DNA from: a virus
Virus record (IMG/VR): IMGVR_UViG_3300011423_000003
DNA length: 47,490 nucleotides
Reading direction: 5' to 3' (one strand)
Made by a program: the position numbers and the translations under genes
Shown here: piece by piece, positions 1 through 47,490 of the stretch
How the letters are laid out: the number at the start of each line of letters is the position of its first letter
How positions within the stretch are numbered: the stretch's first letter is position 1
The notes under the pieces: model-generated
Told to the model about the DNA's origin: nothing
Databases searched by the model: none
Seen by the model: only the letters and a program-made list of their open reading frames with translations

Positions 1-123
1 CTGGAGATGGTTGTTGGATCGAGTTAGTGAGTGTATTTTTGATTTTCGATTTGGGATCGACCACCTCAACTCTGAGTATGCCCAGTGGGTTTGTTAGTGT
101 AAAAAAAAAAAAAAAAAAAAAAA
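1..123. repeat. Terminal direct repeat, left copy (123 bp, identical to 47368..47490); ends in A23 (101..123)
   Basis: The first 123 nt, CTGGAGATGGTTGTTGGATC...TTGTTAGTGT(A)23, recur exactly as the last 123 nt of the window. This is either a physical short DTR or the overlap of a circular/concatemeric assembly. Confidence 0.9.
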
Positions 124-226
124 CTCAACTCTTGAGAGGGGGGGGATATACTCATCAAAACGAAATTCGAAAATCAGTCTAAGTTAATTATACCTGGCAA
201 GAGATCGGGAATGCGTCCGAGGCTAT

Positions 227-261
227 GATATGGCTGGATAAACGGTTTATGTAACCATCTC
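227..261. repeat. 35-bp palindromic intergenic element, copy 1
   Basis: GATATGGCTGGATAAACGGTTTATGTAACCATCTC. Same family as 13765, 28903, 39909 and 45979. Lies in the non-coding left-end region. Confidence 0.85.
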
Positions 262-390
262 CATCACTCCGACAATCACCGCAGCCTCTCTGAGTAGCCA
301 GAAGCAAGCTAAGCAGCGCAGCCTCTCTGAACTCCGAGTCGAGCCTCAGCTGAGAGCAAAAGAAAAAACTCTGAGTAAGTTGAAGAGAGC

Positions 391-413
391 AAAAAAAGGG
401 GGCTCACGCCCCC
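391..413 (-). terminator. Rho-independent terminator (- strand)
   Basis: On the - strand it reads GGGGGC-GTGA-GCCCCC followed by TTTTTTT (+ strand A7 at 391..397, stem 398..403/408..413). Confidence 0.7.
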
Positions 414-606
414 TCCCTCCTGAGTTGCTCGTCTTGGGCTCGCCAGCCTCGATGCCACTCTTCATAGTAGACTGGGTGGATGTCAACTCCGAATGGACAG
501 TGTGGCTCGGCTCCGAGTCGTCTCGCGTGTGCGCCTGCTTTGTAGGCCATCTGCAGTCCGTTGAGATCTGGTTCAAACATCTTGGAAACTCCGTCCGGGG
601 AAAGGT

Positions 607-628
607 GGGCGGGGATTGCTCCCCGCCC
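607..628 (-). terminator. GC-rich hairpin immediately downstream of the 637..1023 gene (probable terminator)
   Basis: 9-bp stem GGGCGGGGA/TCCCCGCCC with a 4-nt loop, starting 9 nt after the stop codon. Followed on the - strand by ACCTTTCC, so the U-tract is only short. Confidence 0.5.
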
Positions 629-636
629 GATGGGCC

Positions 637-1023
637 TTAGGCCTTCTTCTTCTTCGGCTCGCTCATGGCCTGCATCGAGGCCATGAACTGTGCCTGCTCC
701 TCCGGGGTCTTCGAGGCCATGAACTCCTCGAAGGTCAGCTTCGTGATGGCGGACTTGACTGCGGCCGCCACATCGATCCGAGTCGCGATGGTCCGGAGAT
801 CGCCCGCGCGCAGTGCCGCGAGCTTCTTGTCGACTGCGGCCTCGGACAATTCCTGATAGTCGTTGGGATTGTCCTTCTTGGTGATGCCCGCGTGGGTGTC
901 CTTGACCACGTTCTCGAGCCCCTTGATCGCGATGTGCTGGGCGACTGGGGACAATTCCCCGAAGCCGAAATCGGCCAAGTCAACAGTGCGCGCGATCGCC
1001 TTACCAAGTTGAAGAGTAACCAT
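637..1023 (-). CDS. Hypothetical protein, 128 aa, GC-rich, isolated - strand gene
   Basis: ORF 637..1107 trimmed to the ATG at 1023, which is preceded by AAGGAGA with a 5-nt spacer (MVTLQLGK...). Strong G/C at third positions. Followed by two hairpin terminators. Many antisense ORFs here are GC artefacts. Confidence 0.75.
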   Translation of the reverse strand: MVTLQLGKAIARTVDLADFGFGELSPVAQHIAIKGLENVVKDTHAGITKKDNPNDYQELSEAAVDKKLAALRAGDLRTIATRIDVAAAVKSAITKLTFEEFMASKTPEEQAQFMASMQAMSEPKKKKA

Positions 1024-1112
1024 TGTAGTCTCCTTCATTACCCGGACTTGGCGGGTTCGTCGAACCCCGTCCCATCTCCGGTATACACACAGTACTCGAT
1101 CCCACACGAATG

Positions 1113-1155
1113 TAAAGTTCGTTGTTTGGTGAGTTTTGGCAATTAAAGTTCGTTG
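1113..1155. repeat. Two 12-bp direct repeats TAAAGTTCGTTG (1113..1124, 1144..1155), 31 bp apart
   Basis: Exact repeat read directly from the sequence, upstream (on the - strand) of the 637..1023 gene. A 15-bp palindrome GGGTTCG-T-CGAACCC at 1053..1067 lies in the leader. Confidence 0.8.
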
Positions 1156-1186
1156 ATCGGACCAGTCTTGAAATATAGTTGCTCAA

Positions 1187-1325
1187 ATAGGACAACAGTC
1201 TCGGACGTAGGACTCGAGGCCCATATGCTTTTAGTCCTAGGACTCGTAGCCTAGGACTGCAGTCTCTGCAACTGGGAGTTGGTGATAGCTATGCGCTTTG
1301 AGCATACCTATGACTCGAGTCCTAT
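1187..1325. promoter_or_regulatory. Array of about 6 (A/T)TAGGACT half-sites in both orientations, with 10-12-bp palindromes
   Basis: TAGGACT at 1208, 1238 and 1252; ATAGGACA at 1187; inverted AGTCCTA at 1233 and 1318. Palindromes AGTCCTAGGACT 1233..1244, GACTGCAGTC 1255..1264 and GACTCGAGTC 1312..1321. Lies in the divergent intergenic region. Confidence 0.7.
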
Positions 1326-1488
1326 GAGACTGCATTCCTACAACTCAGGGTGGGGGTGCCCCGACGAAGCAACTTGGCACAGTTTTTGCAAGCCCTCAGA
1401 ATATCGCTCGAGTGTTTTCTGACATACCTCACTATCACTGTTTACTGTCGCAGTTACTCAGAGGTACACTAAAAAAGATCCAAGGGGC

Positions 1489-1517
1489 TTGACACGCCTC
1501 GGAGAGAGGCGTAAACT
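1489..1517 (+). promoter_or_regulatory. Sigma70-like promoter for the + arm
   Basis: TTGACA (1489..1494), 17-nt spacer, TAAACT (1512..1517), about 20 nt upstream of the GTG start at 1539. The spacer contains the inverted repeat CGCCT/AGGCG. Confidence 0.45.
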
Positions 1518-1538
1518 GCGAACAATGGGGAGGGCTTC

Positions 1539-1994
1539 GTGAGTCTTGTACGGCCTTCGATCGAGCGTCCTATTTGTCGTGTGATACTTGTGTGCGGGCC
1601 TCCGGCTTCAGGTAAATCGACTTACGTCCGAGTCCACGCGAAGACAGGTGACACCGTGATCGACCTCGACGTCATTGCTCAATCGTTCGGACTCAAGAGA
1701 GGATGGCCAAGCACTCACTTCGCCCTCGTCATGAGGGAGTGGGCAAGCCGAATGAAGGCGTTGGCTCAGCTAGGGCCGTTGGATGTGGCTTGGGTTGTGA
1801 TGGGCGCTCCGCTTCGAGAGCAACGGGAGCATTGGGTGAGGGCGCTCGGAGTCAAGTCCAGTGATTTGATTGTGCTCACGGCTACGAGAGAGGAACTCTT
1901 TGAACGGATCAAGGCCGATCCAGAGCGGAGTCGAGTCCGGTCGGAGCAAGTGCTCGCCGTTAGGAACTGGTTCGAGTTGGAGAAGATCGGATGA
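1539..1994 (+). CDS. P-loop NTPase, polynucleotide-kinase-like (AAA_33 / T4 Pnk kinase-domain type)
   Basis: GTG start preceded by GGGGAGGG. Walker A GPPASGKST is followed about 15 aa later by VIDLD, the arrangement seen in the T4 Pnk kinase domain. The stop overlaps the next start (ATGA). Confidence 0.7.
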   Translation: MSLVRPSIERPICRVILVCGPPASGKSTYVRVHAKTGDTVIDLDVIAQSFGLKRGWPSTHFALVMREWASRMKALAQLGPLDVAWVVMGAPLREQREHWVRALGVKSSDLIVLTATREELFERIKADPERSRVRSEQVLAVRNWFELEKIG

Positions 1995-2473
1995 GGGAGG
2001 TTCATCCACATCTCTTCGTCGGGAGCGCCGAGGACTACAAGGCTTGTCGGAGTGAGGCGGGTTGGTCTTTTCTTACCTGCGCGAAGGAGCCGTGGCACCG
2101 GAGTGCGTTGGGTTACGAGGGTCGAAGTGCTCCGAGAGAACACCCGGAGTATCTCATGGCTCGGCGGGGTGATCAGTTGATCCTTAACATGGTTGATGCT
2201 ATCAATGCCGCCTACTTCCATCCAGAGATGATGGATGCCGGAGTGGAGTTCATCGAGGCCGAACTGGAGAAGGGCCGGAACGTCTTGATCCACTGCAATC
2301 AAGGCCACTCTCGAGCCCCAGGAATGGCCTTCTACTTCCTCTGGAAGAAGCGGGGCTTCGGGAAGGGTAAGGTCTTCAGCGATGGCGAATACGAGTTCAA
2401 GCAACACTACCCCAGCTACAATCCGTCGGAGGGGATTAGAGAGTTTATCCGCGTTGAGTGGAGGCGGCCATGA
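1991..2473 (+). CDS. Cys-based phosphatase (HCX5R, dual-specificity/PTP fold)
   Basis: Signature VLIHCNQGHSRAP matches the H-C-X5-R active-site loop. ATGA overlaps with both neighbours. Confidence 0.75.
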   Translation: MREVHPHLFVGSAEDYKACRSEAGWSFLTCAKEPWHRSALGYEGRSAPREHPEYLMARRGDQLILNMVDAINAAYFHPEMMDAGVEFIEAELEKGRNVLIHCNQGHSRAPGMAFYFLWKKRGFGKGKVFSDGEYEFKQHYPSYNPSEGIREFIRVEWRRP

Positions 2474-3087
2474 CACGGATCTTAGGGAGGCCGTCGGCTC
2501 CGGAAGTGGAGACGGACTTCGTTCGAGAACTGAACGAGGCGGATCTGGTTCTCTTGGACGCACCACGCGGAGTCCAGTCAAAACCAATAGCGAAGCTTCG
2601 CGACAGTCATCACGCCCTTGCACGAGCCTTGAGCGCAGGTATGAAGCCTGGCGAAGCGTCGCTGATCACTGGCTACAGTCTCAGCCGAATAAGCGTCCTC
2701 CAGGGCGATCCTAGCTTCAAGGAGTTGCTCGAGTTTTATCGCGGCCATCAGGACACCGCTTATGCGAACCTCCACGACCGAATGGCTACTCTCAGTATGG
2801 ACGCCCTTGAGGAACTCCGTGAGAGACTTGATGACCACCCTGAAGAGTTCACGCCCGGAGCGCTTCTTGAGATGGTTAAAACACTGGCTGATCGAACGGG
2901 GTTCGCGCCCACCACCAAAAGCTTGAACATGAATGTGGACTTGAACTCATTCGCGGATAAGCTTCAAGCGGCGAGGAAACGCGCTGAGCGGCCCCAACAT
3001 AATCAAGCCTTAACAATCGAGGTCAAGCAAGTCCCCGCTCCTACCGACAGCAGCCTGCTTGGCCGCGAGCCGGAGGATCAGAAATGA
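2470..3087 (+). CDS. terS: Putative terminase small subunit (HTH protein upstream of TerL)
   Basis: ATG at 2470 with GGAGG 5 nt upstream and an ATGA overlap with the phosphatase stop. HTH-like segment GEASLITGYSLSRISVL. Positioned directly before terL. Confidence 0.55.
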   Translation: MTRILGRPSAPEVETDFVRELNEADLVLLDAPRGVQSKPIAKLRDSHHALARALSAGMKPGEASLITGYSLSRISVLQGDPSFKELLEFYRGHQDTAYANLHDRMATLSMDALEELRERLDDHPEEFTPGALLEMVKTLADRTGFAPTTKSLNMNVDLNSFADKLQAARKRAERPQHNQALTIEVKQVPAPTDSSLLGREPEDQK

Positions 3088-3141
3088 TTCTCCGGCACTT
3101 TACCCCCTCCAAGGTTGTTCGCGAGCCGGCCTTGGTAACTC

Positions 3142-3172
3142 GAGGGCGTCCGCATAACGCCCTCTCTTTTTT
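3142..3172 (+). terminator. Rho-independent terminator
   Basis: Stem GAGGGCG(T)/(A)CGCCCTC with a 7-9-nt loop, followed by TCTTTTTT. Confidence 0.7.
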
Positions 3173-3192
3173 AGGCCAAGCGGAGTTCAGCA

Positions 3193-4734
3193 TTGTTAGC
3201 TAAAATCGAAGACCCTCAGAAAGAGATGGCTGACGCACTTGCTCGCTACACCAACGACCCTGTTGGTTTCGTCGCTTGGGCTTTTCCTTGGGAAGCGCCG
3301 GAGACGGAGTTGGAACGGTTTAAAGGGCCGGAACAATGGCAGCTGACGGTCCTTGAGGGGATTCGGGATGGCTTGCTCACAGCGAACCAAGCAATCCAGC
3401 TTGCTGTTGCTTCCGGTCACGGCGTCGGGAAGAGTGCGTTGGTCGCGTGGATCATTCTTTGGTCTTTAACCACCTTCGAGGATTGTCGTGGAGTGGTCAC
3501 AGCTAACACGGAAACGCAGCTGAAGACGAAGACGTGGGCCGAGCTGACGAAGTGGCACCGGCTGTTCATGGGTCGTGAACACTTTAAGATGACAGCCACT
3601 GCGATCTACAACACAGGCCCTGACCGCGAACGAAGCTGGAGAATAGACTTGATCGCTTGGTCGGAGCGGAGCACAGAAGCGTTCGCTGGACTGCATAACA
3701 AGGGCAAGCGGATTCTGGTGATCTTCGATGAGGCCTCGGCTATTCCAGATGTGATCTGGGAGACGACTGAAGGCGCGCTGACGGACAGTGATACACAGAT
3801 CGTATGGATGGTCTGTGGGAACCCGACTCGTAACTCCGGCCGGTTTAGAGAGTGCTTCGGCCGCTTCCGCTACCGCTGGAAGACGTTCGAGGTGGACTCC
3901 AGAACCGTCTCCATTACTAACAAAGAGCAATTCAAACGATGGGTCAGGGACTATGGCGAAGATAGCGACTTCGTTCGAGTTCGCGTCCGCGGAGTGTTTC
4001 CACGAAGCGGGTCGATGCAGTTCATCGGGCTTGATACAGTTGAAGCTGCCACTCAGAGAGAGCTACCGGCAAGAGCCTCGCCATTCGAGCCGTTTATTAT
4101 TGGAGTTGACGTTGCTCGCTTCGGTGACGACGCCAGCTGCATCGCGTTCCGCAAGGGAAGAGACGCTCGAACAGTTGAGCCTATCATTCTGAGAAACGTC
4201 GATACGATGCAACTCTCAGGGAGGGTCGCTGATGTCTTTTCGCAGTATAAGGCGGACGCAGTATTCGTGGACGGCGGCGGAGTGGGAGGTGGTGTTGTTG
4301 ACCGTCTTCGCCAGCTGCATGTCCCTGTCTTCGACATCCAATTCGGAGGGAAGAGCGACCGAACAGATCTTGAGGAGGGTGCAAGAAGTGCTAACAAACG
4401 ATCAGAGATATGGCACTCAATGAAGAAGTGGCTTGAGATCGGCTGCCTGCCGAACGAAGGTCAGTTCATGCAACAATACAGAGAGGAACTCCCTGGACCT
4501 GAGTACGGCTTCAACATCCGAGATGAAATTCAGCTGGAACGCAAAGAGGATATGAAGCGACGGGGCTACGCTTCGCCCGACTTAAGCGACGCCCTTGCCC
4601 TTACCTTCTCTTATCCTGTGATGCCGAGCATTTATGCTGGGGGCGAGCACGCACAGTTCCGGTCGAAGCAGCCAATGGCTGAAGGCGTTGACTACGACCC
4701 CTTCACGAACAGGGCGATTGGAATCAGCGCGTGA
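3193..4734 (+). CDS. terL: Terminase large subunit
   Basis: Walker A-like SGHGVGKS, Walker B ILVIFDEAS, and the nuclease-domain motif IGVDVARFGDDAS. The start is uncertain (TTG 3193 or ATG 3226). Confidence 0.88.
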   Translation: MLAKIEDPQKEMADALARYTNDPVGFVAWAFPWEAPETELERFKGPEQWQLTVLEGIRDGLLTANQAIQLAVASGHGVGKSALVAWIILWSLTTFEDCRGVVTANTETQLKTKTWAELTKWHRLFMGREHFKMTATAIYNTGPDRERSWRIDLIAWSERSTEAFAGLHNKGKRILVIFDEASAIPDVIWETTEGALTDSDTQIVWMVCGNPTRNSGRFRECFGRFRYRWKTFEVDSRTVSITNKEQFKRWVRDYGEDSDFVRVRVRGVFPRSGSMQFIGLDTVEAATQRELPARASPFEPFIIGVDVARFGDDASCIAFRKGRDARTVEPIILRNVDTMQLSGRVADVFSQYKADAVFVDGGGVGGGVVDRLRQLHVPVFDIQFGGKSDRTDLEEGARSANKRSEIWHSMKKWLEIGCLPNEGQFMQQYREELPGPEYGFNIRDEIQLERKEDMKRRGYASPDLSDALALTFSYPVMPSIYAGGEHAQFRSKQPMAEGVDYDPFTNRAIGISA

Positions 4735-4816
4735 GGCACATCGAAGCTGATAAGTTTTTGGTGGGGACGGTCTTGATCCTGATACTTTTGCTTGTCGTTT
4801 GCGGAGTGTCAAAATA

Positions 4817-5278
4817 ATGGCGATACAGCTTGGACAGCCGGTTGTCTTCAGACCAGGCACGGCCTTTGAAGAGAGGTGGGGACCGGGACAATACCTCTCG
4901 GGAATGGTCACGAGCATCACTGGTGGTGAAGCCTCACTGATCGTTTGGCCCGCCGGGGAGTATCCACCTTATTACGAGCTGCGTGTCAGTCGAGACGATG
5001 CCCTGGCAAAGCCCCGCACATGGACGCCCTCGGTCAGTGACACGTCTGCCCTCCCCGAGGCTCCTTCGGATGGACAGATCTACGGCCGCCGGAATCAGGC
5101 TTGGACGCCCGTAATTACTGGTGGATCTGGTGGTGGTGTCTCTGCTATCGTTATCTCCGATACTGTGCCTGCACAGCCTCTCGAGGGAATGGCGTGGCTG
5201 GACACCACCATCAACAACTTCTTCATTTATCAACAAGGTGTTTGGGTCGAGCCCGCTCACCTGAACCCTGTTCCGTAG
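4817..5278 (+). CDS. Small tail-fibre-like protein
   Basis: ATG 4817 (the track start at 4799 is TTG). Motifs typical of fibre proteins: EAPSDGQIYGRRNQAWTPV and ISDTVPAQPLEGMAWLDT...FFIYQQGVWV. Confidence 0.6.
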   Translation: MAIQLGQPVVFRPGTAFEERWGPGQYLSGMVTSITGGEASLIVWPAGEYPPYYELRVSRDDALAKPRTWTPSVSDTSALPEAPSDGQIYGRRNQAWTPVITGGSGGGVSAIVISDTVPAQPLEGMAWLDTTINNFFIYQQGVWVEPAHLNPVP

Positions 5279-5287
5279 GACACTGAG

Positions 5288-7324
5288 ATGGCAATTCAGT
5301 TTCCAATCAACCCGCAGCAAGGCCAACAGTACACCCCTGCTGGTATTCCGCTGACGTGGCAATACGACTCGGGGCGACACGCCTGGAGAGTGCTTCGCTC
5401 GGCCGCAAGCTGGAGTGAGATTGGGGGGAAGCCCGCTACATTCCCGCCTTCCGCCCACTCTCACATCATCGCGGATGTCACTGGATTGCAAGCGGGTTTA
5501 GATCTAAAGCAAGACTCGAGTGCAAGAGGCTTCCCGAACGGTTACGCCTCGCTCGATGGAAATGGCCTCGTTCCAACAAGCCAGCTGCCTCCACTCAGTG
5601 AGACTGATTGGAACCAGATTGAGAACAAGCCAAGCGAGTTCCCACCCTCCGCTCACTCCCACCCCGTCGCCCAGATCAGCGACAGCTCAAGCGTTGGTCA
5701 GCAACTCGTTCGCTCACCCACGGCTCAAGATGCGAGGAATGTGATTGGGGCCATTGGGCCTGATGACAACGCTCGAGTTAAGGTTAAGCTTGCTGGCGTC
5801 TCGATGGGGATCAGACGAGCGATCAACTTTATCGAGGGCTTGAATGTTACACTGGCTGTTGCGGATGATGCTGTTAATGAAGAGGTGGATGTAACGATTA
5901 ACTCGTCTGGTGGAGGCGGGGGTGGAGCCTCGATCCTCGTCAGTGAGACCAAGCCCGTTGCACCAGCTGACAATACGATGTGGCTCGACTCGGCGACAGG
6001 CATCACTTACATCTACTACAACGACGGAGGTGGCCATCAGTGGATTGAGCCTCTTCCCTACATTCCTGCGCAGCCAGCCGCTTACACAAAGATAGTCTTC
6101 CCCGTCGCACCAGTCAACGATCAAGCCTTCACTGCGTATGCGGGGGCGGTCTGGAAGTGGTCATCGGTGAGAGGTGTTTGGTACGCAGCACAGACAGCCA
6201 GTCAGTCTTATACGAAGGCTGAGGCGGACACTAAGTTCGTCGATATTGTCGGCGATACTATGACGGGGGCGTTGACACTGAACGCCAACCCGACCGCTCC
6301 ACTTCAGGCCGCCACCAAACAGTACGTCGACAGCAAGGCTCCGATCATCGTAAGCGACACTCCACCACCCACCCCACTCGACAACACGCTGTGGTGGGAA
6401 AGTGATACTGGCATTCTTTATCTCCGCTATAATGATGGCGTAGGCCCTGTTCAGTGGGTCCAGGCGGTTGCGACACCAGTGCTCGATACGTCAGCGCTTG
6501 TTAAGAAGGCTGGCGATACGATGACTGGTAACCTGGTGATCAGTACACCAGCTGGCAATGCATCACTTACTTTAAATAGTGGTATCAGCAATATCGAGAT
6601 TGGCAGGATGGATGGCGTTGCCAGCACTCCATTCATTGATTTCCACTCAGGTGCAGCGGTTACTGACTTCGATGCTCGATTGATCGCGAGTGGAAGTGGC
6701 GCTGCAGCCGAGCTTAAGTTAGATGGCGGAAACTTTGTGCTGCCCCGCGATCCTACGTCAGGGCTTCACGCTGCTACTAAGCAGTACGTCGATCTCAAGA
6801 CATCGAACAGACAACGCTTCACTTTAGATGGACTTAACTTAATTGACATTCCAGTCCCCGCGGGTGCTGTCGCAGCGAAGTTAAGTGGTTCAGCTTATTT
6901 TGCGGGAGCTGGCAATACATATCCTATGATACAGCTGAGTACTTCGGCCGGAGTGTTTATTAACTCAGTAGGGGGCTATGTCTTTAGTGGGAATCAGTTT
7001 ACTGCTTATCCAGCTGCAGCTTGGGCCTACTATACTAATAATGCTTCTATTGCAGGTTTCTTTTTGGTGCAAACTCAAGATAATAGTCAACTTCCTTTTA
7101 ACTGGGATGGGTTTATGCAGGTGAAGAGAAAAACAACAGGAAATTATTTTTCAGGTGACTTCATATCGAGAGGTTATAACAATGCAACTGGACACGGGAT
7201 ATTTACTTTCAATAACCGTTGTCAGACTCCGGGTTCCGGTCTTAGTGTCTTAGCTATTCGTTTTATACTGTATGGCGGCACCCTCTTCGATACTAACAGT
7301 GTTCTCATTGTGGAGTGGCTGTAA
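5288..7324 (+). CDS. Tail fibre protein (678 aa)
   Basis: Repeated fibre motifs (KP(A/S)(T/E)FPPSAHSH twice, ATKQYVD twice, ISDTPPP..LWW). The C-terminal third is visibly AT-richer. Confidence 0.85.
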   Translation: MAIQFPINPQQGQQYTPAGIPLTWQYDSGRHAWRVLRSAASWSEIGGKPATFPPSAHSHIIADVTGLQAGLDLKQDSSARGFPNGYASLDGNGLVPTSQLPPLSETDWNQIENKPSEFPPSAHSHPVAQISDSSSVGQQLVRSPTAQDARNVIGAIGPDDNARVKVKLAGVSMGIRRAINFIEGLNVTLAVADDAVNEEVDVTINSSGGGGGGASILVSETKPVAPADNTMWLDSATGITYIYYNDGGGHQWIEPLPYIPAQPAAYTKIVFPVAPVNDQAFTAYAGAVWKWSSVRGVWYAAQTASQSYTKAEADTKFVDIVGDTMTGALTLNANPTAPLQAATKQYVDSKAPIIVSDTPPPTPLDNTLWWESDTGILYLRYNDGVGPVQWVQAVATPVLDTSALVKKAGDTMTGNLVISTPAGNASLTLNSGISNIEIGRMDGVASTPFIDFHSGAAVTDFDARLIASGSGAAAELKLDGGNFVLPRDPTSGLHAATKQYVDLKTSNRQRFTLDGLNLIDIPVPAGAVAAKLSGSAYFAGAGNTYPMIQLSTSAGVFINSVGGYVFSGNQFTAYPAAAWAYYTNNASIAGFFLVQTQDNSQLPFNWDGFMQVKRKTTGNYFSGDFISRGYNNATGHGIFTFNNRCQTPGSGLSVLAIRFILYGGTLFDTNSVLIVEWL

Positions 7325-8184
7325 TGGCACTCAACTTCCCATCCTCACCTACAGTCGGTGATCTTTATCCGACTCCAGCACAAGTGGGCGTGCCACAGTA
7401 TAAGTGGGATGGGACGGCTTGGATTGCACAGACGATACCGGACGCACCGACTTACGTTAAGAAGGCCGGCGACACGATGACCGGCCAACTTATAGTTAAC
7501 TATGTAAGCCCGCACATTATTCTCCAGAGGACAGCAGTTGGAGAGTTGGCTAGTATTACCTCGATGATAGGAGGCTTGCCTCGTTGGGATGTAGCTATTG
7601 GTGACACCCAGGCGGAAAGTGGTGGCAATGTTGGATCGTACTTCGGTATTCACTACTTCACTGACGCGGGTGATTATGTTGGACAGGCGCTTGGGATTAG
7701 CAGGGCTGATGGGCTTGTTGTTCTGAAGGGCAATCCGACTGGACCACTTCACGCGGCCACTAAGCAGTACGTCGATGCTGCGGCCAGCTCCTTCCCTGTC
7801 GGAACCCTGATGCTGTTTCAGCAGACGGCCGCACCAACAGGCTGGACGAAACAGACGACGTTTAATGATAGGGCGCTAAGAGTTGTCTCTGGTAACTGCG
7901 TGAATGGTGGTACTTACACGTTTTCGTCTTTGTTTGCTGGGATCTCGACGCAGGGTGCTACGCTTGATGGCAACACGATGGCGAATCATGCTCACCAAAC
8001 TTACGGCTACACCTTGAACCCCGGCGGTGGTCCTGGTGGCTTCCACCACGAACCTTCTGATGGCAACGGCCTCAACGCTTACGGTGCTGTCTACGATGTT
8101 GCTGCTGGTGCTGGTGGAGCACACGCACACGGCCTCAACCTCAGTGTTCTGTACGTCGATCTCATCATTGCGAGTAAGGCCTGA
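7324..8184 (+). CDS. Tail fibre protein with C-terminal tail-collar-like domain
   Basis: ATG 7324 overlaps the upstream stop (TAATG). Contains LHAATKQYVD and then FPVGTLMLFQQTAAPTGWTK...DGNTMANHAH, resembling the phage tail-collar domain. Confidence 0.8.
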   Translation: MALNFPSSPTVGDLYPTPAQVGVPQYKWDGTAWIAQTIPDAPTYVKKAGDTMTGQLIVNYVSPHIILQRTAVGELASITSMIGGLPRWDVAIGDTQAESGGNVGSYFGIHYFTDAGDYVGQALGISRADGLVVLKGNPTGPLHAATKQYVDAAASSFPVGTLMLFQQTAAPTGWTKQTTFNDRALRVVSGNCVNGGTYTFSSLFAGISTQGATLDGNTMANHAHQTYGYTLNPGGGPGGFHHEPSDGNGLNAYGAVYDVAAGAGGAHAHGLNLSVLYVDLIIASKA

Positions 8185-8507
8185 TGGATACTGAGAAACC
8201 AAGAGCATCCGGCACGTTGAAGTGTCCACTGTGGCAAAAGCCGATGAAGCTTGTCTGTCACACTTGTGCGTTGTGGGTTCATGTAAGAGGAAAACATCCA
8301 CAGAGTGAAGAGATGGTTGATCACTGGAATTGTGCGCTTGCTTGGATGCCAATGCTGATGATCGAGAACTCGCAACAACAGAGGGCGACAGGGGCCGCGG
8401 TCGAAAGCTTTAGGAATGAAGTGGTAAGTGCTAATCAATCACAGCGGGTACAGTGGGAAGCACTGGTGAATGGAGGGAGAAATGCAATTGACTATAGTTC
8501 CAAGTGA
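8184..8507 (+). CDS. Hypothetical Cys-rich protein (107 aa)
   Basis: ATG overlaps the upstream TGA. Cys pattern CPLW...CHTC...C suggests possible metal binding. No family recognised. Confidence 0.6.
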   Translation: MDTEKPRASGTLKCPLWQKPMKLVCHTCALWVHVRGKHPQSEEMVDHWNCALAWMPMLMIENSQQQRATGAAVESFRNEVVSANQSQRVQWEALVNGGRNAIDYSSK

Positions 8508-8778
8508 TGGTGTGGTTCTCGTTGACAAAGAGCCTCGGAAGGTTGACTGTAGTCAATTCGAGGAGCTTGAGGGCGTTCATGCGGTTCAGTGGAATGGGAC
8601 GACCGGCCACATCGAGTTTATCAATGATACCTCAACTCAATTCAATTACAAGCTGAATGAGCCGATTGAAGACATCGAACGCTTCCAGCCGGTGATTGAT
8701 GCTTGGGAAGTAGCGGAGTCACAAAAGGCTCCAGTGCCGCCGAAGCTCTTAAAGATGCCGGAACCGAAAGATGGTTGA
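8482..8778 (+). CDS. Hypothetical protein (98 aa)
   Basis: ATG 8482 with GGAGG 5 nt upstream (the track start at 8470 lacks an RBS). Confidence 0.6.
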   Translation: MQLTIVPSDGVVLVDKEPRKVDCSQFEELEGVHAVQWNGTTGHIEFINDTSTQFNYKLNEPIEDIERFQPVIDAWEVAESQKAPVPPKLLKMPEPKDG

Positions 8779-9052
8779 GCAAGCAAAGACATGGCTCAAG
8801 GACAATTCCACGCTGGTCTACTTCTTATTAGCCCAAGCCATTGGAATTGGTGCTGCCGTGTTGAGCATGACTGCGTATATGGTGAAGCTGGAAGCAAGGG
8901 TTGTAACGCTGGAGACGAGGGGCTCGCCACACTTAGCTGTGATCGACAACCGCTTGACGGTGTTAGAGAGTACATCCAACGAGAACAAGCGGCGACTGGA
9001 CAATGTTATCAATATCATGACTAAAGAGCTGCACATCTCACCTGCGAGGTGA
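8771..9052 (+). CDS. Single-pass membrane protein with coiled-coil C-terminus (holin/i-spanin-like candidate)
   Basis: Hydrophobic helix LVYFLLAQAIGIGAAVLSMTAYMV followed by a heptad-like region. Confidence 0.55.
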   Translation: MVEQAKTWLKDNSTLVYFLLAQAIGIGAAVLSMTAYMVKLEARVVTLETRGSPHLAVIDNRLTVLESTSNENKRRLDNVINIMTKELHISPAR

Positions 9053-9056
9053 CGTC

Positions 9057-9227
9057 ATGTCTATAGGTCTGTTGTTTTGGGTGCTCATGATCCTGTGGTT
9101 CTTCTCGTGGATTGGGACGAGGTGGGGCGGGTTGACTGGACCTTATCTCTACGCGAGTGAACTCTTGTTCTTCATCTTGCTGTTCTTGCTTGGATGGCAC
9201 TCGTTCGGCTTCGTAATTCACGCTTAA
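9057..9227 (+). CDS. Small two-TM membrane protein, 56 aa (class II holin-like); absent from the ORF track
   Basis: Translated by hand: MSIGLLFWVLMILWFFSWIGTRWGGLTGPYLYASELLFFILLFLLGWHSFGFVIHA. Two hydrophobic helices. Starts 5 nt after the previous stop. Confidence 0.55.
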   Translation: MSIGLLFWVLMILWFFSWIGTRWGGLTGPYLYASELLFFILLFLLGWHSFGFVIHA

Positions 9228-9241
9228 CAAAGGAGGACGTG

Positions 9242-9571
9242 ATGGCGATAGGTGTTACTGGAGTCTACAAGGCCCCGACTGATATGGCCGCGGCTGATCC
9301 AAGGATACTGGCTCGTGTTGGGCCGGGGACGGAAAGTGCTGCGTTGGTTACGGGAGTTAGTGCTGATGGGGCGCTTGTGAGCTTGCGTGTGTTCCCTGAT
9401 CAGCAGGAGGACTTCTCCATTCGAGGGATTGGGATCGTTGATGATCCAATCCTTGGGTTCTTTACTGAGGGGGCACATCCTGAAGCGCCGCCGATTACAC
9501 GGAGTGCTGAAGGCCGAAGCAAGCCGATGTTCTCGCCTGACAAGCCTGATAAAACCGAACGGAGGCCATAA
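9242..9571 (+). CDS. Hypothetical protein (109 aa)
   Basis: ATG 9242 preceded by AAGGAGG. The track start at 9194 would overlap the small membrane ORF. Confidence 0.6.
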   Translation: MAIGVTGVYKAPTDMAAADPRILARVGPGTESAALVTGVSADGALVSLRVFPDQQEDFSIRGIGIVDDPILGFFTEGAHPEAPPITRSAEGRSKPMFSPDKPDKTERRP

Positions 9572-9780
9572 TGTTCGGCGGCGGCGGAAAGACACCTCCA
9601 CCACCCACACCACCTCCAGTGCCGCCACCGGCTCCTACTCCAGCTGACACAAGCGTTGTCGAAGCTGGACAAAAGGTCAGGTCGGCCTCGAAGGCGGGTG
9701 TGGGTGCAACCATAGCAACTGGTAGCGGGGGTCTCACGACACCAGCTAATACTGGTTCTAAGTCATTGTTAGGGGATTAA
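9571..9780 (+). CDS. Pro-rich 69-aa protein, paralog A (MFGG...SKSLLGD)
   Basis: GGAGG RBS and TAATG overlap. Same length and same termini as the next ORF. Confidence 0.6.
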   Translation: MFGGGGKTPPPPTPPPVPPPAPTPADTSVVEAGQKVRSASKAGVGATIATGSGGLTTPANTGSKSLLGD

Positions 9781-9781
9781 G

Positions 9782-9991
9782 ATGTTTGGCGGAAACGACC
9801 AACAGCCGACTCCACCATCAGCTCCGATCCAACAGGCAACGACTCCAATGCCGACGGCAGCGCCGTCACAACCAGGTACTGATCCGCAGAAGATTGCGGG
9901 TCAGCTCGAGGCGAACCAAGCGAAGCCGGGGGCACTGGCAACACCCTCTCAAGATCAAGAAGACTCTAACAAGTCTTTATTGGGGCGCTAG
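9782..9991 (+). CDS. Pro-rich 69-aa protein, paralog B (MFGG...NKSLLGR)
   Basis: Tandem to paralog A. Conserved N- and C-termini with a divergent P/T/Q-rich middle. Confidence 0.6.
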   Translation: MFGGNDQQPTPPSAPIQQATTPMPTAAPSQPGTDPQKIAGQLEANQAKPGALATPSQDQEDSNKSLLGR

Positions 9992-11686
9992 ATGAACAAG
10001 AAAACTCGCCAGGAGAGAGCGGAATGGGCGGATCAACGCTTGATCGCGATGAGAACTCCGCGCTACTCTTGGTGGGTTCATTGGAGGGAGCTAGCGAACT
10101 TCCTCTTGCCAAGGAGATATAAGTGGCTGATAACACCGAACGAGATGAGTCGTGGAACTCAGTTGAACACTGGTATCATCGACTCTACGGGGACAATCGC
10201 AGCACGAGTGTGTGCGGCTGGTATGATGAGCGGAATCACCTCGCCGACGAGGCCGTGGTTCCGGCTGGGGATCGAAGGGTTACAGCTGAACGATTCGTCG
10301 AACCCAGCGTCATTGTGGCTGGCCGAGTGTGAGAAACGTCTTCTGAAGGTCTTCGCGGAGTCAAACTTCTACAATGCTATGGCTACTTTATATCTTGATC
10401 TTGTTGTGTTCGGTACAGGTGTTTCGATTTGCTACGAGGACTTCGAGAACGTGGTTCGCTTTTACAACCCTTGTGCGGGCGAGTATTATCTTGAGGCGGG
10501 TTCGACTTATGAAGTGGATACGCTCGCAAGAGAGTTCACGATGACCGTTAAGCAAGTTGTACAGGAGTTCGGACTGGAGAATTGTTCGGAGTCGACGAAG
10601 AAAGCTTACACGCAACCAGGGGGTCGGACTCAAGAGATTGTTGTTTGTCACTTGATCGAGCCAAATGATGGCAGTGAAAGAAAGAAGTGGAAGTACATGG
10701 AGCTGTATTGGGAGAGGGGCAATACAGCGGAGGGGCCGCTTAGGTGGAGCGGATACAATGAGTGGCCTGTTATTGCTCCGCGGTGGGATCTCGTCTCGAA
10801 CGACGTTTACGGCAGATCACCTGCTATGGATGCTCTTGGGGACATCAAACAGCTGCAACAGGAGACAAAGAGGAAGGGACAGGCGATTGACAAGATGGTT
10901 AATCCGCCGATGCTCGCTGATGTTCAGCTGAGGAACCAACCGGCCTCGTTGATGCCAGGGGGTGTCACTTATGTCAGCGGACTTCAGAACGTCGGCTACA
11001 AGCCTGTGTTCACAGTCAATCCACCGATCAACGACTTGAAGGAAGACATTAAGGAGATTCAGGAGCGGATTAAGGTCATCTTTTTCAATGACCTCTTCAT
11101 GATGATCTCACAGTTGGATACAGTTCGCACTGCGACGGAGATAGATGCGAGACGAGAGGAAAAGTTGATTATGCTTGGCCCCGTGCTCGAGCGGTTTGAA
11201 CAGGAAGCGCTTGATCCAGTGATCGAGCGGATCTTTGGGATCATGATGAGGGCTGGTTTGTTGCCGCCTGCACCAGAGGGCCTGATCAAAGATGGTCAAG
11301 GGCTGAATGTTCAGTACGTTTCGATGCTTGCTGAAGCACAGCGAGCTGTGTCCGCTTCAGGAATGGAACGTGTCATGGGCTTGGCTGGCAACATCGCCGC
11401 AGCTGATCCATCGGTGCTTGACAACATTAACGTCGATGAGTTTATGGTTGAGTATGCGGACTTGATGGGTGTGCCTCCGAAGATACTGAGGTCGAGAGAT
11501 GAAGTGGCAGCTCTCCGCGAGCAAAAGCAGAAGCAACAGGAGCAAGCGGCGCTTCTTGGTCAGACTGACGCGGCGGTTAAGGGGGCGCAGGTACTTTCCA
11601 AGACGGACGTGGGCGGTGGCCAGAATGCTTTGGCCGCCATGATGGGACTTGGTGGGCCGCAGTCAGGGACTGAGGTTCAACAGTGA
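9992..11686 (+). CDS. Portal (head-to-tail connector) protein, podovirus type
   Basis: 564 aa. The N-terminal pattern ...RYSWWVHWRELANFLLPRRYKW...ITSPTRPWFRL resembles the T7 gp8-type connector family. Lies upstream of scaffold and MCP. Confidence 0.8.
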   Translation: MNKKTRQERAEWADQRLIAMRTPRYSWWVHWRELANFLLPRRYKWLITPNEMSRGTQLNTGIIDSTGTIAARVCAAGMMSGITSPTRPWFRLGIEGLQLNDSSNPASLWLAECEKRLLKVFAESNFYNAMATLYLDLVVFGTGVSICYEDFENVVRFYNPCAGEYYLEAGSTYEVDTLAREFTMTVKQVVQEFGLENCSESTKKAYTQPGGRTQEIVVCHLIEPNDGSERKKWKYMELYWERGNTAEGPLRWSGYNEWPVIAPRWDLVSNDVYGRSPAMDALGDIKQLQQETKRKGQAIDKMVNPPMLADVQLRNQPASLMPGGVTYVSGLQNVGYKPVFTVNPPINDLKEDIKEIQERIKVIFFNDLFMMISQLDTVRTATEIDARREEKLIMLGPVLERFEQEALDPVIERIFGIMMRAGLLPPAPEGLIKDGQGLNVQYVSMLAEAQRAVSASGMERVMGLAGNIAAADPSVLDNINVDEFMVEYADLMGVPPKILRSRDEVAALREQKQKQQEQAALLGQTDAAVKGAQVLSKTDVGGGQNALAAMMGLGGPQSGTEVQQ

Positions 11687-12063
11687 GTTATGATGCAAGC
11701 GATCCGAAACAAGTTAAAGATCGGATTAAACAGCTTAGGGTTCAGGAGAACATAAAGGATGACTTACTCCGGCGGATCATGGAGACTCGCGAAGGTCGAT
11801 CCTGGTTCTTCGAGATACTCGAGAGCGCACATATCTGGAGAAGTTCTTTCTCAGTCGAGGCACTTGCAATGGGTTTTGCCGAGGGGGAAAGGAACATGGG
11901 GCTTCGTCTGTTGGCTGATCTTATGCGGGCGTGTCCAGCGCGGTATATCGAGATGGTACAAGAGGCTCGAGAACTAGGTGATCTTGAGAAGTCGATAAAG
12001 CAAACGGGAGAAGGCAATGACGGATCTGACAGCTACACAGACGACACCTCCAGCGGAACCTAA
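11683..12063 (+). CDS. Hypothetical protein between portal and scaffold
   Basis: 126-aa ORF with a 4-nt overlap with the portal gene. No motif recognised. Confidence 0.65.
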   Translation: MSYDASDPKQVKDRIKQLRVQENIKDDLLRRIMETREGRSWFFEILESAHIWRSSFSVEALAMGFAEGERNMGLRLLADLMRACPARYIEMVQEARELGDLEKSIKQTGEGNDGSDSYTDDTSSGT

Positions 12064-12712
12064 GCCTGTTGGAGAGGCGACGGGGCCAGGAACAGCTAAG
12101 GCGGCCCAAGAACAACTGGAGAAGGCTAATCAAAAGCCTTCACTGCTCAACGATGAAACAGTTGATCTGAACGATGAGACGAGTGAGCGGACAGTCGATG
12201 ACAAGACCGAACCAACTTCAGTTATCCCTGGAGCGTTCGATCCGACGCAGCTTAAGCTCGACCCGCAGATCGACAAGAAGAACCCAGCGTTTAATGAGTT
12301 TACTGAGATCTCCAAAAAGAGTGGGGTTAAGCAGGAGGTGGCTCAGGAATATATCGACCTGTATGCTAAGACCGTCAAGGAGGCGGCTGATCGGCCGTAC
12401 CAGATGTGGCGAGACACGCAAAAGGGTTGGCAAGACGAAGTTATGGCTGACCAAGAGATGGGTGGCAAGAACTTCGACGAAGTGAGGCGTGTTATTGGAA
12501 GTGCTTTGAGTGAATACGGCGACCCTGGAGTTAGGACTGCACTTGACTTTACTGGTGCGGGGAACAACCCTGCAATCATCCGAACCTTGTTCCGTATGTC
12601 AAAAGCATTGGCGGAGCCAGGGCCGGTGAGAGCGGAGCCCCCGAGATCAGTGAAGCCTGACAGTCCAGGCGCTGCACTGTATCCACATCTGGTACCAAAC
12701 CGAGGAGAATAA
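12017..12712 (+). CDS. Putative scaffolding protein
   Basis: Acidic, low-complexity N-terminus and helical C-terminus. Positioned directly upstream of the MCP. RBS GGAGAAGG. Confidence 0.55.
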   Translation: MTDLTATQTTPPAEPKPVGEATGPGTAKAAQEQLEKANQKPSLLNDETVDLNDETSERTVDDKTEPTSVIPGAFDPTQLKLDPQIDKKNPAFNEFTEISKKSGVKQEVAQEYIDLYAKTVKEAADRPYQMWRDTQKGWQDEVMADQEMGGKNFDEVRRVIGSALSEYGDPGVRTALDFTGAGNNPAIIRTLFRMSKALAEPGPVRAEPPRSVKPDSPGAALYPHLVPNRGE

Positions 12713-12715
12713 ACA

Positions 12716-13759
12716 ATGCCTGTTATTGGCGCAACTGCCTTGACCCTTGCTGACTGGGCCAAGCGAGTCGACGACAACTACAAGATCGCTACGATCATTG
12801 AGTTGTTGTCACAGACGAATGAGATCTTGGACGATATGCTTTTTGTCCAAGGCAACCTGCCAACAGGTCATCGGACGACAGTCCGTACTGGCTTGCCGGC
12901 TGCAACGTGGCGCTTGCTCAACTACGGTGTCCCAAATGGGAAGAGCACAACGGCACAGATCACTGACTCATGTGGCAACCTCGAAACGTACAGCGTGGTT
13001 GACAAGGATATTGCTGATCTTAACGGTAATACTCCTGAGTTCCGATTCAGTGAGGTGAAGGCCTTTCTCGAAGGCATGAACCAACAGGTGTCGGCGACAG
13101 TGTTCTATGGGAACACCTCAGTGAACCCGGAGCGGTTCATGGGACTGGCCCCGCGTTACAACACTGTCAACATCGCCAACGCCCAGACCGCAGCAAACGT
13201 CATTGACATGACGGGAACTGGTGGCACGAACACTTCGATGTGGATCGTGACTTGGGGTGCAGAGACCATCCACGGTATCTTCCCGAAAGGCAAGATGTCG
13301 GGGCTGCAACACAAGGACATGGGCGAGTGGCCTGTGAACGACGTGAACGGCAACACTTATCAAGCCTATCGTGACCACTTCAAGTGGGAGTGTGGGCTGA
13401 CGGTTCGTGACTGGCGTTTCGCTGTTCGCCTGTGCAACATCGACGTGACGACGCTGAGTGGAGCAACGCCGCCTGATCTGTTGACTGGACTGATCCGCGG
13501 CTTGTATAAGCTGCCGGTCGCTTCAGCGAGGGCCCAGGCGGTTCAGAAGAGTGACTCGCCGTCGGTGAGTGACTCGATGGGTCGGACTGCGATCTACTGC
13601 AACCGGACGCTGCGGACTTGGCTCGACATCCAGGCCGTGAACAAGAAGAATGTCCTGTTGGACATTGCTGAGTACGATGGGAAGGTTTGCACGACGTTCA
13701 GGGGAATACCGATCAAGACCTGTGACGCCATCCTCAACAACGAAGCGAGGGTCGTCTAG
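12716..13759 (+). CDS. Major capsid protein (HK97 fold, BPP-1-like family by recollection)
   Basis: 347 aa. N-terminal pattern LADWAKRVD..KIATIIELLSQTNEILDDMLFVQGNLPTGHRTTVRTGLP, recalled from podoviral MCPs. Strong RBS. Followed by the palindromic element. Confidence 0.82.
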   Translation: MPVIGATALTLADWAKRVDDNYKIATIIELLSQTNEILDDMLFVQGNLPTGHRTTVRTGLPAATWRLLNYGVPNGKSTTAQITDSCGNLETYSVVDKDIADLNGNTPEFRFSEVKAFLEGMNQQVSATVFYGNTSVNPERFMGLAPRYNTVNIANAQTAANVIDMTGTGGTNTSMWIVTWGAETIHGIFPKGKMSGLQHKDMGEWPVNDVNGNTYQAYRDHFKWECGLTVRDWRFAVRLCNIDVTTLSGATPPDLLTGLIRGLYKLPVASARAQAVQKSDSPSVSDSMGRTAIYCNRTLRTWLDIQAVNKKNVLLDIAEYDGKVCTTFRGIPIKTCDAILNNEARVV

Positions 13760-13764
13760 TAGCT

Positions 13765-13799
13765 GGTATGGTTGGATAAACGGTTTATCTAACCACACC
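13765..13799. repeat. 35-bp palindromic intergenic element, copy 2
   Basis: GGTATGGTTGGATAAACGGTTTATCTAACCACACC, starting 6 nt after the MCP stop codon. Confidence 0.85.
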
Positions 13800-13827
13800 T
13801 AACACTTGACCCAAATGGAGACGAAAG

Positions 13828-14268
13828 ATGATCTTGGACGGACTTCTGCTGTTCGACAACAACAGCGCGATTACGGCATCTGGCGTTAGCGCCAACGTGC
13901 TCGACCTTCTGAACGCGAGAGACATGGGACCCGGCTACCCGCTGGAAGTCCTCGTGCAACCGACGGAGAACTTCACTGCGACTGGTGCTGGTACGCTTCA
14001 GGTGCAGTTTCAGGGTTCAGCCGATAACTCGACTTTCACGACCTACGCTGAGTCGGCCGTGTTGACACTTGCACAACTTCAGGCGGGTAAGAACCCGTTC
14101 CAGATTGATGTGCCAAGCCCGAACCCGAACGATCCACTCCCCCGTTATCTTCGGCTCAACTACCTCGTTGGTACTGGCCCGATGACCGCTGGGAAGCTCA
14201 CCGCTGGTATCATCCTCGATCGCCAGCAGAACATTGCGTACCGGCCTGGTATCGTGGTCACTAACTAA
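13828..14268 (+). CDS. Capsid decoration/cement-like protein (Bbp16-like by recollection)
   Basis: 146 aa. Patterns MILDGLLLFDN...VLDL...RDMGPG and PRYLRLNY.VGTGP.TAGK.TAGIILD resemble the BPP-1 cement protein family. Immediately downstream of the MCP. Confidence 0.55.
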   Translation: MILDGLLLFDNNSAITASGVSANVLDLLNARDMGPGYPLEVLVQPTENFTATGAGTLQVQFQGSADNSTFTTYAESAVLTLAQLQAGKNPFQIDVPSPNPNDPLPRYLRLNYLVGTGPMTAGKLTAGIILDRQQNIAYRPGIVVTN

Positions 14269-14301
14269 GGGCTGAGCACCAGCCAGAAAGGACGAACGCA
14301 G

Positions 14302-14604
14302 ATGCCTAAGTATCGGCTTCTTGCGAAGCACTACATGAACGATCGCCTTCTCGATGAGGGGACGATTGTTGGTGACGAAACTTCGTTTCCGATCCCTGAA
14401 GGTGGGGTCACTCCAGAGATGGAGGGGCTCGATGATGAAGGGAAGGCGGCGGTGAAGAAGGTGGTGGAGAACTTGACGAAGCCACTGAACACCGCCTCAC
14501 CGCTTGGTCTGCTGTTCCTCGAGCCTGAGGTGCAGACGGCATTGCTCGCGATGGCGAAAGCCCAGGCAGGGACGAAAGTAGAGCCAACACCAGCGAGGAA
14601 GTAA
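14302..14604 (+). CDS. Hypothetical protein (100 aa)
   Basis: ORF lies in the head module. No motif recognised. Confidence 0.6.
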   Translation: MPKYRLLAKHYMNDRLLDEGTIVGDETSFPIPEGGVTPEMEGLDDEGKAAVKKVVENLTKPLNTASPLGLLFLEPEVQTALLAMAKAQAGTKVEPTPARK

Positions 14605-14605
14605 C

Positions 14606-14773
14606 ATGCCTCTGAAGAGTGGCACGTCACAGCGGGTTATGCCGAAGACAACGGGTAAAGCAGCGCAAGCTGAAATGGCTCGGATGGAAGCTTCGGCTAA
14701 ACCTAAAGGGAAGAAGAAGAAAAAGGGCAAGCGCCCTCCGCCAGCAAACGCTATGTATGGTGGCGGCTTCTAA
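14606..14773 (+). CDS. Small Lys-rich basic protein, 55 aa; absent from the ORF track
   Basis: Translated by hand: MPLKSGTSQRVMPKTTGKAAQAEMARMEASAKPKGKKKKKGKRPPPANAMYGGGF. GAGGAAG RBS. Starts 2 nt after the previous stop. Confidence 0.4.
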   Translation: MPLKSGTSQRVMPKTTGKAAQAEMARMEASAKPKGKKKKKGKRPPPANAMYGGGF

Positions 14774-14778
14774 GTAAA

Positions 14779-14801
14779 GTGGGGGAGGCGTTCTCCCCCA
14801 C
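14779..14801 (+). terminator. Stable hairpin after the head module (possible attenuator; no U-tract)
   Basis: GTGGGGGAG-GCGTT-CTCCCCCAC, a 9-bp stem. Confidence 0.3.
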
Positions 14802-14820
14802 AACTTCCATGAGGTGATAG

Positions 14821-15621
14821 ATGGCGGACGTTACATCACTTTGTAATCAAGCGCTTGCAGTGGTCGGCACCCGTTCGAGCATCTCCACAATCTCTGAGGA
14901 GAGTAACGAAGCACGAGCGTGCTTACTTAGCTTCGAGCCAACACGGAAGCAGTTGCTTCGTGCAGCGCATTGGGGCTTTGCTCGCGCCTATGCAAGGTTC
15001 CCTCTTATTCGAGCGCGCTTTGGAACGCCTGAGGCTGATCCGGCGCTTGGCTCACCAGTGAATGGATGGAACTCAACTTATGAACCACCCCCTCCTTGGC
15101 TTTATGCTTACGGCATTCCAGCAGACGTTTTGCTCGTCCGTTACGTCTTACCAAATCTGGCTAATAGCCAGCCAGCTGTCCCATTTACTGGAGCAGACCC
15201 AAAGCTATTCGCCGACACGTCCTCACAAGGGCCAATGCCAAAGTTCGAGATCGCATCAAGCACAATTCCGTTGAACCCTGCTCCAAAGAATGTAGTGCTC
15301 ACAAACGTATCACAAGCTGTTATGTGTTACACGAAGGACATCACTGACACAGCGCTTTTTGACGAGTCGTTCAGTCGAGCCTTTGTTCAAGCCCTCGCCG
15401 CAATGACAGTCACCTCGTTGACGGGCGATCTGAAGATGTTAGACGCGCTGACGAAGCTTGCGAACACGCATATCTTGGATGCGAGAGTGAAGAACGCGAA
15501 TGAAGGCTTGAATGTGATGGATCATGTACCTGATTGGTTGGCGGTGAGAGGAGTTGGCCCGTCGATGGGAACTGGTCCCTGGATACCTGAGTACGGTCCA
15601 CTCTTTGGAGGCTCTATCTAA
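14821..15621 (+). CDS. Tail adaptor / tail tubular protein A (T7 gp11-like)
   Basis: N-terminus LCNQALAVVGTRSSISTISEESNEARACLL...QLLRAAHWGFA parallels T7 gp11 (NDILASIGEPPVSTLEG...ANARRIL...IQSRGWTFN). Position is syntenic. Confidence 0.6.
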   Translation: MADVTSLCNQALAVVGTRSSISTISEESNEARACLLSFEPTRKQLLRAAHWGFARAYARFPLIRARFGTPEADPALGSPVNGWNSTYEPPPPWLYAYGIPADVLLVRYVLPNLANSQPAVPFTGADPKLFADTSSQGPMPKFEIASSTIPLNPAPKNVVLTNVSQAVMCYTKDITDTALFDESFSRAFVQALAAMTVTSLTGDLKMLDALTKLANTHILDARVKNANEGLNVMDHVPDWLAVRGVGPSMGTGPWIPEYGPLFGGSI

Positions 15622-18224
15622 TGGCAGCTCCTGTCATCCAGTCGTCATTTTCGGCGGGTGAACTTTCTCCGCTTATGTTTGGTCGAGTCGATCTTAACAA
15701 GTATAAGATCGGCGCAGCTAAGATGCACAACTTCCTCGTTGATTTTAGAGGGGGTGCAAGTAAGCGGGCGGGGACAAGGTTTGTTGGAAAGGCACCTTAC
15801 TGGAATTTAGACGTTATCTTCGTCCCTTTTATCTTCAACAATGACCAGACGTATTTACTTGAGATAGGTCATGGTTACATCCGCTTTATAACACGAGGCG
15901 GCTATGTTGTTGATGGAGCTAATAATATTTACCAGATCACTGGTTACTGGAACTGGTATGATCTGCCAAAATTGAAGTGGACCCAAAGCGGTGATACGCT
16001 GACTCTTGTGCATCCAAACTATCAGATAATTGAGATAATCCGTTATGGTCACACTGACTGGCGTGGTCAAGGCTTTTCGATCGGTTCTACAGTTGGTGTG
16101 TCGGGCGGCTGCGGACTTTCGGCAACGGCGACAGGGTATATTGATCCGGCTGCGGCCGCTTATGTTAACTATGGATATGCAATAACAGCTGTTGGAAAGG
16201 ATGGTACTGAAGGGTTGTTAAGTGGAATTGCCCGAATGGACAATACGCTTGATATGTCGGCACACAGAGTAACGATAAATGTCACTTGGGGAACGGTTCC
16301 TGGCGCTGATTATTACAATGTCTACAAAGCGACTTCAGGTGCTAATGCACAGATAACTAATGGAATGAGGATGGGTTTTGTTGGGAGCACTCGAGCCCAA
16401 GTCTTTACTGATACGAACATTTTACCTAACTTTACAAGGTCACCTCCATTACACAAAGACCCTTTTACACCACTTCAGATCGTTGAAGTCACTGTGACGG
16501 CGAATGGCTCCGGCTACGACAACTTTACACAGTGCTGGATAACCGATGCGACAGGTGGTGGTGCTGTTATCACTCCGATGATTACCTACGGCGCTGTTAT
16601 GGGCGTCAACATTGAAGCTGGAGGTGGTTATTATAGCTCACCTACCGTTAACTTTGCTGACTATGGAGTTGGACAAGGAGCCGCTGCGACAGCAGTCACA
16701 GGAAAACAGACAGGGACTTATCCAGGGGCTGTTGCCTACTTCCAGCAACGTCTTTTGTTTGCAGCATCAACAAACGAACCCTCGACTGTGTGGGGGTCGA
16801 AGCCAGGTGCTTATCACAACTTTGACATCAGCACACCAATCAATGATGGTGACTCGTTTGAGTTCACTCTTGCCTCACAGCAGATGAATGCCATCAAGTA
16901 CATGATCCCAATGCCTGGTGGCTTGGTGATGCTTACTGCTGGTGGCGCGTGGCAACTCAGTGGCACACAACAGTTCGCTCCAGTCACTCCGACACAAGTA
17001 ATGGCGACACCTCAGGCCTTCAACGGTTGTGCTGACCTCCCACCAATAGTTATTGGCTATGAGATCTTGTTCATCCAAGTGAACGGTTCCATTGTCAGAA
17101 ACCTCAGCTACAACTTCTTCGCGAACATCTACACAGGCGCGGACGTTACTGTGCTCTCAAGCCACTTGTTCTCGAACCACACGATCAAGAGCTGGTGTTA
17201 TGCAGAAGAACCAGATAAAGTTATTTGGGTTGTAAGGGATGATGGAGTGTTGCTGAGCCTCACCTTTCTGAAGGATCAGGAGGTGGCTGGTTGGGCTGTG
17301 CATAGCACCCAAGGATCGTACAGGGCTGTCGGCTGTGTTAGGGAGGGGATAAGAGATGTCGTGTATGCTGCGGTTGAGCGGGTGCTGCCGACTGGCGAAC
17401 GGATGCTGACTATTGAGCAGTTCCAACCACGCTTTCAACGGGCGATTGAAGACTCTTGGTTTCTCGATTGTGCCTTGTCACTCCCGATGTATCTTGGAGG
17501 TGATTCGTTAGATAGCTTATCACTCTCAGACAAGAATAACGTCTATCTATACACTTCTGGTGGAGCGATCTTTAACCAAAATTGGATTGGCTATGAGATT
17601 CGTGCTGGTGGAGGCAAGTTCAAAGTCCACACTGTTTATAATGCTTCTTCAATAATGACAACGATGCTTGTCCCACCAACAGACACTTTTGTCGTTGAGG
17701 AGTCTGGCGATCGACATATGGCTAAGCAAGCGGCCGGGACTTGGAAAGCCTCGTATCCTGTAAGCTCAGTCAGCGGTCTTGGTCATCTCGAGGGAATGAC
17801 AGTTACTGTCGTTGTTGATGGGAAACTACAGACGGATAAGAAAGTTGTTGCTGGGAAGGTGACGCTGGATGCACCGGGATCGAGTGTGATTATTGGGCTT
17901 GGCTATCAGGCCGATCTTCAGACGCTTCGACTTGAGTCACAGCCAACAATTCAGGGAAGACGAAAGAAGATACCGGCGCTGACGATTCGTGTAGCGGATA
18001 CAAGAGGACTGTTCGCTGGGATGACCTTCAATACACTGACGGAGGTGAAAGACTTGCCGCCATCAGTACTCTCAGGCGTGACACCTTCACTTTTTTCAGG
18101 CGATCTTCGGATCGTGATGGACCCTCTGTGGGAGGCCGATGGACAGATCTGTGTTCGATCAAAAGCTGGATTGCCCGCGAATATAGTTGCTGTTATTCCT
18201 GAGGCGACACTTGGGGATGACTGA
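15621..18224 (+). CDS. Tail nozzle / tail tubular protein B (T7 gp12-like)
   Basis: 867 aa. TAATG overlap with the gp11-like gene. Size and position match podoviral nozzle proteins. Confidence 0.6.
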   Translation: MAAPVIQSSFSAGELSPLMFGRVDLNKYKIGAAKMHNFLVDFRGGASKRAGTRFVGKAPYWNLDVIFVPFIFNNDQTYLLEIGHGYIRFITRGGYVVDGANNIYQITGYWNWYDLPKLKWTQSGDTLTLVHPNYQIIEIIRYGHTDWRGQGFSIGSTVGVSGGCGLSATATGYIDPAAAAYVNYGYAITAVGKDGTEGLLSGIARMDNTLDMSAHRVTINVTWGTVPGADYYNVYKATSGANAQITNGMRMGFVGSTRAQVFTDTNILPNFTRSPPLHKDPFTPLQIVEVTVTANGSGYDNFTQCWITDATGGGAVITPMITYGAVMGVNIEAGGGYYSSPTVNFADYGVGQGAAATAVTGKQTGTYPGAVAYFQQRLLFAASTNEPSTVWGSKPGAYHNFDISTPINDGDSFEFTLASQQMNAIKYMIPMPGGLVMLTAGGAWQLSGTQQFAPVTPTQVMATPQAFNGCADLPPIVIGYEILFIQVNGSIVRNLSYNFFANIYTGADVTVLSSHLFSNHTIKSWCYAEEPDKVIWVVRDDGVLLSLTFLKDQEVAGWAVHSTQGSYRAVGCVREGIRDVVYAAVERVLPTGERMLTIEQFQPRFQRAIEDSWFLDCALSLPMYLGGDSLDSLSLSDKNNVYLYTSGGAIFNQNWIGYEIRAGGGKFKVHTVYNASSIMTTMLVPPTDTFVVEESGDRHMAKQAAGTWKASYPVSSVSGLGHLEGMTVTVVVDGKLQTDKKVVAGKVTLDAPGSSVIIGLGYQADLQTLRLESQPTIQGRRKKIPALTIRVADTRGLFAGMTFNTLTEVKDLPPSVLSGVTPSLFSGDLRIVMDPLWEADGQICVRSKAGLPANIVAVIPEATLGDD

Positions 18225-18745
18225 TGACCGTTTATGAGAGACGAAAAGCGACGCCTGAGGACATTGAGCTGATTCTCAAGAACCTTCGCAAGTTCTCACG
18301 GAATGAGCTTATGATTGTTGCTGATATGGAGGGGCAAGGACTCAAGCAGGCGGTTGAGGGTTCGAGAGATGTTTGGTGTGGTTTTGCTGATGGGCACTTG
18401 GGTGTGATGTATGGAGTGCGGATGGTCAGCATTGTCAGCAATCACGCTTACATTTGGATGCTGACGACGGAGCTAGTTGAGAAGCATTGGGTCACCTTCG
18501 TCCGGGTAAGTGCTTTATTTCTGGAGGAACTTCTTGGACAGTACGATCGACTAAGCGTTATTGCACCGCTTCGGAGTGATATAAGCCAAAGATGGCTTCA
18601 GTACATTGGATTCAAGCAGACTGGTGTGACGAGGATGTATGGGATAAAGTTTAAGACTTATGAGTTAACTAAAGAGGCGCTTTCGAACGAAAAGCTTACT
18701 TGGTTGAGAGGAGATGAGGGATGGCAGCCGCTATTGGCATCATAG
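18224..18745 (+). CDS. Hypothetical protein at the gp13 position (possible GNAT-like fold)
   Basis: 173 aa with a TGATG overlap. C-terminal ...RWLQYIGFKQTG is reminiscent of acetyltransferase-fold ends. Weak call. Confidence 0.5.
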   Translation: MTVYERRKATPEDIELILKNLRKFSRNELMIVADMEGQGLKQAVEGSRDVWCGFADGHLGVMYGVRMVSIVSNHAYIWMLTTELVEKHWVTFVRVSALFLEELLGQYDRLSVIAPLRSDISQRWLQYIGFKQTGVTRMYGIKFKTYELTKEALSNEKLTWLRGDEGWQPLLAS

Positions 18746-19236
18746 GCGGAGTTGTTAGCGCCATCGGCGCTATGAAACAAGGCCAAGCACAAGCGGACGC
18801 TGCGAACTATCAAGCGCAGGTCGCGCGGAACAACGAGATTATTGCACTGCAACAGGCGAACCTGTCGAGGCAAGACGGAGCGACCAAGGCGCAGCAACAG
18901 GACTTGAAGGCGGCGCAGACGCTTGGAACGCAAAAGGCGGTTTTGGGGGCTTCTGGAGTTGATCTTGAAAGTGGGTCATCGAGGGAAGTGATAGCGAGTC
19001 AAAATGAACTGGCGCGCTTGGATGCTCTTACTGTACAATCGAACGCTGAAAGAAAGGCGTGGGGCTTTGATGTTGAAGCAACGAACCAAAAAGCCCAATC
19101 AGGGCTCTATAAAATGCAGGCTCAACACGCGAAAGAAGCGGGGATGCTGAACGCCTTTTCTTCGTTGCTTGGCGGCTTCGGAAAGGTTGCTGGGAAGTGG
19201 GGTAGTGACTCGGGTGGTGGGAGCTTGTTCTCCTAG
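18721..19236 (+). CDS. Internal virion protein (T7 gp14-like)
   Basis: Hydrophobic Gly/Ala N-terminus MAAAIGIIGGVVSAIGAM followed by a Q/A-rich helical body, as in T7 gp14. Position is syntenic. Confidence 0.6.
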   Translation: MAAAIGIIGGVVSAIGAMKQGQAQADAANYQAQVARNNEIIALQQANLSRQDGATKAQQQDLKAAQTLGTQKAVLGASGVDLESGSSREVIASQNELARLDALTVQSNAERKAWGFDVEATNQKAQSGLYKMQAQHAKEAGMLNAFSSLLGGFGKVAGKWGSDSGGGSLFS

Positions 19237-19245
19237 GAGGTTTAA

Positions 19246-22200
19246 GTGCCAAGAGCATCTTTATTGAATGTGCCTTACACTGGGACGCCGACTGTTGAGT
19301 CGAACGCGCCTCCAACTGCATGGCAAAATATTAAGGTAAGTGATGAACAGTTTGGCTCCCAAGTCGGAGCTGCGCTTAAGAACTTTGGTGGGACGCTTGA
19401 GCAGCTTGGTCAGACCTTCGGGGCGATCGAGGAGAAGAATAAACACGAGCTAGAACAGACGAAGGCTCGCGAGATCGACACTAATATGTATAAGGAGTTC
19501 ACGAAGCTCGATACTGAGTATCGGCTGAAGGGTGGGGAAGATGCTGTTAATGGCTGGGATGATAACGAGAAAAGAAGAGAGGAGATTAAGGCAAATGCAC
19601 TGAAGGCCGCTGGCGGGAATAAGCGCATTGAGCGGATGGTTGGCGCGAGCGCTGAAAGTCATATCCGCAGCTCATTCGGCGCTTCGTGGAAGCATAAGGA
19701 AGGGGAGATTCTTAAGTATGGGGATAAGGTGAGTGATGCTCGGATAGATGCGGCCTCGAGTAAGGCGGCGACCTCGATGAACCCTGACGATTTGACTAAT
19801 GCTTTCGCGGTCATTGATGGAGAGTCAGCGGAAAAAGCGAGGCGAGGTGGATGGTCTCCTGAACAGACTGAAGTCTTTGCGAATGACCGGCGAGCACAGA
19901 CAGCTTCGGCCTTCATTGGGAACGTAGCAAAGCATTATCCAGATACAGCACAGAAGTATTTTGACCAAAATCAAGAGGTGCTGAAGCTTCATCCAGGCGC
20001 TTTCAAGGCAGCGGAAGACGCGATCTCGAAGGGCTTTGCGGGAAAAGATACGGCTGCCAAAGGTTCTGACTTAATCAATGGTACAAAGCCTAAGCTGGAG
20101 GAGCGGAGGCCAATTCCTCCAAGGCCGCCTGATCCGACTGGACCGCTTAAGCTTCGTGTCCCGCTTCCAGCGACGGGGCCGAAGACAGAAGCTCCGAAAG
20201 AAGAGAAGAAGGTCGCGGCAGCTGATCTTGAGGAGCCACTTAAGAAACCGACTGGCTTGGCTGAAAAGGGAAACATTGATATTGATAAGCGGAAAGTGCT
20301 GAAGAACGCTGATGGCTCGTTCAGCACTGAAAAATCGTTCTCGACTAACATCGACGGAAAGGAAGTGCTGCTCCCGACGATTATCAATGGGAAAGAGGTT
20401 TCACAAGAAGAGGCCGTTAAGCACTATAAAAAGACTGGAGAACATCTAGGCAAATTCAATACACCTGAAGATGCCGACGCTTACGCAGAGGCGCTTCATA
20501 AGCGTCAAGAACAGAAGTATGGGCCTGGAGCAGAGACAAAGCCGGAGACGAAGCCTGAGACAAAGCCAGGTGCGAAGCCGCCTGCAACAGCACCTGATCG
20601 ACATAAAGTTACGGAACGTGAGTATCCGCCTGAAGAGACGGAGATAAGCGCGGCAAGGCGAACGTATGCTGTTGGACCAACAGGGACTCCAAACCACGCG
20701 ATCCCTGGATATACAGCAGGTAGTGCTGAAGTTGAGCACTATGTTGTAAATGCTGCGAGGGCAAGAGGAATTGATCCTGGGACTGCGTTGCGCGTTTATC
20801 ACAGCGAGGGTTCGGCCGGTTATAAGTCTTCGATCCCTGGTGAGAACTCTTGGGGACCGTTTCAGCTGTATACCGGAGGTGGATTAGGAAACGAGTTCCA
20901 AAAAGAGACTGGACTTGATCCGAGTGATCCAAAGAACTGGCAAGCGACAGTTGATTATGCACTGAATAAAGTGATTGAGCTTGGCTGGAAGCCTTGGAAT
21001 GGGGCGAAAGCAGTTGGGATTACTGGTTATCAAGGTGTGGCGAACGATGCGAGGCCTGTTAAAGTTGGAGAGGACATTCATCACGAAAATCCTGTTGATT
21101 TTGAAGAAGAGGACAACAAACCAACTCCACTTAAGGAACGGTCGATCATTGCTTATTCGAAGGCACAGCAAACAGGTGACTTGACTGTAAAGCCTAAGGC
21201 GGGGTCGAGGCTCATTCTTGCACAAAAAGGGCATACTAGAGATAAAGATCTTCATCCACAGTTGAATAGTGCGATTGAAGATGCTGCTGCGGCGGCAGGA
21301 GTGTTCATTCGAGTGACGTCTGGAGGCCAAACGAGTGATCGAAATCCAAGCAGGAAGGATCAACCTGGAGGTTGGACTGGTTCACACAGACATGATGACG
21401 GTCGAGCAGCTGATATTGATATACTTGATGAGAATGGGCGGAATATAACTGATCGAAATGATCCGCGGCGGCTGGCGTTTTTGAAAGAGGCAGCGAAGAG
21501 AGGAGCTGGAGGGACAGGCACTGGTTATATGAGTGATAATTTGAAGGTTCATGTGGGGATCACTGGAGCTTCGGGGGAGATTGGACAAGGACTTGGTGTT
21601 TATTCGAGACAGTCAACTGCAAAAGAGTTGGCGGCAGTTGAGGAAGGACTTAAAGAGGCTGGAATAACGCCTGGAATTGCTCGTGGCGGCGGAAGTGATC
21701 GGATAGACGGGTCTGGACCTGTCCGTTTGGCCGCTTATCACGGCGGAGCGACGATGAGTGACGCTCCACCACCTGAAGCAACGGCTGGGACACGCTTTGC
21801 ACAAGCAACAGTCAACGCCCCACGCGCTCCACAGATGGATGGACCGCTTACAGCCAAGTCAACGGACGCCGATCTCGAGGCCCGCATCAAGAACATGAAA
21901 GATGAGGCGAGAGCGCTTGGTCACGACGAGTCTTATGGAGAGAACATCGCTGCACAAGCCCGATCACAGTTTGCGACGATGAAGCGGACTGAAAACGAGC
22001 TAGATAAGAACGCGAAAGACGAGATGGGAAGGCTTGTCTATGGAGATGGGAAAGAAGAGGGAATTAAGGACTTCTCAGCGATAACGGACGATCCGAAAAA
22101 GCTCGAGAAGTTCCAGCGCTTGTCTGGACCAGAGCAAGCAACGATGCGAGCGCATATTCAGAAGAATGCAACTGAAGCGTGGGGGCCTGTTTCATCAGAA

Positions 22201-22809
22201 CAGCTTGATAATTGGGACAACCTCGTCGCGAACGCTCCTCACGACCCCTCGATGCTCGAGAACATTGATATGAGCAAGATTCATCCGCAGCTGAGAGCAA
22301 GGGTGATGAAGCTTAGGGAAGATGTGCTGAAGGGAGGTGGGGCGAGTACGATGGAGGCTCAACGAGTTGATAAAATCCTCTCAAGTCCTGACGTTGAGTG
22401 GCAGCTTAAACGAGCCGGACTCTTCGAGAAGAATGAAAAGGGGAAAGACGTTGAAGGGCCTGATTACAAAGAGTTTAGAGCCAAGTTTACTGGTCAACTG
22501 CGTTACTGGCAGGAGTCTAATCCAGGAAAAGGAGGGCCAAAGCAGGAAGATATTAACTTGATGGTAAATAGTTTGATTAGGAAGATAGATCAACCGCCTG
22601 AAAAAACTTGGTACGGTGGTAAGAGAGAAGTTCCGTCAAAGCCATTCTTCAAAACGCCACTGTCGGTTCAAGAGTCTAATCAAGTTGTTAATCAGTGGAA
22701 TGAGCGGAATCCGAGTAGGCCAGCTGCGACAGTTGATGACATTCCACCAGAAGCGGTTTGGCATTGGCGGAACTCTGTTAACAAGAGATCGGGATCATGG
22801 CAGCCGTAA
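19246..22809 (+). CDS. Internal virion protein with lytic transglycosylase-like and M15 peptidase-like domains (1187 aa)
   Basis: GTG start after AGGAGG. SLT-like VYHSEGS...SWGPFQL (Glu codon at 20806..20808). M15/VanY-like SHRHDDGRAADID (21382..21420). KPETKPETKPGAKP linker (about 20533..20580). Confidence 0.8.
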   Translation: MPRASLLNVPYTGTPTVESNAPPTAWQNIKVSDEQFGSQVGAALKNFGGTLEQLGQTFGAIEEKNKHELEQTKAREIDTNMYKEFTKLDTEYRLKGGEDAVNGWDDNEKRREEIKANALKAAGGNKRIERMVGASAESHIRSSFGASWKHKEGEILKYGDKVSDARIDAASSKAATSMNPDDLTNAFAVIDGESAEKARRGGWSPEQTEVFANDRRAQTASAFIGNVAKHYPDTAQKYFDQNQEVLKLHPGAFKAAEDAISKGFAGKDTAAKGSDLINGTKPKLEERRPIPPRPPDPTGPLKLRVPLPATGPKTEAPKEEKKVAAADLEEPLKKPTGLAEKGNIDIDKRKVLKNADGSFSTEKSFSTNIDGKEVLLPTIINGKEVSQEEAVKHYKKTGEHLGKFNTPEDADAYAEALHKRQEQKYGPGAETKPETKPETKPGAKPPATAPDRHKVTEREYPPEETEISAARRTYAVGPTGTPNHAIPGYTAGSAEVEHYVVNAARARGIDPGTALRVYHSEGSAGYKSSIPGENSWGPFQLYTGGGLGNEFQKETGLDPSDPKNWQATVDYALNKVIELGWKPWNGAKAVGITGYQGVANDARPVKVGEDIHHENPVDFEEEDNKPTPLKERSIIAYSKAQQTGDLTVKPKAGSRLILAQKGHTRDKDLHPQLNSAIEDAAAAAGVFIRVTSGGQTSDRNPSRKDQPGGWTGSHRHDDGRAADIDILDENGRNITDRNDPRRLAFLKEAAKRGAGGTGTGYMSDNLKVHVGITGASGEIGQGLGVYSRQSTAKELAAVEEGLKEAGITPGIARGGGSDRIDGSGPVRLAAYHGGATMSDAPPPEATAGTRFAQATVNAPRAPQMDGPLTAKSTDADLEARIKNMKDEARALGHDESYGENIAAQARSQFATMKRTENELDKNAKDEMGRLVYGDGKEEGIKDFSAITDDPKKLEKFQRLSGPEQATMRAHIQKNATEAWGPVSSEQLDNWDNLVANAPHDPSMLENIDMSKIHPQLRARVMKLREDVLKGGGASTMEAQRVDKILSSPDVEWQLKRAGLFEKNEKGKDVEGPDYKEFRAKFTGQLRYWQESNPGKGGPKQEDINLMVNSLIRKIDQPPEKTWYGGKREVPSKPFFKTPLSVQESNQVVNQWNERNPSRPAATVDDIPPEAVWHWRNSVNKRSGSWQP

Positions 22810-25800
22810 CCGATATTTTTGACTTGACAGAGACTGGAACGGAGCCAGCCAAGAGCGAACCTCTTGAGGAAAATCCATTCGAGGAAAGTGAACAAGATAA
22901 GAAGAAGCGTGGGGCAAGAGCACTGCTCGGCAATGCCGACGCCGATCCAGAAGCGGCAGGAAAATCGTTTCAGCTCGCAAAAAAGTATAAGGTCGATCCA
23001 GCGCTTGTTGACGTTGACTACCCTTCTTGGGAGAGTGATCTTAAGATCGGCGAGAATATCAATATCGTTAACTCGAATAAGGCGGTTCGAGATTACATTA
23101 ACTCAGATCCAATGGCGGCCCGAGTAAGTCACGATGATCTAGGGACACTTGATAAGATCACGAAGGGAATTGCAAACGCTTGGGCTTGGGCAGGAGAGAA
23201 CCTTAATCCAATCTCGACGGCGAAAGCGGAAGGAGCCGAACCTACTTTTGGACCGGCAAGCCCTCCAATCAAGCCAAGCCTTCCTGACAGCCACGATGTT
23301 GACTTCTCTTCGGCAGCGCACTATGGAATGGTGGCGACGAGGCTCGGCTTACTCGGAGCCAAGCTACAGGGAGCAAGTCCAGAGGAAGAAGCTGTCTTAA
23401 GGCCTCAAATCCAGGCACTTCAAAAGGAGTTGATGAATAGGCCTGAGTCGAACGGAGTGGTCAATTATCTAAAGAACTTGATCGGTGGCTTTGCTGGTCA
23501 GATGTGGGAGGGGAAGGAGCATCTTGCGACGCAAGCGACTGCTGGCTCGGTGATGATGGGGACTTTTGGAGCGATCGGAGGCCCTGTCGGTGCTGGCACA
23601 GGTATGGGGATCGGCTTCGCCGCTGGACTTGCACAGGGCTTTGCAACGCTTTCTGCTCAAACGTCAGCGGGCAACGTCTATCTTGCTATCGAAGACATCG
23701 AGGGCTTGTCAAAGTCGAACAAGCAAATAATTGCTGGTGGTGCAGGGTTGGCTGTTGGTGTGCTTGAAGCGGCGGGAGGGGCGCTTGTCCAAGACTTGAC
23801 GATGCAAATTGTCAAGAATGTCACTGCCAATGAGATTGGTAAGGCGGGGATCAAACAGATTCTTGGTGAGTTTGCGAAGGATACTGCTTTAGGAGGCGGT
23901 ATCAATGCTATGCAAACGGTCGCCGAACAGCTTGGTGAACAGATTGCAAAGGTTGCTGGGACTCGTGACCTGAAGACAATCTTGAATGACAACGGCGAGC
24001 GGATGAAGTTCGCTGGCGAGGTCGCACAAAGCTTCATCGACGGCCTTGTGTTGACGAGCATTCTTTCAGGGCCGTCCGCTGCCCTTCATGCAAGAGGATC
24101 AAGAACAGGCGATCAGATTGCAGCCACTCGAGCACAAGGCAATCAAGCACGACTCGATGATTTGATGACTAACGCTCAGGCGAGCTTGACTAAGGAACGG
24201 TCACCTGAACAATTCGAGAACGTGCTTGCACGACAAAGCCCCGATCCAGTGCTCTTCCTCGATCCAAGCATAGTCACACAGTTCAAGGATAAGTTTGGCT
24301 TCATTCCTAACCTCGAAGTTCAGATAGCCAACGCGAATTATCTTGGGACCGAGATACAGGTCAACCAGAGCAAGCTTGTTGCTCATCTTGACCCGACGCT
24401 TTATCCACAGATAAGAGATGGGGTCCGCTTCGGCTCGTCTGAGTTGAATCCAGCGGAGGCGCTCAAGGTTCAACAAGCTGAGATCCAGCGTCAACAGAAG
24501 GAGATGGAGCGGGCGGCGCAAATAAAGGCTGATCAAGAGTCAGGAGTGCCGATCCCGCCAAAGGAGAACATTCCTGATGTGGACTTGATTAGAGAGATCT
24601 TTGGGATTGACTCGAAGGAAGTGGAGCCAGCCGTTAAGCAAGCTGTTCAACAGGCGACGGAGCAGCTCAATGTTCCTCCGGCCGCTGCTGAGAAAGCACA
24701 AAGCTTGATTGACCGCTTCCTTGGTCGAAGACAGTTGCCAACCGCTGAACAGTTTGATGTTTGGGTACAGAGAGAAAATCTCAAGAACTTGTTGATGATT
24801 AAGCGGAAGCCACTGCAAGAGGCGCAAGTGTCGCCGACGCCCGAGGCGCTCTCTGTCGACGCAAAAGTGATTACAGAGGACACGAGTGGGCGACCGCAGA
24901 CACAAGACGCTTCAACAATCCAGCCGTCACCGAAGGCGGACAGTGAAGTCAATCTGACTGTGGAGATTGGTAAGGCCGAGTCGAAGACGCTGATTGACCA
25001 TCTCCGAACTTTGATGGATGCAGAGCTTCCTGACAACATAGAGGAGGCCATTCTTGGTCGAGCCCTCTCCCGATCGCCAGGCAACAAAGCGGAGTTGCAT
25101 AACTTCATTGACGAAGAAGCGAAGATCACGAATATTACTGAGCCGAAAGCTATTGAAGCTATTAAGGCTCAGGCTGACGCAGCACTGGCGGCGCTCGGGA
25201 CGCGTCTGATCAAGGAGAATACAGCTGCTGTTGTTAATGGACTGTCGGACAAAGACGCGCAGATGGTGGCAAGGGCAACTGCTCGGGCGCTTGATGAGTC
25301 TCGTTATGTGATGGCCTTCACTCCATTGTTTGAGAATGGAGAAGGCATGACTCCAGCTGGTCGTGCTGCCTATGAACAGCATATTCAAGATGTTCAAGCG
25401 GCAATGAGCGAAGCTGTTTTTGAGGCCGCTCGTGAAGTGACGGAGATGAAGGAGACGAAACGCTGGGCGGATCAAAAGGCGAAGATGAGGCCGGAAGCTG
25501 AAGAGACTGTAGCTAATACTCCAGTGATCATCGCTGACGAGTACTTCAGGACCGGCCGTTCACGAGCACTCGCCGATGAAGTGACTGATCTCCAGATGAC
25601 GAGGAGGGATGTAGACTCGATCTTCACCGCGGAAGAACTGACAGCGATGGGGATCAAAACCAAGTACTTAAGTAAGAGTGTGCTGATGCAAGGGATGAGG
25701 TGGGCCAAAGAAGACTCACCGAATGTTGGTTCATCTGATATGTTCGCGGAGGCCTTCGGTTACTCAACTGGCACTGATATGATACTCGATTTGATGAGGT

Positions 25801-28800
25801 ATCGGGCCGATCTCAAGACGAACAAAGAAACGCACGAGCAACATTTCAATCGACTGGTTGAGGAAGAGCTTAATCAACGGATGATGGAGGAGCACGGTAA
25901 TCTCCAGACCATCATTGACAATCAAGTTATTGGAGCCGCCTGGAATATCGCTCAAGAGCGGGTGCTCAAGAACGAGCTTGATTCACTGTCACAGATGACC
26001 GGCTCGGATTTAATTCAACTGCCTGATATGAAGAAGATCGTCGACTCGAGCATGAGGGAGATGACGAACGCTCAAGCGATGGATACCAAGACTTATCAAC
26101 AGAATGCTGGGCGACATGGGCGCTTGTCGAAAGAGGCAAAGGATGCGGGAGACTTGTTGACGGCCCTGAATGAAAAGCGGCTGCAAATGCAGTCTGCGAT
26201 GATGGCGAAGTGGGGACAAGAGCATAAGAGGGAGGTGATACTTAGTCAACGCCTGGTTAACAAAGTGACGAACATTGCGAGGGCTAAGGACTTTGATCCT
26301 GACACTAACACGCGAATGCTCCAGTTGATCGCGATGTCAGGGCTTGATCCAGGCGCTCGTGGACTGCGAGTACTTGAGAAGGATATTGGTGCGCTTAAGG
26401 AGCCTGATCTTGGAAAGTGGATTCAGGATCGGAATGAGCTTAACAATGCTGACACTATTCCGACGCCGACATACTTAGGACAAAAGGTTGAACGGCTCCA
26501 AGACTTGAGTCAGATGAATGTTGGGAACTTCAAAGAGTTTAATGACACACTAAGAGCGATGGAGTTTGTTGGAAAGAACGAAAAGCTTGTTGGTGAGAAA
26601 GGACAACAGTTAGAGCTTGGTCAGGTGCTTGATACAGTGAAGGCGCAAGTCGCTGACTTGGCTGAGGCGCGCGGTTATGAGAAGTATGGTGATCCCATCC
26701 AGCCAGAAAGAGGGATTGCTGCAAAGTGGCGTGGGTCGATCGCGAACTTGTTAAGGGTTGAGACGGTCACGATGAAGATTGATCGACTTGACCCTGACGG
26801 GATTATGAACAGAGTTTTGATTAAGCCACTTAAGCTTGCTCAAAAGTGGAAAAATGAAGTAACGGCTGATGTTGCGAAGTACTTGAAGACAGTGGATCAT
26901 GGGGAGTGGGCTGGAGTTAAGGGAGCGAAAGTAGATACACTGAAGCGAACAGTCCCGAATGACTCGATCATAGCGCCGAACGGGAAGCCGAGAGAGTTTA
27001 GGCGAGATGAAATGCTTATGGTGGCGCTTAACTGGGGGAACGCCCATAATCAAGATATGATGGCGAACTCACTGAACTCAGACAAGACGACAATAGGGTC
27101 TTGGCTTGCGAAGAACATGACAAAAGAGAATTGGGACTTCGTTAGCAATATCTGGGAGATGTATGAGAAGAAACTGAACCCGATTAGAGATGGAGTGTAT
27201 CAACGGACTCGAGGGTTCGGGATGGAGTATCCTGAGCCAGTCGGCTTCATCGACGCGCATGGAGTTAATCGAAAGGGCGGCTACTTCCCGATAATGAAGC
27301 TGAGAGAAGAAGGGATTGAGGGGCTGAAGTCGAGTGAAGTTGGTGGCTTGATTGACAATAGAGTTTTCGATCCACTGCCAGCCAACTCACACAGGCAAAC
27401 TGCCAAAGAGCAGCGAGAAGGCAAGAACATTTTACTGACGCTGAACTTTGATGAGCTGCCGAACAGGATTAAGGAAGACATTCATGAGCTGACGCATAGG
27501 GAGGCGGTACAGAATGCAGCGAAAATAATCAATGATAAGAACTTTTATGATACTGTGTTTAAGGCCTTCGGCAAAGGTCAAGCCGATCTTTTCAAGCCTT
27601 GGCTTGCTGGAATGGCGAGCGATGGAGGGAGAGCAGATCTTGTCCAAGCGAACGCTTTCCGCTGGTGGATGGGGAAGCTACAGTCGAATACAATCTCGAA
27701 TGTGATTGGCTTTAATCCGGGAACCATGCTTGTCCACAGTCCAACTGCGATGATGAACACTATCGGCGAAGCAGGGCTTGACACGTTTAGGGCTATTAAG
27801 CTGGCAGTTGGTGACTCTCAGCTAATGGATGCCTGGGGAACGATCTCGAGGTCGAAGAGTAATTGGGATCAGATGACGGGCTTTGCGCTTGAGAACTCAG
27901 CTGAGCTATCGACTCGTATGAAGGACAAGAAAAGGGACATTGCTTACTCACTTGGACAGTGGGGGAATTGGGAGTCATTCCAACACAACAGCGAGTATGC
28001 AGGGCAACTGCAGATCGCTTACACAGACTATATGACGGCAACAGTTGCTTGGTGGGCCGGTTACTTAAAGGGTGAACGGGAAGGAATGAGTCATACTGAT
28101 GCGGCGCTTTATGGAGATAAGCTTGTTCGTCTAGCTCATAACTCCTCGAATTTGATGGACAAATCACAGTTCAACATCGACAAGTCCCTACGTCCCTTTG
28201 CTCAGTTCTATGGCTTCTTCAACCACGTCGTCAACCAGCTGCATGTCAAAGGCTTCAAGGTTGCGGAAGATGTGAGAGATGTTAAACAAGCGTTTGCTGA
28301 TCGTGCTGCGAAAGAGACGATGCAAACCTTTAGTGAGATGGGAAAGTCGATGGGAGGAGCAGGTTTCACTGCATTTTCGGCAGGGGTGTTTTATGTAGGA
28401 GCGCTCGCCTTTATTCACTCGATAATTAGAGGTGAGCCACATAAAGATGATCCTTGGGGAGTGACGGCCGTTAAAGAGTTAGCAGGGTTAGGAACAACTT
28501 TCGTCCCATTCGTTAAAGAGGCTTCTTACGCTTTGCTTCACGGAGAGTACGCAAGGGCGAGCATTCCACTGACGGCAGCGCTTGATGTGCCGAGAAGATG
28601 GATGCGGGATGTTAAGAAGTATGCAACGAAGATTGATGCAAGTAAGATGGAAACTTGGATACCACCACTTCAAACATCGTTCGAGCTTCTCGGGGTTTTT
28701 GCTGGAGTTAAACTGACGTCGAAGCAGATGGGACGTTGGGCTGAAGAAGCACAGCGAATACAAAGAGGGGAAGTGCCGCCTCCGAGGAACTTCACGGAGT

Positions 28801-28901
28801 GGAGGCGCTTGATTGTTTATGGTCGCTCGACGCCGATTGGCTCAAGACGAAGCACGAGTGGGACACGGCCGCTCACAGCAGATGAAATGCGTTACAGGTA
28901 A
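22797..28901 (+). CDS. Giant internal virion / DNA-ejection protein (2034 aa)
   Basis: Uninterrupted 6.1-kb ORF at the gp15/gp16 position. Gly-rich hydrophobic segments (VMMGTFGAIGGPVGAGTGMGIGFAAGLAQGF; GGAGFTAFSAGVFYVGALAFIHSII). No enzymatic motif recognised. Confidence 0.75.
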   Translation: MAAVTDIFDLTETGTEPAKSEPLEENPFEESEQDKKKRGARALLGNADADPEAAGKSFQLAKKYKVDPALVDVDYPSWESDLKIGENINIVNSNKAVRDYINSDPMAARVSHDDLGTLDKITKGIANAWAWAGENLNPISTAKAEGAEPTFGPASPPIKPSLPDSHDVDFSSAAHYGMVATRLGLLGAKLQGASPEEEAVLRPQIQALQKELMNRPESNGVVNYLKNLIGGFAGQMWEGKEHLATQATAGSVMMGTFGAIGGPVGAGTGMGIGFAAGLAQGFATLSAQTSAGNVYLAIEDIEGLSKSNKQIIAGGAGLAVGVLEAAGGALVQDLTMQIVKNVTANEIGKAGIKQILGEFAKDTALGGGINAMQTVAEQLGEQIAKVAGTRDLKTILNDNGERMKFAGEVAQSFIDGLVLTSILSGPSAALHARGSRTGDQIAATRAQGNQARLDDLMTNAQASLTKERSPEQFENVLARQSPDPVLFLDPSIVTQFKDKFGFIPNLEVQIANANYLGTEIQVNQSKLVAHLDPTLYPQIRDGVRFGSSELNPAEALKVQQAEIQRQQKEMERAAQIKADQESGVPIPPKENIPDVDLIREIFGIDSKEVEPAVKQAVQQATEQLNVPPAAAEKAQSLIDRFLGRRQLPTAEQFDVWVQRENLKNLLMIKRKPLQEAQVSPTPEALSVDAKVITEDTSGRPQTQDASTIQPSPKADSEVNLTVEIGKAESKTLIDHLRTLMDAELPDNIEEAILGRALSRSPGNKAELHNFIDEEAKITNITEPKAIEAIKAQADAALAALGTRLIKENTAAVVNGLSDKDAQMVARATARALDESRYVMAFTPLFENGEGMTPAGRAAYEQHIQDVQAAMSEAVFEAAREVTEMKETKRWADQKAKMRPEAEETVANTPVIIADEYFRTGRSRALADEVTDLQMTRRDVDSIFTAEELTAMGIKTKYLSKSVLMQGMRWAKEDSPNVGSSDMFAEAFGYSTGTDMILDLMRYRADLKTNKETHEQHFNRLVEEELNQRMMEEHGNLQTIIDNQVIGAAWNIAQERVLKNELDSLSQMTGSDLIQLPDMKKIVDSSMREMTNAQAMDTKTYQQNAGRHGRLSKEAKDAGDLLTALNEKRLQMQSAMMAKWGQEHKREVILSQRLVNKVTNIARAKDFDPDTNTRMLQLIAMSGLDPGARGLRVLEKDIGALKEPDLGKWIQDRNELNNADTIPTPTYLGQKVERLQDLSQMNVGNFKEFNDTLRAMEFVGKNEKLVGEKGQQLELGQVLDTVKAQVADLAEARGYEKYGDPIQPERGIAAKWRGSIANLLRVETVTMKIDRLDPDGIMNRVLIKPLKLAQKWKNEVTADVAKYLKTVDHGEWAGVKGAKVDTLKRTVPNDSIIAPNGKPREFRRDEMLMVALNWGNAHNQDMMANSLNSDKTTIGSWLAKNMTKENWDFVSNIWEMYEKKLNPIRDGVYQRTRGFGMEYPEPVGFIDAHGVNRKGGYFPIMKLREEGIEGLKSSEVGGLIDNRVFDPLPANSHRQTAKEQREGKNILLTLNFDELPNRIKEDIHELTHREAVQNAAKIINDKNFYDTVFKAFGKGQADLFKPWLAGMASDGGRADLVQANAFRWWMGKLQSNTISNVIGFNPGTMLVHSPTAMMNTIGEAGLDTFRAIKLAVGDSQLMDAWGTISRSKSNWDQMTGFALENSAELSTRMKDKKRDIAYSLGQWGNWESFQHNSEYAGQLQIAYTDYMTATVAWWAGYLKGEREGMSHTDAALYGDKLVRLAHNSSNLMDKSQFNIDKSLRPFAQFYGFFNHVVNQLHVKGFKVAEDVRDVKQAFADRAAKETMQTFSEMGKSMGGAGFTAFSAGVFYVGALAFIHSIIRGEPHKDDPWGVTAVKELAGLGTTFVPFVKEASYALLHGEYARASIPLTAALDVPRRWMRDVKKYATKIDASKMETWIPPLQTSFELLGVFAGVKLTSKQMGRWAEEAQRIQRGEVPPPRNFTEWRRLIVYGRSTPIGSRRSTSGTRPLTADEMRYR

Positions 28902-28902
28902 A

Positions 28903-28937
28903 GAGAGGGTTGGATAAACCATTTATCCAGCCATATC
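28903..28937. repeat. 35-bp palindromic intergenic element, copy 3
   Basis: GAGAGGGTTGGATAAACCATTTATCCAGCCATATC. The inner part TGGATAAA-CCA-TTTATCCA is a perfect 8-bp stem with a 3-nt loop. Starts 2 nt after the stop of the 2034-aa gene. Confidence 0.85.
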
Positions 28938-28948
28938 AGAGGTGATAA

Positions 28949-29350
28949 ATGACTCTATCCACTCAATCATCAGCCGCCACTTACTTAGGTAACGGCGCGA
29001 CAACTCAGTGGGCGTTCGACTTCCCAATAATGGACTTGAGTCATCTTCAACTCAAGACCAAAGACGCAACCGGAGCGCTGAACAACATCGCGCCTGCTGA
29101 TTATCAGGTGGTGGGGATAGGCTCTCCGACTGGTGGCTACGTCGCCTATCCCCTTTCGGGCAACCCGGTTCCTCCCGGCTGGCGAGTCCGCGTTCAGCGC
29201 GTAGTCCCCCTTGTTCAACCAGTTGAGATCATCAATCAAGAAGCGTTTTATCCAGAGGTCATCGAAAGTGCTGCTGACTACGGCCGCTTCATTGATCAGC
29301 AGATGACACAGAGACTTATTGATCTCGAAGCGAACGATCTGTGGGTTTAG
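28949..29350 (+). CDS. Tail-fibre N-terminal anchor domain only (T7 gp17 N-terminus-like), 133 aa
   Basis: ATYLGNGATTQWAFDFPIMDLSHLQLK... parallels T7 gp17 (LTYQLDGSNRDFNIPFEYLARKFVVV). Sits at the canonical gp17 position but lacks a shaft or tip. Confidence 0.6.
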   Translation: MTLSTQSSAATYLGNGATTQWAFDFPIMDLSHLQLKTKDATGALNNIAPADYQVVGIGSPTGGYVAYPLSGNPVPPGWRVRVQRVVPLVQPVEIINQEAFYPEVIESAADYGRFIDQQMTQRLIDLEANDLWV

Positions 29351-30540
29351 AAGTCCTGTGGTTTGGGCAAGGGCTTGAATGCTCTGTGTCCACTAGGAGT
29401 GAGGATGTGCTCGACATGACCAGTCCGGACCATGAGCTGCATAAGCTTCTCGACGTTATGAGCAGGGACGCGCTCGCTCAAAAAGAGGGCTACCACACTC
29501 TCCATAACTGGTTGACCCGTCCGCCCATTCATCTTCCAAATAAAGTGCCAACAGTCTTGGAGCGCTTGAGAATCCCCGCCCTTGAGCATGGCCCTAAAGA
29601 TGTCGGGCATCAAAGCCTCGGCCTCGAGCAACCATCCGAGAGCCTCTTGGTAATGCTGGATTTCTATCACCTGCGAAGCACCCCAGGCTACCGCACACAC
29701 CATGCACAACTTCAAGAGGTGAGCGGTACGTCGGGGAATGTAGGAGGCCAGACGGGGATGGTCAGGAGTGGGGGGACCACCGCTGAGAACCCAAGCTACC
29801 AAGGCGGTGGAAGCCTCTTTTGAGAAGATCAGCTCGCCTCGCTGGTCGCCAATCAAGCGGAGATCTTTGATTAAACCAGTTAGCTCGATCTTGGCTGGTG
29901 ACTCAAAAGGATTGCGTGGCTCACTTATTCCACAGTAGACCATAATGTTTCTGGAGATGAAGCCTTGGTCCCAAGCACCCTCAGGCATGAATTTGCCCAA
30001 GTAGGAAGGGGTAGAGCCACACACCAGATTAAAAAAAGGCTTGGCGATGGTGATTGATAGCTCCTTCGTCCGTCTTTTCTCTGAGTAAGGAGTGCCGTCA
30101 TAGATGTCTGTGAGAGTTGACATAAAGGCGTGCTCGTAAGCAGGTAAGAGGACGCCCATCTCGCTGATTGCAGCTGTCAGTGAATTGTAATCTTCATAAG
30201 GTCCAGGACCAAACAATTGCTTTCGCTTCGCACCGTCAAGCTCATCAATGAACGAGGCTCGAGTCAGTGAAGACGAGCCCTTGTGATGTTCTTGAAGAAA
30301 ACCCCACAGCTGATTGATGCGAGCAAGTATGATTGACTTGCCCACTCCTGGTGGTCCGATCAGCATGACGTAAAGGTTTGGGAACAGTGCCGTTCCCCTA
30401 GAGACTACCCATATCTTTCTTTCCATCGCTCCTGCGATCGCTGCTATTCCAGCCCACTTCCTAAAAATGTCTGGCGAGGCTGTTTCAGCGGTCTGTTCAA
30501 CAAATAACTCTATCCAAGATCTCCCACGGCCATTTTCCAC
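29347..30540 (-). CDS. P-loop NTPase, DUF3987-like (putative replicative helicase/primase-associated)
   Basis: Walker A LIGPPGVGKS preceded by FPNLYVM. The overall pattern recalls DUF3987. Its stop overlaps the convergent + strand stop. Confidence 0.6.
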   Translation of the reverse strand: MENGRGRSWIELFVEQTAETASPDIFRKWAGIAAIAGAMERKIWVVSRGTALFPNLYVMLIGPPGVGKSIILARINQLWGFLQEHHKGSSSLTRASFIDELDGAKRKQLFGPGPYEDYNSLTAAISEMGVLLPAYEHAFMSTLTDIYDGTPYSEKRRTKELSITIAKPFFNLVCGSTPSYLGKFMPEGAWDQGFISRNIMVYCGISEPRNPFESPAKIELTGLIKDLRLIGDQRGELIFSKEASTALVAWVLSGGPPTPDHPRLASYIPRRTAHLLKLCMVCAVAWGASQVIEIQHYQEALGWLLEAEALMPDIFRAMLKGGDSQALQDCWHFIWKMNGRTGQPVMESVVALFLSERVPAHNVEKLMQLMVRTGHVEHILTPSGHRAFKPLPKPQDF

Positions 30541-31967
30541 TTTGCGAGTCCTTGAGGGTTTTCATCTGTTTTAGGAGCCCAGTTATAGCCAGTCTTTACC
30601 TCGGCGGGGATTATCAGTGTTCTATCCCCGCGGAGCCTCACAGGGTACTCAAAGAGCTTCATCATCTGCGGTATGACGATTGCTTCATCTTTCTCAGGAT
30701 ACTGAAATAAGAGTGAATCATGGACTTGCAACAGCAACTGTACTTTGTTAGCGCGCCATATGTTCAGCATAATTCGATTGAGTATTTCGACGGACACGGA
30801 CTGAGGCTCGAAGGCGACCGCTTCGCGGAGCGTTGACTGATCATTCCGCCTCCCAAAGAACCATCTTCGCATACCGAGCATCGTCGTCAGCTGACCCTTC
30901 ATCTTGAGTTCGTCTTCGACCCACTGATGCCACCTCTGGATCGCAATGAATTTCGTGAAGTACGCCGCCTGGAAGTCCTTGATAACTTTGACTGGCATCT
31001 GGGAGTGAAATGCCATCGTTGAAGCCTGTCCCATGTAGTTACTGCCGTGTCCGAGACGCTTTGCCATATACCGGAGCGAGTGCTGACGATAATGTGGCCG
31101 CTCGGCGATGTCTCGATCCTTATGACGATCCCCTGTCCATCCGAGAGCTGGCATAATGCCCTTAGCAACCTCGGTATGGAGATCTCCTGACTCACACGCA
31201 TCCAAGTACGCTCCATCTCCGAAGAGGTTCCAACAAATCGCGCCGACGACTCTTGACTCAGCTTGCTCTAGGTCGATGTTCCCAAGCTTCATTCCGGGGT
31301 CAGCGATGAAGATTCTTCTGAGGCCTTCTTCAATATTTTGTAAGTTTGTTCCAGTCTCGAGGTCAGCCATTGAGCTGGAGAAGCGACCAGTTTCTGTTCC
31401 GGCAATGTTGAAGCTGGTACGCATTCGCTTGTCAGCGTCAATCCGAGTCTTAAGTACACCGATCTTTTTCTGTATCTCTCGGAGAAGAAGAATGTGGTTG
31501 ACCAGCGGTTGGGCGACGAAGTAGTTCGTGAGCTTTTCAAGTGCGCCGCGATTGACTGTCGGAACCATCTCACCAGACGTTCCTCGTCTGCGGATAGGGG
31601 GTATACAGAGTACGCCATAGAACAGCTCCATCAGTTGCTTCGGCGAAGACCATTTGCAAGTCGTTCCTATGCCTACTTCGAGGATAACGTCGAGTTGGTC
31701 ACTCAAGCGTTTAACCCGCTTCTCATAGTCGATGATGAGGCGGTCACGCTCAGTTATGTCAACCAAGACACCACGAAGGTTCATCTCCAGCACAGGTGCT
31801 TGCAACGCGAAGCGAAGATTATACGTCTCTCGAGTTACGTCATCAAGCTGCTCCTGTAGGATCGAGCTGATCTCATGAGTGACACAACAGTCGAGTCCGT
31901 TGTAGACCCACTGTTTTTCCATCTCTCCCATATGAGGGGAAATGTGTTCAGTCTGAACGATTTTCAT
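30510..31967 (-). CDS. Family A DNA polymerase, polymerase domain only
   Basis: TETGRFSS...NLQNI; motif A DLEQAESRV; motif B RYMAKRLGHGSNYMG; motif C QVHDSLLF. Confidence 0.88.
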   Translation of the reverse strand: MKIVQTEHISPHMGEMEKQWVYNGLDCCVTHEISSILQEQLDDVTRETYNLRFALQAPVLEMNLRGVLVDITERDRLIIDYEKRVKRLSDQLDVILEVGIGTTCKWSSPKQLMELFYGVLCIPPIRRRGTSGEMVPTVNRGALEKLTNYFVAQPLVNHILLLREIQKKIGVLKTRIDADKRMRTSFNIAGTETGRFSSSMADLETGTNLQNIEEGLRRIFIADPGMKLGNIDLEQAESRVVGAICWNLFGDGAYLDACESGDLHTEVAKGIMPALGWTGDRHKDRDIAERPHYRQHSLRYMAKRLGHGSNYMGQASTMAFHSQMPVKVIKDFQAAYFTKFIAIQRWHQWVEDELKMKGQLTTMLGMRRWFFGRRNDQSTLREAVAFEPQSVSVEILNRIMLNIWRANKVQLLLQVHDSLLFQYPEKDEAIVIPQMMKLFEYPVRLRGDRTLIIPAEVKTGYNWAPKTDENPQGLAKWKMAVGDLG

Positions 31968-32214
31968 TTCCTATCTCCACATACATCTTGTCAAAGTCAT
32001 TTTTGCTGATAGCATGAGGTATTCCGTTGTAGCCACACAAGATCCAATCACCCTTAAAGACGGTACGAGTTGATCCATAAGAGGTTCGAAGGACTGTTGA
32101 GTTTGGATAGACGACAGCCCACTCGAACTCGATGGCACGCTTGAACCAATCAGGTTGTGGGTCACGGCCGAGCTGGAACGCATCGACCTCAAGCTGTCGG
32201 GGGCGGAACTTCAC
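31948..32214 (-). CDS. Hypothetical protein (88 aa) between the pol and exo genes
   Basis: ORF with overlapping start/stop junctions on both sides. Confidence 0.6.
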   Translation of the reverse strand: MKFRPRQLEVDAFQLGRDPQPDWFKRAIEFEWAVVYPNSTVLRTSYGSTRTVFKGDWILCGYNGIPHAISKNDFDKMYVEIGNENRSD

Positions 32215-32495
32215 AGGCCTAACTCCTCAAGGTCGATTGGTTGACGAAGTGGCTTCGCCACCTTCTCTCGCGACTTCTGCTTTTGGATGTAGTCAGGCCA
32301 AGCAATAACATCTGGTGGATCAGGGAGTTGATACCCGTGCATTATCTCACCAAGAGGCTTCTGCCAATAAGGATAAGCTCGCCATCCTATTGAGGTGATG
32401 AACCAAGGGCCAGGGTCACTCTCAGTCCCATCCATCGACTCAGCTATGTCGTAGGTCGGCTTGCCACGAACGAGATGTGCAATCAAGTAGATCAT
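32211..32495 (-). CDS. Hypothetical protein (94 aa)
   Basis: ORF translationally coupled to both neighbours. Confidence 0.6.
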   Translation of the reverse strand: MIYLIAHLVRGKPTYDIAESMDGTESDPGPWFITSIGWRAYPYWQKPLGEIMHGYQLPDPPDVIAWPDYIQKQKSREKVAKPLRQPIDLEELGL

Positions 32496-32740
32496 TTCTC
32501 CACCATTTCCGCCGCCTCGATCAGCGCAGCTTGCAGCCGCTTGTTCTCTGCGCGCAACTCTTCGTATCGCTCTTTAATCACAAGCACACGCACTCCGGCT
32601 ACTGTGAGATCGTCGGCCATCTTTGCGACAAGTGCGTTCAGCCGCTCGATCTCGTTGGCGGCCTCTTGCATGAGTTTCGCCCATTTGGCAATTTCATAGT
32701 CGGGAGCCATGCGGTGCAGCCGTTCAACGATGTCGGTCAT
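32492..32740 (-). CDS. Hypothetical coiled-coil protein (82 aa)
   Basis: Heptad-rich sequence with coupled junctions. Confidence 0.6.
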   Translation of the reverse strand: MTDIVERLHRMAPDYEIAKWAKLMQEAANEIERLNALVAKMADDLTVAGVRVLVIKERYEELRAENKRLQAALIEAAEMVEK

Positions 32741-33759
32741 TTCTCCCTCTTCTCCAGTATCTTATCGCTTTGTCTCATCAGCTTCCATGACGCTTCGTTC
32801 GTATACACTGAACCAAGAAAGCCAAGACCTTTCCGAGACTCCGGCTGAAGCGCATGATGGAGGAGCATGGTGTCTGTAGTGTAATTGGTTGGAGTTGCTC
32901 CGAGCTTTCTCCACAGAAAGTGGATGTCGAAGATACCGTTATGCGCTGTCTTCTGTGCGGGCAAGTGTAGAATGTTCTTGACCCACTGCCAAGCTTGCAC
33001 TTCGTCTCCGGGACTCCAGTAACTCCATCCATTCTTTCTGTAATCGACGAAAGGGATGCAAACAGCGATCTTTTCAGAAGGCGCGAAGCCGATGCAGGTG
33101 ATCTCGTTAAACGCCGTCTCAATGTCAAAGGCGATCTCCTTCGCCCCTTGTAAGTAAGTCCGATAAAATAGAGCTATGTCTTGGAGGCTTTCGACGATCC
33201 AGACTTCTCTCTTAGGTCGTCTAACTTCTGGGAAACGGGACTCTCGTCGGGCTTTGATGAAGTCTGCGACAACGGTTGGACGGAGTTCCCATTGTCTGAG
33301 TACAGCTGCTGGGTGAAAGGTTGGGAGGACTTTTTGTCCGAGGCCATTTCCTTGGGTTGAAAAGGGTGCCTCCTGAATGGTTCCTCTGAACTTTGAGATT
33401 CCGGTGGCGTTGAGAAGGAACCACGCGGCAGTGTTTCCGAGGGCCAGAACGAGATTTGGTTTAACGCTCCGCAACTCCCGCAGCACACGGTCAAGTTCAG
33501 GTGCATAGTCGGCTTTGATGCTCTTCCCTTTACTGATGGGGCCGTAGCCGTTGACGCTAGGAGTCCCGCAAAGGTTTTCAATGTTATTCTCCTTTGGTCT
33601 GAGGTTGAAGACGTTTGAGAGGTAACAATCACGACGACTGATACCGGCCTCGTCGAGCATTCTCGTCAGCTCATAACCGCTTGGTCCGACGAAGGGGGCA
33701 CGAGCACGCTCTTCATGCTCACCCCACGCCTCTCCAAGTATAAAGATTTCACCATACAT
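32737..33759 (-). CDS. Family-4 UDG-like domain fused to a DnaQ-type 3'-5' exonuclease domain (exo half of the split DNA polymerase)
   Basis: UDG-like ILGEAWGEHEE...PFVGPSG...FHPAAVLR. Exo I FDIET, Exo II HNGIFD, Exo III YTTDT. Confidence 0.8.
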   Translation of the reverse strand: MYGEIFILGEAWGEHEERARAPFVGPSGYELTRMLDEAGISRRDCYLSNVFNLRPKENNIENLCGTPSVNGYGPISKGKSIKADYAPELDRVLRELRSVKPNLVLALGNTAAWFLLNATGISKFRGTIQEAPFSTQGNGLGQKVLPTFHPAAVLRQWELRPTVVADFIKARRESRFPEVRRPKREVWIVESLQDIALFYRTYLQGAKEIAFDIETAFNEITCIGFAPSEKIAVCIPFVDYRKNGWSYWSPGDEVQAWQWVKNILHLPAQKTAHNGIFDIHFLWRKLGATPTNYTTDTMLLHHALQPESRKGLGFLGSVYTNEASWKLMRQSDKILEKREK

Positions 33760-34169
33760 CAGTTCACCGCTCCAGTAAACTCGTGTCTCATCATCTCCTC
33801 GTCAGCGAGGAACTGAGTGACATGCTCCATCGACGCGAACCGCTCAAAGCAACAGACAACTGAGCCGATTGTTGGCAAGTCACCAACGAAGATAACTCGC
33901 TTACCCATAGCGAACGCAACGCCCGCTTCGAAGCAAGAGCCACGCATGGAGTCGCCGGGCTGGACGAACAAGATCAGTACATCACACAAGAGAACGTCCT
34001 TGATGTTGTTGTCCCAAGACTCTTTGACGACTTGAGCTGATGCCTTTGGTTCACCATCTTTCAAAAAGTCAATCCAAGTCGAAACGATCGCCACTCTCGG
34101 ATACAGTTTCTCACGCAACGCTATCCAACGCCGAGCGTACTTGATGTCGGAGGCGATGTAGACTCTCAT
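33759..34169 (-). CDS. Nucleoside 2-deoxyribosyltransferase-like / DUF4406-like protein
   Basis: MRVYIAS... and ...RGSCFEAGVAFAMGKRVIFVG match the (GT)xxExGxAxAxGKxV pattern of the NDT superfamily. Confidence 0.45.
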   Translation of the reverse strand: MRVYIASDIKYARRWIALREKLYPRVAIVSTWIDFLKDGEPKASAQVVKESWDNNIKDVLLCDVLILFVQPGDSMRGSCFEAGVAFAMGKRVIFVGDLPTIGSVVCCFERFASMEHVTQFLADEEMMRHEFTGAVN

Positions 34170-35416
34170 TCCATTGTGTCCTCTGTTAGGGCCTTGTTAG
34201 CATCACGCGCGAACTGTTCGTTAATCTCGAGGCCCATGATCCGAGTGGCTCCCAAGCGTTTTGCTGCGCGGAGGGCTGAACCGGAACCAGCTGTGGGGTC
34301 GAGCATTGAGGTGTGGCCGTCAACGAGCATCTTGAAGAAGTGGGTCAGCATCGTGACTGGCTTCTCACTCATGTGTCGATCACTGACCGTCGATGCAGAG
34401 AAAAGGTTCGAAGCGATCTTGACTATTGGGTGGTCACCTCGAGAACAGAAGAAGGCCGTCTCGTACACTCGGCGAGCCATATGCTGTGGACGTGGAGCGT
34501 TGCCAGCGTTATCCGACTTGTGCCAGATCAATGGATAAGCATCGACGAAGAACTCGCTCGAGAGGAGATCGTAGGTCTCTTGATAGTGAGTCATCGAAAA
34601 CCAGAAGACCATATGTCCGCTGTCACTCATTATGAGATCGAGATTACCTAAGAGACAACGGATTAGCTGGATGTAGTTCTCTTTGGTATCTTCGTAGTCT
34701 CCGTGAACGTGGCCTCCAACGAAAGCGCTGCCGAACTTGTGAGCGTTGATCCCGTAAGGAAAGTCACAGTGAATAAAGTTGAACAATGGCCCGCGGTAGT
34801 CAGGAGCCCACTTTAGAAAGCTCGTATTCAGGATCGCATCTTTCGGTCGATCCGGCTCAACAAGGTCCATCACTTTGTCTAACTCAGCGGCGGCCTTTCG
34901 CTCAGCCACTCGCCTTGTCATGTTCACCGCTGTAGTGTAGCGAGGCGCAGCGTGGATCATCGACTTCGGGTCCGCAAGTTCCTTGGCAACAGTGATTCGG
35001 GCAGAGGCTTCCGGCTGAGTAAGGCCCAACGCTTCTGCCGTGTCTTCAAGCGTCCATTTTTCTTCTTCACCAGCACGGAGTCTATGATACTCTTGGACCG
35101 CTTTGCACTCATCTTGCCACGGCAGTTCCTTGCGTTTGACATTTTCCTCAAGCTCTATTGCATGGAGCAGATAAGCATCGCACTCGTCTTGATACTGGAT
35201 GGTGACATGGCTCCAGCCAAGCATCTTCACTGCTGTTAAGCGTCGCTCACCAGAGACGAGAACCAAGTCTCTTGTAACGACGAGTGGATGGATCAAGCCG
35301 AGTCGGCTGATTGAGTCGGCGAGAACTTCAACATCCTCGAGATCGCTCCGTTGGCGCTCATCGCGGTTGACTATGATTTCTGAAGTGGAGACGGACTGGA
35401 ATTGGGCTGAGGTCAT
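34166..35416 (-). CDS. ParB-like nuclease domain fused to a beta-class N6A/N4C DNA methyltransferase
   Basis: N-terminal ParB box LIHPLVV...GERRL. Motif IV variant CDFPYG lies before motif I LDPTAGSGSALRAAKRLG, and the IV-then-I order is that of the beta class. Confidence 0.8.
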   Translation of the reverse strand: MTSAQFQSVSTSEIIVNRDERQRSDLEDVEVLADSISRLGLIHPLVVTRDLVLVSGERRLTAVKMLGWSHVTIQYQDECDAYLLHAIELEENVKRKELPWQDECKAVQEYHRLRAGEEEKWTLEDTAEALGLTQPEASARITVAKELADPKSMIHAAPRYTTAVNMTRRVAERKAAAELDKVMDLVEPDRPKDAILNTSFLKWAPDYRGPLFNFIHCDFPYGINAHKFGSAFVGGHVHGDYEDTKENYIQLIRCLLGNLDLIMSDSGHMVFWFSMTHYQETYDLLSSEFFVDAYPLIWHKSDNAGNAPRPQHMARRVYETAFFCSRGDHPIVKIASNLFSASTVSDRHMSEKPVTMLTHFFKMLVDGHTSMLDPTAGSGSALRAAKRLGATRIMGLEINEQFARDANKALTEDTME

Positions 35417-35437
35417 TTGGCTCTCCTGTGAGGAAGG

Positions 35438-35469
35438 CCGGAGCCAAATGCAAGACCTGCTGGCTCCGG
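35438..35469 (-). terminator. 9-bp-stem hairpin downstream of the PEP-CTERM gene (no U-tract)
   Basis: CCGGAGCCA-N14-TGGCTCCGG, located between the stop at 35479 and the next start at 35416. Confidence 0.3.
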
Positions 35470-35478
35470 CCGACTTAG

Positions 35479-36243
35479 TTAAGCTAAACGCGCTTTACGC
35501 CTACGATGCAACGCTACAAGACCGCCGATACCTGCGATCAGCAGAGGAAACCCCGAGCCGACAGCAGGAAGTGGAACTGCCGCCACTTGCGGGATGAGGA
35601 AGAAGCTATCAGGTCCATCATTAGCATTGGTGATACGCGCGAAGAACATAACCTGATCCCCAGCACTGACGCCAGCCAAAGAGAGTCCATTGATCGTGTA
35701 GTCAGGAAAGCCAGTCCCGTTGTTCAGTGGAGTGATGTCGTACCCTCCCGGTGGTCTGAACACCGCGAGAACTGTGTGGGTGGAGAGGTTAAGGAACCAA
35801 AAACTCTCCAGAATCTGAGCATCGCCGCCATTCTGGTTGCTGTCCACTCCGATACTGAAGCCATTAAAGCCGCCGATAGCTGCGAGCAGTGGAGAGTTGA
35901 GGCCGAGGGTGTAGCCGGTAGTCCCGGCAAACTGGTCGAGAGCGAGGCCAGACCCACCACCTCCTGGGACAACAGCCGTCGAAAAGTAGCTGACGGTATT
36001 TTGTGCTCCGTTGTTGTGGAAGTCGTTGTAGCCGAAGCCGGAAGGTTGCTGCGGCTGAGTTGCACCGCAGATGATGCAAGGCAAGTTGGTGACTTGCTGA
36101 CCAGGAGCGGTTGGAGTGATCGTTAGATTAGCTGCTCCGTCCGTGATCCAAGGAGTCGGATCAAGGCCGAGGTTTACTGTAGTAGCTTGTGCGCCGCTGA
36201 CTAAGGCGCAAAACACTGTAGTAGCCAGCAAAAGCTTTCGCAT
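35479..36243 (-). CDS. Secreted protein with PEP-CTERM-class (VPLPA variant) C-terminal sorting signal
   Basis: Signal peptide MRKLLLATTVFCALVSGAQA. C-terminus VPLPAVGSGFPLLIAGIGGLVALHRRRKARLA (motif, TM helix, Arg cluster). Own RBS GGAGAC. Flanked by 62-63-bp gaps containing hairpins. Confidence 0.75.
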   Translation of the reverse strand: MRKLLLATTVFCALVSGAQATTVNLGLDPTPWITDGAANLTITPTAPGQQVTNLPCIICGATQPQQPSGFGYNDFHNNGAQNTVSYFSTAVVPGGGGSGLALDQFAGTTGYTLGLNSPLLAAIGGFNGFSIGVDSNQNGGDAQILESFWFLNLSTHTVLAVFRPPGGYDITPLNNGTGFPDYTINGLSLAGVSAGDQVMFFARITNANDGPDSFFLIPQVAAVPLPAVGSGFPLLIAGIGGLVALHRRRKARLA

Positions 36244-36266
36244 AGGCTTAGTCTCCTCTGGGTGGG

Positions 36267-36293
36267 AAAAAGAGGCAGGGGCTGGTGAGCCCC
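36267..36293 (-). terminator. Possible intrinsic terminator after the DUF669-like gene
   Basis: On the - strand it reads GGGGCT-CACC-AGCCCC followed by TGCCTCTTTTTCCC. Confidence 0.4.
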
Positions 36294-36306
36294 CACCTCC
36301 TACTAA

Positions 36307-36747
36307 TCAAACCTTGGCGGTCTGACTAATTTCGCTGTAAACAACCGAGCCGTCCTTTGCGGGGCGGTGACGGATAGTGATGATGACTTGACGGCCTGGT
36401 GCCTCGTTAATGAGCTGAGACAACCGCTTCGCCCCGCCTTCATCGTCGATCCCGAGATCATCGACCAAGAACTTCTTGGCCCTCCACAGCGAGTCCTCAG
36501 TCAAGAACACTCTGTGACGGATTGACTTGCCGTTGATCCCACCGGCCTCCATCAAGGCCAGCTTATCCACATCTTCTCTCTCACTCAAAAAGCGGAGAGT
36601 AAAGTCCACGCATTGAGTCTGATTCTCTCCCACCTTCTCGAACTTCGGAAGGCCCTCAACAAGTGCGACGTAGCTGCCGACTGGATAAGGCTTCGGTCGA
36701 TCAATCTCACTCATAGGCTTGTTCAAGATGTCTTGAAAGTCTGTCAT
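36307..36747 (-). CDS. DUF669-like protein (putative ssDNA-binding partner of Sak4)
   Basis: 146 aa. Sits next to the AAA_24 ATPase, as is typical for DUF669. The pattern PVGSYVALVEG...FTLRF recalls that family. Confidence 0.45.
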   Translation of the reverse strand: MTDFQDILNKPMSEIDRPKPYPVGSYVALVEGLPKFEKVGENQTQCVDFTLRFLSEREDVDKLALMEAGGINGKSIRHRVFLTEDSLWRAKKFLVDDLGIDDEGGAKRLSQLINEAPGRQVIITIRHRPAKDGSVVYSEISQTAKV

Positions 36748-36758
36748 TTGTTGATCCT

Positions 36759-37568
36759 CTATTTTGCAAGTTTCACTACGTTGGAAGCACCCTGGACGGT
36801 TCGGAAGAACGTGACCAGGGCTTGGTCGATCGGAAGCGTCTCAGCCAACTCGAACGAGGCCGGGTTCTTCAGGTCGATCAAGGGGGTGGAGACAGTCCTC
36901 ATCGAACGCTTGATGGACTGTCCGGAGCCAGACGACTCGACTAAGGCAACCGAGTTGAAGTAAGGTGCGATCTTGGGGGAGAGCGCCTGACCTACTGCGA
37001 TCGGAAAGCCTTTCGTCGTGCCGTCTGGCCGATTGAGAAAGGTCATGTGAGCAATGACGATTACGTTGGGCTTGAATGACTCAGCCGTCAACATGGCTAA
37101 GGTGTGCTCGATGGACTCTTGAGCGGAGTAGAAGATGGCTCGCTTATCTTTTGCTCCGGGGTTGAGGAAGTGGGCGTAGTTGAAGGCTGCTTGAGAAAAG
37201 AAAGTAAGAGAGTCAATGACGAGAACCGTATCGGTCGGCCACTGACTCGGTTTACCCAACTCTCCCCACTTATCGAGTAGCTGCATTGCTGTGATAAAAG
37301 CTTTTGGTGCTCCGTCGAGCACAACCCCAGCGCCAGAACCCTTGTACTGGTCGCGGAGTGTTTCAAACGAGACATTCTGAGCCTTATCAGGGCATCTTCG
37401 ACGGACTTGTGAGACAAGGGAGTCGAGCCCGTTGTCGAAGTCGAGGATGCGGAGCTTGTATCCGGCTTCGACGAGGGAAGCGAGAGAGGAGGTTTTTCCT
37501 GCACCGGAATCTCCAATCATTAAGAGCTTGGTTGTTGTTGTGCTGACGTGCTTGTCAAGGCTGGGCAT
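36759..37568 (-). CDS. AAA_24 / Sak4-like RecA-fold ATPase (recombination)
   Basis: Walker A MIGDSGAGKTS, then ILDFDNG, then Walker B VLVIDSLT. RBS GAGAGGA. Confidence 0.7.
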   Translation of the reverse strand: MPSLDKHVSTTTTKLLMIGDSGAGKTSSLASLVEAGYKLRILDFDNGLDSLVSQVRRRCPDKAQNVSFETLRDQYKGSGAGVVLDGAPKAFITAMQLLDKWGELGKPSQWPTDTVLVIDSLTFFSQAAFNYAHFLNPGAKDKRAIFYSAQESIEHTLAMLTAESFKPNVIVIAHMTFLNRPDGTTKGFPIAVGQALSPKIAPYFNSVALVESSGSGQSIKRSMRTVSTPLIDLKNPASFELAETLPIDQALVTFFRTVQGASNVVKLAK

Positions 37569-37764
37569 ATTTTCCTCTCTTTATGTATATCATTGCTATT
37601 CGTACTCGACGACCGAAAGTTCGTATTCTGTTCATTGCTGCTGTCTCACTCCCACCACAGCGGCCGGCAATTGCTCTTAACGACAGCCCTTCCGCTCGTA
37701 GAAGCCAAGCGTGTTCTTTCATAGCCATCTCATATGGTGGCCTCTCATTAGGAGGCCTAAGCAT
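37555..37764 (-). CDS. Small HTH protein (69 aa)
   Basis: ATG 37764 with GAGGGGG 6 nt upstream and an 8-nt overlap with the upstream stop. HTH-like EGLSLRAIAGRCGGSETAAMNRI. Confidence 0.5.
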   Translation of the reverse strand: MLRPPNERPPYEMAMKEHAWLLRAEGLSLRAIAGRCGGSETAAMNRIRTFGRRVRIAMIYIKRGKYAQP

Positions 37765-38647
37765 TCTTAGCCCCCTCACTTGGGTTCCATCTCCTCTTCT
37801 CGAAGTCGCTGTTCAAGAAGGTCTCACGAACGCTTGGGTCTTTACTACAGATCCGCTTGTAGTTGCACAGCATACAGGCCTTGTCGTTCATAGGCCAGTA
37901 GTTTTTCTCGACATATCCGTAGGATCGCTCAATCCAGGAGATGGTGTCTCGTGTCCACTCTTTGAGCTGATCATCTGTACGATATGTGATAGCTCGATCA
38001 AAACGAGTGAATCCGACGGCGATCTGAGCGGCATCAATGATAACACCTCGGACGGGAGTATCATACGCAATCCGTCCTGCAAGTGTGTAAAGGGACATTT
38101 GATTGTCTGGCTCAAACCGATCGAAGTAGTTTGATCCGAGTGTGGCTCCGGTTGTTTTTCTGTCCATAATATACGGAGCGTCAAGAAATGTGACAAGTCT
38201 GTCGAGGTGTCCGGCAAGGGTGATCTCCTTCGTTAGCTCAAAGTGGAAGGTCAGTTCGACGGCTGGGAGGCCATCACTCAAGATCATCGTCTGCGCTGTG
38301 TCCGCTTGAAAGTGGTCAAGATACCAAACAACAGAGCGAACGAGGGTCTCTCGGTTCTTCGCGGTGTCGTCACTTTCCCACTCCCAAGTAATCTTCATCA
38401 GCCATCGGAGAGTGTCGCGGAGGGCGACTGTGTGATCAGCGCCCTTCGCTCTTTCCAAGTCGTAGAGTTCAAGTGATTTGTGGTAGTAAGAGCCGAAGAT
38501 CAAGTGATAGCTTTTGTGCTTGCTGTTCCAGCCCTCGATCATGCAGTAGTAGTATTTGCGGGGGCATTCCTTGAGCCAGCCGAGGGATGTCGAGTCCCAT
38601 GTTTGCTGGACTTGTGTTCCTGTGAAAAAGGCTTCTGGTTTGTTCAT
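37757..38647 (-). CDS. PD-(D/E)XK nuclease, Cas4/RecB-like with 4-Cys cluster
   Basis: GHLDRLV...YIMDRKT (D...DxK), QMSLY (QxxxY), and Cys pattern C(PRKYY)...CMLCNYKRIC (C...CxxCx5C). Confidence 0.75.
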   Translation of the reverse strand: MNKPEAFFTGTQVQQTWDSTSLGWLKECPRKYYYCMIEGWNSKHKSYHLIFGSYYHKSLELYDLERAKGADHTVALRDTLRWLMKITWEWESDDTAKNRETLVRSVVWYLDHFQADTAQTMILSDGLPAVELTFHFELTKEITLAGHLDRLVTFLDAPYIMDRKTTGATLGSNYFDRFEPDNQMSLYTLAGRIAYDTPVRGVIIDAAQIAVGFTRFDRAITYRTDDQLKEWTRDTISWIERSYGYVEKNYWPMNDKACMLCNYKRICSKDPSVRETFLNSDFEKRRWNPSEGAKNA

Positions 38648-38793
38648 GCTACCTCCTCGATTACACGAACGACTTGGAGCAATTTCAATGATGCTCTGTG
38701 TTCATTGGCCCAGGCTTGTGTGTCGAAGCTGATCGGCTTGACAAACAGCAAGTACTTTGCTCTGTCTGAGTGAACGAGAATGATTGCTTTCAT
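38644..38793 (-). CDS. Small hypothetical protein, 49 aa; absent from the ORF track
   Basis: Translated by hand: MKAIILVHSDRAKYLLFVKPISFDTQAWANEHRASLKLLQVVRVIEEVA. ATGA overlaps at both ends fill an otherwise 142-bp gap. Confidence 0.5.
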   Translation of the reverse strand: MKAIILVHSDRAKYLLFVKPISFDTQAWANEHRASLKLLQVVRVIEEVA

Positions 38794-38981
38794 AGACCAA
38801 GCTCATCCAAGTTGATGTTTGTTACTTTCTCTTTGGTTGCTTTCTTCTTCATGGTTCCAGCTGTCTTTGCGCCAAGCATAAATTGTGCTCGAAGGGATTG
38901 AAGGTGCTTCACGATTGCGTCGAGATCTTGATCGGTGAGTGACTCAGGATCACGAGAAAAGAGTTCGCTGATGTCGGTCAT
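38790..38981 (-). CDS. Hypothetical protein (63 aa)
   Basis: ORF coupled to both neighbours. Confidence 0.55.
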   Translation of the reverse strand: MTDISELFSRDPESLTDQDLDAIVKHLQSLRAQFMLGAKTAGTMKKKATKEKVTNINLDELGL

Positions 38982-39166
38982 GCTGCTTCCTCTTCTTTGA
39001 TGCGGGTTGTTGCTTTCGAGTGAATGTCTTTTAAGTGTGAATGGACGAGAACGCGGATCACTTTCGAAGCGCCGAGTCGTGGGTAGAGGGACTGGAGCTG
39101 TTGAAAGTCCCCATCATAAAGGTTTAAGGTGACCTTCATTAAGGGAAAGTCCTCACGTCGCTTCAT
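38978..39166 (-). CDS. Ribbon-helix-helix-like small protein
   Basis: ATG 39166 (alternative 39139). KVTLNLYDGDFQQLQSL...SKVIRVLVHSHL resembles the Arc/CopG beta-alpha-alpha pattern. Confidence 0.5.
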   Translation of the reverse strand: MKRREDFPLMKVTLNLYDGDFQQLQSLYPRLGASKVIRVLVHSHLKDIHSKATTRIKEEEAA

Positions 39167-39359
39167 CTTCTGCGCCTTTCTTGACGATCCAAAGCTGAGA
39201 TGGATCAAGAGGACTCGAAACCAAGCTTAGACAATCCAACTTGGGATCGGCTAGCTTGGCCCGAGTCGAGTAAAACCGAGCCTTCGCCCGTCCAGGGTCG
39301 TCTGTTTGAAAGACAATCCCGAACGGGCTATGCAAGGCGTTATAAAGAAGGGCGATCAA
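39153..39359 (-). CDS. Hypothetical protein (68 aa), TTG start
   Basis: TTGA overlap with the upstream stop. GAGAAGG lies upstream. No internal Met. Confidence 0.45.
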   Translation of the reverse strand: MIALLYNALHSPFGIVFQTDDPGRAKARFYSTRAKLADPKLDCLSLVSSPLDPSQLWIVKKGAEDEAT

Positions 39360-39877
39360 GCCGCCTTCTCTTCAGTCGGCGCGGACAGGTTGTCCAGAAC
39401 GTCGGCCAGTGACTCCTGGGCGATCTTCTGGGCCTCCTGAACCCGGCGGGTAGCGGCAGTGCGGTAGGCGTTGCCCTTGTCTGAGGCGAGCAAGCGAACG
39501 GCGGCGTCAGCAATGTCGCTGGCGTCGGCCTTCCTCTGCATCTCCTTCAGCTTGGCGCGGATCGAGTCTTTAGCCATACGGAAGGCCTCTGCCTCGATCG
39601 GATCTGCCGGGGCACGAGTTCCGCCACGGCGAACGCCGAACTTGTAGTCTTTCGCATACTCGTCGAACTCTTCCTGAAGCTTGGTCAGTGCTGCTTCGGG
39701 GAGATCGTCGCCGTGCTCGGCTTTGTAGTCCTTCACAGTGGAAGCGAAGTTGTTGCGAAGGTTCTCGTGGAAGGTCTGGTTAAGAACTCCCGCTTCGTCG
39801 GCGGTCAGCTGATGACCGGCTTCGTATGGAGAGTGGACAGCAAAGTCGAGGCCTTGGATCGTGATTGACTCTCGCAT
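39356..39877 (-). CDS. Hypothetical GC-rich protein (173 aa), probably highly expressed
   Basis: Strong RBS AAGGGAGA. Has its own promoter and a palindromic element in the leader. G/C-rich third positions. Confidence 0.75.
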   Translation of the reverse strand: MRESITIQGLDFAVHSPYEAGHQLTADEAGVLNQTFHENLRNNFASTVKDYKAEHGDDLPEAALTKLQEEFDEYAKDYKFGVRRGGTRAPADPIEAEAFRMAKDSIRAKLKEMQRKADASDIADAAVRLLASDKGNAYRTAATRRVQEAQKIAQESLADVLDNLSAPTEEKAA

Positions 39878-39908
39878 TGGAATCTCCCTTGTTTGCGAGT
39901 TTTAGTGA

Positions 39909-39939
39909 GGTATGGATAAATCGTTTATGTAGCCATACC
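39909..39939. repeat. Palindromic intergenic element, copy 4 (31 bp; left arm 3-4 nt shorter)
   Basis: GGTATGGATAAATCGTTTATGTAGCCATACC. The right flank GAGTGAACGATAC is shared, in inverted orientation, with copy 5. Confidence 0.85.
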
Positions 39940-39953
39940 GAGTGAACGATACC

Positions 39954-39982
39954 ATTGAACCACACCTGATATGGTTTGTCAA
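39954..39982 (-). promoter_or_regulatory. Sigma70-like promoter (extended -10)
   Basis: On the - strand: TTGACA, 17-nt spacer ending in TGG, then TTCAAT. The transcript would begin just upstream of palindrome copy 4. Confidence 0.4.
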
Positions 39983-40000
39983 CCGTTATTTCACAGTTCT

Positions 40001-40333
40001 TCACATTTTTTTCGTCAGGTGGTCGCCAATCCTGGCAATAGCCAGTTCCATCGAGCGGATGCTTTCCTCTCCTTCCGTTACAAGCTTCATGAAGTGTTGC
40101 ATGTGCTCTTCAGCTTGCTCTCGAGAAAGCACAATCGTCCTCTCAAGCTCATCCAGCTGCTCCCGCATCGAGGTGATACGAGACATGGCGTGAGCGTGAA
40201 CGTCAGCTAAGGCGGCTGAAGTTCGGTGGATTATCTGATCAGCGACGGCGACCGCCTGAGTCGAGGGCTTGTTGTTAACAAGCTCATGCGCCAGCTGTTC
40301 CATCTTCGCAGCAATCTGTTCTTCTTCAGTCAT
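40001..40333 (-). CDS. Hypothetical coiled-coil protein (110 aa)
   Basis: ORF coupled to the upstream gene. Confidence 0.6.
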   Translation of the reverse strand: MTEEEQIAAKMEQLAHELVNNKPSTQAVAVADQIIHRTSAALADVHAHAMSRITSMREQLDELERTIVLSREQAEEHMQHFMKLVTEGEESIRSMELAIARIGDHLTKKM

Positions 40334-40584
40334 TTTCTCTCCACTATGCAGCTAAAGGTGGTTCTGTATTTAAGCTCCGTTTGCTCAATCACTTTTCGGA
40401 GCCATGTCGTCGCTTCTTCTCTCGAGAGGAAAACATCCTTCTCTGTATCCGAAAAGCCTGCACTCCAGACGACCCCACCAAATCGCAGTATTATGGGATC
40501 GCTCCCCTCCCCACTCAATCTTAAGTGAAAGACTGAGGGGGAGAGGGCTTCGAAGAGCAGGCCATTGATGACCCGCTTAACCAT
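40330..40584 (-). CDS. Hypothetical protein (84 aa)
   Basis: ORF with a TAATG overlap upstream. Confidence 0.6.
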   Translation of the reverse strand: MVKRVINGLLFEALSPSVFHLRLSGEGSDPIILRFGGVVWSAGFSDTEKDVFLSREEATTWLRKVIEQTELKYRTTFSCIVERK

Positions 40585-40931
40585 TAGGGCTCCTGCGGCA
40601 GGTTGTCGAGTTCGTCGGCATGGGTCAGCTTTTCGACTTCGACTTCAGGAATGTCGTCGATCTCTTCAGCATACCCTTGGTCCCACTCGTCAGCCCAAGC
40701 GGCCTTCACCTCATCTTCCTCTCCGCTGTTGTCGGCGATCTCTTTAGCTACGTCGTTGCGGAAGACATGGACCTCACTTAGGATACTGTTGTATCCAGTG
40801 ATCTTGTCGTTAAGCGCCCCGATCAAGTTGTTGATCAGGATCAAATCGTTCGAGATCCGATCCGCCTCTTTCTTAAGCTGAGAGACGAACTCGTTCTTCG
40901 TCTCCACCTGCAGTGCAGTCAAGCTATCCAT
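40584..40931 (-). CDS. Hypothetical acidic coiled-coil protein (115 aa)
   Basis: ORF with an 8-nt overlap with the helicase gene. Confidence 0.6.
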   Translation of the reverse strand: MDSLTALQVETKNEFVSQLKKEADRISNDLILINNLIGALNDKITGYNSILSEVHVFRNDVAKEIADNSGEEDEVKAAWADEWDQGYAEEIDDIPEVEVEKLTHADELDNLPQEP

Positions 40932-42390
40932 GCGACGGCTCCATCGAGATGAGGTTTAACGTCTGTTTCGCCCGTGTCTCGATCACGTAGCGGACGTTCA
41001 GTTCTTGCTCGTAAGACTCAGTACCAGGCGTTGACCACTTGGAAGGTATTCTCCAGGGATCAAGGTGGAAGACGTTATCCCACTCATGACCCTTGCTCTT
41101 GTGGCCGCTGATCAGTGTGATCGTTCCTTCGGACTTGAACAAGACGTGCTCGGCGTAAGCAATCGCCGCACCAAGGTTTGGTCCAGCAACCGCGAACACT
41201 TCAAGACACTCACGCTTGTCTGCGACCGCTCCGGGGTTCCGAGTCTTCTTAAGCGCCTCGGTTTCCCACTTATCAATCGCGTCGAGGACCATTGCTGAAG
41301 TCATTGACTCCGGTCCCATCTTCTTAAGAATCTTGATGAGACCTGGGCCGACCTCGGCACCAACAAGCTTTGCTCCACGGCCGTTCTTAAGTAAGTCAAG
41401 TGTGGCCTTGAAAAGTGGAGCATTGTTTCGACAGATGACCGTCGCCCCATCTTCAATCTTGTCGATGTCCCACTCTCCGCGCTCGTTCACCGCACCCTCA
41501 ACAGCCCAAGTCGGCCATCTCATGTGAGGCACTCTGGTATGCGCTCTGCGGATGATTGACTGAGGGCAGCGGAATGAGATGGAAAGCGTCATCTCCTTGC
41601 ACGAAAAGCGCTCTTTGAGTGAGGCCATCCCACCAGTCATCGCGCCTCGGAAAGCGTAGATGCTTTGCCAAGGATCACCGACTCCCATGAAGCGGCTCGT
41701 CGTCGTAAGCTTCGAAAGCATTTCGTGATTGAGCGGAGACCAATCCTGAGTCTCATCTCCCATCACGATTGGGAACTTAGGAAAGCTTCCGCCGAACAAG
41801 GTGGGCATGTAAATCTGGTCGTCGAAGTCGATCATCCCGTTGTAAGCGAGGTTGATGGACTTGACTAAGATCTCATCCGCCAAGTTGCAATGCTCTTCTT
41901 CGGGGATGTCTTCGAGTGAGTTGAAGAAGTCCTCACCGCTGATTAAGTGCTTGGCGTTCGGAAAGGCCTTGTCAGGGATGTAGCCAGCGACTTTCGCGGA
42001 GCGAACGATCTTCATCACCTCTTCGAAGCTGTCACTGTACTTGGACTTGACTCCGCGAGGCATGTTATCAAGTACTGAACGGAAGACAGTCGAGTTCTTC
42101 TTCGCATCAAGCGTGAGTCGACGGCCTGTCGCTTCACTCCAGACTCGATGACCAAGCGCATTGATCGTCGAGCACTTAACATGCCCTGGAAGCTTCTTCG
42201 CCATCTCTTCGGCAATCCGCTTGTTGAAGGCGATGCTGAGGATCGGCTGGACCGGCATCTTCTCACAAAGCAACTCGAGTGTAGTGGTCTTGGCCGCACC
42301 AGCAAGTGCGTTGATGAGCAGGTTGTCTTTGCTGGACAACGCTGCATCGACGATCGCCTGTTGTTCTTCAGTTGGTGGATGCTTCATCAT
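40924..42390 (-). CDS. UvrD/Rep-like SF1 helicase
   Basis: ATG-ATG at 42390/42387 after GGAG. Motifs LAGAAKTT (Walker A with Ala before Lys), MGDETQDW, GDPWQSIYAFRGA, SFRC, HKSKGHEWD and ETRAKQTL. The upstream 67 codons of the track ORF look non-coding. Confidence 0.8.
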   Translation of the reverse strand: MMKHPPTEEQQAIVDAALSSKDNLLINALAGAAKTTTLELLCEKMPVQPILSIAFNKRIAEEMAKKLPGHVKCSTINALGHRVWSEATGRRLTLDAKKNSTVFRSVLDNMPRGVKSKYSDSFEEVMKIVRSAKVAGYIPDKAFPNAKHLISGEDFFNSLEDIPEEEHCNLADEILVKSINLAYNGMIDFDDQIYMPTLFGGSFPKFPIVMGDETQDWSPLNHEMLSKLTTTSRFMGVGDPWQSIYAFRGAMTGGMASLKERFSCKEMTLSISFRCPQSIIRRAHTRVPHMRWPTWAVEGAVNERGEWDIDKIEDGATVICRNNAPLFKATLDLLKNGRGAKLVGAEVGPGLIKILKKMGPESMTSAMVLDAIDKWETEALKKTRNPGAVADKRECLEVFAVAGPNLGAAIAYAEHVLFKSEGTITLISGHKSKGHEWDNVFHLDPWRIPSKWSTPGTESYEQELNVRYVIETRAKQTLNLISMEPSHG

Positions 42391-42628
42391 TAACTCCGTC
42401 TGATAAGAGTGAAAAAAGGAGAGACAAAAGAGCTTCCCCGCCCTCAACTGAGAGAGGGATGGGAAGGTGGCCTTGCTTCGCCAAGAAGAGTTCTGGCGTC
42501 GCGTCCTTGGGGCAGCCGTCGAAAGGACTGTAGACGAACCACCCCTTGGTCTTCCTGAAGGCGATGCAAGTCGGCGCTGTTGAGTAGCCATACCTGATCG
42601 CGTGCTGTAGGTTGTTGAAGTAGATCAC
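42368..42628 (-). CDS. Hypothetical protein (86 aa), GTG start
   Basis: GTGA overlap with the upstream stop, with GAAGGTGA upstream. The remainder of the 138-aa track ORF is Arg/Ser-rich junk overlapping the upstream gene. Confidence 0.45.
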   Translation of the reverse strand: MIYFNNLQHAIRYGYSTAPTCIAFRKTKGWFVYSPFDGCPKDATPELFLAKQGHLPIPLSVEGGEALLSLLFSLLSDGVNDEASTN

Positions 42629-42822
42629 AGCATCACCTTCCTGACCTTCTCCATGATCTCGGTGTCGTGAAGCTTGATGATCCGCCACGCCGCAGCTTGG
42701 CAGTAACAAACTTCGTCTTTGTCGTCTCGATTGCAATAAGGAGTGGACTCTCCTCTCAGAGACTTTTCGATCCACTCTGGGCAACCGATCTCCTCTGCAA
42801 CTATCGCAGTGTATTGTCTCAT
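42625..42822 (-). CDS. Hypothetical Cys-containing protein (65 aa)
   Basis: ATG 42822 after GAGGAG. First gene downstream of a consensus promoter. Confidence 0.55.
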   Translation of the reverse strand: MRQYTAIVAEEIGCPEWIEKSLRGESTPYCNRDDKDEVCYCQAAAWRIIKLHDTEIMEKVRKVML

Positions 42823-42848
42823 AACGCGCTCCTCTTCTGAGAAAAACA

Positions 42849-42877
42849 ATTATATCATGAACTTAGTTTGCTGTCAA
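42849..42877 (-). promoter_or_regulatory. Consensus sigma70 promoter
   Basis: On the - strand: TTGACA, 17 nt, TATAAT, 27 nt upstream of the ATG at 42822. Confidence 0.6.
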
Positions 42878-43329
42878 GCCTTCTCTTTTGGGGCCTTACC
42901 CTTTGCGAAGATGACCTTTTGAACCAGCTGTTGCATCCGGCCGAAGACTGGATGATTGACCCAGCCTTCAGAGCGGCCGATGTCAACTGGATGGATGTCA
43001 AGCCAAACAGTCATCTCTGTTATGAACTTGAGATCGCCCGCACGAACACTGTAAGAGCGGCCGTCTCGACCGTAGCCGAGGACCAACGCAGGCCCACCGA
43101 ACTCAGACTTTTGATAACCCTCTCGTATGAAGCAGAAGAAACACTGGTCTTTCGGGCCTCCCATATTCGGGGGAAGTGCTCCCACGTCATCGAGATACAT
43201 CATCAAGTGGTCGTTGACTCGAACGCCCTCGATGAAGCTGCACTCGATGATCGTGCTGATATTCTTGTCGTTTTTGAGTTCGATTTCCTCGATTCGCTTC
43301 GAGCGAGGGTCGATCAAGATCCCTTTCAT
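42874..43329 (-). CDS. Hypothetical protein (151 aa; DUF3846-like impression)
   Basis: ORF coupled to the upstream gene. Family assignment is weak. Confidence 0.6.
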   Translation of the reverse strand: MKGILIDPRSKRIEEIELKNDKNISTIIECSFIEGVRVNDHLMMYLDDVGALPPNMGGPKDQCFFCFIREGYQKSEFGGPALVLGYGRDGRSYSVRAGDLKFITEMTVWLDIHPVDIGRSEGWVNHPVFGRMQQLVQKVIFAKGKAPKEKA

Positions 43330-43604
43330 TTCCTTCCTCCTTTCACAAGCTTGAGTTTGTGTTGCTGATTGAAGTGTCTCTTCGTGAGCTGGAAGTCGTA
43401 ACCGATTGAGCGAGCGACGGCCTTGACTGTCGCGAACTGCGGGCGCTTGGTAGTGCCGGAGAACCAGTTGTAAAGCGTGGTGGCGGTCACACCTGACTCA
43501 GCCTCGATGTGGCTGTACTTGACTCCACGGTCCTTGATCGCTGTTCGCAAGAGGTCGATTACAGGGTCTTTGTCTCGGAAGCTGTAAGTCTTGTACAGTT
43601 TCAT
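43326..43604 (-). CDS. HTH DNA-binding protein (Cro/CI-like)
   Basis: IEAESGVTATTLYNWFSGTTKRPQFATVKAVARSIGY matches the typical helix-turn-helix pattern. Confidence 0.6.
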   Translation of the reverse strand: MKLYKTYSFRDKDPVIDLLRTAIKDRGVKYSHIEAESGVTATTLYNWFSGTTKRPQFATVKAVARSIGYDFQLTKRHFNQQHKLKLVKGGRK

Positions 43605-43930
43605 GCGACACCTGTGAGTGCAAGGCCGTCTTTGGTCTGCTTAATGAGCTTGGCCTTCTTGAGTTGGAACAGTGGGCCATGCATCCGCTGGCGTTTGCGA
43701 CCGTCAGCCATGAAGGCGTCTCCAAGCTGTCGGACAGTCAGCGGTCCCTTGGAGAGGCGATCAAGAATGAAGTCCTTGTTGGTCACTCCGTTCACTGTTC
43801 GCGGCTCGTTGGGCTTTCGGACTGTGCGTCGAAGCTCGACGTTGTAAGGTATCTTGAGTGACTCGAGCCGCTTAAGTACGTCAGTCAAGTGATTGACTGG
43901 AACGATACAGACGACGTTGAAAGTCTCCAT
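43601..43930 (-). CDS. Winged-helix-like protein (109 aa)
   Basis: C-terminal FILDRLSKGPLTVRQLGDAF...LKKAKLIKQTKDG resembles a MarR/ArsR-type wHTH. Confidence 0.5.
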   Translation of the reverse strand: METFNVVCIVPVNHLTDVLKRLESLKIPYNVELRRTVRKPNEPRTVNGVTNKDFILDRLSKGPLTVRQLGDAFMADGRKRQRMHGPLFQLKKAKLIKQTKDGLALTGVA

Positions 43931-44094
43931 TAGAATTCATCTCCCGATGATAACAGTGTGATAATGAGTGTGACGGTGAGAACGACTGAGATGCAAACGG
44001 CAAGTGTGAACCCGCCGAAGGCATCCCAGATAGTGAGAGTGAGAGCAGTGCTCCACAAGAGCACCGCCCCCAACTGTATTAAGCCGTCTCTCAT
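43930..44094 (-). CDS. Small two-TM membrane protein, 54 aa; absent from the ORF track
   Basis: Translated by hand: MRDGLIQLGAVLLWSTALTLTIWDAFGGFTLAVCISVVLTVTLIITLLSSGDEF. ATGA overlap upstream and TAATG overlap downstream. Confidence 0.55.
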   Translation of the reverse strand: MRDGLIQLGAVLLWSTALTLTIWDAFGGFTLAVCISVVLTVTLIITLLSSGDEF

Positions 44095-44492
44095 CGGCCG
44101 ATCGGCTCGACTGACTCAGCATCATCAGCGAGCTGTTCGAGCGCCTCAACGAAGCTCTTGGTTTCCTCGTTTTCTTCATCGTGACCAAGGGCCTCAATGA
44201 CTGAACGCAGGGCAGTCACGCAGATCTCGACTCGCTGCGCCCTCGTTGGGTTCTTGTAGATAGTGCGAGGCCACTCGATAGTGTTGCTCTTAAGTGCGTC
44301 GGGCGGCTCAGGGTAGTCAAGGCTGGCGAACACCTCAGCCGCAGCCAGCATCTCCTGCCCTTTATCGCCCTCTTGCCAACGCTCGCCTTTCTCGTCGAAG
44401 TCGTCTTGCATCTCAGTCCCGATGTCAACCAGCTCTTGATGAGCTGTTGCAACGACGGTCTCGAGTGCCTCGCTCTTTGTCTCATAGGCCAT
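44091..44492 (-). CDS. Hypothetical acidic protein (133 aa)
   Basis: ATG 44492 after GGAGAA. Confidence 0.6.
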   Translation of the reverse strand: MAYETKSEALETVVATAHQELVDIGTEMQDDFDEKGERWQEGDKGQEMLAAAEVFASLDYPEPPDALKSNTIEWPRTIYKNPTRAQRVEICVTALRSVIEALGHDEENEETKSFVEALEQLADDAESVEPIGR

Positions 44493-44694
44493 TGAAGTGT
44501 TCTCCGATTGCTTGTGGGGTGTAGAGGAATGAAGCACGTGGATGGTTAGCTCGATCTTTGGTTAGCTTGGTCGCGATGAAGGCGGCCTCCTCTTCGTTCT
44601 CTGTTTCAAAACGCTTGCCATCGCTCTTAAGCCAAGAGGAGCGGGGTCCAGTGACCCCACCCCACACTTGACACCAGACTCCATACTTAGTCAT
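44482..44694 (-). CDS. Hypothetical protein (70 aa)
   Basis: ATG 44694 after GGAGGTG. Confidence 0.55.
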   Translation of the reverse strand: MTKYGVWCQVWGGVTGPRSSWLKSDGKRFETENEEEAAFIATKLTKDRANHPRASFLYTPQAIGEHFNGL

Positions 44695-44854
44695 CTTCAC
44701 CTCCACAGTTTAGAGCTGGCTCTTCATGCCTGCATTCCGCGCAGGCCCAAGTTTCCATCCCACAGAACCAGACTCGGCTGAGCTGCCGCTTGCGACCACA
44801 GCAGTCGCAGTCAGCTTGCTGACCGTCTTCGTGATCTAAGTTAGCCGTGGCCAT
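44687..44854 (-). CDS. Zn-ribbon-like small protein (55 aa)
   Basis: ATG 44854 after AGGAGAA. Cys pattern CDCC...C...CAEC. Confidence 0.5.
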   Translation of the reverse strand: MATANLDHEDGQQADCDCCGRKRQLSRVWFCGMETWACAECRHEEPALNCGGEDD

Positions 44855-45098
44855 ACTGTTTCTCCTGTCGTTCAGCGAGGATGTTGAGCAGGGCTTGCTC
44901 AGTGGGTGAAAGGCGACGCCAAAAGTCTGACAAAGCGTTGGTGCCTGGATCGGGTGGACACTCAGCATCAGCTGGGCGCTTCTTATAGTCAGGAACGAAG
45001 GACCACAGCTTCGTGTAAAGCGCTGTATTACCAACGCCTTCCAAGCACTCAGCTACTTCATCGGGCGTCCACACAGTGAACAACGTGGCGGGCTTCAT
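44841..45098 (-). CDS. Hypothetical protein (85 aa)
   Basis: ATG 45098 after GGAGGAGG. Confidence 0.55.
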   Translation of the reverse strand: MKPATLFTVWTPDEVAECLEGVGNTALYTKLWSFVPDYKKRPADAECPPDPGTNALSDFWRRLSPTEQALLNILAERQEKQYGHG

Positions 45099-45262
45099 CG
45101 GTCCTCCTCCCAGCATTCGAGGGCCTTGGGCCGGTCTCCACAGGGCTGCCAACCCTGTGGTACGATCGAGTATTCACGACCGGCGCTGTGGGCTTCCCAC
45201 TCAGCTTTAGCTTGCTGATGACAGTTTGGATTATCGAAGGTGAACTCAGGTGCGGGCTTCAT
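45095..45262 (-). CDS. Small hypothetical protein, 55 aa; absent from the ORF track
   Basis: Translated by hand: MKPAPEFTFDNPNCHQQAKAEWEAHSAGREYSIVPQGWQPCGDRPKALECWEEDR. ATGA overlaps at both ends. Confidence 0.5.
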   Translation of the reverse strand: MKPAPEFTFDNPNCHQQAKAEWEAHSAGREYSIVPQGWQPCGDRPKALECWEEDR

Positions 45263-45453
45263 GCGACCCTCTTCTTGTAAGCGGCGTGGCGCTGGAGCAA
45301 CTCAGATGACATCAAGTCAACTCCGGTCTCAATTTGAGACTCAATGAGCAATCGAGCCCACACCCGCATTCCAAGTGCATTATCTTTCTCGCACTCTTCA
45401 TGATAGGCGTTGTAGCAGATGGCAAGCGAGCGTGCCTGTTCTTTGGTGATCAT
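45259..45453 (-). CDS. Hypothetical protein (64 aa)
   Basis: ORF within the coupled chain. Confidence 0.55.
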   Translation of the reverse strand: MITKEQARSLAICYNAYHEECEKDNALGMRVWARLLIESQIETGVDLMSSELLQRHAAYKKRVA

Positions 45454-45454
45454 C

Positions 45455-45703
45455 TTACTTAACCTTCGTGTCGGTTGGAGTGAGCTGAACCAAGTACCGC
45501 CGCCAATTAGCTTGACGATCAGCCTCGGACTGCGGCGAAACCCTCTTCGAGATCATCTCGGCCATCTCTCGACTTGTGTAGGCCCAGATGAAGAAGAGGC
45601 GGGTGTCGATGTCTTGGATCGCGAAGAGTTGATCGCCCTTCTTAACATCTGTCCCACGCACTTTACGGTTCGCGTTAGCTGAGTATTGAACGATCTTGTT
45701 CAC
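45455..45703 (-). CDS. Hypothetical protein (82 aa)
   Basis: ORF within the coupled chain. Confidence 0.55.
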   Translation of the reverse strand: MNKIVQYSANANRKVRGTDVKKGDQLFAIQDIDTRLFFIWAYTSREMAEMISKRVSPQSEADRQANWRRYLVQLTPTDTKVK

Positions 45704-45891
45704 TGTGCGACTCCCGTCTCTTGATACATCTTGCGGAGGCGGGCAGCGATGAGGCCGCGTGATCCAGCGGGAAGGATTCCAAGCTCCCTACAGAAAGCAA
45801 CGAGGGTTTCGCGTGGGAGTGACTCCAAACCGAGATCGCCGTCGATTGTCTCTACTAAGTCAGCATCGAGCTTAAACATTGTCTTCTCCAT
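45700..45891 (-). CDS. Small protein with SAP/HeH-like motif (63 aa)
   Basis: LVAFCRELGILPAGSRGLIAARLRK resembles a HeH/Rho-N type DNA-binding motif. First gene after the promoter at 45928..45956. Confidence 0.5.
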   Translation of the reverse strand: MEKTMFKLDADLVETIDGDLGLESLPRETLVAFCRELGILPAGSRGLIAARLRKMYQETGVAQ

Positions 45892-45927
45892 GTGGTTTCA
45901 AGCCCGACTCTTCGAGTCGGTAAAAAC

Positions 45928-45956
45928 ATGGTATCACATAAAAAGACTACTGTCAA
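45928..45956 (-). promoter_or_regulatory. Sigma70-like promoter
   Basis: On the - strand: TTGACA, 17 nt, TACCAT. The leader begins with the hairpin CCGACTC-GAA-GAGTCGG (45904..45920). Confidence 0.5.
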
Positions 45957-45978
45957 CAATCTCGTGTATCGCACACTC

Positions 45979-46013
45979 GGTATGGCTAGATAAACGGTTT
46001 ATGAAGCCATATC
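45979..46013. repeat. 35-bp palindromic intergenic element, copy 5
   Basis: GGTATGGCTAGATAAACGGTTTATGAAGCCATATC. Overlaps the stop codon of the 52-aa ORF and lies 22 nt upstream (on the - strand) of the -35 box. Confidence 0.85.
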
Positions 46014-46157
46014 AGCACCGTCATCTTCATCCCTGAGAGCGGTAAGGATTTGCCCGAGAATGAACTTTGCTGTCAGCTTGCTGACACTGGACTCCACTTC
46101 GAGTTGCATGGTCTCGAGATCGAACTTGATGATGATGTAGTCAAGTTCATCGTCCAT
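45999..46157 (-). CDS. Small acidic protein, 52 aa; absent from the ORF track
   Basis: Translated by hand: MDDELDYIIIKFDLETMQLEVESSVSKLTAKFILGQILTALRDEDDGADMAS. TGATG overlap with the upstream stop. Confidence 0.4.
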   Translation of the reverse strand: MDDELDYIIIKFDLETMQLEVESSVSKLTAKFILGQILTALRDEDDGADMAS

Positions 46158-46864
46158 CAGAATAAATCCTTTCTCGAATCTTCCTCATCCTTGAGTTTTA
46201 GCAAGCGCTCGTGTTCATCAAGCAAATATTTCAGCTCGCGCCTCTCCTCAGCATTCGTACTCTCAGGACTTAACTCTCCTCTTCGTTTAACATTAAGTAT
46301 AATCTTATCTGTGAGTGTTGCTTGTTCAATCGCCTTCAGTTCCTTATCAACATACTTTCCGAAGTAAGTGAACAAATGCTTTGTAAAGTTCTCATAAGTG
46401 TCTCTAATTGCTGATTCAAGCTCATCATCCTCTTCTTCCATATAGAGATCCATAACAAACTTGAGCGAATCAAAGTATTCCCAAGCATCACGACATGCTG
46501 GATTATCTTTATGAAACTGTGGATTTTCTTCGGCCTTAACAATATCTTCCCGCCAACGCTCGATCCATCGAGGCTCTTTCTTTCGCTTCTTAACTGGAAT
46601 AACAGCTGTTGGTTTTTCATCTGTATTTGATTTAACTGCAACAATCTTAATCTTCTCTTCTTTAATGGCAACTGTTATTCGCGAGCGTTCTTTGTTTGTC
46701 TTGATACCCAGTGGTTTGAGTGGGAATAATGGGAGTTGTGGACCTTTTTGTTCAGCTTGTAACAGTCGATATAACTTACTTCGATCACGCTCGTAATCAT
46801 CAGTCTCGAATGTGATCGAGCCATTTTTGCGGGCCTCATCAATAATCTTTTGTAGCTCACTCAT
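46157..46864 (-). CDS. Early protein, hypothetical (235 aa), AT-rich gene
   Basis: Long ORF rich in charged residues. 4-nt overlap with the upstream gene. Confidence 0.7.
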   Translation of the reverse strand: MSELQKIIDEARKNGSITFETDDYERDRSKLYRLLQAEQKGPQLPLFPLKPLGIKTNKERSRITVAIKEEKIKIVAVKSNTDEKPTAVIPVKKRKKEPRWIERWREDIVKAEENPQFHKDNPACRDAWEYFDSLKFVMDLYMEEEDDELESAIRDTYENFTKHLFTYFGKYVDKELKAIEQATLTDKIILNVKRRGELSPESTNAEERRELKYLLDEHERLLKLKDEEDSRKDLF

Positions 46865-47298
46865 TTTTCCTCCAAAAGCTTATAGATTTCCTCCCCATTA
46901 AGTCGTGTGGATTTGGGCCTCGGCGGCGGCCCCGCTATCATCTTTTCCTTAAAGAGATCATCCCAACTCGGGTCGCTTGAGAGTCGTTTGAATGAAATGA
47001 CTAACCAATGAACACCTTGAATGCACTCATAACTGATTGAAGCGCTTGGCCACGAAGCCTTCAGCGTTGTTTCATTGAGCACTATCTCAGGATCAAGCCC
47101 GTCAGCTTCGGCTTGCTCGGTGATTGCTGTCGCCCACATTCGCTGGAATGAATAACAGCTTTGTCTCAAGTTAAACGCATCATTCTTCGTTCGACACTGT
47201 AAGCTGATCTCGTACTCACCTGTCTCGAGAGCCTTTTGCGAAGCATCGAGCAATATCTTACGAGCAACATTAACTCGGCCGCTGATCTTTCTGGGCAT
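46861..47298 (-). CDS. First early protein, hypothetical (145 aa)
   Basis: ATG 47298 after GGAGGT. The track start at 47352 lies inside the promoter. Confidence 0.7.
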   Translation of the reverse strand: MPRKISGRVNVARKILLDASQKALETGEYEISLQCRTKNDAFNLRQSCYSFQRMWATAITEQAEADGLDPEIVLNETTLKASWPSASISYECIQGVHWLVISFKRLSSDPSWDDLFKEKMIAGPPPRPKSTRLNGEEIYKLLEEK

Positions 47299-47323
47299 TG
47301 GTGACCTCCATTTAACTCTGTGA

Positions 47324-47352
47324 ATTATAACATGATTTTTGGTAGTTTGCAA
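47324..47352 (-). promoter_or_regulatory. Near-consensus sigma70 early promoter at the right end
   Basis: On the - strand: TTGCAA, 17 nt, TATAAT. It lies 16 nt inside the terminal repeat boundary and 26 nt upstream of the ATG at 47298. Confidence 0.6.
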
Positions 47353-47367
47353 GCGGTATTTGATTTA

Positions 47368-47490
47368 CTGGAGATGGTTGTTGGATCGAGTTAGTGAGTG
47401 TATTTTTGATTTTCGATTTGGGATCGACCACCTCAACTCTGAGTATGCCCAGTGGGTTTGTTAGTGTAAAAAAAAAAAAAAAAAAAAAAA
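47368..47490. repeat. Terminal direct repeat, right copy (identical to 1..123), ends in A23 (47468..47490)
   Basis: Exact match to 1..123 on reading both ends. Confidence 0.9.

Follow-up and report, generated by a model that had tools for sequence, protein, structure and literature searches.

A P-loop kinase gene and a Cys-phosphatase gene of separate distribution upstream of a phage large-terminase gene

Layout of the locus

The window analysed here is a 47,490-nt stretch of viral DNA (IMG/VR record IMGVR_UViG_3300011423_000003). Its + arm opens with a kinase gene (ORF A), a gene for a phosphatase of dual-specificity (DSP) fold (ORF B) and ORF C, followed by the gene for the large terminase subunit (TerL). 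The features of this region are:

1188-1340, no strand assigned: cluster of TAGGACT-type direct and inverted repeats (repeat families D1-D6 and I1-I9)
1489-1517, + strand: sigma-70-type promoter-like site (consensus match, TTGACA-17 nt-TAAACT)
1539-1994, + strand: ORF A, stand-alone AAA_33 P-loop kinase (GTG start, 151 aa)
1991-2473, + strand: ORF B, VH1-like DSP-fold Cys phosphatase (ATG start, 160 aa)
2470-3087, + strand: ORF C, candidate small terminase, unproven, from its position upstream of TerL (205 aa)
3142-3173, + strand: intrinsic-terminator-like hairpin (8-bp stem with 6 G-C pairs, then TCTTTTTT)
3193-4734, + strand: TerL, large terminase subunit (phrog_2, 8.7e-43; phrog_5902, 4.3e-71; Terminase_6C, 4.3e-4)

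The promoter-like site agrees with the consensus at 10 of 12 positions, ends 21 nt 5′ of the kinase start codon and is the sole match to its motif in the whole window. Sister loci L005 and L006 carry GCTTGACA-N17-TAGCCT/TAGACT in the same arrangement before the kinase. At the other end of the unit, the hairpin occupies the gap between ORF C and TerL, where comparable hairpins with T-runs are present in L006 and L004/L012 and not clearly so in L005; both promoter and terminator are called as consensus matches only. As far as expression timing may be inferred from such elements, the suggestion in an earlier note on this DNA that the two genes are co-expressed with terminase rather than with early genes is doubtful, because the unit has a promoter of its own and a terminator-like hairpin before TerL. 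The TAGGACT-type repeats lie in the divergent intergenic region 5′ of the kinase-phosphatase unit: allowing up to one mismatch, TAGGACTSNAG has 13 matches against 5.1 expected, five of them inside 1208-1340, and the cluster possibly represents putative operators or regulator binding sites.

ORF A and ORF B overlap by ATGA at 1991-1994, as do ORF B and ORF C at 2470-2473, both as the earlier note had it. These overlaps are no special signal, because 17 of the 66 same-strand junctions in the window overlap by 4 nt (eight more by 1 nt), which places 4-nt overlaps among the commonest junctions in this genome.

Megablast of positions 1200-5300 against GenBank phages returned zero matches. A search of all six frames of the window found no HNH gene, and neither an Hsd match nor an Acb2-like gene was found in it. 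Twenty-five window proteins were scanned, most ORFs of the structural arm lying outside this set; no ligase was among them, in agreement with the earlier note, nor was any thymidylate-synthase-like protein, glycosyltransferase or other hypermodification enzyme. The set does include a fusion of ParB nuclease and methyltransferase, as well as a protein weakly resembling nucleoside 2-deoxyribosyltransferase. NCBIfam profiles gave nothing above noise, and PADLOC gave no significant match for ORF A, ORF B, ORF C or the Acb2-like proteins of sister phages.

Folds and catalytic residues

ORF A is a P-loop kinase of the Pnk/adenylate-kinase fold. The GPPASGKST and IDLD motifs noticed earlier lie at residues 20-28 and 41-44, and the AAA_33 kinase assignment proposed from them is borne out both by Pfam (40.2 bits against a cutoff of 27, E 5.2e-10, profile positions 1-141 of 143) and by the AF2 model (pLDDT 92.2), for which Foldseek gives probability 1.0 to adenylate, UMP-CMP, shikimate and polynucleotide kinases. 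Which of these is nearest depends on the measure. By E-value, adenylate and UMP-CMP kinases come out on top, nucleoside monophosphate kinases thus matching ORF A as well as or better than Pnkp, whereas by TM-score and rmsd the polynucleotide kinases are closest (TM 0.63 to the C. thermocellum Pnkp kinase, and 0.61 at 4.4 Å to T4 Pnk).

With T4 Pnk, ORF A shares the Walker A motif and an aligned general-base Asp: hhalign of the family alignment sets D44 opposite the general base D35 of the T4 enzyme, although just 34 residues align at this profile level. D42 and D44 vary little or not at all in the family, but the substrate-contacting R38 of T4 Pnk falls on A47, an alanine at least 90% conserved. 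Unlike the T4 and C. thermocellum enzymes, ORF A has no fused 3′-phosphatase, whether HAD or metallophosphoesterase, and no ligase partner was found for it; its DSP neighbour is confined to one sub-clade. Judged by its Walker-A K26/S27/T28, general-base D44 and conserved R96/R123/R130, the protein would be a catalytically intact P-loop phosphotransferase, and statements below on its activity and substrate are to be read in this conditional sense.

ORF B is a Cys-dependent phosphatase of DSP fold, which upholds the earlier Cys-phosphatase assignment. Its catalytic loop, the HCNQGHSR pointed out before, spans residues 101-108. Pfam DSPc scores slightly below its cutoff (29.8 against 33.5 bits, E 5.8e-7); most homologues carry a precomputed PF00782 match, and the family profile reaches DUSP10 and VHR at E values of about 1e-9 (1.4e-9 for DUSP10). 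Foldseek searches with the AF2 model (pLDDT 96.8) gave probability 1.0 and TM 0.6-0.74 to DUSP8/16/12/19/5, the best viral structural match being a VpV262 protein (TM 0.88).

Across 160 members of the ORF B family, D69, C102, S107 and R108 are invariant, with the general-acid D69 33 residues N-terminal of C102, a spacing that we take to match that of VHR D92/C124. Fold, HCxxGxSR P-loop and a general-acid Asp about 32-33 residues before the Cys are thus common to ORF B and the VH1-like DSPs (VHR/DUSP3, DUSP10 and other MKPs). The ORF B family differs from these in its own invariant residues (H36, R37, Y42, E53, R59, N66 and Y140) and in being found in phages and prokaryotic Type I restriction-modification (R-M) operons. 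Conservation and fold suggest that ORF B is catalytically intact and would hydrolyse a phosphomonoester, C102 forming the thiophosphate intermediate and D69 serving as general acid. A role as RNA 5′-triphosphatase, which we also considered, is unlikely because D69 is invariant in 160/160 members: in Cys-type RNA 5′-triphosphatases (baculovirus BVP, PIR1/DUSP11, metazoan capping enzyme) the general-acid Asp is typically absent and not required. The best baculovirus-type structure, 6i28, ranked only 39th among the Foldseek matches of ORF B.

Gene neighbourhoods of the two families

Do kinase and phosphatase belong together? In a survey of 80 viral loci per family, the two were found together only in the sub-clade of the window, which accounts for 7/80 loci of each. 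Outside it, the kinase was present in 0/73 phosphatase loci and the phosphatase in 0/73 kinase loci; the kinase was likewise found in 0/80 cellular phosphatase loci and a DSP domain in 0/147 kinase-family representatives. The coupled pair envisaged by the earlier note, with end healing among its possible roles, is not supported by these counts: that note had set recurrence of the two genes in other phages as its own test, and beyond the one sub-clade they did not recur in the loci surveyed.

The kinase family is very large (1,890 clusters at E<=1e-10, ~1,900 clusters at 50% identity), and its usual companion is an HNH domain, fused to it in 59/80 viral loci and in 81/147 census representatives (55-74%), and encoded nearby in five more loci; 16/80 have no HNH, fused or nearby. 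TerL lies downstream in 56/80 loci (median 648 nt), and TerS (Terminase_4), TerL (phrog_9) and portal genes all follow the kinase. HNH-kinase fusion proteins P0136-P0149 match ORF A at E 2e-14 to 1.6e-5. Two described phages illustrate this setting. In mycobacteriophage ThulaThula, gp79 (HNH) and gp80 (the Cluster P "polynucleotide kinase") precede gp1 (TerS) and gp2 (TerL), and gp80 matches ORF A by tblastn at 4e-8. In Lactobacillus phage Lrm1, the C-terminal domain of gp54 (N.phiLrm1) matches the kinase family HMM at 3e-25; its Walker-A domain is reported to be of unknown function (PMC3592412). Both proteins are homologous to ORF A and share with it the Walker A motif (GPPASGKST/GYPASGKST), VIDLD and a site just 5′ of the terminase genes. 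ORF A differs from them in being stand-alone, in a window devoid of any HNH gene, and the TerL of the window is of the phrog_2/Terminase_6C type, whereas the HNH fusions accompany the HK97-like phrog_9 type.

Because more than half of the family is fused to the HNH endonuclease that in cos phages comes before TerS-TerL, the kinase domain of the parent family would most likely act on or near DNA at the terminase/HNH step. Taken alone, this strong link to packaging modules in other phages does not suit a counter-defence role for the kinase. Nor is the kinase a true TerS, as PHROG and RefSeq labels would have it: ThulaThula and Lrm1 have a separate TerS and the fold is that of a kinase, so that the label "terminase small subunit" (PHROG 4581 and several RefSeq records) looks like a propagating mis-annotation.

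In phages, the phosphatase gene, too, is usually found a short way 5′ of TerL. TerL follows it in 48/80 viral loci, and in 38 of these 0-2 genes lie between the two, but the 48 cases are not independent events and represent only about three or four separate lineages. Among the loci outside the clade of the window, TerL is downstream in 40/72, at a median gap of 687 nt and with three TerL types. The adjacency could reflect a module boundary at which accessory genes pile up.

In cells, the surroundings of the phosphatase are those of restriction-modification. Hsd genes lie within 8 kb in 31/80 cellular loci, across Bacteria and Archaea, and in 22/80 HsdM, HsdS and HsdR are all present on the same strand. 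The order in these operons is hsdM-hsdS-DSP-hsdR, with junctions that often are 4-nt overlaps or gaps below 50 nt. The remaining 49/80 loci have no Hsd gene within 8 kb. Further neighbours in cellular genomes are the defence-island genes RhuM/PDC-S05, DUF6978/PDC-M24A and GajB-like and SngC/BrxH-like helicases; an aminotransferase adjoins some phosphatase loci. The position is reminiscent of the PrrC/RloC "guardian" genes, which sit between hsdS and hsdR on the same strand (PMC3874165), as do the cellular homologues of ORF B, whose stop and start codons often overlap with those of their neighbours. Unlike PrrC/RloC, these homologues are Cys phosphatases and not ATPase-anticodon nucleases, and the ORF B gene of the window is carried by a phage and has no Hsd genes around it. 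Nothing relevant was retrieved by literature searches on dual-specificity phosphatases of phages, on phosphatases adjacent to terminase or on phosphatases within Type I loci.

Members of the phosphatase family are 40-58% identical across hosts as different as methanogenic Archaea, Proteobacteria, Firmicutes and CPR bacteria. Among the culturable hosts of cellular homologues are Gracilimonas mengyeensis DSM 21985, Pseudidiomarina terrestris, Acetobacter tropicalis LMG 19825, Novacetimonas hansenii JCM 7643 and Bradyrhizobium spp. Since family-specific surface residues are conserved in phage and cellular settings alike, the enzymes probably share a universal substrate and do not target a protein particular to one host. 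Phage and cellular phosphatases nevertheless form largely separate sequence groups, and their functions could therefore have diverged.

A variable slot and what its genes may do

ORF C provides the reference point for the history of the locus. No Pfam domain is present in any of its more than 120 homologues, and TerL is the next gene after it in all close relatives and in most distant ones. In the distant loci L248, L249 and L251 it is the first gene of the + arm, with TerL immediately next in L248 and L249. Comparison with the solved Pam5 small terminase gave a weak, non-significant helix-turn-helix likeness (E 0.26). ORF C is a conserved core gene of the phage group and, from this position and likeness, a candidate small terminase.

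Among 86 loci anchored on ORF C, kinase and phosphatase are confined to those with an ORF C identity of 83% or more; in distant relatives with called genes ORF C is the first + arm gene and neither enzyme is encoded. When the divergent gene at 637-1107 served as an additional anchor, the only loci retrieved were those of the sub-clade and a single further one. Even among sisters, the content of the interval changes. L003/L004 have the phosphatase but no kinase, and L005-L007 carry an Acb2_Tad1_hairpin gene between the two (E 1e-11 to 1e-14); overall, the Acb2/Tad1-type gene of sister phages sits either there or upstream of the phosphatase. Identity between sisters is 81-84% for TerL and 85-86% for ORF C, 58-65% for the phosphatase and 44-46% for the kinase. 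The interval from promoter to ORF C is thus a variable accessory locus in this phage group, differing between close relatives as typical anti-defence loci do and holding Acb2/Tad1 sponge genes in the same promoter-proximal slot. Unlike those sponges and other anti-defence genes, ORF A and ORF B are related to no described anti-defence protein that we found.

What, then, do the two genes do? On balance, and with some reserve, we think it probable that they are two unrelated, separately mobile accessory genes rather than a dedicated system, and that the phosphatase takes part in host-defence conflict, because its family sits inside Type I R-M operons. Both genes would have been inserted between a conserved host-type promoter and the TerS-like ORF C, in one sub-clade of a T7-supergroup-like podophage group. 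ORF A would be a stand-alone copy of the domain otherwise joined to HNH ahead of TerS-TerL. ORF B would be expressed from the short promoter-to-terminator unit in which sister phages have an Acb2/Tad1-type sponge, and would most likely take part in the contest with host defences, for example through interference with Type I restriction or a linked function. Of the counter-defence role raised in the earlier note, the general idea is plausible, because of the Acb2-like gene in the sister slot and the R-M operons of the phosphatase family; the coupled pair is the part that did not stand.

In a bolder version, which we hold to be possible yet doubtful, the phosphatase family would have a hitherto overlooked part in the conflict over Type I restriction. 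The cellular enzyme would tune or back up restriction by dephosphorylating a universal target such as HsdR or DNA ends, and phage copies would have been captured for early restriction switch-off or for disarming a guardian. EcoKI HsdR has been reported to be Thr-phosphorylated (PMC3874165). At its boldest, the Pnk-like kinases of cos phages and the phosphatases would act antagonistically on the phosphorylation of phage DNA termini.

Alternatively, both proteins might be packaging or terminus-processing factors that set the phosphorylation of terminase-made DNA ends. The neighbourhoods invite this view: the kinase is HNH-fused or HNH-adjacent in 64/80 loci, TerL commonly follows either family, and in the window ORF C and TerL come after the two genes. 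HNH and TerL nucleases, however, already leave 5′-P and 3′-OH ends. HNH proteins at this terminase-proximal position are required for packaging (PMC12967558; PMC3592412), but nicking by Lrm1 gp54 is not stimulated by NTPs (PMC3592412) and the window has no HNH gene. Relatives whose ORF C is 38-57% identical have neither kinase nor phosphatase, and a gene of terminase size (about 490-540 aa) comes right after their ORF C or a short way downstream of it; a sister phage does without the kinase, the terminator-like hairpin divides the unit from TerL, and the cellular context of the phosphatase is restriction-modification. We therefore regard a joint packaging role as improbable.

We give a still smaller chance to a two-gene end-healing unit that, with the help of a host ligase, mends nicks made in tRNA or DNA by the defence nucleases of the host. 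The adjoining, overlapping genes, the proximity of the kinase model to polynucleotide kinases by TM-score and rmsd and the alignment of D44 with T4 D35 speak for it, and the PrrC-like position of cellular phosphatases within Type I R-M operons keeps a tRNA/defence theme possible (PMC3874165). It would oblige a Cys-type 3′- or 5′-phosphatase to replace the usual HAD, metallophosphoesterase or HD domain. Established end-healing phosphatases belong to the HAD (T4), metallophosphoesterase (C. thermocellum) or HD phosphoesterase types, not to the Cys phosphatases, and to our knowledge no Cys phosphatase opens 2′,3′-cyclic phosphates. Moreover, the pair does not recur beyond one sub-clade, L003/L004 keep the phosphatase by itself, the contact residue R38 of T4 is a conserved Ala, no ligase was among the scanned proteins, and the real partner of the kinase family is an HNH DNA nuclease.

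Equally small is the chance that ORF B is a pTyr/pSer/pThr protein phosphatase rewiring host phospho-signalling, as the DUSPs of eukaryotic viruses do, with ORF A an unrelated nucleotide kinase. The nearest solved structures are protein-directed (DUSP8/16/12/19/5/10 and VHR), the HCxxGxSR loop and the general-acid Asp at 33 residues follow the VHR layout, and the phosphorylation of EcoKI HsdR (PMC3874165) makes a protein substrate within R-M conceivable. Yet the identity and the conserved surface residues maintained from methanogenic Archaea to CPR bacteria are hard to square with host-specific targets, and no recurring kinase partner or signalling genes occur near the phosphatase.

Finally, we think it very improbable that one or both enzymes serve nucleotide metabolism or the modification of DNA, as would, for instance, a kinase of dNMPs or modified nucleotides together with a nucleotide phosphatase: the adenylate and UMP-CMP kinases heading the E-value ranking, the ParB-nuclease/methyltransferase fusion, the deoxyribosyltransferase-like protein and the occasional aminotransferase neighbour would suit it, but the scanned proteins include no hypermodification genes, HNH fusion and a terminase-proximal site are unexpected for nucleotide-pool enzymes, and kinase and phosphatase do not co-occur. 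Hypermodified DNA is the subject of a 2026 paper, in which the phosphatases are of HAD type and the kinases unrelated.

What follows for the two families? A Cys-phosphatase version of Pnkp end-healing would have added a novel module for repair or counter-defence, which is not borne out by the evidence. Instead, the P-loop domain labelled "polynucleotide kinase" or "terminase small subunit" emerges as a very large phage family that is mostly HNH-fused, and the phosphatases as a tightly conserved family with two settings, Type I R-M operons in Bacteria and Archaea on the one hand and, repeatedly, a terminase-proximal site in phages on the other; the literature that could be searched contained no account of these settings. 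The slot between promoter and ORF C, which also holds Acb2/Tad1-type sponges, is a good place to seek further counter-defence genes. The phosphatase in Type I R-M operons provides a concrete hypothesis that can be tested in culturable hosts and, if true, the phage enzyme would represent a new enzymatic kind of anti-restriction.

Gene layout at the head of the + arm

What do the first two genes of the + arm contribute to this phage? We find it somewhat probable that the kinase gene ORF A and the phosphatase gene ORF B are independent accessory genes that would have come to adjoin in one sub-clade, at a variable slot close to the promoter, with ORF B acting in the conflict between phage and host defence. 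In this picture, we are surest that the two genes are independent and least sure of a counter-defence role for ORF B. The genome (~47.4 kb, assembled as a circle) carries its packaging and structural genes on the + arm, which begins at 1539. The relevant features are:

1-123 and 47368-47490: exact terminal direct repeat, 123 nt, ending in a run of ~23 A
1489-1517, + strand: near-consensus σ70-type candidate promoter, TTGACA-17-TAAACT, called by consensus match upstream of ORF A
1539-1994, + strand: ORF A, GTG start, 151 aa, GPPASGKST at residues 20-28 and IDLD at 41-44
1991-2473, + strand: ORF B, 160 aa, HCNQGHSR at residues 101-108
2470-3087, + strand: ORF C, TerS-like
3142-3173, + strand: strong terminator-like hairpin plus T-run, in the gap that separates TerL from ORF C
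3193-4734, + strand: TerL

ORF A and ORF B, motifs included, lie where the earlier note had placed them, and both ATGA overlaps it described, at the A/B and B/C junctions, are present. These overlaps are undistinctive, since 4-nt overlaps are seen at 17 of the 66 same-strand junctions of the genome and 1-nt overlaps at another 8. The candidate promoter at 1489-1517 and the hairpin at 3142-3173 weaken the view that expression of the two genes goes with terminase and not with early genes. The promoter motif is the only match in the window and is conserved in the sister phages L005 and L006; hairpins similar to that of the window occur in L006 and L004/L012. Together, these consensus matches suggest that ORFs A to C may be transcribed by host RNA polymerase as a separate unit running from promoter to terminator, which fits the sponge-protein gene carried there in sister phages. 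The hairpin could serve to dampen TerL expression or to close an early unit; in distant relatives, ORF C and TerL overlap directly.

Upstream of the kinase gene, the divergent intergenic region (1188-1340) is dense in TAGGACT-type direct and inverted repeats, for example TAGGACTCGAG and TAGGACTGCAGTCTC, with five copies within ~135 nt and 13 matches in the whole window against 5.1 expected. Similar GAGTCCTAGG repeats lie upstream in the sister locus L004. Operators, regulator sites or an origin are possible functions of these repeats. The 123-nt repeat could reflect a circular or permuted genome whose assembly overlaps at the ends, or else be a real T7-like short terminal repeat.

The - arm encodes a primase, a split DNA polymerase, a ParB-nuclease/methyltransferase fusion, a Sak4-like annealing protein, an exonuclease and a helicase. 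The polymerase (30510-33759, - strand) consists of an ORF resembling the N-terminal part of phrog_17 (32737-33759) and one resembling the C-terminal part (30510-31967); the ~770 nt between them may house an inserted element, what is left of an intein or intron, or a small gene of its own. The ParB-like nuclease fused to a DNA methyltransferase (34166-35416, - strand; phrog_12047, phrog_498, phrog_67) adjoins a weak nucleoside 2-deoxyribosyltransferase-like protein (33759-34169, - strand; 27.6 bits against a cutoff of 28.8), and the two may be linked to DNA modification or anti-restriction. In the structural arm, two very large adjoining ORFs of 1187 and 2034 aa (19246-28901, + strand) may encode internal virion or ejection proteins, by analogy with other T7-supergroup podoviruses.

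The ORF A kinase and its packaging relatives

At the domain level, both enzymes belong to known superfamilies. ORF A passes the Pfam AAA_33 cutoff, and the matches of its AF2 model (pLDDT 92.2) are P-loop kinases: by E-value, adenylate and UMP-CMP kinases rank first, and the best superpositions are with the Clostridium thermocellum Pnkp kinase (TM 0.63) and T4 Pnk (TM 0.61, rmsd 4.4 Å). In the family alignment, for which the T4 Pnk kinase-domain sequence was checked against PDB 1ly1/1ltq, D44 lies opposite the catalytic D35 of T4, but a conserved Ala replaces the substrate-binding R38. Because of this combination, ORF A has the appearance of an active phosphotransferase with the Pnk/NMP-kinase fold, yet falls short of a Pnk assignment. 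The P-loop kinase fold read by the earlier note is confirmed.

An exhaustive search of 1.8 billion proteins places 1,890 clusters (50% identity, E ≤ 1e-10) in this kinase family. HNH-kinase fusion proteins occur in 59 of 80 viral kinase loci, with an HNH gene nearby in 5 more; among the top 147 representatives, HNH is present in 81 and N-terminal to the kinase in 77. Downstream follow TerS (Terminase_4/phrog_83), an HK97-type TerL (phrog_9) and portal (phrog_12); counted over the 80 viral loci, 56 have a TerL downstream, at a median of 648 nt. Mycobacteriophage ThulaThula, for instance, has the order gp79 HNH, gp80 kinase, genome end, gp1 TerS, gp2 TerL.

The HNH-linked kinase domain itself has been noted before. 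Lrm1 gp54, once mis-annotated as a small terminase, combines an HNH domain with a C-terminal Walker-A domain and nicks DNA; nicking is not stimulated by NTPs, and the Walker-A domain is without known function according to the authors (Xu and Gupta, PMC3592412). That C-terminal domain belongs to the family of ORF A (E 3e-25). HNH proteins at the pre-terminase position are required for cos packaging (PMC12967558). ORF A is accordingly a stand-alone copy of this packaging-module domain; the window has no HNH gene, and its TerL differs in type from that accompanying the fusions. ORF A is probably active as a P-loop kinase, and its parent family works beside a packaging HNH nuclease. In view of the HNH fusion, its most plausible substrates are DNA ends or nucleotides.

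HNH-associated P-loop kinases are labelled 'terminase small subunit' in PHROG phrog_4581 and in several RefSeq and GenBank records (RefSeq NC_051738.1 gp80, NC_028796.1 gp77, NC_023692.1 gp82; EU246945 gp54). This looks like a propagating mis-annotation, since a separate TerS gene lies at the opposite end of these phage genomes. Apparently new are the size of the HNH-kinase family and the systematic mis-annotation of its members as TerS.

A variable slot upstream of ORF C

Might the two enzymes serve packaging or terminus processing? The genes for dual-specificity-fold Cys phosphatases (DSP) related to ORF B also lie near terminases: a same-strand TerL is found downstream in 48 of 80 viral DSP loci (40 of 72 outside the window clade), with a median gap of 687 nt, 0-2 genes between in 38 loci and three TerL types, although these counts represent a few lineages, not dozens of independent events. 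Using ORF C as anchor, we fetched 80 further relatives; kinase, DSP and Acb2-like genes lie upstream of ORF C only where it is at least 83% identical to that of the window. In the distant relatives L248, L249 and L251, whose genes are properly called and whose portal is of the T7-type Head-tail_con family, ORF C opens the + arm right after the divergent - arm, TerL follows directly in L248 and L249, and neither kinase nor DSP is present in any of the three. Therefore, the same ORF C–terminase packaging module appears to stand without either enzyme, and a packaging or terminus role for ORF A and ORF B is improbable.

The earlier note had read the two genes as a translationally coupled pair, with nucleic-acid end healing among its possible roles. 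Scanning all ORFs of 80 viral loci per family with HMMs of both, we found kinase and DSP together in 7 of 80 loci of each family, every one close kin of the window phage; outside this clade, they never occurred together in the loci sampled. The DSP domain is absent from all top 147 kinase-family representatives, drawn from the 1.8 billion proteins, and no kinase lies within 8 kb in any of 80 cellular DSP loci. Within the clade, too, the genes are separable: L003 and L004 have the DSP and lack the kinase, and in L005-L007 an extra gene stands between the two. The pair reading thus fails the co-occurrence test that the note had set for it, and end healing by such a pair is decidedly unlikely.

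This extra gene, placed ahead of the DSP in L003/L004, encodes an Acb2/Tad1-hairpin protein (E 1e-11 to 1e-14, over the Pfam cutoff), a family of sponge proteins sequestering CBASS and Thoeris signals (PMC12043709, PMC12393519); no Acb2/Tad1-like gene is present in the window. Among sister phages, TerL and ORF C are 81-86% identical, the DSP 58-65% and the kinase 44-46%, a contrast typical of accessory genes that evolve fast or are exchanged. That a stand-alone kinase and a DSP occupy one slot together with an anti-defence gene is apparently new.

The ORF B phosphatase family and Type I restriction-modification operons

The Cys-phosphatase assignment of ORF B is upheld. The protein scores just under the Pfam DSPc cutoff; its family profile matches DUSP10 and VHR (~1e-9), its AF2 model (pLDDT 96.8) matches DUSP8/16/12/19/5 at probability 1.0, and HCNQGHSR forms the catalytic loop. 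C102, S107, R108 and D69 are invariant across 160 family members; D69 lies 33 residues upstream of the Cys, where VHR has its general acid. The RNA 5'-triphosphatase branch of Cys phosphatases does not need a general acid, and the invariant D69 argues against that role. Because D69 is invariant, hydrolysis of an ordinary phosphomonoester would fit, and ORF B, from its sequence and model, is probably an active Cys phosphomonoesterase.

Its closest viral structure is an uncharacterised VpV262 protein (TM 0.88). An ERCC4 nuclease often lies upstream of viral DSP genes, and in Zobellviridae Vibrio phages the DSP is among early genes, beside a HAD phosphatase. In Vibrio phage 1.077.O (Zobellviridae; L001 4453-5498), a HAD-superfamily 'acid phosphatase' precedes the DSP homologue with overlapping stop and start codons, and a nearby metallophosphatase makes three phosphatase folds in ~3 kb of early region. 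In one phage lineage (viral DSP loci L069-L072), a class-III aminotransferase (Aminotran_3, E 9.5e-51), which might be part of a sugar or DNA-modification pathway, recurs with a P22-like portal.

Cellular DSP relatives occur in 358 species-level genomes of Planctomycetes, Chloroflexi, Acidobacteria, Proteobacteria, Bacteroidota, Firmicutes, CPR bacteria and methanogenic Archaea. Of the best 80 cellular loci, 31 carry one or more Type I restriction-modification (R-M) genes within 8 kb, and 22 have HsdM, HsdS and HsdR on the DSP strand. The end of hsdS and the start of the DSP share 4 nt in L252, L260, L265, L271, L283 and L318, and hsdR starts 4-50 nt past the DSP stop in L259, L260, L262, L318, L327 and L329. 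In such operons the DSP shares its position between hsdS and hsdR with the anticodon nuclease PrrC, whose known arrangement this is; such embedded genes are viewed as R-M 'guardians' (PMC3874165, PMC12707154). Our literature search turned up neither an account of a Cys phosphatase at Type I loci nor a characterised phage DSP.

Other neighbours of cellular DSP genes, namely RhuM/PDC-S05, DUF6978/PDC-M24A, a GajB-like UvrD helicase and an SngC/BrxH-like helicase, are typical defence-island genes. Because RhuM (PADLOC candidate PDC-S05) and DUF6978 (PDC-M24A) are often embedded as well (L252-L331; e.g. L256 8480-11400, L252, L277, L300), the DSP-holding Type I operons are carriers of several accessory modules. 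The sole 'viral' DSP locus with HsdM, HsdS and HsdR (L025, contig IMGVR_UViG_3300026519_000410) is either a misclassified cellular fragment or a phage or prophage with a Type I system and embedded DSP.

Across domains of life, cellular copies share 53-58% identity; phage copies share 40-45% among themselves and 42-46% with cellular ones, and by nearest neighbour the two groups are mostly separate. The catalytic residues are invariant in every context, and most residues specific to the family, namely H36, Y42, Y54, N66, Y140 and G148 (less strictly R37, E53 and R59), are at least 81% conserved in all contexts; H51 and R45 are markedly less conserved in phage copies. Since the family is conserved from archaeal to bacterial hosts, its sequences point to a universal substrate. 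Host phospho-signalling as the target would suit a dual-specificity fold; given this conservation across hosts, we hold it unlikely. EcoKI HsdR is reported to be phosphorylated on Thr, in a role not known (PMC3874165). Nucleotide metabolism or DNA modification, to which the nucleotide kinases matching ORF A by E-value would lend themselves, is very improbable.

We favour a role for ORF B in defence conflict because of its cellular copies in Type I R-M operons and the Acb2-like neighbour in sister phages. As a pair, the two genes carry less weight than the earlier note first gave them; the link of the ORF B phosphatase family to Type I R-M, apparently new, unexpected and directly testable, raises that weight again.

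Follow-up and report, generated by a model that had tools for sequence, protein, structure and literature searches.

Results

Organisation of the genome

The window analysed here is the whole 47,490-nt stretch of IMG/VR record IMGVR_UViG_3300011423_000003, and it comprises a complete genome of 47,367 bp followed by an exact 123-bp terminal repeat that ends in a run of 23 adenines (A23). Plus-strand genes occupy positions 1539-29350 and minus-strand genes positions 29347-47352, with two further small minus-strand genes within 404-1107. The source is an uncultured soil phage with structural genes that resemble those of epsilon15/BPP-1-type podophages (Table 1), and proteins of 1187 and 2034 aa, neither with a polymerase match, lie at the positions of T7 gp15 and gp16. 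Searches of the large proteins against Pfam, PHROGs and PDB sequences revealed no RNA polymerase domain, no phage RNA polymerase, integrase or transposase was found among the genome ORFs searched, and the genome has no tRNA genes. The genome has several promoters of the TTGACA-17-TATAAT type as well as several GC-rich hairpins of the ordinary kind, followed by T tracts, which indicates that transcription signals of the host type are in use, and the U tract of the terminator at 391..413 likewise indicates that the host uses terminators of this kind. The nearest cultured phages are very distant, with ~65% nucleotide identity over part of the capsid gene.

Table 1. Positions of the genes, element copies and transcription signals considered in this study (positions are those of the 47,490-nt window).
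Feature	Position	Strand	Remarks
Large terminase, portal, Bbp16-like protein, tail tube proteins		+	structural genes
Major capsid protein	12716-13759	+	structural gene
T7 gp14-like protein, then 1187-aa and 2034-aa proteins			structural region
DUF3987 primase-helicase; split family A polymerase with UDG-exonuclease part		-	minus-strand region
ParB_N-methyltransferase fusion		-	minus-strand region
Sak4; PD-(D/E)XK exonuclease; UvrD-like helicase		-	minus-strand region
HTH_3 protein	43326-43604		early region
Weak HTH	37555-37779		early region
Early promoter	47324-47352
Element copy 1	227..261	-	transcribed (minus) strand reads GAGATGGTTACATAAACCGTTTATCCAGCCATATC; 47.2 bits
Element copy 2	13765..13799	+	45.2 bits
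3' tail, example	13800..13807	+	TAACACTT, after copy 2
Element copy 3	28903..28937	+	44.1 bits
Element copy 4	39909..39939	-	31-nt variant; 27.6-29.9 bits
Arm-like heptamer	39947..39953	-	GGTATCG, 7 nt upstream of copy 4
Promoter-like site	39954..39982	-	TTGACA-17-TTCAAT with TG extension; read from sequence, unlisted by promoter scan
Sigma-70-type promoter	45928..45956	-	TTGACA-17-TACCAT with TG extension; directly downstream of copy 5
Mirror-image arm	45966-45971		GTATCG, beside copy 5
Element copy 5	45979..46013	-	49.6 bits
Canonical intrinsic terminator	391..413	-	GGGGGC-GTGA-GCCCCC + T7, at stop of Rmf-like gene
Canonical hairpin	3142-3164	+
Canonical hairpin	near 36250	-

Five copies of a palindromic element

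The genome holds exactly five copies of a 35-base palindrome that can form a hairpin, and re-checking in the genome confirmed the coordinates and sequences that the earlier note had given for them. When up to two mismatches were permitted, the core GATAAACNNTTTAT gave 13 strand-hits where 1.7 were expected and none of 100 shuffled sequences reached 13, so that the motif is far commoner in the genome than in shuffles. A covariance model was built from 23 family members and the genome was scanned with filters off; the five copies scored 27.6-49.6 bits and the next best site 15.4 bits (E = 0.12). By a rough gene map only 1,806 nt of the genome (3.8%) are non-coding, and the scan of coding and non-coding DNA confined all five copies to this share, for which the probability by chance, on the same rough map, is ~1e-7. 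The view that the element is found only between genes held in this respect, but copy 5 shares sequence with the final five codons of a putative 52-aa ORF (45999-46157, minus strand), which is kept in the relative L178. Read in the direction of local transcription, every copy, copy 1 included, is situated 3' of a gene.

Copy 1 is not upstream of the plus-strand genes: it is located downstream of two minus-strand genes, 637-1107 and 404-580, and ahead of both the terminal repeat and the early promoter, and the canonical terminator at the Rmf-like gene sits 140 nt upstream of it. As described previously, copy 2 begins 6 nt past the stop codon of the major capsid gene (5 nt intervening) and copy 3 begins 2 nt past that of the 2034-aa gene (1 nt intervening), with 28 nt from copy 2 to the start of the Bbp16-like gene and 11 nt from copy 3 to the start of a 133-aa ORF for a tailspike N-domain. 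Copy 4 has been shortened to 31 nt by a 4-nt deletion in one arm. Gene 40001-40333 lies on one side of it, and on the other, 31 nt downstream, is the ATG of the 173-aa gene 39356-39877. The second hexamer of the promoter-like site ends 14 nt upstream of copy 4, and the position of this site beside the copy is conserved in L175, L176 and L179; however, its function is doubtful and it may be non-functional, because in three of four lineages the -10 hexamer lacks A at position 2. Copy 5 is followed after 22 nt by its sigma-70-type promoter. The additional arm-like sequences beside copies 4 and 5 came to light with an inverted repeat, I2, of 37 nt and 89% complementarity.

Conservation in related phages

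Relatives were gathered from viral and metagenome contigs using searches anchored on the capsid, the 173-aa protein and the helicase, with about 600 capsid relatives and about 20 kb covered per relative. The searches gave four close lineages, namely A (that of the window), B (L175, L004), C (L176, L160, L005, L006) and D (L179, L180), of which B and C are sisters, and many distant relatives besides, with the element carriers coming from soil and sediment metagenomes. The element is found at the same five sites throughout lineages A-D, and sites 1-5 are orthologous wherever the region is covered, although the flanking genes of these lineages are only ~77-82% identical at the nucleotide level. 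Orthologues of copy 1 were detected in L178, L131, L175 and L160, an orthologue of copy 3 in L176 (16910-16944), full-length (35-nt) orthologues of copy 4 in L175, L176, L179 and L180, and orthologues of copy 5 in L178, L186, L175, L176 and L179, where a TTGACA promoter follows every one. Relatives whose capsid is at least 89% identical have copy 2, whereas those with ~70% identity lack it, and in the latter the next ribosome-binding site comes directly after the capsid stop codon. We also observed that copy 1 of L131 is similar to copy 2 of the window, with the similarity extending over 17 nt of flank, but has the opposite orientation.

In distant relatives, whose helicase identity is 35-57%, the outer arms are retained as TATGG(C/T)T ... 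A(R)CCATA, and in all convincing members but one 21 nt separate TATGG from CCATA (a 31-nt span). Within 1.18 Mb of helicase-anchored loci TATGG-N21-CCATA occurs 15 times where ~1 occurrence is expected, and versions with N20 or N22 were not seen there. By contrast, at least eight different inner arms were seen among the distant relatives, all still complementary and capped by loops of 3-9 nt. Examples are GTATTAC/GTAATAC in L185, CGGGG/CCCCG in L195 (on the same contig as L274) and GGCAAA/TTTGCC in L196, the single member with a 20-nt interior, while L252 has a perfect 14-bp stem and further versions occur in L281, L238, L263, L272, L242, L249, L194 and L063. Three copies in L283 carry outer arms of the T type described below that are one base shorter (ATTGCCC...GCAAT). 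Judging from these alignments, the element is an old feature of a large uncultured clade, with a conserved base, a free-form cap and a near-constant length.

Rfam searches at gathering thresholds, and with E relaxed to 5, gave no match and none was found in cultured phages; the element therefore belongs to no RNA family described in Rfam and is absent from cultured phages. Likewise, 185,579 bacterial and archaeal genomes did not contain it and yielded only 15 single, chance-like matches in AT-rich genomes, on which grounds we rejected a host REP, a CRISPR repeat and a prophage origin. A solitary CRISPR repeat acting as an RNA anti-CRISPR, an idea taken from PMC10651486, was also set aside, there being no Rfam match, CRISPR-DR families included, and no arrays of the motif in the genomes. 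A literature search on the element returned generic matches only, and there is no literature on this phage group because the closest cultured helicase is only ~31% identical at the protein level.

Pairing of the arms

As a single strand the element folds into a 7-bp basal helix, a small internal loop, an apical helix and a short loop, and covariation agrees with the two stems and internal loop that had been proposed. The basal helix reads G-R-TATGG / CCATA-Y-C and exists in two interchangeable versions, TATGG/CCATA (G-type) or TATTG/CAATA (T-type), while the sequence of the apical helix is specific to each lineage; the 4 nt between the arms vary and are often mismatched in the alignment of copies, as noted before. 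In the 23-sequence alignment 12 of the 16 pairs have changed on both sides, so the arms covary by the test for compensatory substitution. Here 82.8% of cells are paired compared with 72.3% in shuffles, none of 500 column shuffles reaches the observed values, and the paired fraction also exceeds that of all slid registers.

Pair 6/30 is the most telling in this regard: it is G-C in 17 and T-A in six of the 23 aligned copies, with none mixed. Lineage B has T-A at this pair at all sites seen, whereas lineage C has the G-type at sites 1 and 2 and the T-type at sites 3-5, again with none mixed, and scans that permitted mixed arms gave no convincing mixed element. In L004 the capsid stop codon has replaced the conserved left arm, yet a hairpin forms again in a different register. 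Since mixed half-sites are missing even where both types share a genome, and since the hairpin of L004 has been re-formed, we conclude from these comparisons that intrastrand pairing is under selection. If half-sites were read independently on duplex DNA then mixed sites would be expected, and none appear.

The palindrome stops at the limits of the 35-mer, which gives stems of at most 16 bp. Pairing between the flanks averages -4.3 kcal/mol, compared with -3.75 kcal/mol in shuffles and -4.1 kcal/mol for non-cognate flank pairs, and with flank pairing this marginal we rejected an extended lower stem (AGT...ACT) that would give a duplex of RNase III length.

Sequence conservation and recognition

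Conservation of the sequence itself had been taken to argue for a specific recognition element, and this was strengthened by the relatives: ATAAA/TTTAT is invariant in all 21 distinct copies from lineages A-D while positions 8-11 beside it drift, and the central base of the palindrome is C or G in every one. Positions 2/34, 8/28 and 17/19 vary as independent R or Y choices in each arm. All copies within a genome have a common apical sequence and the basal helix is conserved across the family, as is, in the transcribed orientation, a 3' tail with C at +23 and T at +24 from the dyad (0.8-1.1 bits). Short CT...ACT motifs also flank many copies, without consistent target-site duplications. Such conservation probably calls for a sequence-specific partner or, less likely, reflects concerted evolution among the copies. 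No candidate hairpin-binding protein was identified in the phage genome; an HTH_3 protein and a weak HTH protein are encoded and nothing ties either of them to the element.

Several other resemblances did not survive comparison. Those to a DnaA box, a Fur box, IHF, sigma-54 and sigma-32 sites were, by eye, not kept across lineages, and a mini-ORF of the form ATG-N6-TAA in copies 1, 2, 4 and 5 is lost in lineages B and C through a change of ATG to ATT. The tail of copy 4, CCTCACTAAA, matches the T3 promoter core, and a promoter for a phage RNA polymerase was rejected here as no such polymerase was found in the proteins searched. GANTC methylation sites in the flanks are not general. GANTC is avoided genome-wide.

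Transcriptional context and strand of action

We scored context in the direction of local transcription on 33 non-redundant family members. An open frame of at least 50 codons ends between -16 and +13 nt from the start of the element in 19 of these, and in 12 a promoter of the TTGACA/TTGCAA type that points the same way and has a proper -10 hexamer lies 8-40 nt downstream, compared with a background of 0.8% (0.3 of 33 expected) and with 0/33 on the opposite side of the element. Distances from element to promoter range continuously from 10 to 39 nt and we therefore dropped the idea of helical phasing; its absence fits a terminator placed ahead of a promoter rather than an activator site. The remaining members have a ribosome-binding site and start codon 11-31 nt downstream, and one distant copy directly follows the last gene of a replication operon. 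Judged by location, this context of stop codons and promoters is that of a terminator or insulator.

Folding of the sense strand was less clear-cut. Hairpins of the window copies are weak and variable (-6.5 to -16 kcal/mol), and the minimum-energy structure of copy 1 is not the palindromic hairpin. On the sense strand there are 29 A.C mismatches versus 14 G.U pairs, and of 28 informative cases 17 have the more stable fold on the antisense RNA, whereas a sense-RNA helix under selection should show the reverse. The wobble test thus weakens the reading as a sense RNA and does not favour it, with most of its cells at helix edges or in the internal loop and a sense strand that is G-poor nearby.

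A U tract follows the stem in none of the five window copies, as the earlier note had said, and in few relatives. This, together with the AT-rich apex of five A-U pairs and the sense energies above, rules out a canonical intrinsic terminator, again in agreement with that note; of the properties of such terminators the element has the 3'-end position and lacks both the U run and a stable GC-rich hairpin.

Discussion

The element most likely marks transcript ends through a dedicated factor, as judged from its position, pairing and conservation. Our leading explanation, which we put forward tentatively, is that it may be a boundary hairpin specific to this phage family, read by a factor and acting on transcripts as a terminator, an insulator or a former of 3' ends. 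Once transcribed, it would serve as a non-canonical, factor-assisted hairpin of this kind, and read-through would be blocked or reduced at such points as the end of the capsid gene and the junctions of early operons. A dedicated protein would recognise the conserved basal helix together with the short 3' tail, and this protein is probably encoded by the phage because the element sequence changes lineage by lineage; site and protein would then co-evolve between the G-type and T-type basal helix and among the lineage-specific apical stems. Among the roles listed in the earlier note, that of a factor-dependent terminator best fits the stop-codon and promoter context (19/33 and 12/33). Copy 2, after the major capsid gene, occupies a usual place for an attenuator. 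A broader proposition, that this clade of uncultured soil podophages has a boundary-signal class of its own, with a protein-dependent terminator or insulator hairpin that needs no U tract and whose site and protein co-evolve, we rate as rather doubtful.

Among known signals, intrinsic terminators, T7 T-phi and other capsid-gene attenuators among them, share with the element a hairpin at the 3' end that often precedes a promoter, with one copy after the capsid gene, whereas the element differs in having no U tract, an AT-rich apex, a weak sense energy and a conserved sequence, and ordinary GC-rich terminators with T tracts serve other boundaries of the same genome. The lambdoid nut site, composed of boxA and boxB, is also a lineage-specific hairpin with a short linear motif that is read by a phage protein; unlike nut, the element has a conserved basal helix, a tail 3' of the hairpin, and five copies that lie at the ends of units and not at their starts.

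Several observations count against a boundary hairpin. The U tract is absent and the sense hairpins are weak and variable, and copy 1, located 140 nt past a strong terminator, may be little transcribed. Copy 4 lies just downstream of the promoter-like site in lineages A-D, which is awkward for a constitutive terminator, and the arm-like heptamers beside copies 4 and 5 cannot belong to the hairpin. These GGTATCG arms, the position of copy 1, the central C or G and the near-constant length would all be easier to understand on duplex DNA.

The main rival is accordingly a binding site on duplex DNA for a dimeric or oligomeric phage protein, which would act as a roadblock or repressor at operon boundaries and early promoters, and we consider it possible though not probable. 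Strict dyad-symmetric conservation about a central C or G, and an arm spacing that stays nearly constant over deep divergence (N = 21 in 15 of 15 occurrences), are what an operator would show. The sense strand has no preference for G.U, positions 2/34, 8/28 and 17/19 vary independently between the arms, and the concerted change across the copies of a lineage points to a co-evolving trans factor. Furthermore, at copies 4 and 5 the extra arms lie between the element and the adjacent promoter, and the HTH_3 and weak HTH proteins of the early region at 29.3-47.4 kb would be available as binders. However, an operator should tolerate mixed half-sites and none exist at pair 6/30, even where G-type and T-type share one genome. 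Inner self-complementarity is kept while sequence, stem length and loop size change, unlike the fixed geometry of a dimer, the distance to the promoter is not fixed, and the outer arms, ~26 bp apart centre to centre (~2.5 turns), would by sequence lie on opposite faces of B-DNA. A simple double-stranded operator, one of the suggestions of the earlier note, is therefore weakened, as it leaves both the missing mixed half-sites and the variable inner stem-loop unexplained. The dispersed conserved inverted repeats of the Streptomyces phage phiC31, mycobacteriophage stoperators and the C1 operators of P1 are comparable as dispersed intergenic sites that change by lineage, but those sites are read on double-stranded DNA in temperate phages, whereas here no integrase was seen, complementarity between the arms is required and the interior is a stem-loop of free form. 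The suggestion of a centromere or partition site found no support, as no ParA was found and the ParB_N domain is fused to a methyltransferase.

A processing site of the RNase III type, similar to the R sites of T7, would be cut between cistrons, so that these are separated and the upstream message ends in a protective hairpin. Like those of the T7 group, the element is present as several related copies in a genome; the copies are intercistronic, on both transcription arms here, consist of two helices with an internal loop and are a feature of a phage lineage, and copy 2 follows the capsid gene. We nevertheless regard this as improbable: a T7-type site needs a coaxial duplex of ~20 bp, whereas pairing here ends at 16 bp or less with no robust lower stem and only a marginal extension into the flanks, and the element is a near-perfect palindrome of conserved sequence. 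A host enzyme of loose sequence preference does not account for such strict, lineage-specific conservation, and there is no match in Rfam.

The element could also act as a hairpin or cruciform of single-stranded DNA, as a priming or replication signal, a recombination site like attC or a hairpin promoter of the N4 type. Pairing is real, the sequence is conserved and nothing favours the sense RNA, with G.T pairs falling on the template strand. Integron attC sites have conserved outer boxes and a variable but structured interior, and they directly follow ORFs as the elements do, while the phage encodes Sak4, an exonuclease, a UvrD-like helicase and a DUF3987 primase-helicase. Against this, no tyrosine or serine recombinase was found among the phage ORFs scanned, although a host Xer could take that part, imperfect palindromes extrude poorly as cruciforms, and the close association with co-directional promoters, on the downstream side alone, speaks for transcription. 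An N4-type promoter was rejected specifically, since no single-subunit RNA polymerase was found in the large proteins. These single-stranded roles appear distinctly improbable.

Least probable of all is a selfish mobile hairpin, similar to REP/RAYT or derived from IS200/IS605, that survives only in intergenic DNA: the element is extragenic and palindromic, its 35 nt have conserved ends around a variable interior, its presence at the capsid site differs among relatives, and the resemblance of the L131 copy and the CT...ACT motifs could be read as traces of movement, but the genome showed neither a transposase nor an HUH protein, the bacterial and archaeal genomes contain no copies, there are no consistent target-site duplications, and the five sites are stable over four lineages with the core under purifying selection while its neighbours drift. 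REP and REPIN sequences, for which roles in mRNA stability and termination have been proposed, are similar extragenic imperfect palindromes of ~35 nt at gene 3' ends with a conserved end and a variable stem; in contrast, the element belongs to a phage lineage and not to bacterial chromosomes, has only five, positionally stable copies, ends in G-R-TATGG / CCATA-Y-C in place of a GTAG or CGTC tag, and has no RAYT gene.

The finding is real and the family is larger than the earlier note could see. Phages that depend on the host polymerase must split long operons and set gene dosage, for example for a high yield of capsid, and they are known to do so by means of U-tract terminators, Rho, RNase III sites or repressor roadblocks. 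If our reading of the element as a boundary hairpin is true, it would add a further, factor-dependent way to end or insulate transcripts and, being compact and portable, would be of use as a part in synthetic biology. In this abundant group of soil phages, operon boundaries can in practice be annotated by TATGG-N21-CCATA with an interior that is complementary to itself, and the same definition of the family can be used in the search for the co-evolving factor.

Element-related sequence at the arm junction and in relatives

The plus-strand and minus-strand arms converge where the stop codon of a 133-aa ORF overlaps that of the convergent primase gene (29347-30540, minus), and because of this overlap there is no terminator between them. 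In the distant relative L185, a member of the element family lies exactly at the junction of the tailspike-N ORF and the primase gene. The element is followed in some distant relatives by long tracts that are pyrimidine-rich and G-poor, e.g. TCTCTTTTCTCTCAATTCTCTCATTTTTTT, and these could be Rho-utilisation-like sequence. The contigs L241 and L194 carry the arm words of the element in swapped order, giving the palindromes CGATACC...GGTATCG, CATACC...GGTATG and CCATACC...GGTATGG, which none of the models so far accounts for.

Positions of features in the window and, where a contig is named, in viral or metagenome relatives
Feature	Position	Strand	Remark
RMF (ribosome-modulation-factor)-like ORF, 58 aa	within 391-580	minus	weak Pfam RMF match
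Promoter	1489-1517	plus	inside divergent control region
Canonical terminator	3142-3164		between first plus-strand genes and large terminase
133-aa ORF	28949-29350	plus	tailspike N-terminal domain only
Polymerase part, family A DNA polymerase	30510-31967	minus	
UDG + 3'-5' exonuclease part, family A polymerase	32737-33759	minus	
ParB_N-N6/N4 methyltransferase fusion	34166-35416		phage-encoded
HTH_3 protein, HigA-like, 92 aa	within 43326-43930	minus	
Pyrimidine-rich tracts	L274 6288-6330; L238 1631-1665; L249 4488-4520		
Swapped-arm palindromes	L241 6427-6453; L241 18405-18434; L194 5201-5231		

Genome ends and flanking repeats

Positions 1-123 of the window are identical to 47368-47490, forming an exact 123-bp repeat with A23 at its end, and a G8 run follows shortly afterwards, near 140. 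Either the terminal repeat is genuine or the assembly overlapped itself there and broke at the homopolymer. Positions 4-20 (GAGATGGTTGTTGGAT) are similar to one element arm. Further inward, the RMF-like ORF (391-580, minus) ends in a strong intrinsic terminator whose loop contains the ORF's stop codon, and between this terminator and copy 1 of the element CTCAGAGAGGCTGCG occurs as two direct repeats (about 262-330). In L175, of close lineage B, a related GC hairpin, GAGGCTGCGTGAGCCTC, abuts that contig's copy 1.

Gene content and the divergent control region

Three small ORFs without a family match separate the UDG-exonuclease and polymerase parts of the family A DNA polymerase, which is split (30510-33759, minus). 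The HigA-like protein is preceded by a 109-aa ORF, likewise without a family match (43326-43930, minus), with which it may form a toxin-antitoxin-like or regulator pair. Across the whole window GANTC is strongly avoided, with 177 occurrences vs 277 +/- 16 in shuffles. The plus-strand operon opens with an AAA_33 kinase and a dual-specificity-phosphatase-like protein (1539-3087), the next gene encoding a 209-aa protein without a family match, and this set may be a polynucleotide end-repair module. Upstream, the divergent control region (1108-1540) contains several copies of the motifs TAGGACTCG, GACTCGAG and AGTCCTA, which look like iterons or operators, and this region may be an origin or a hub of regulation.
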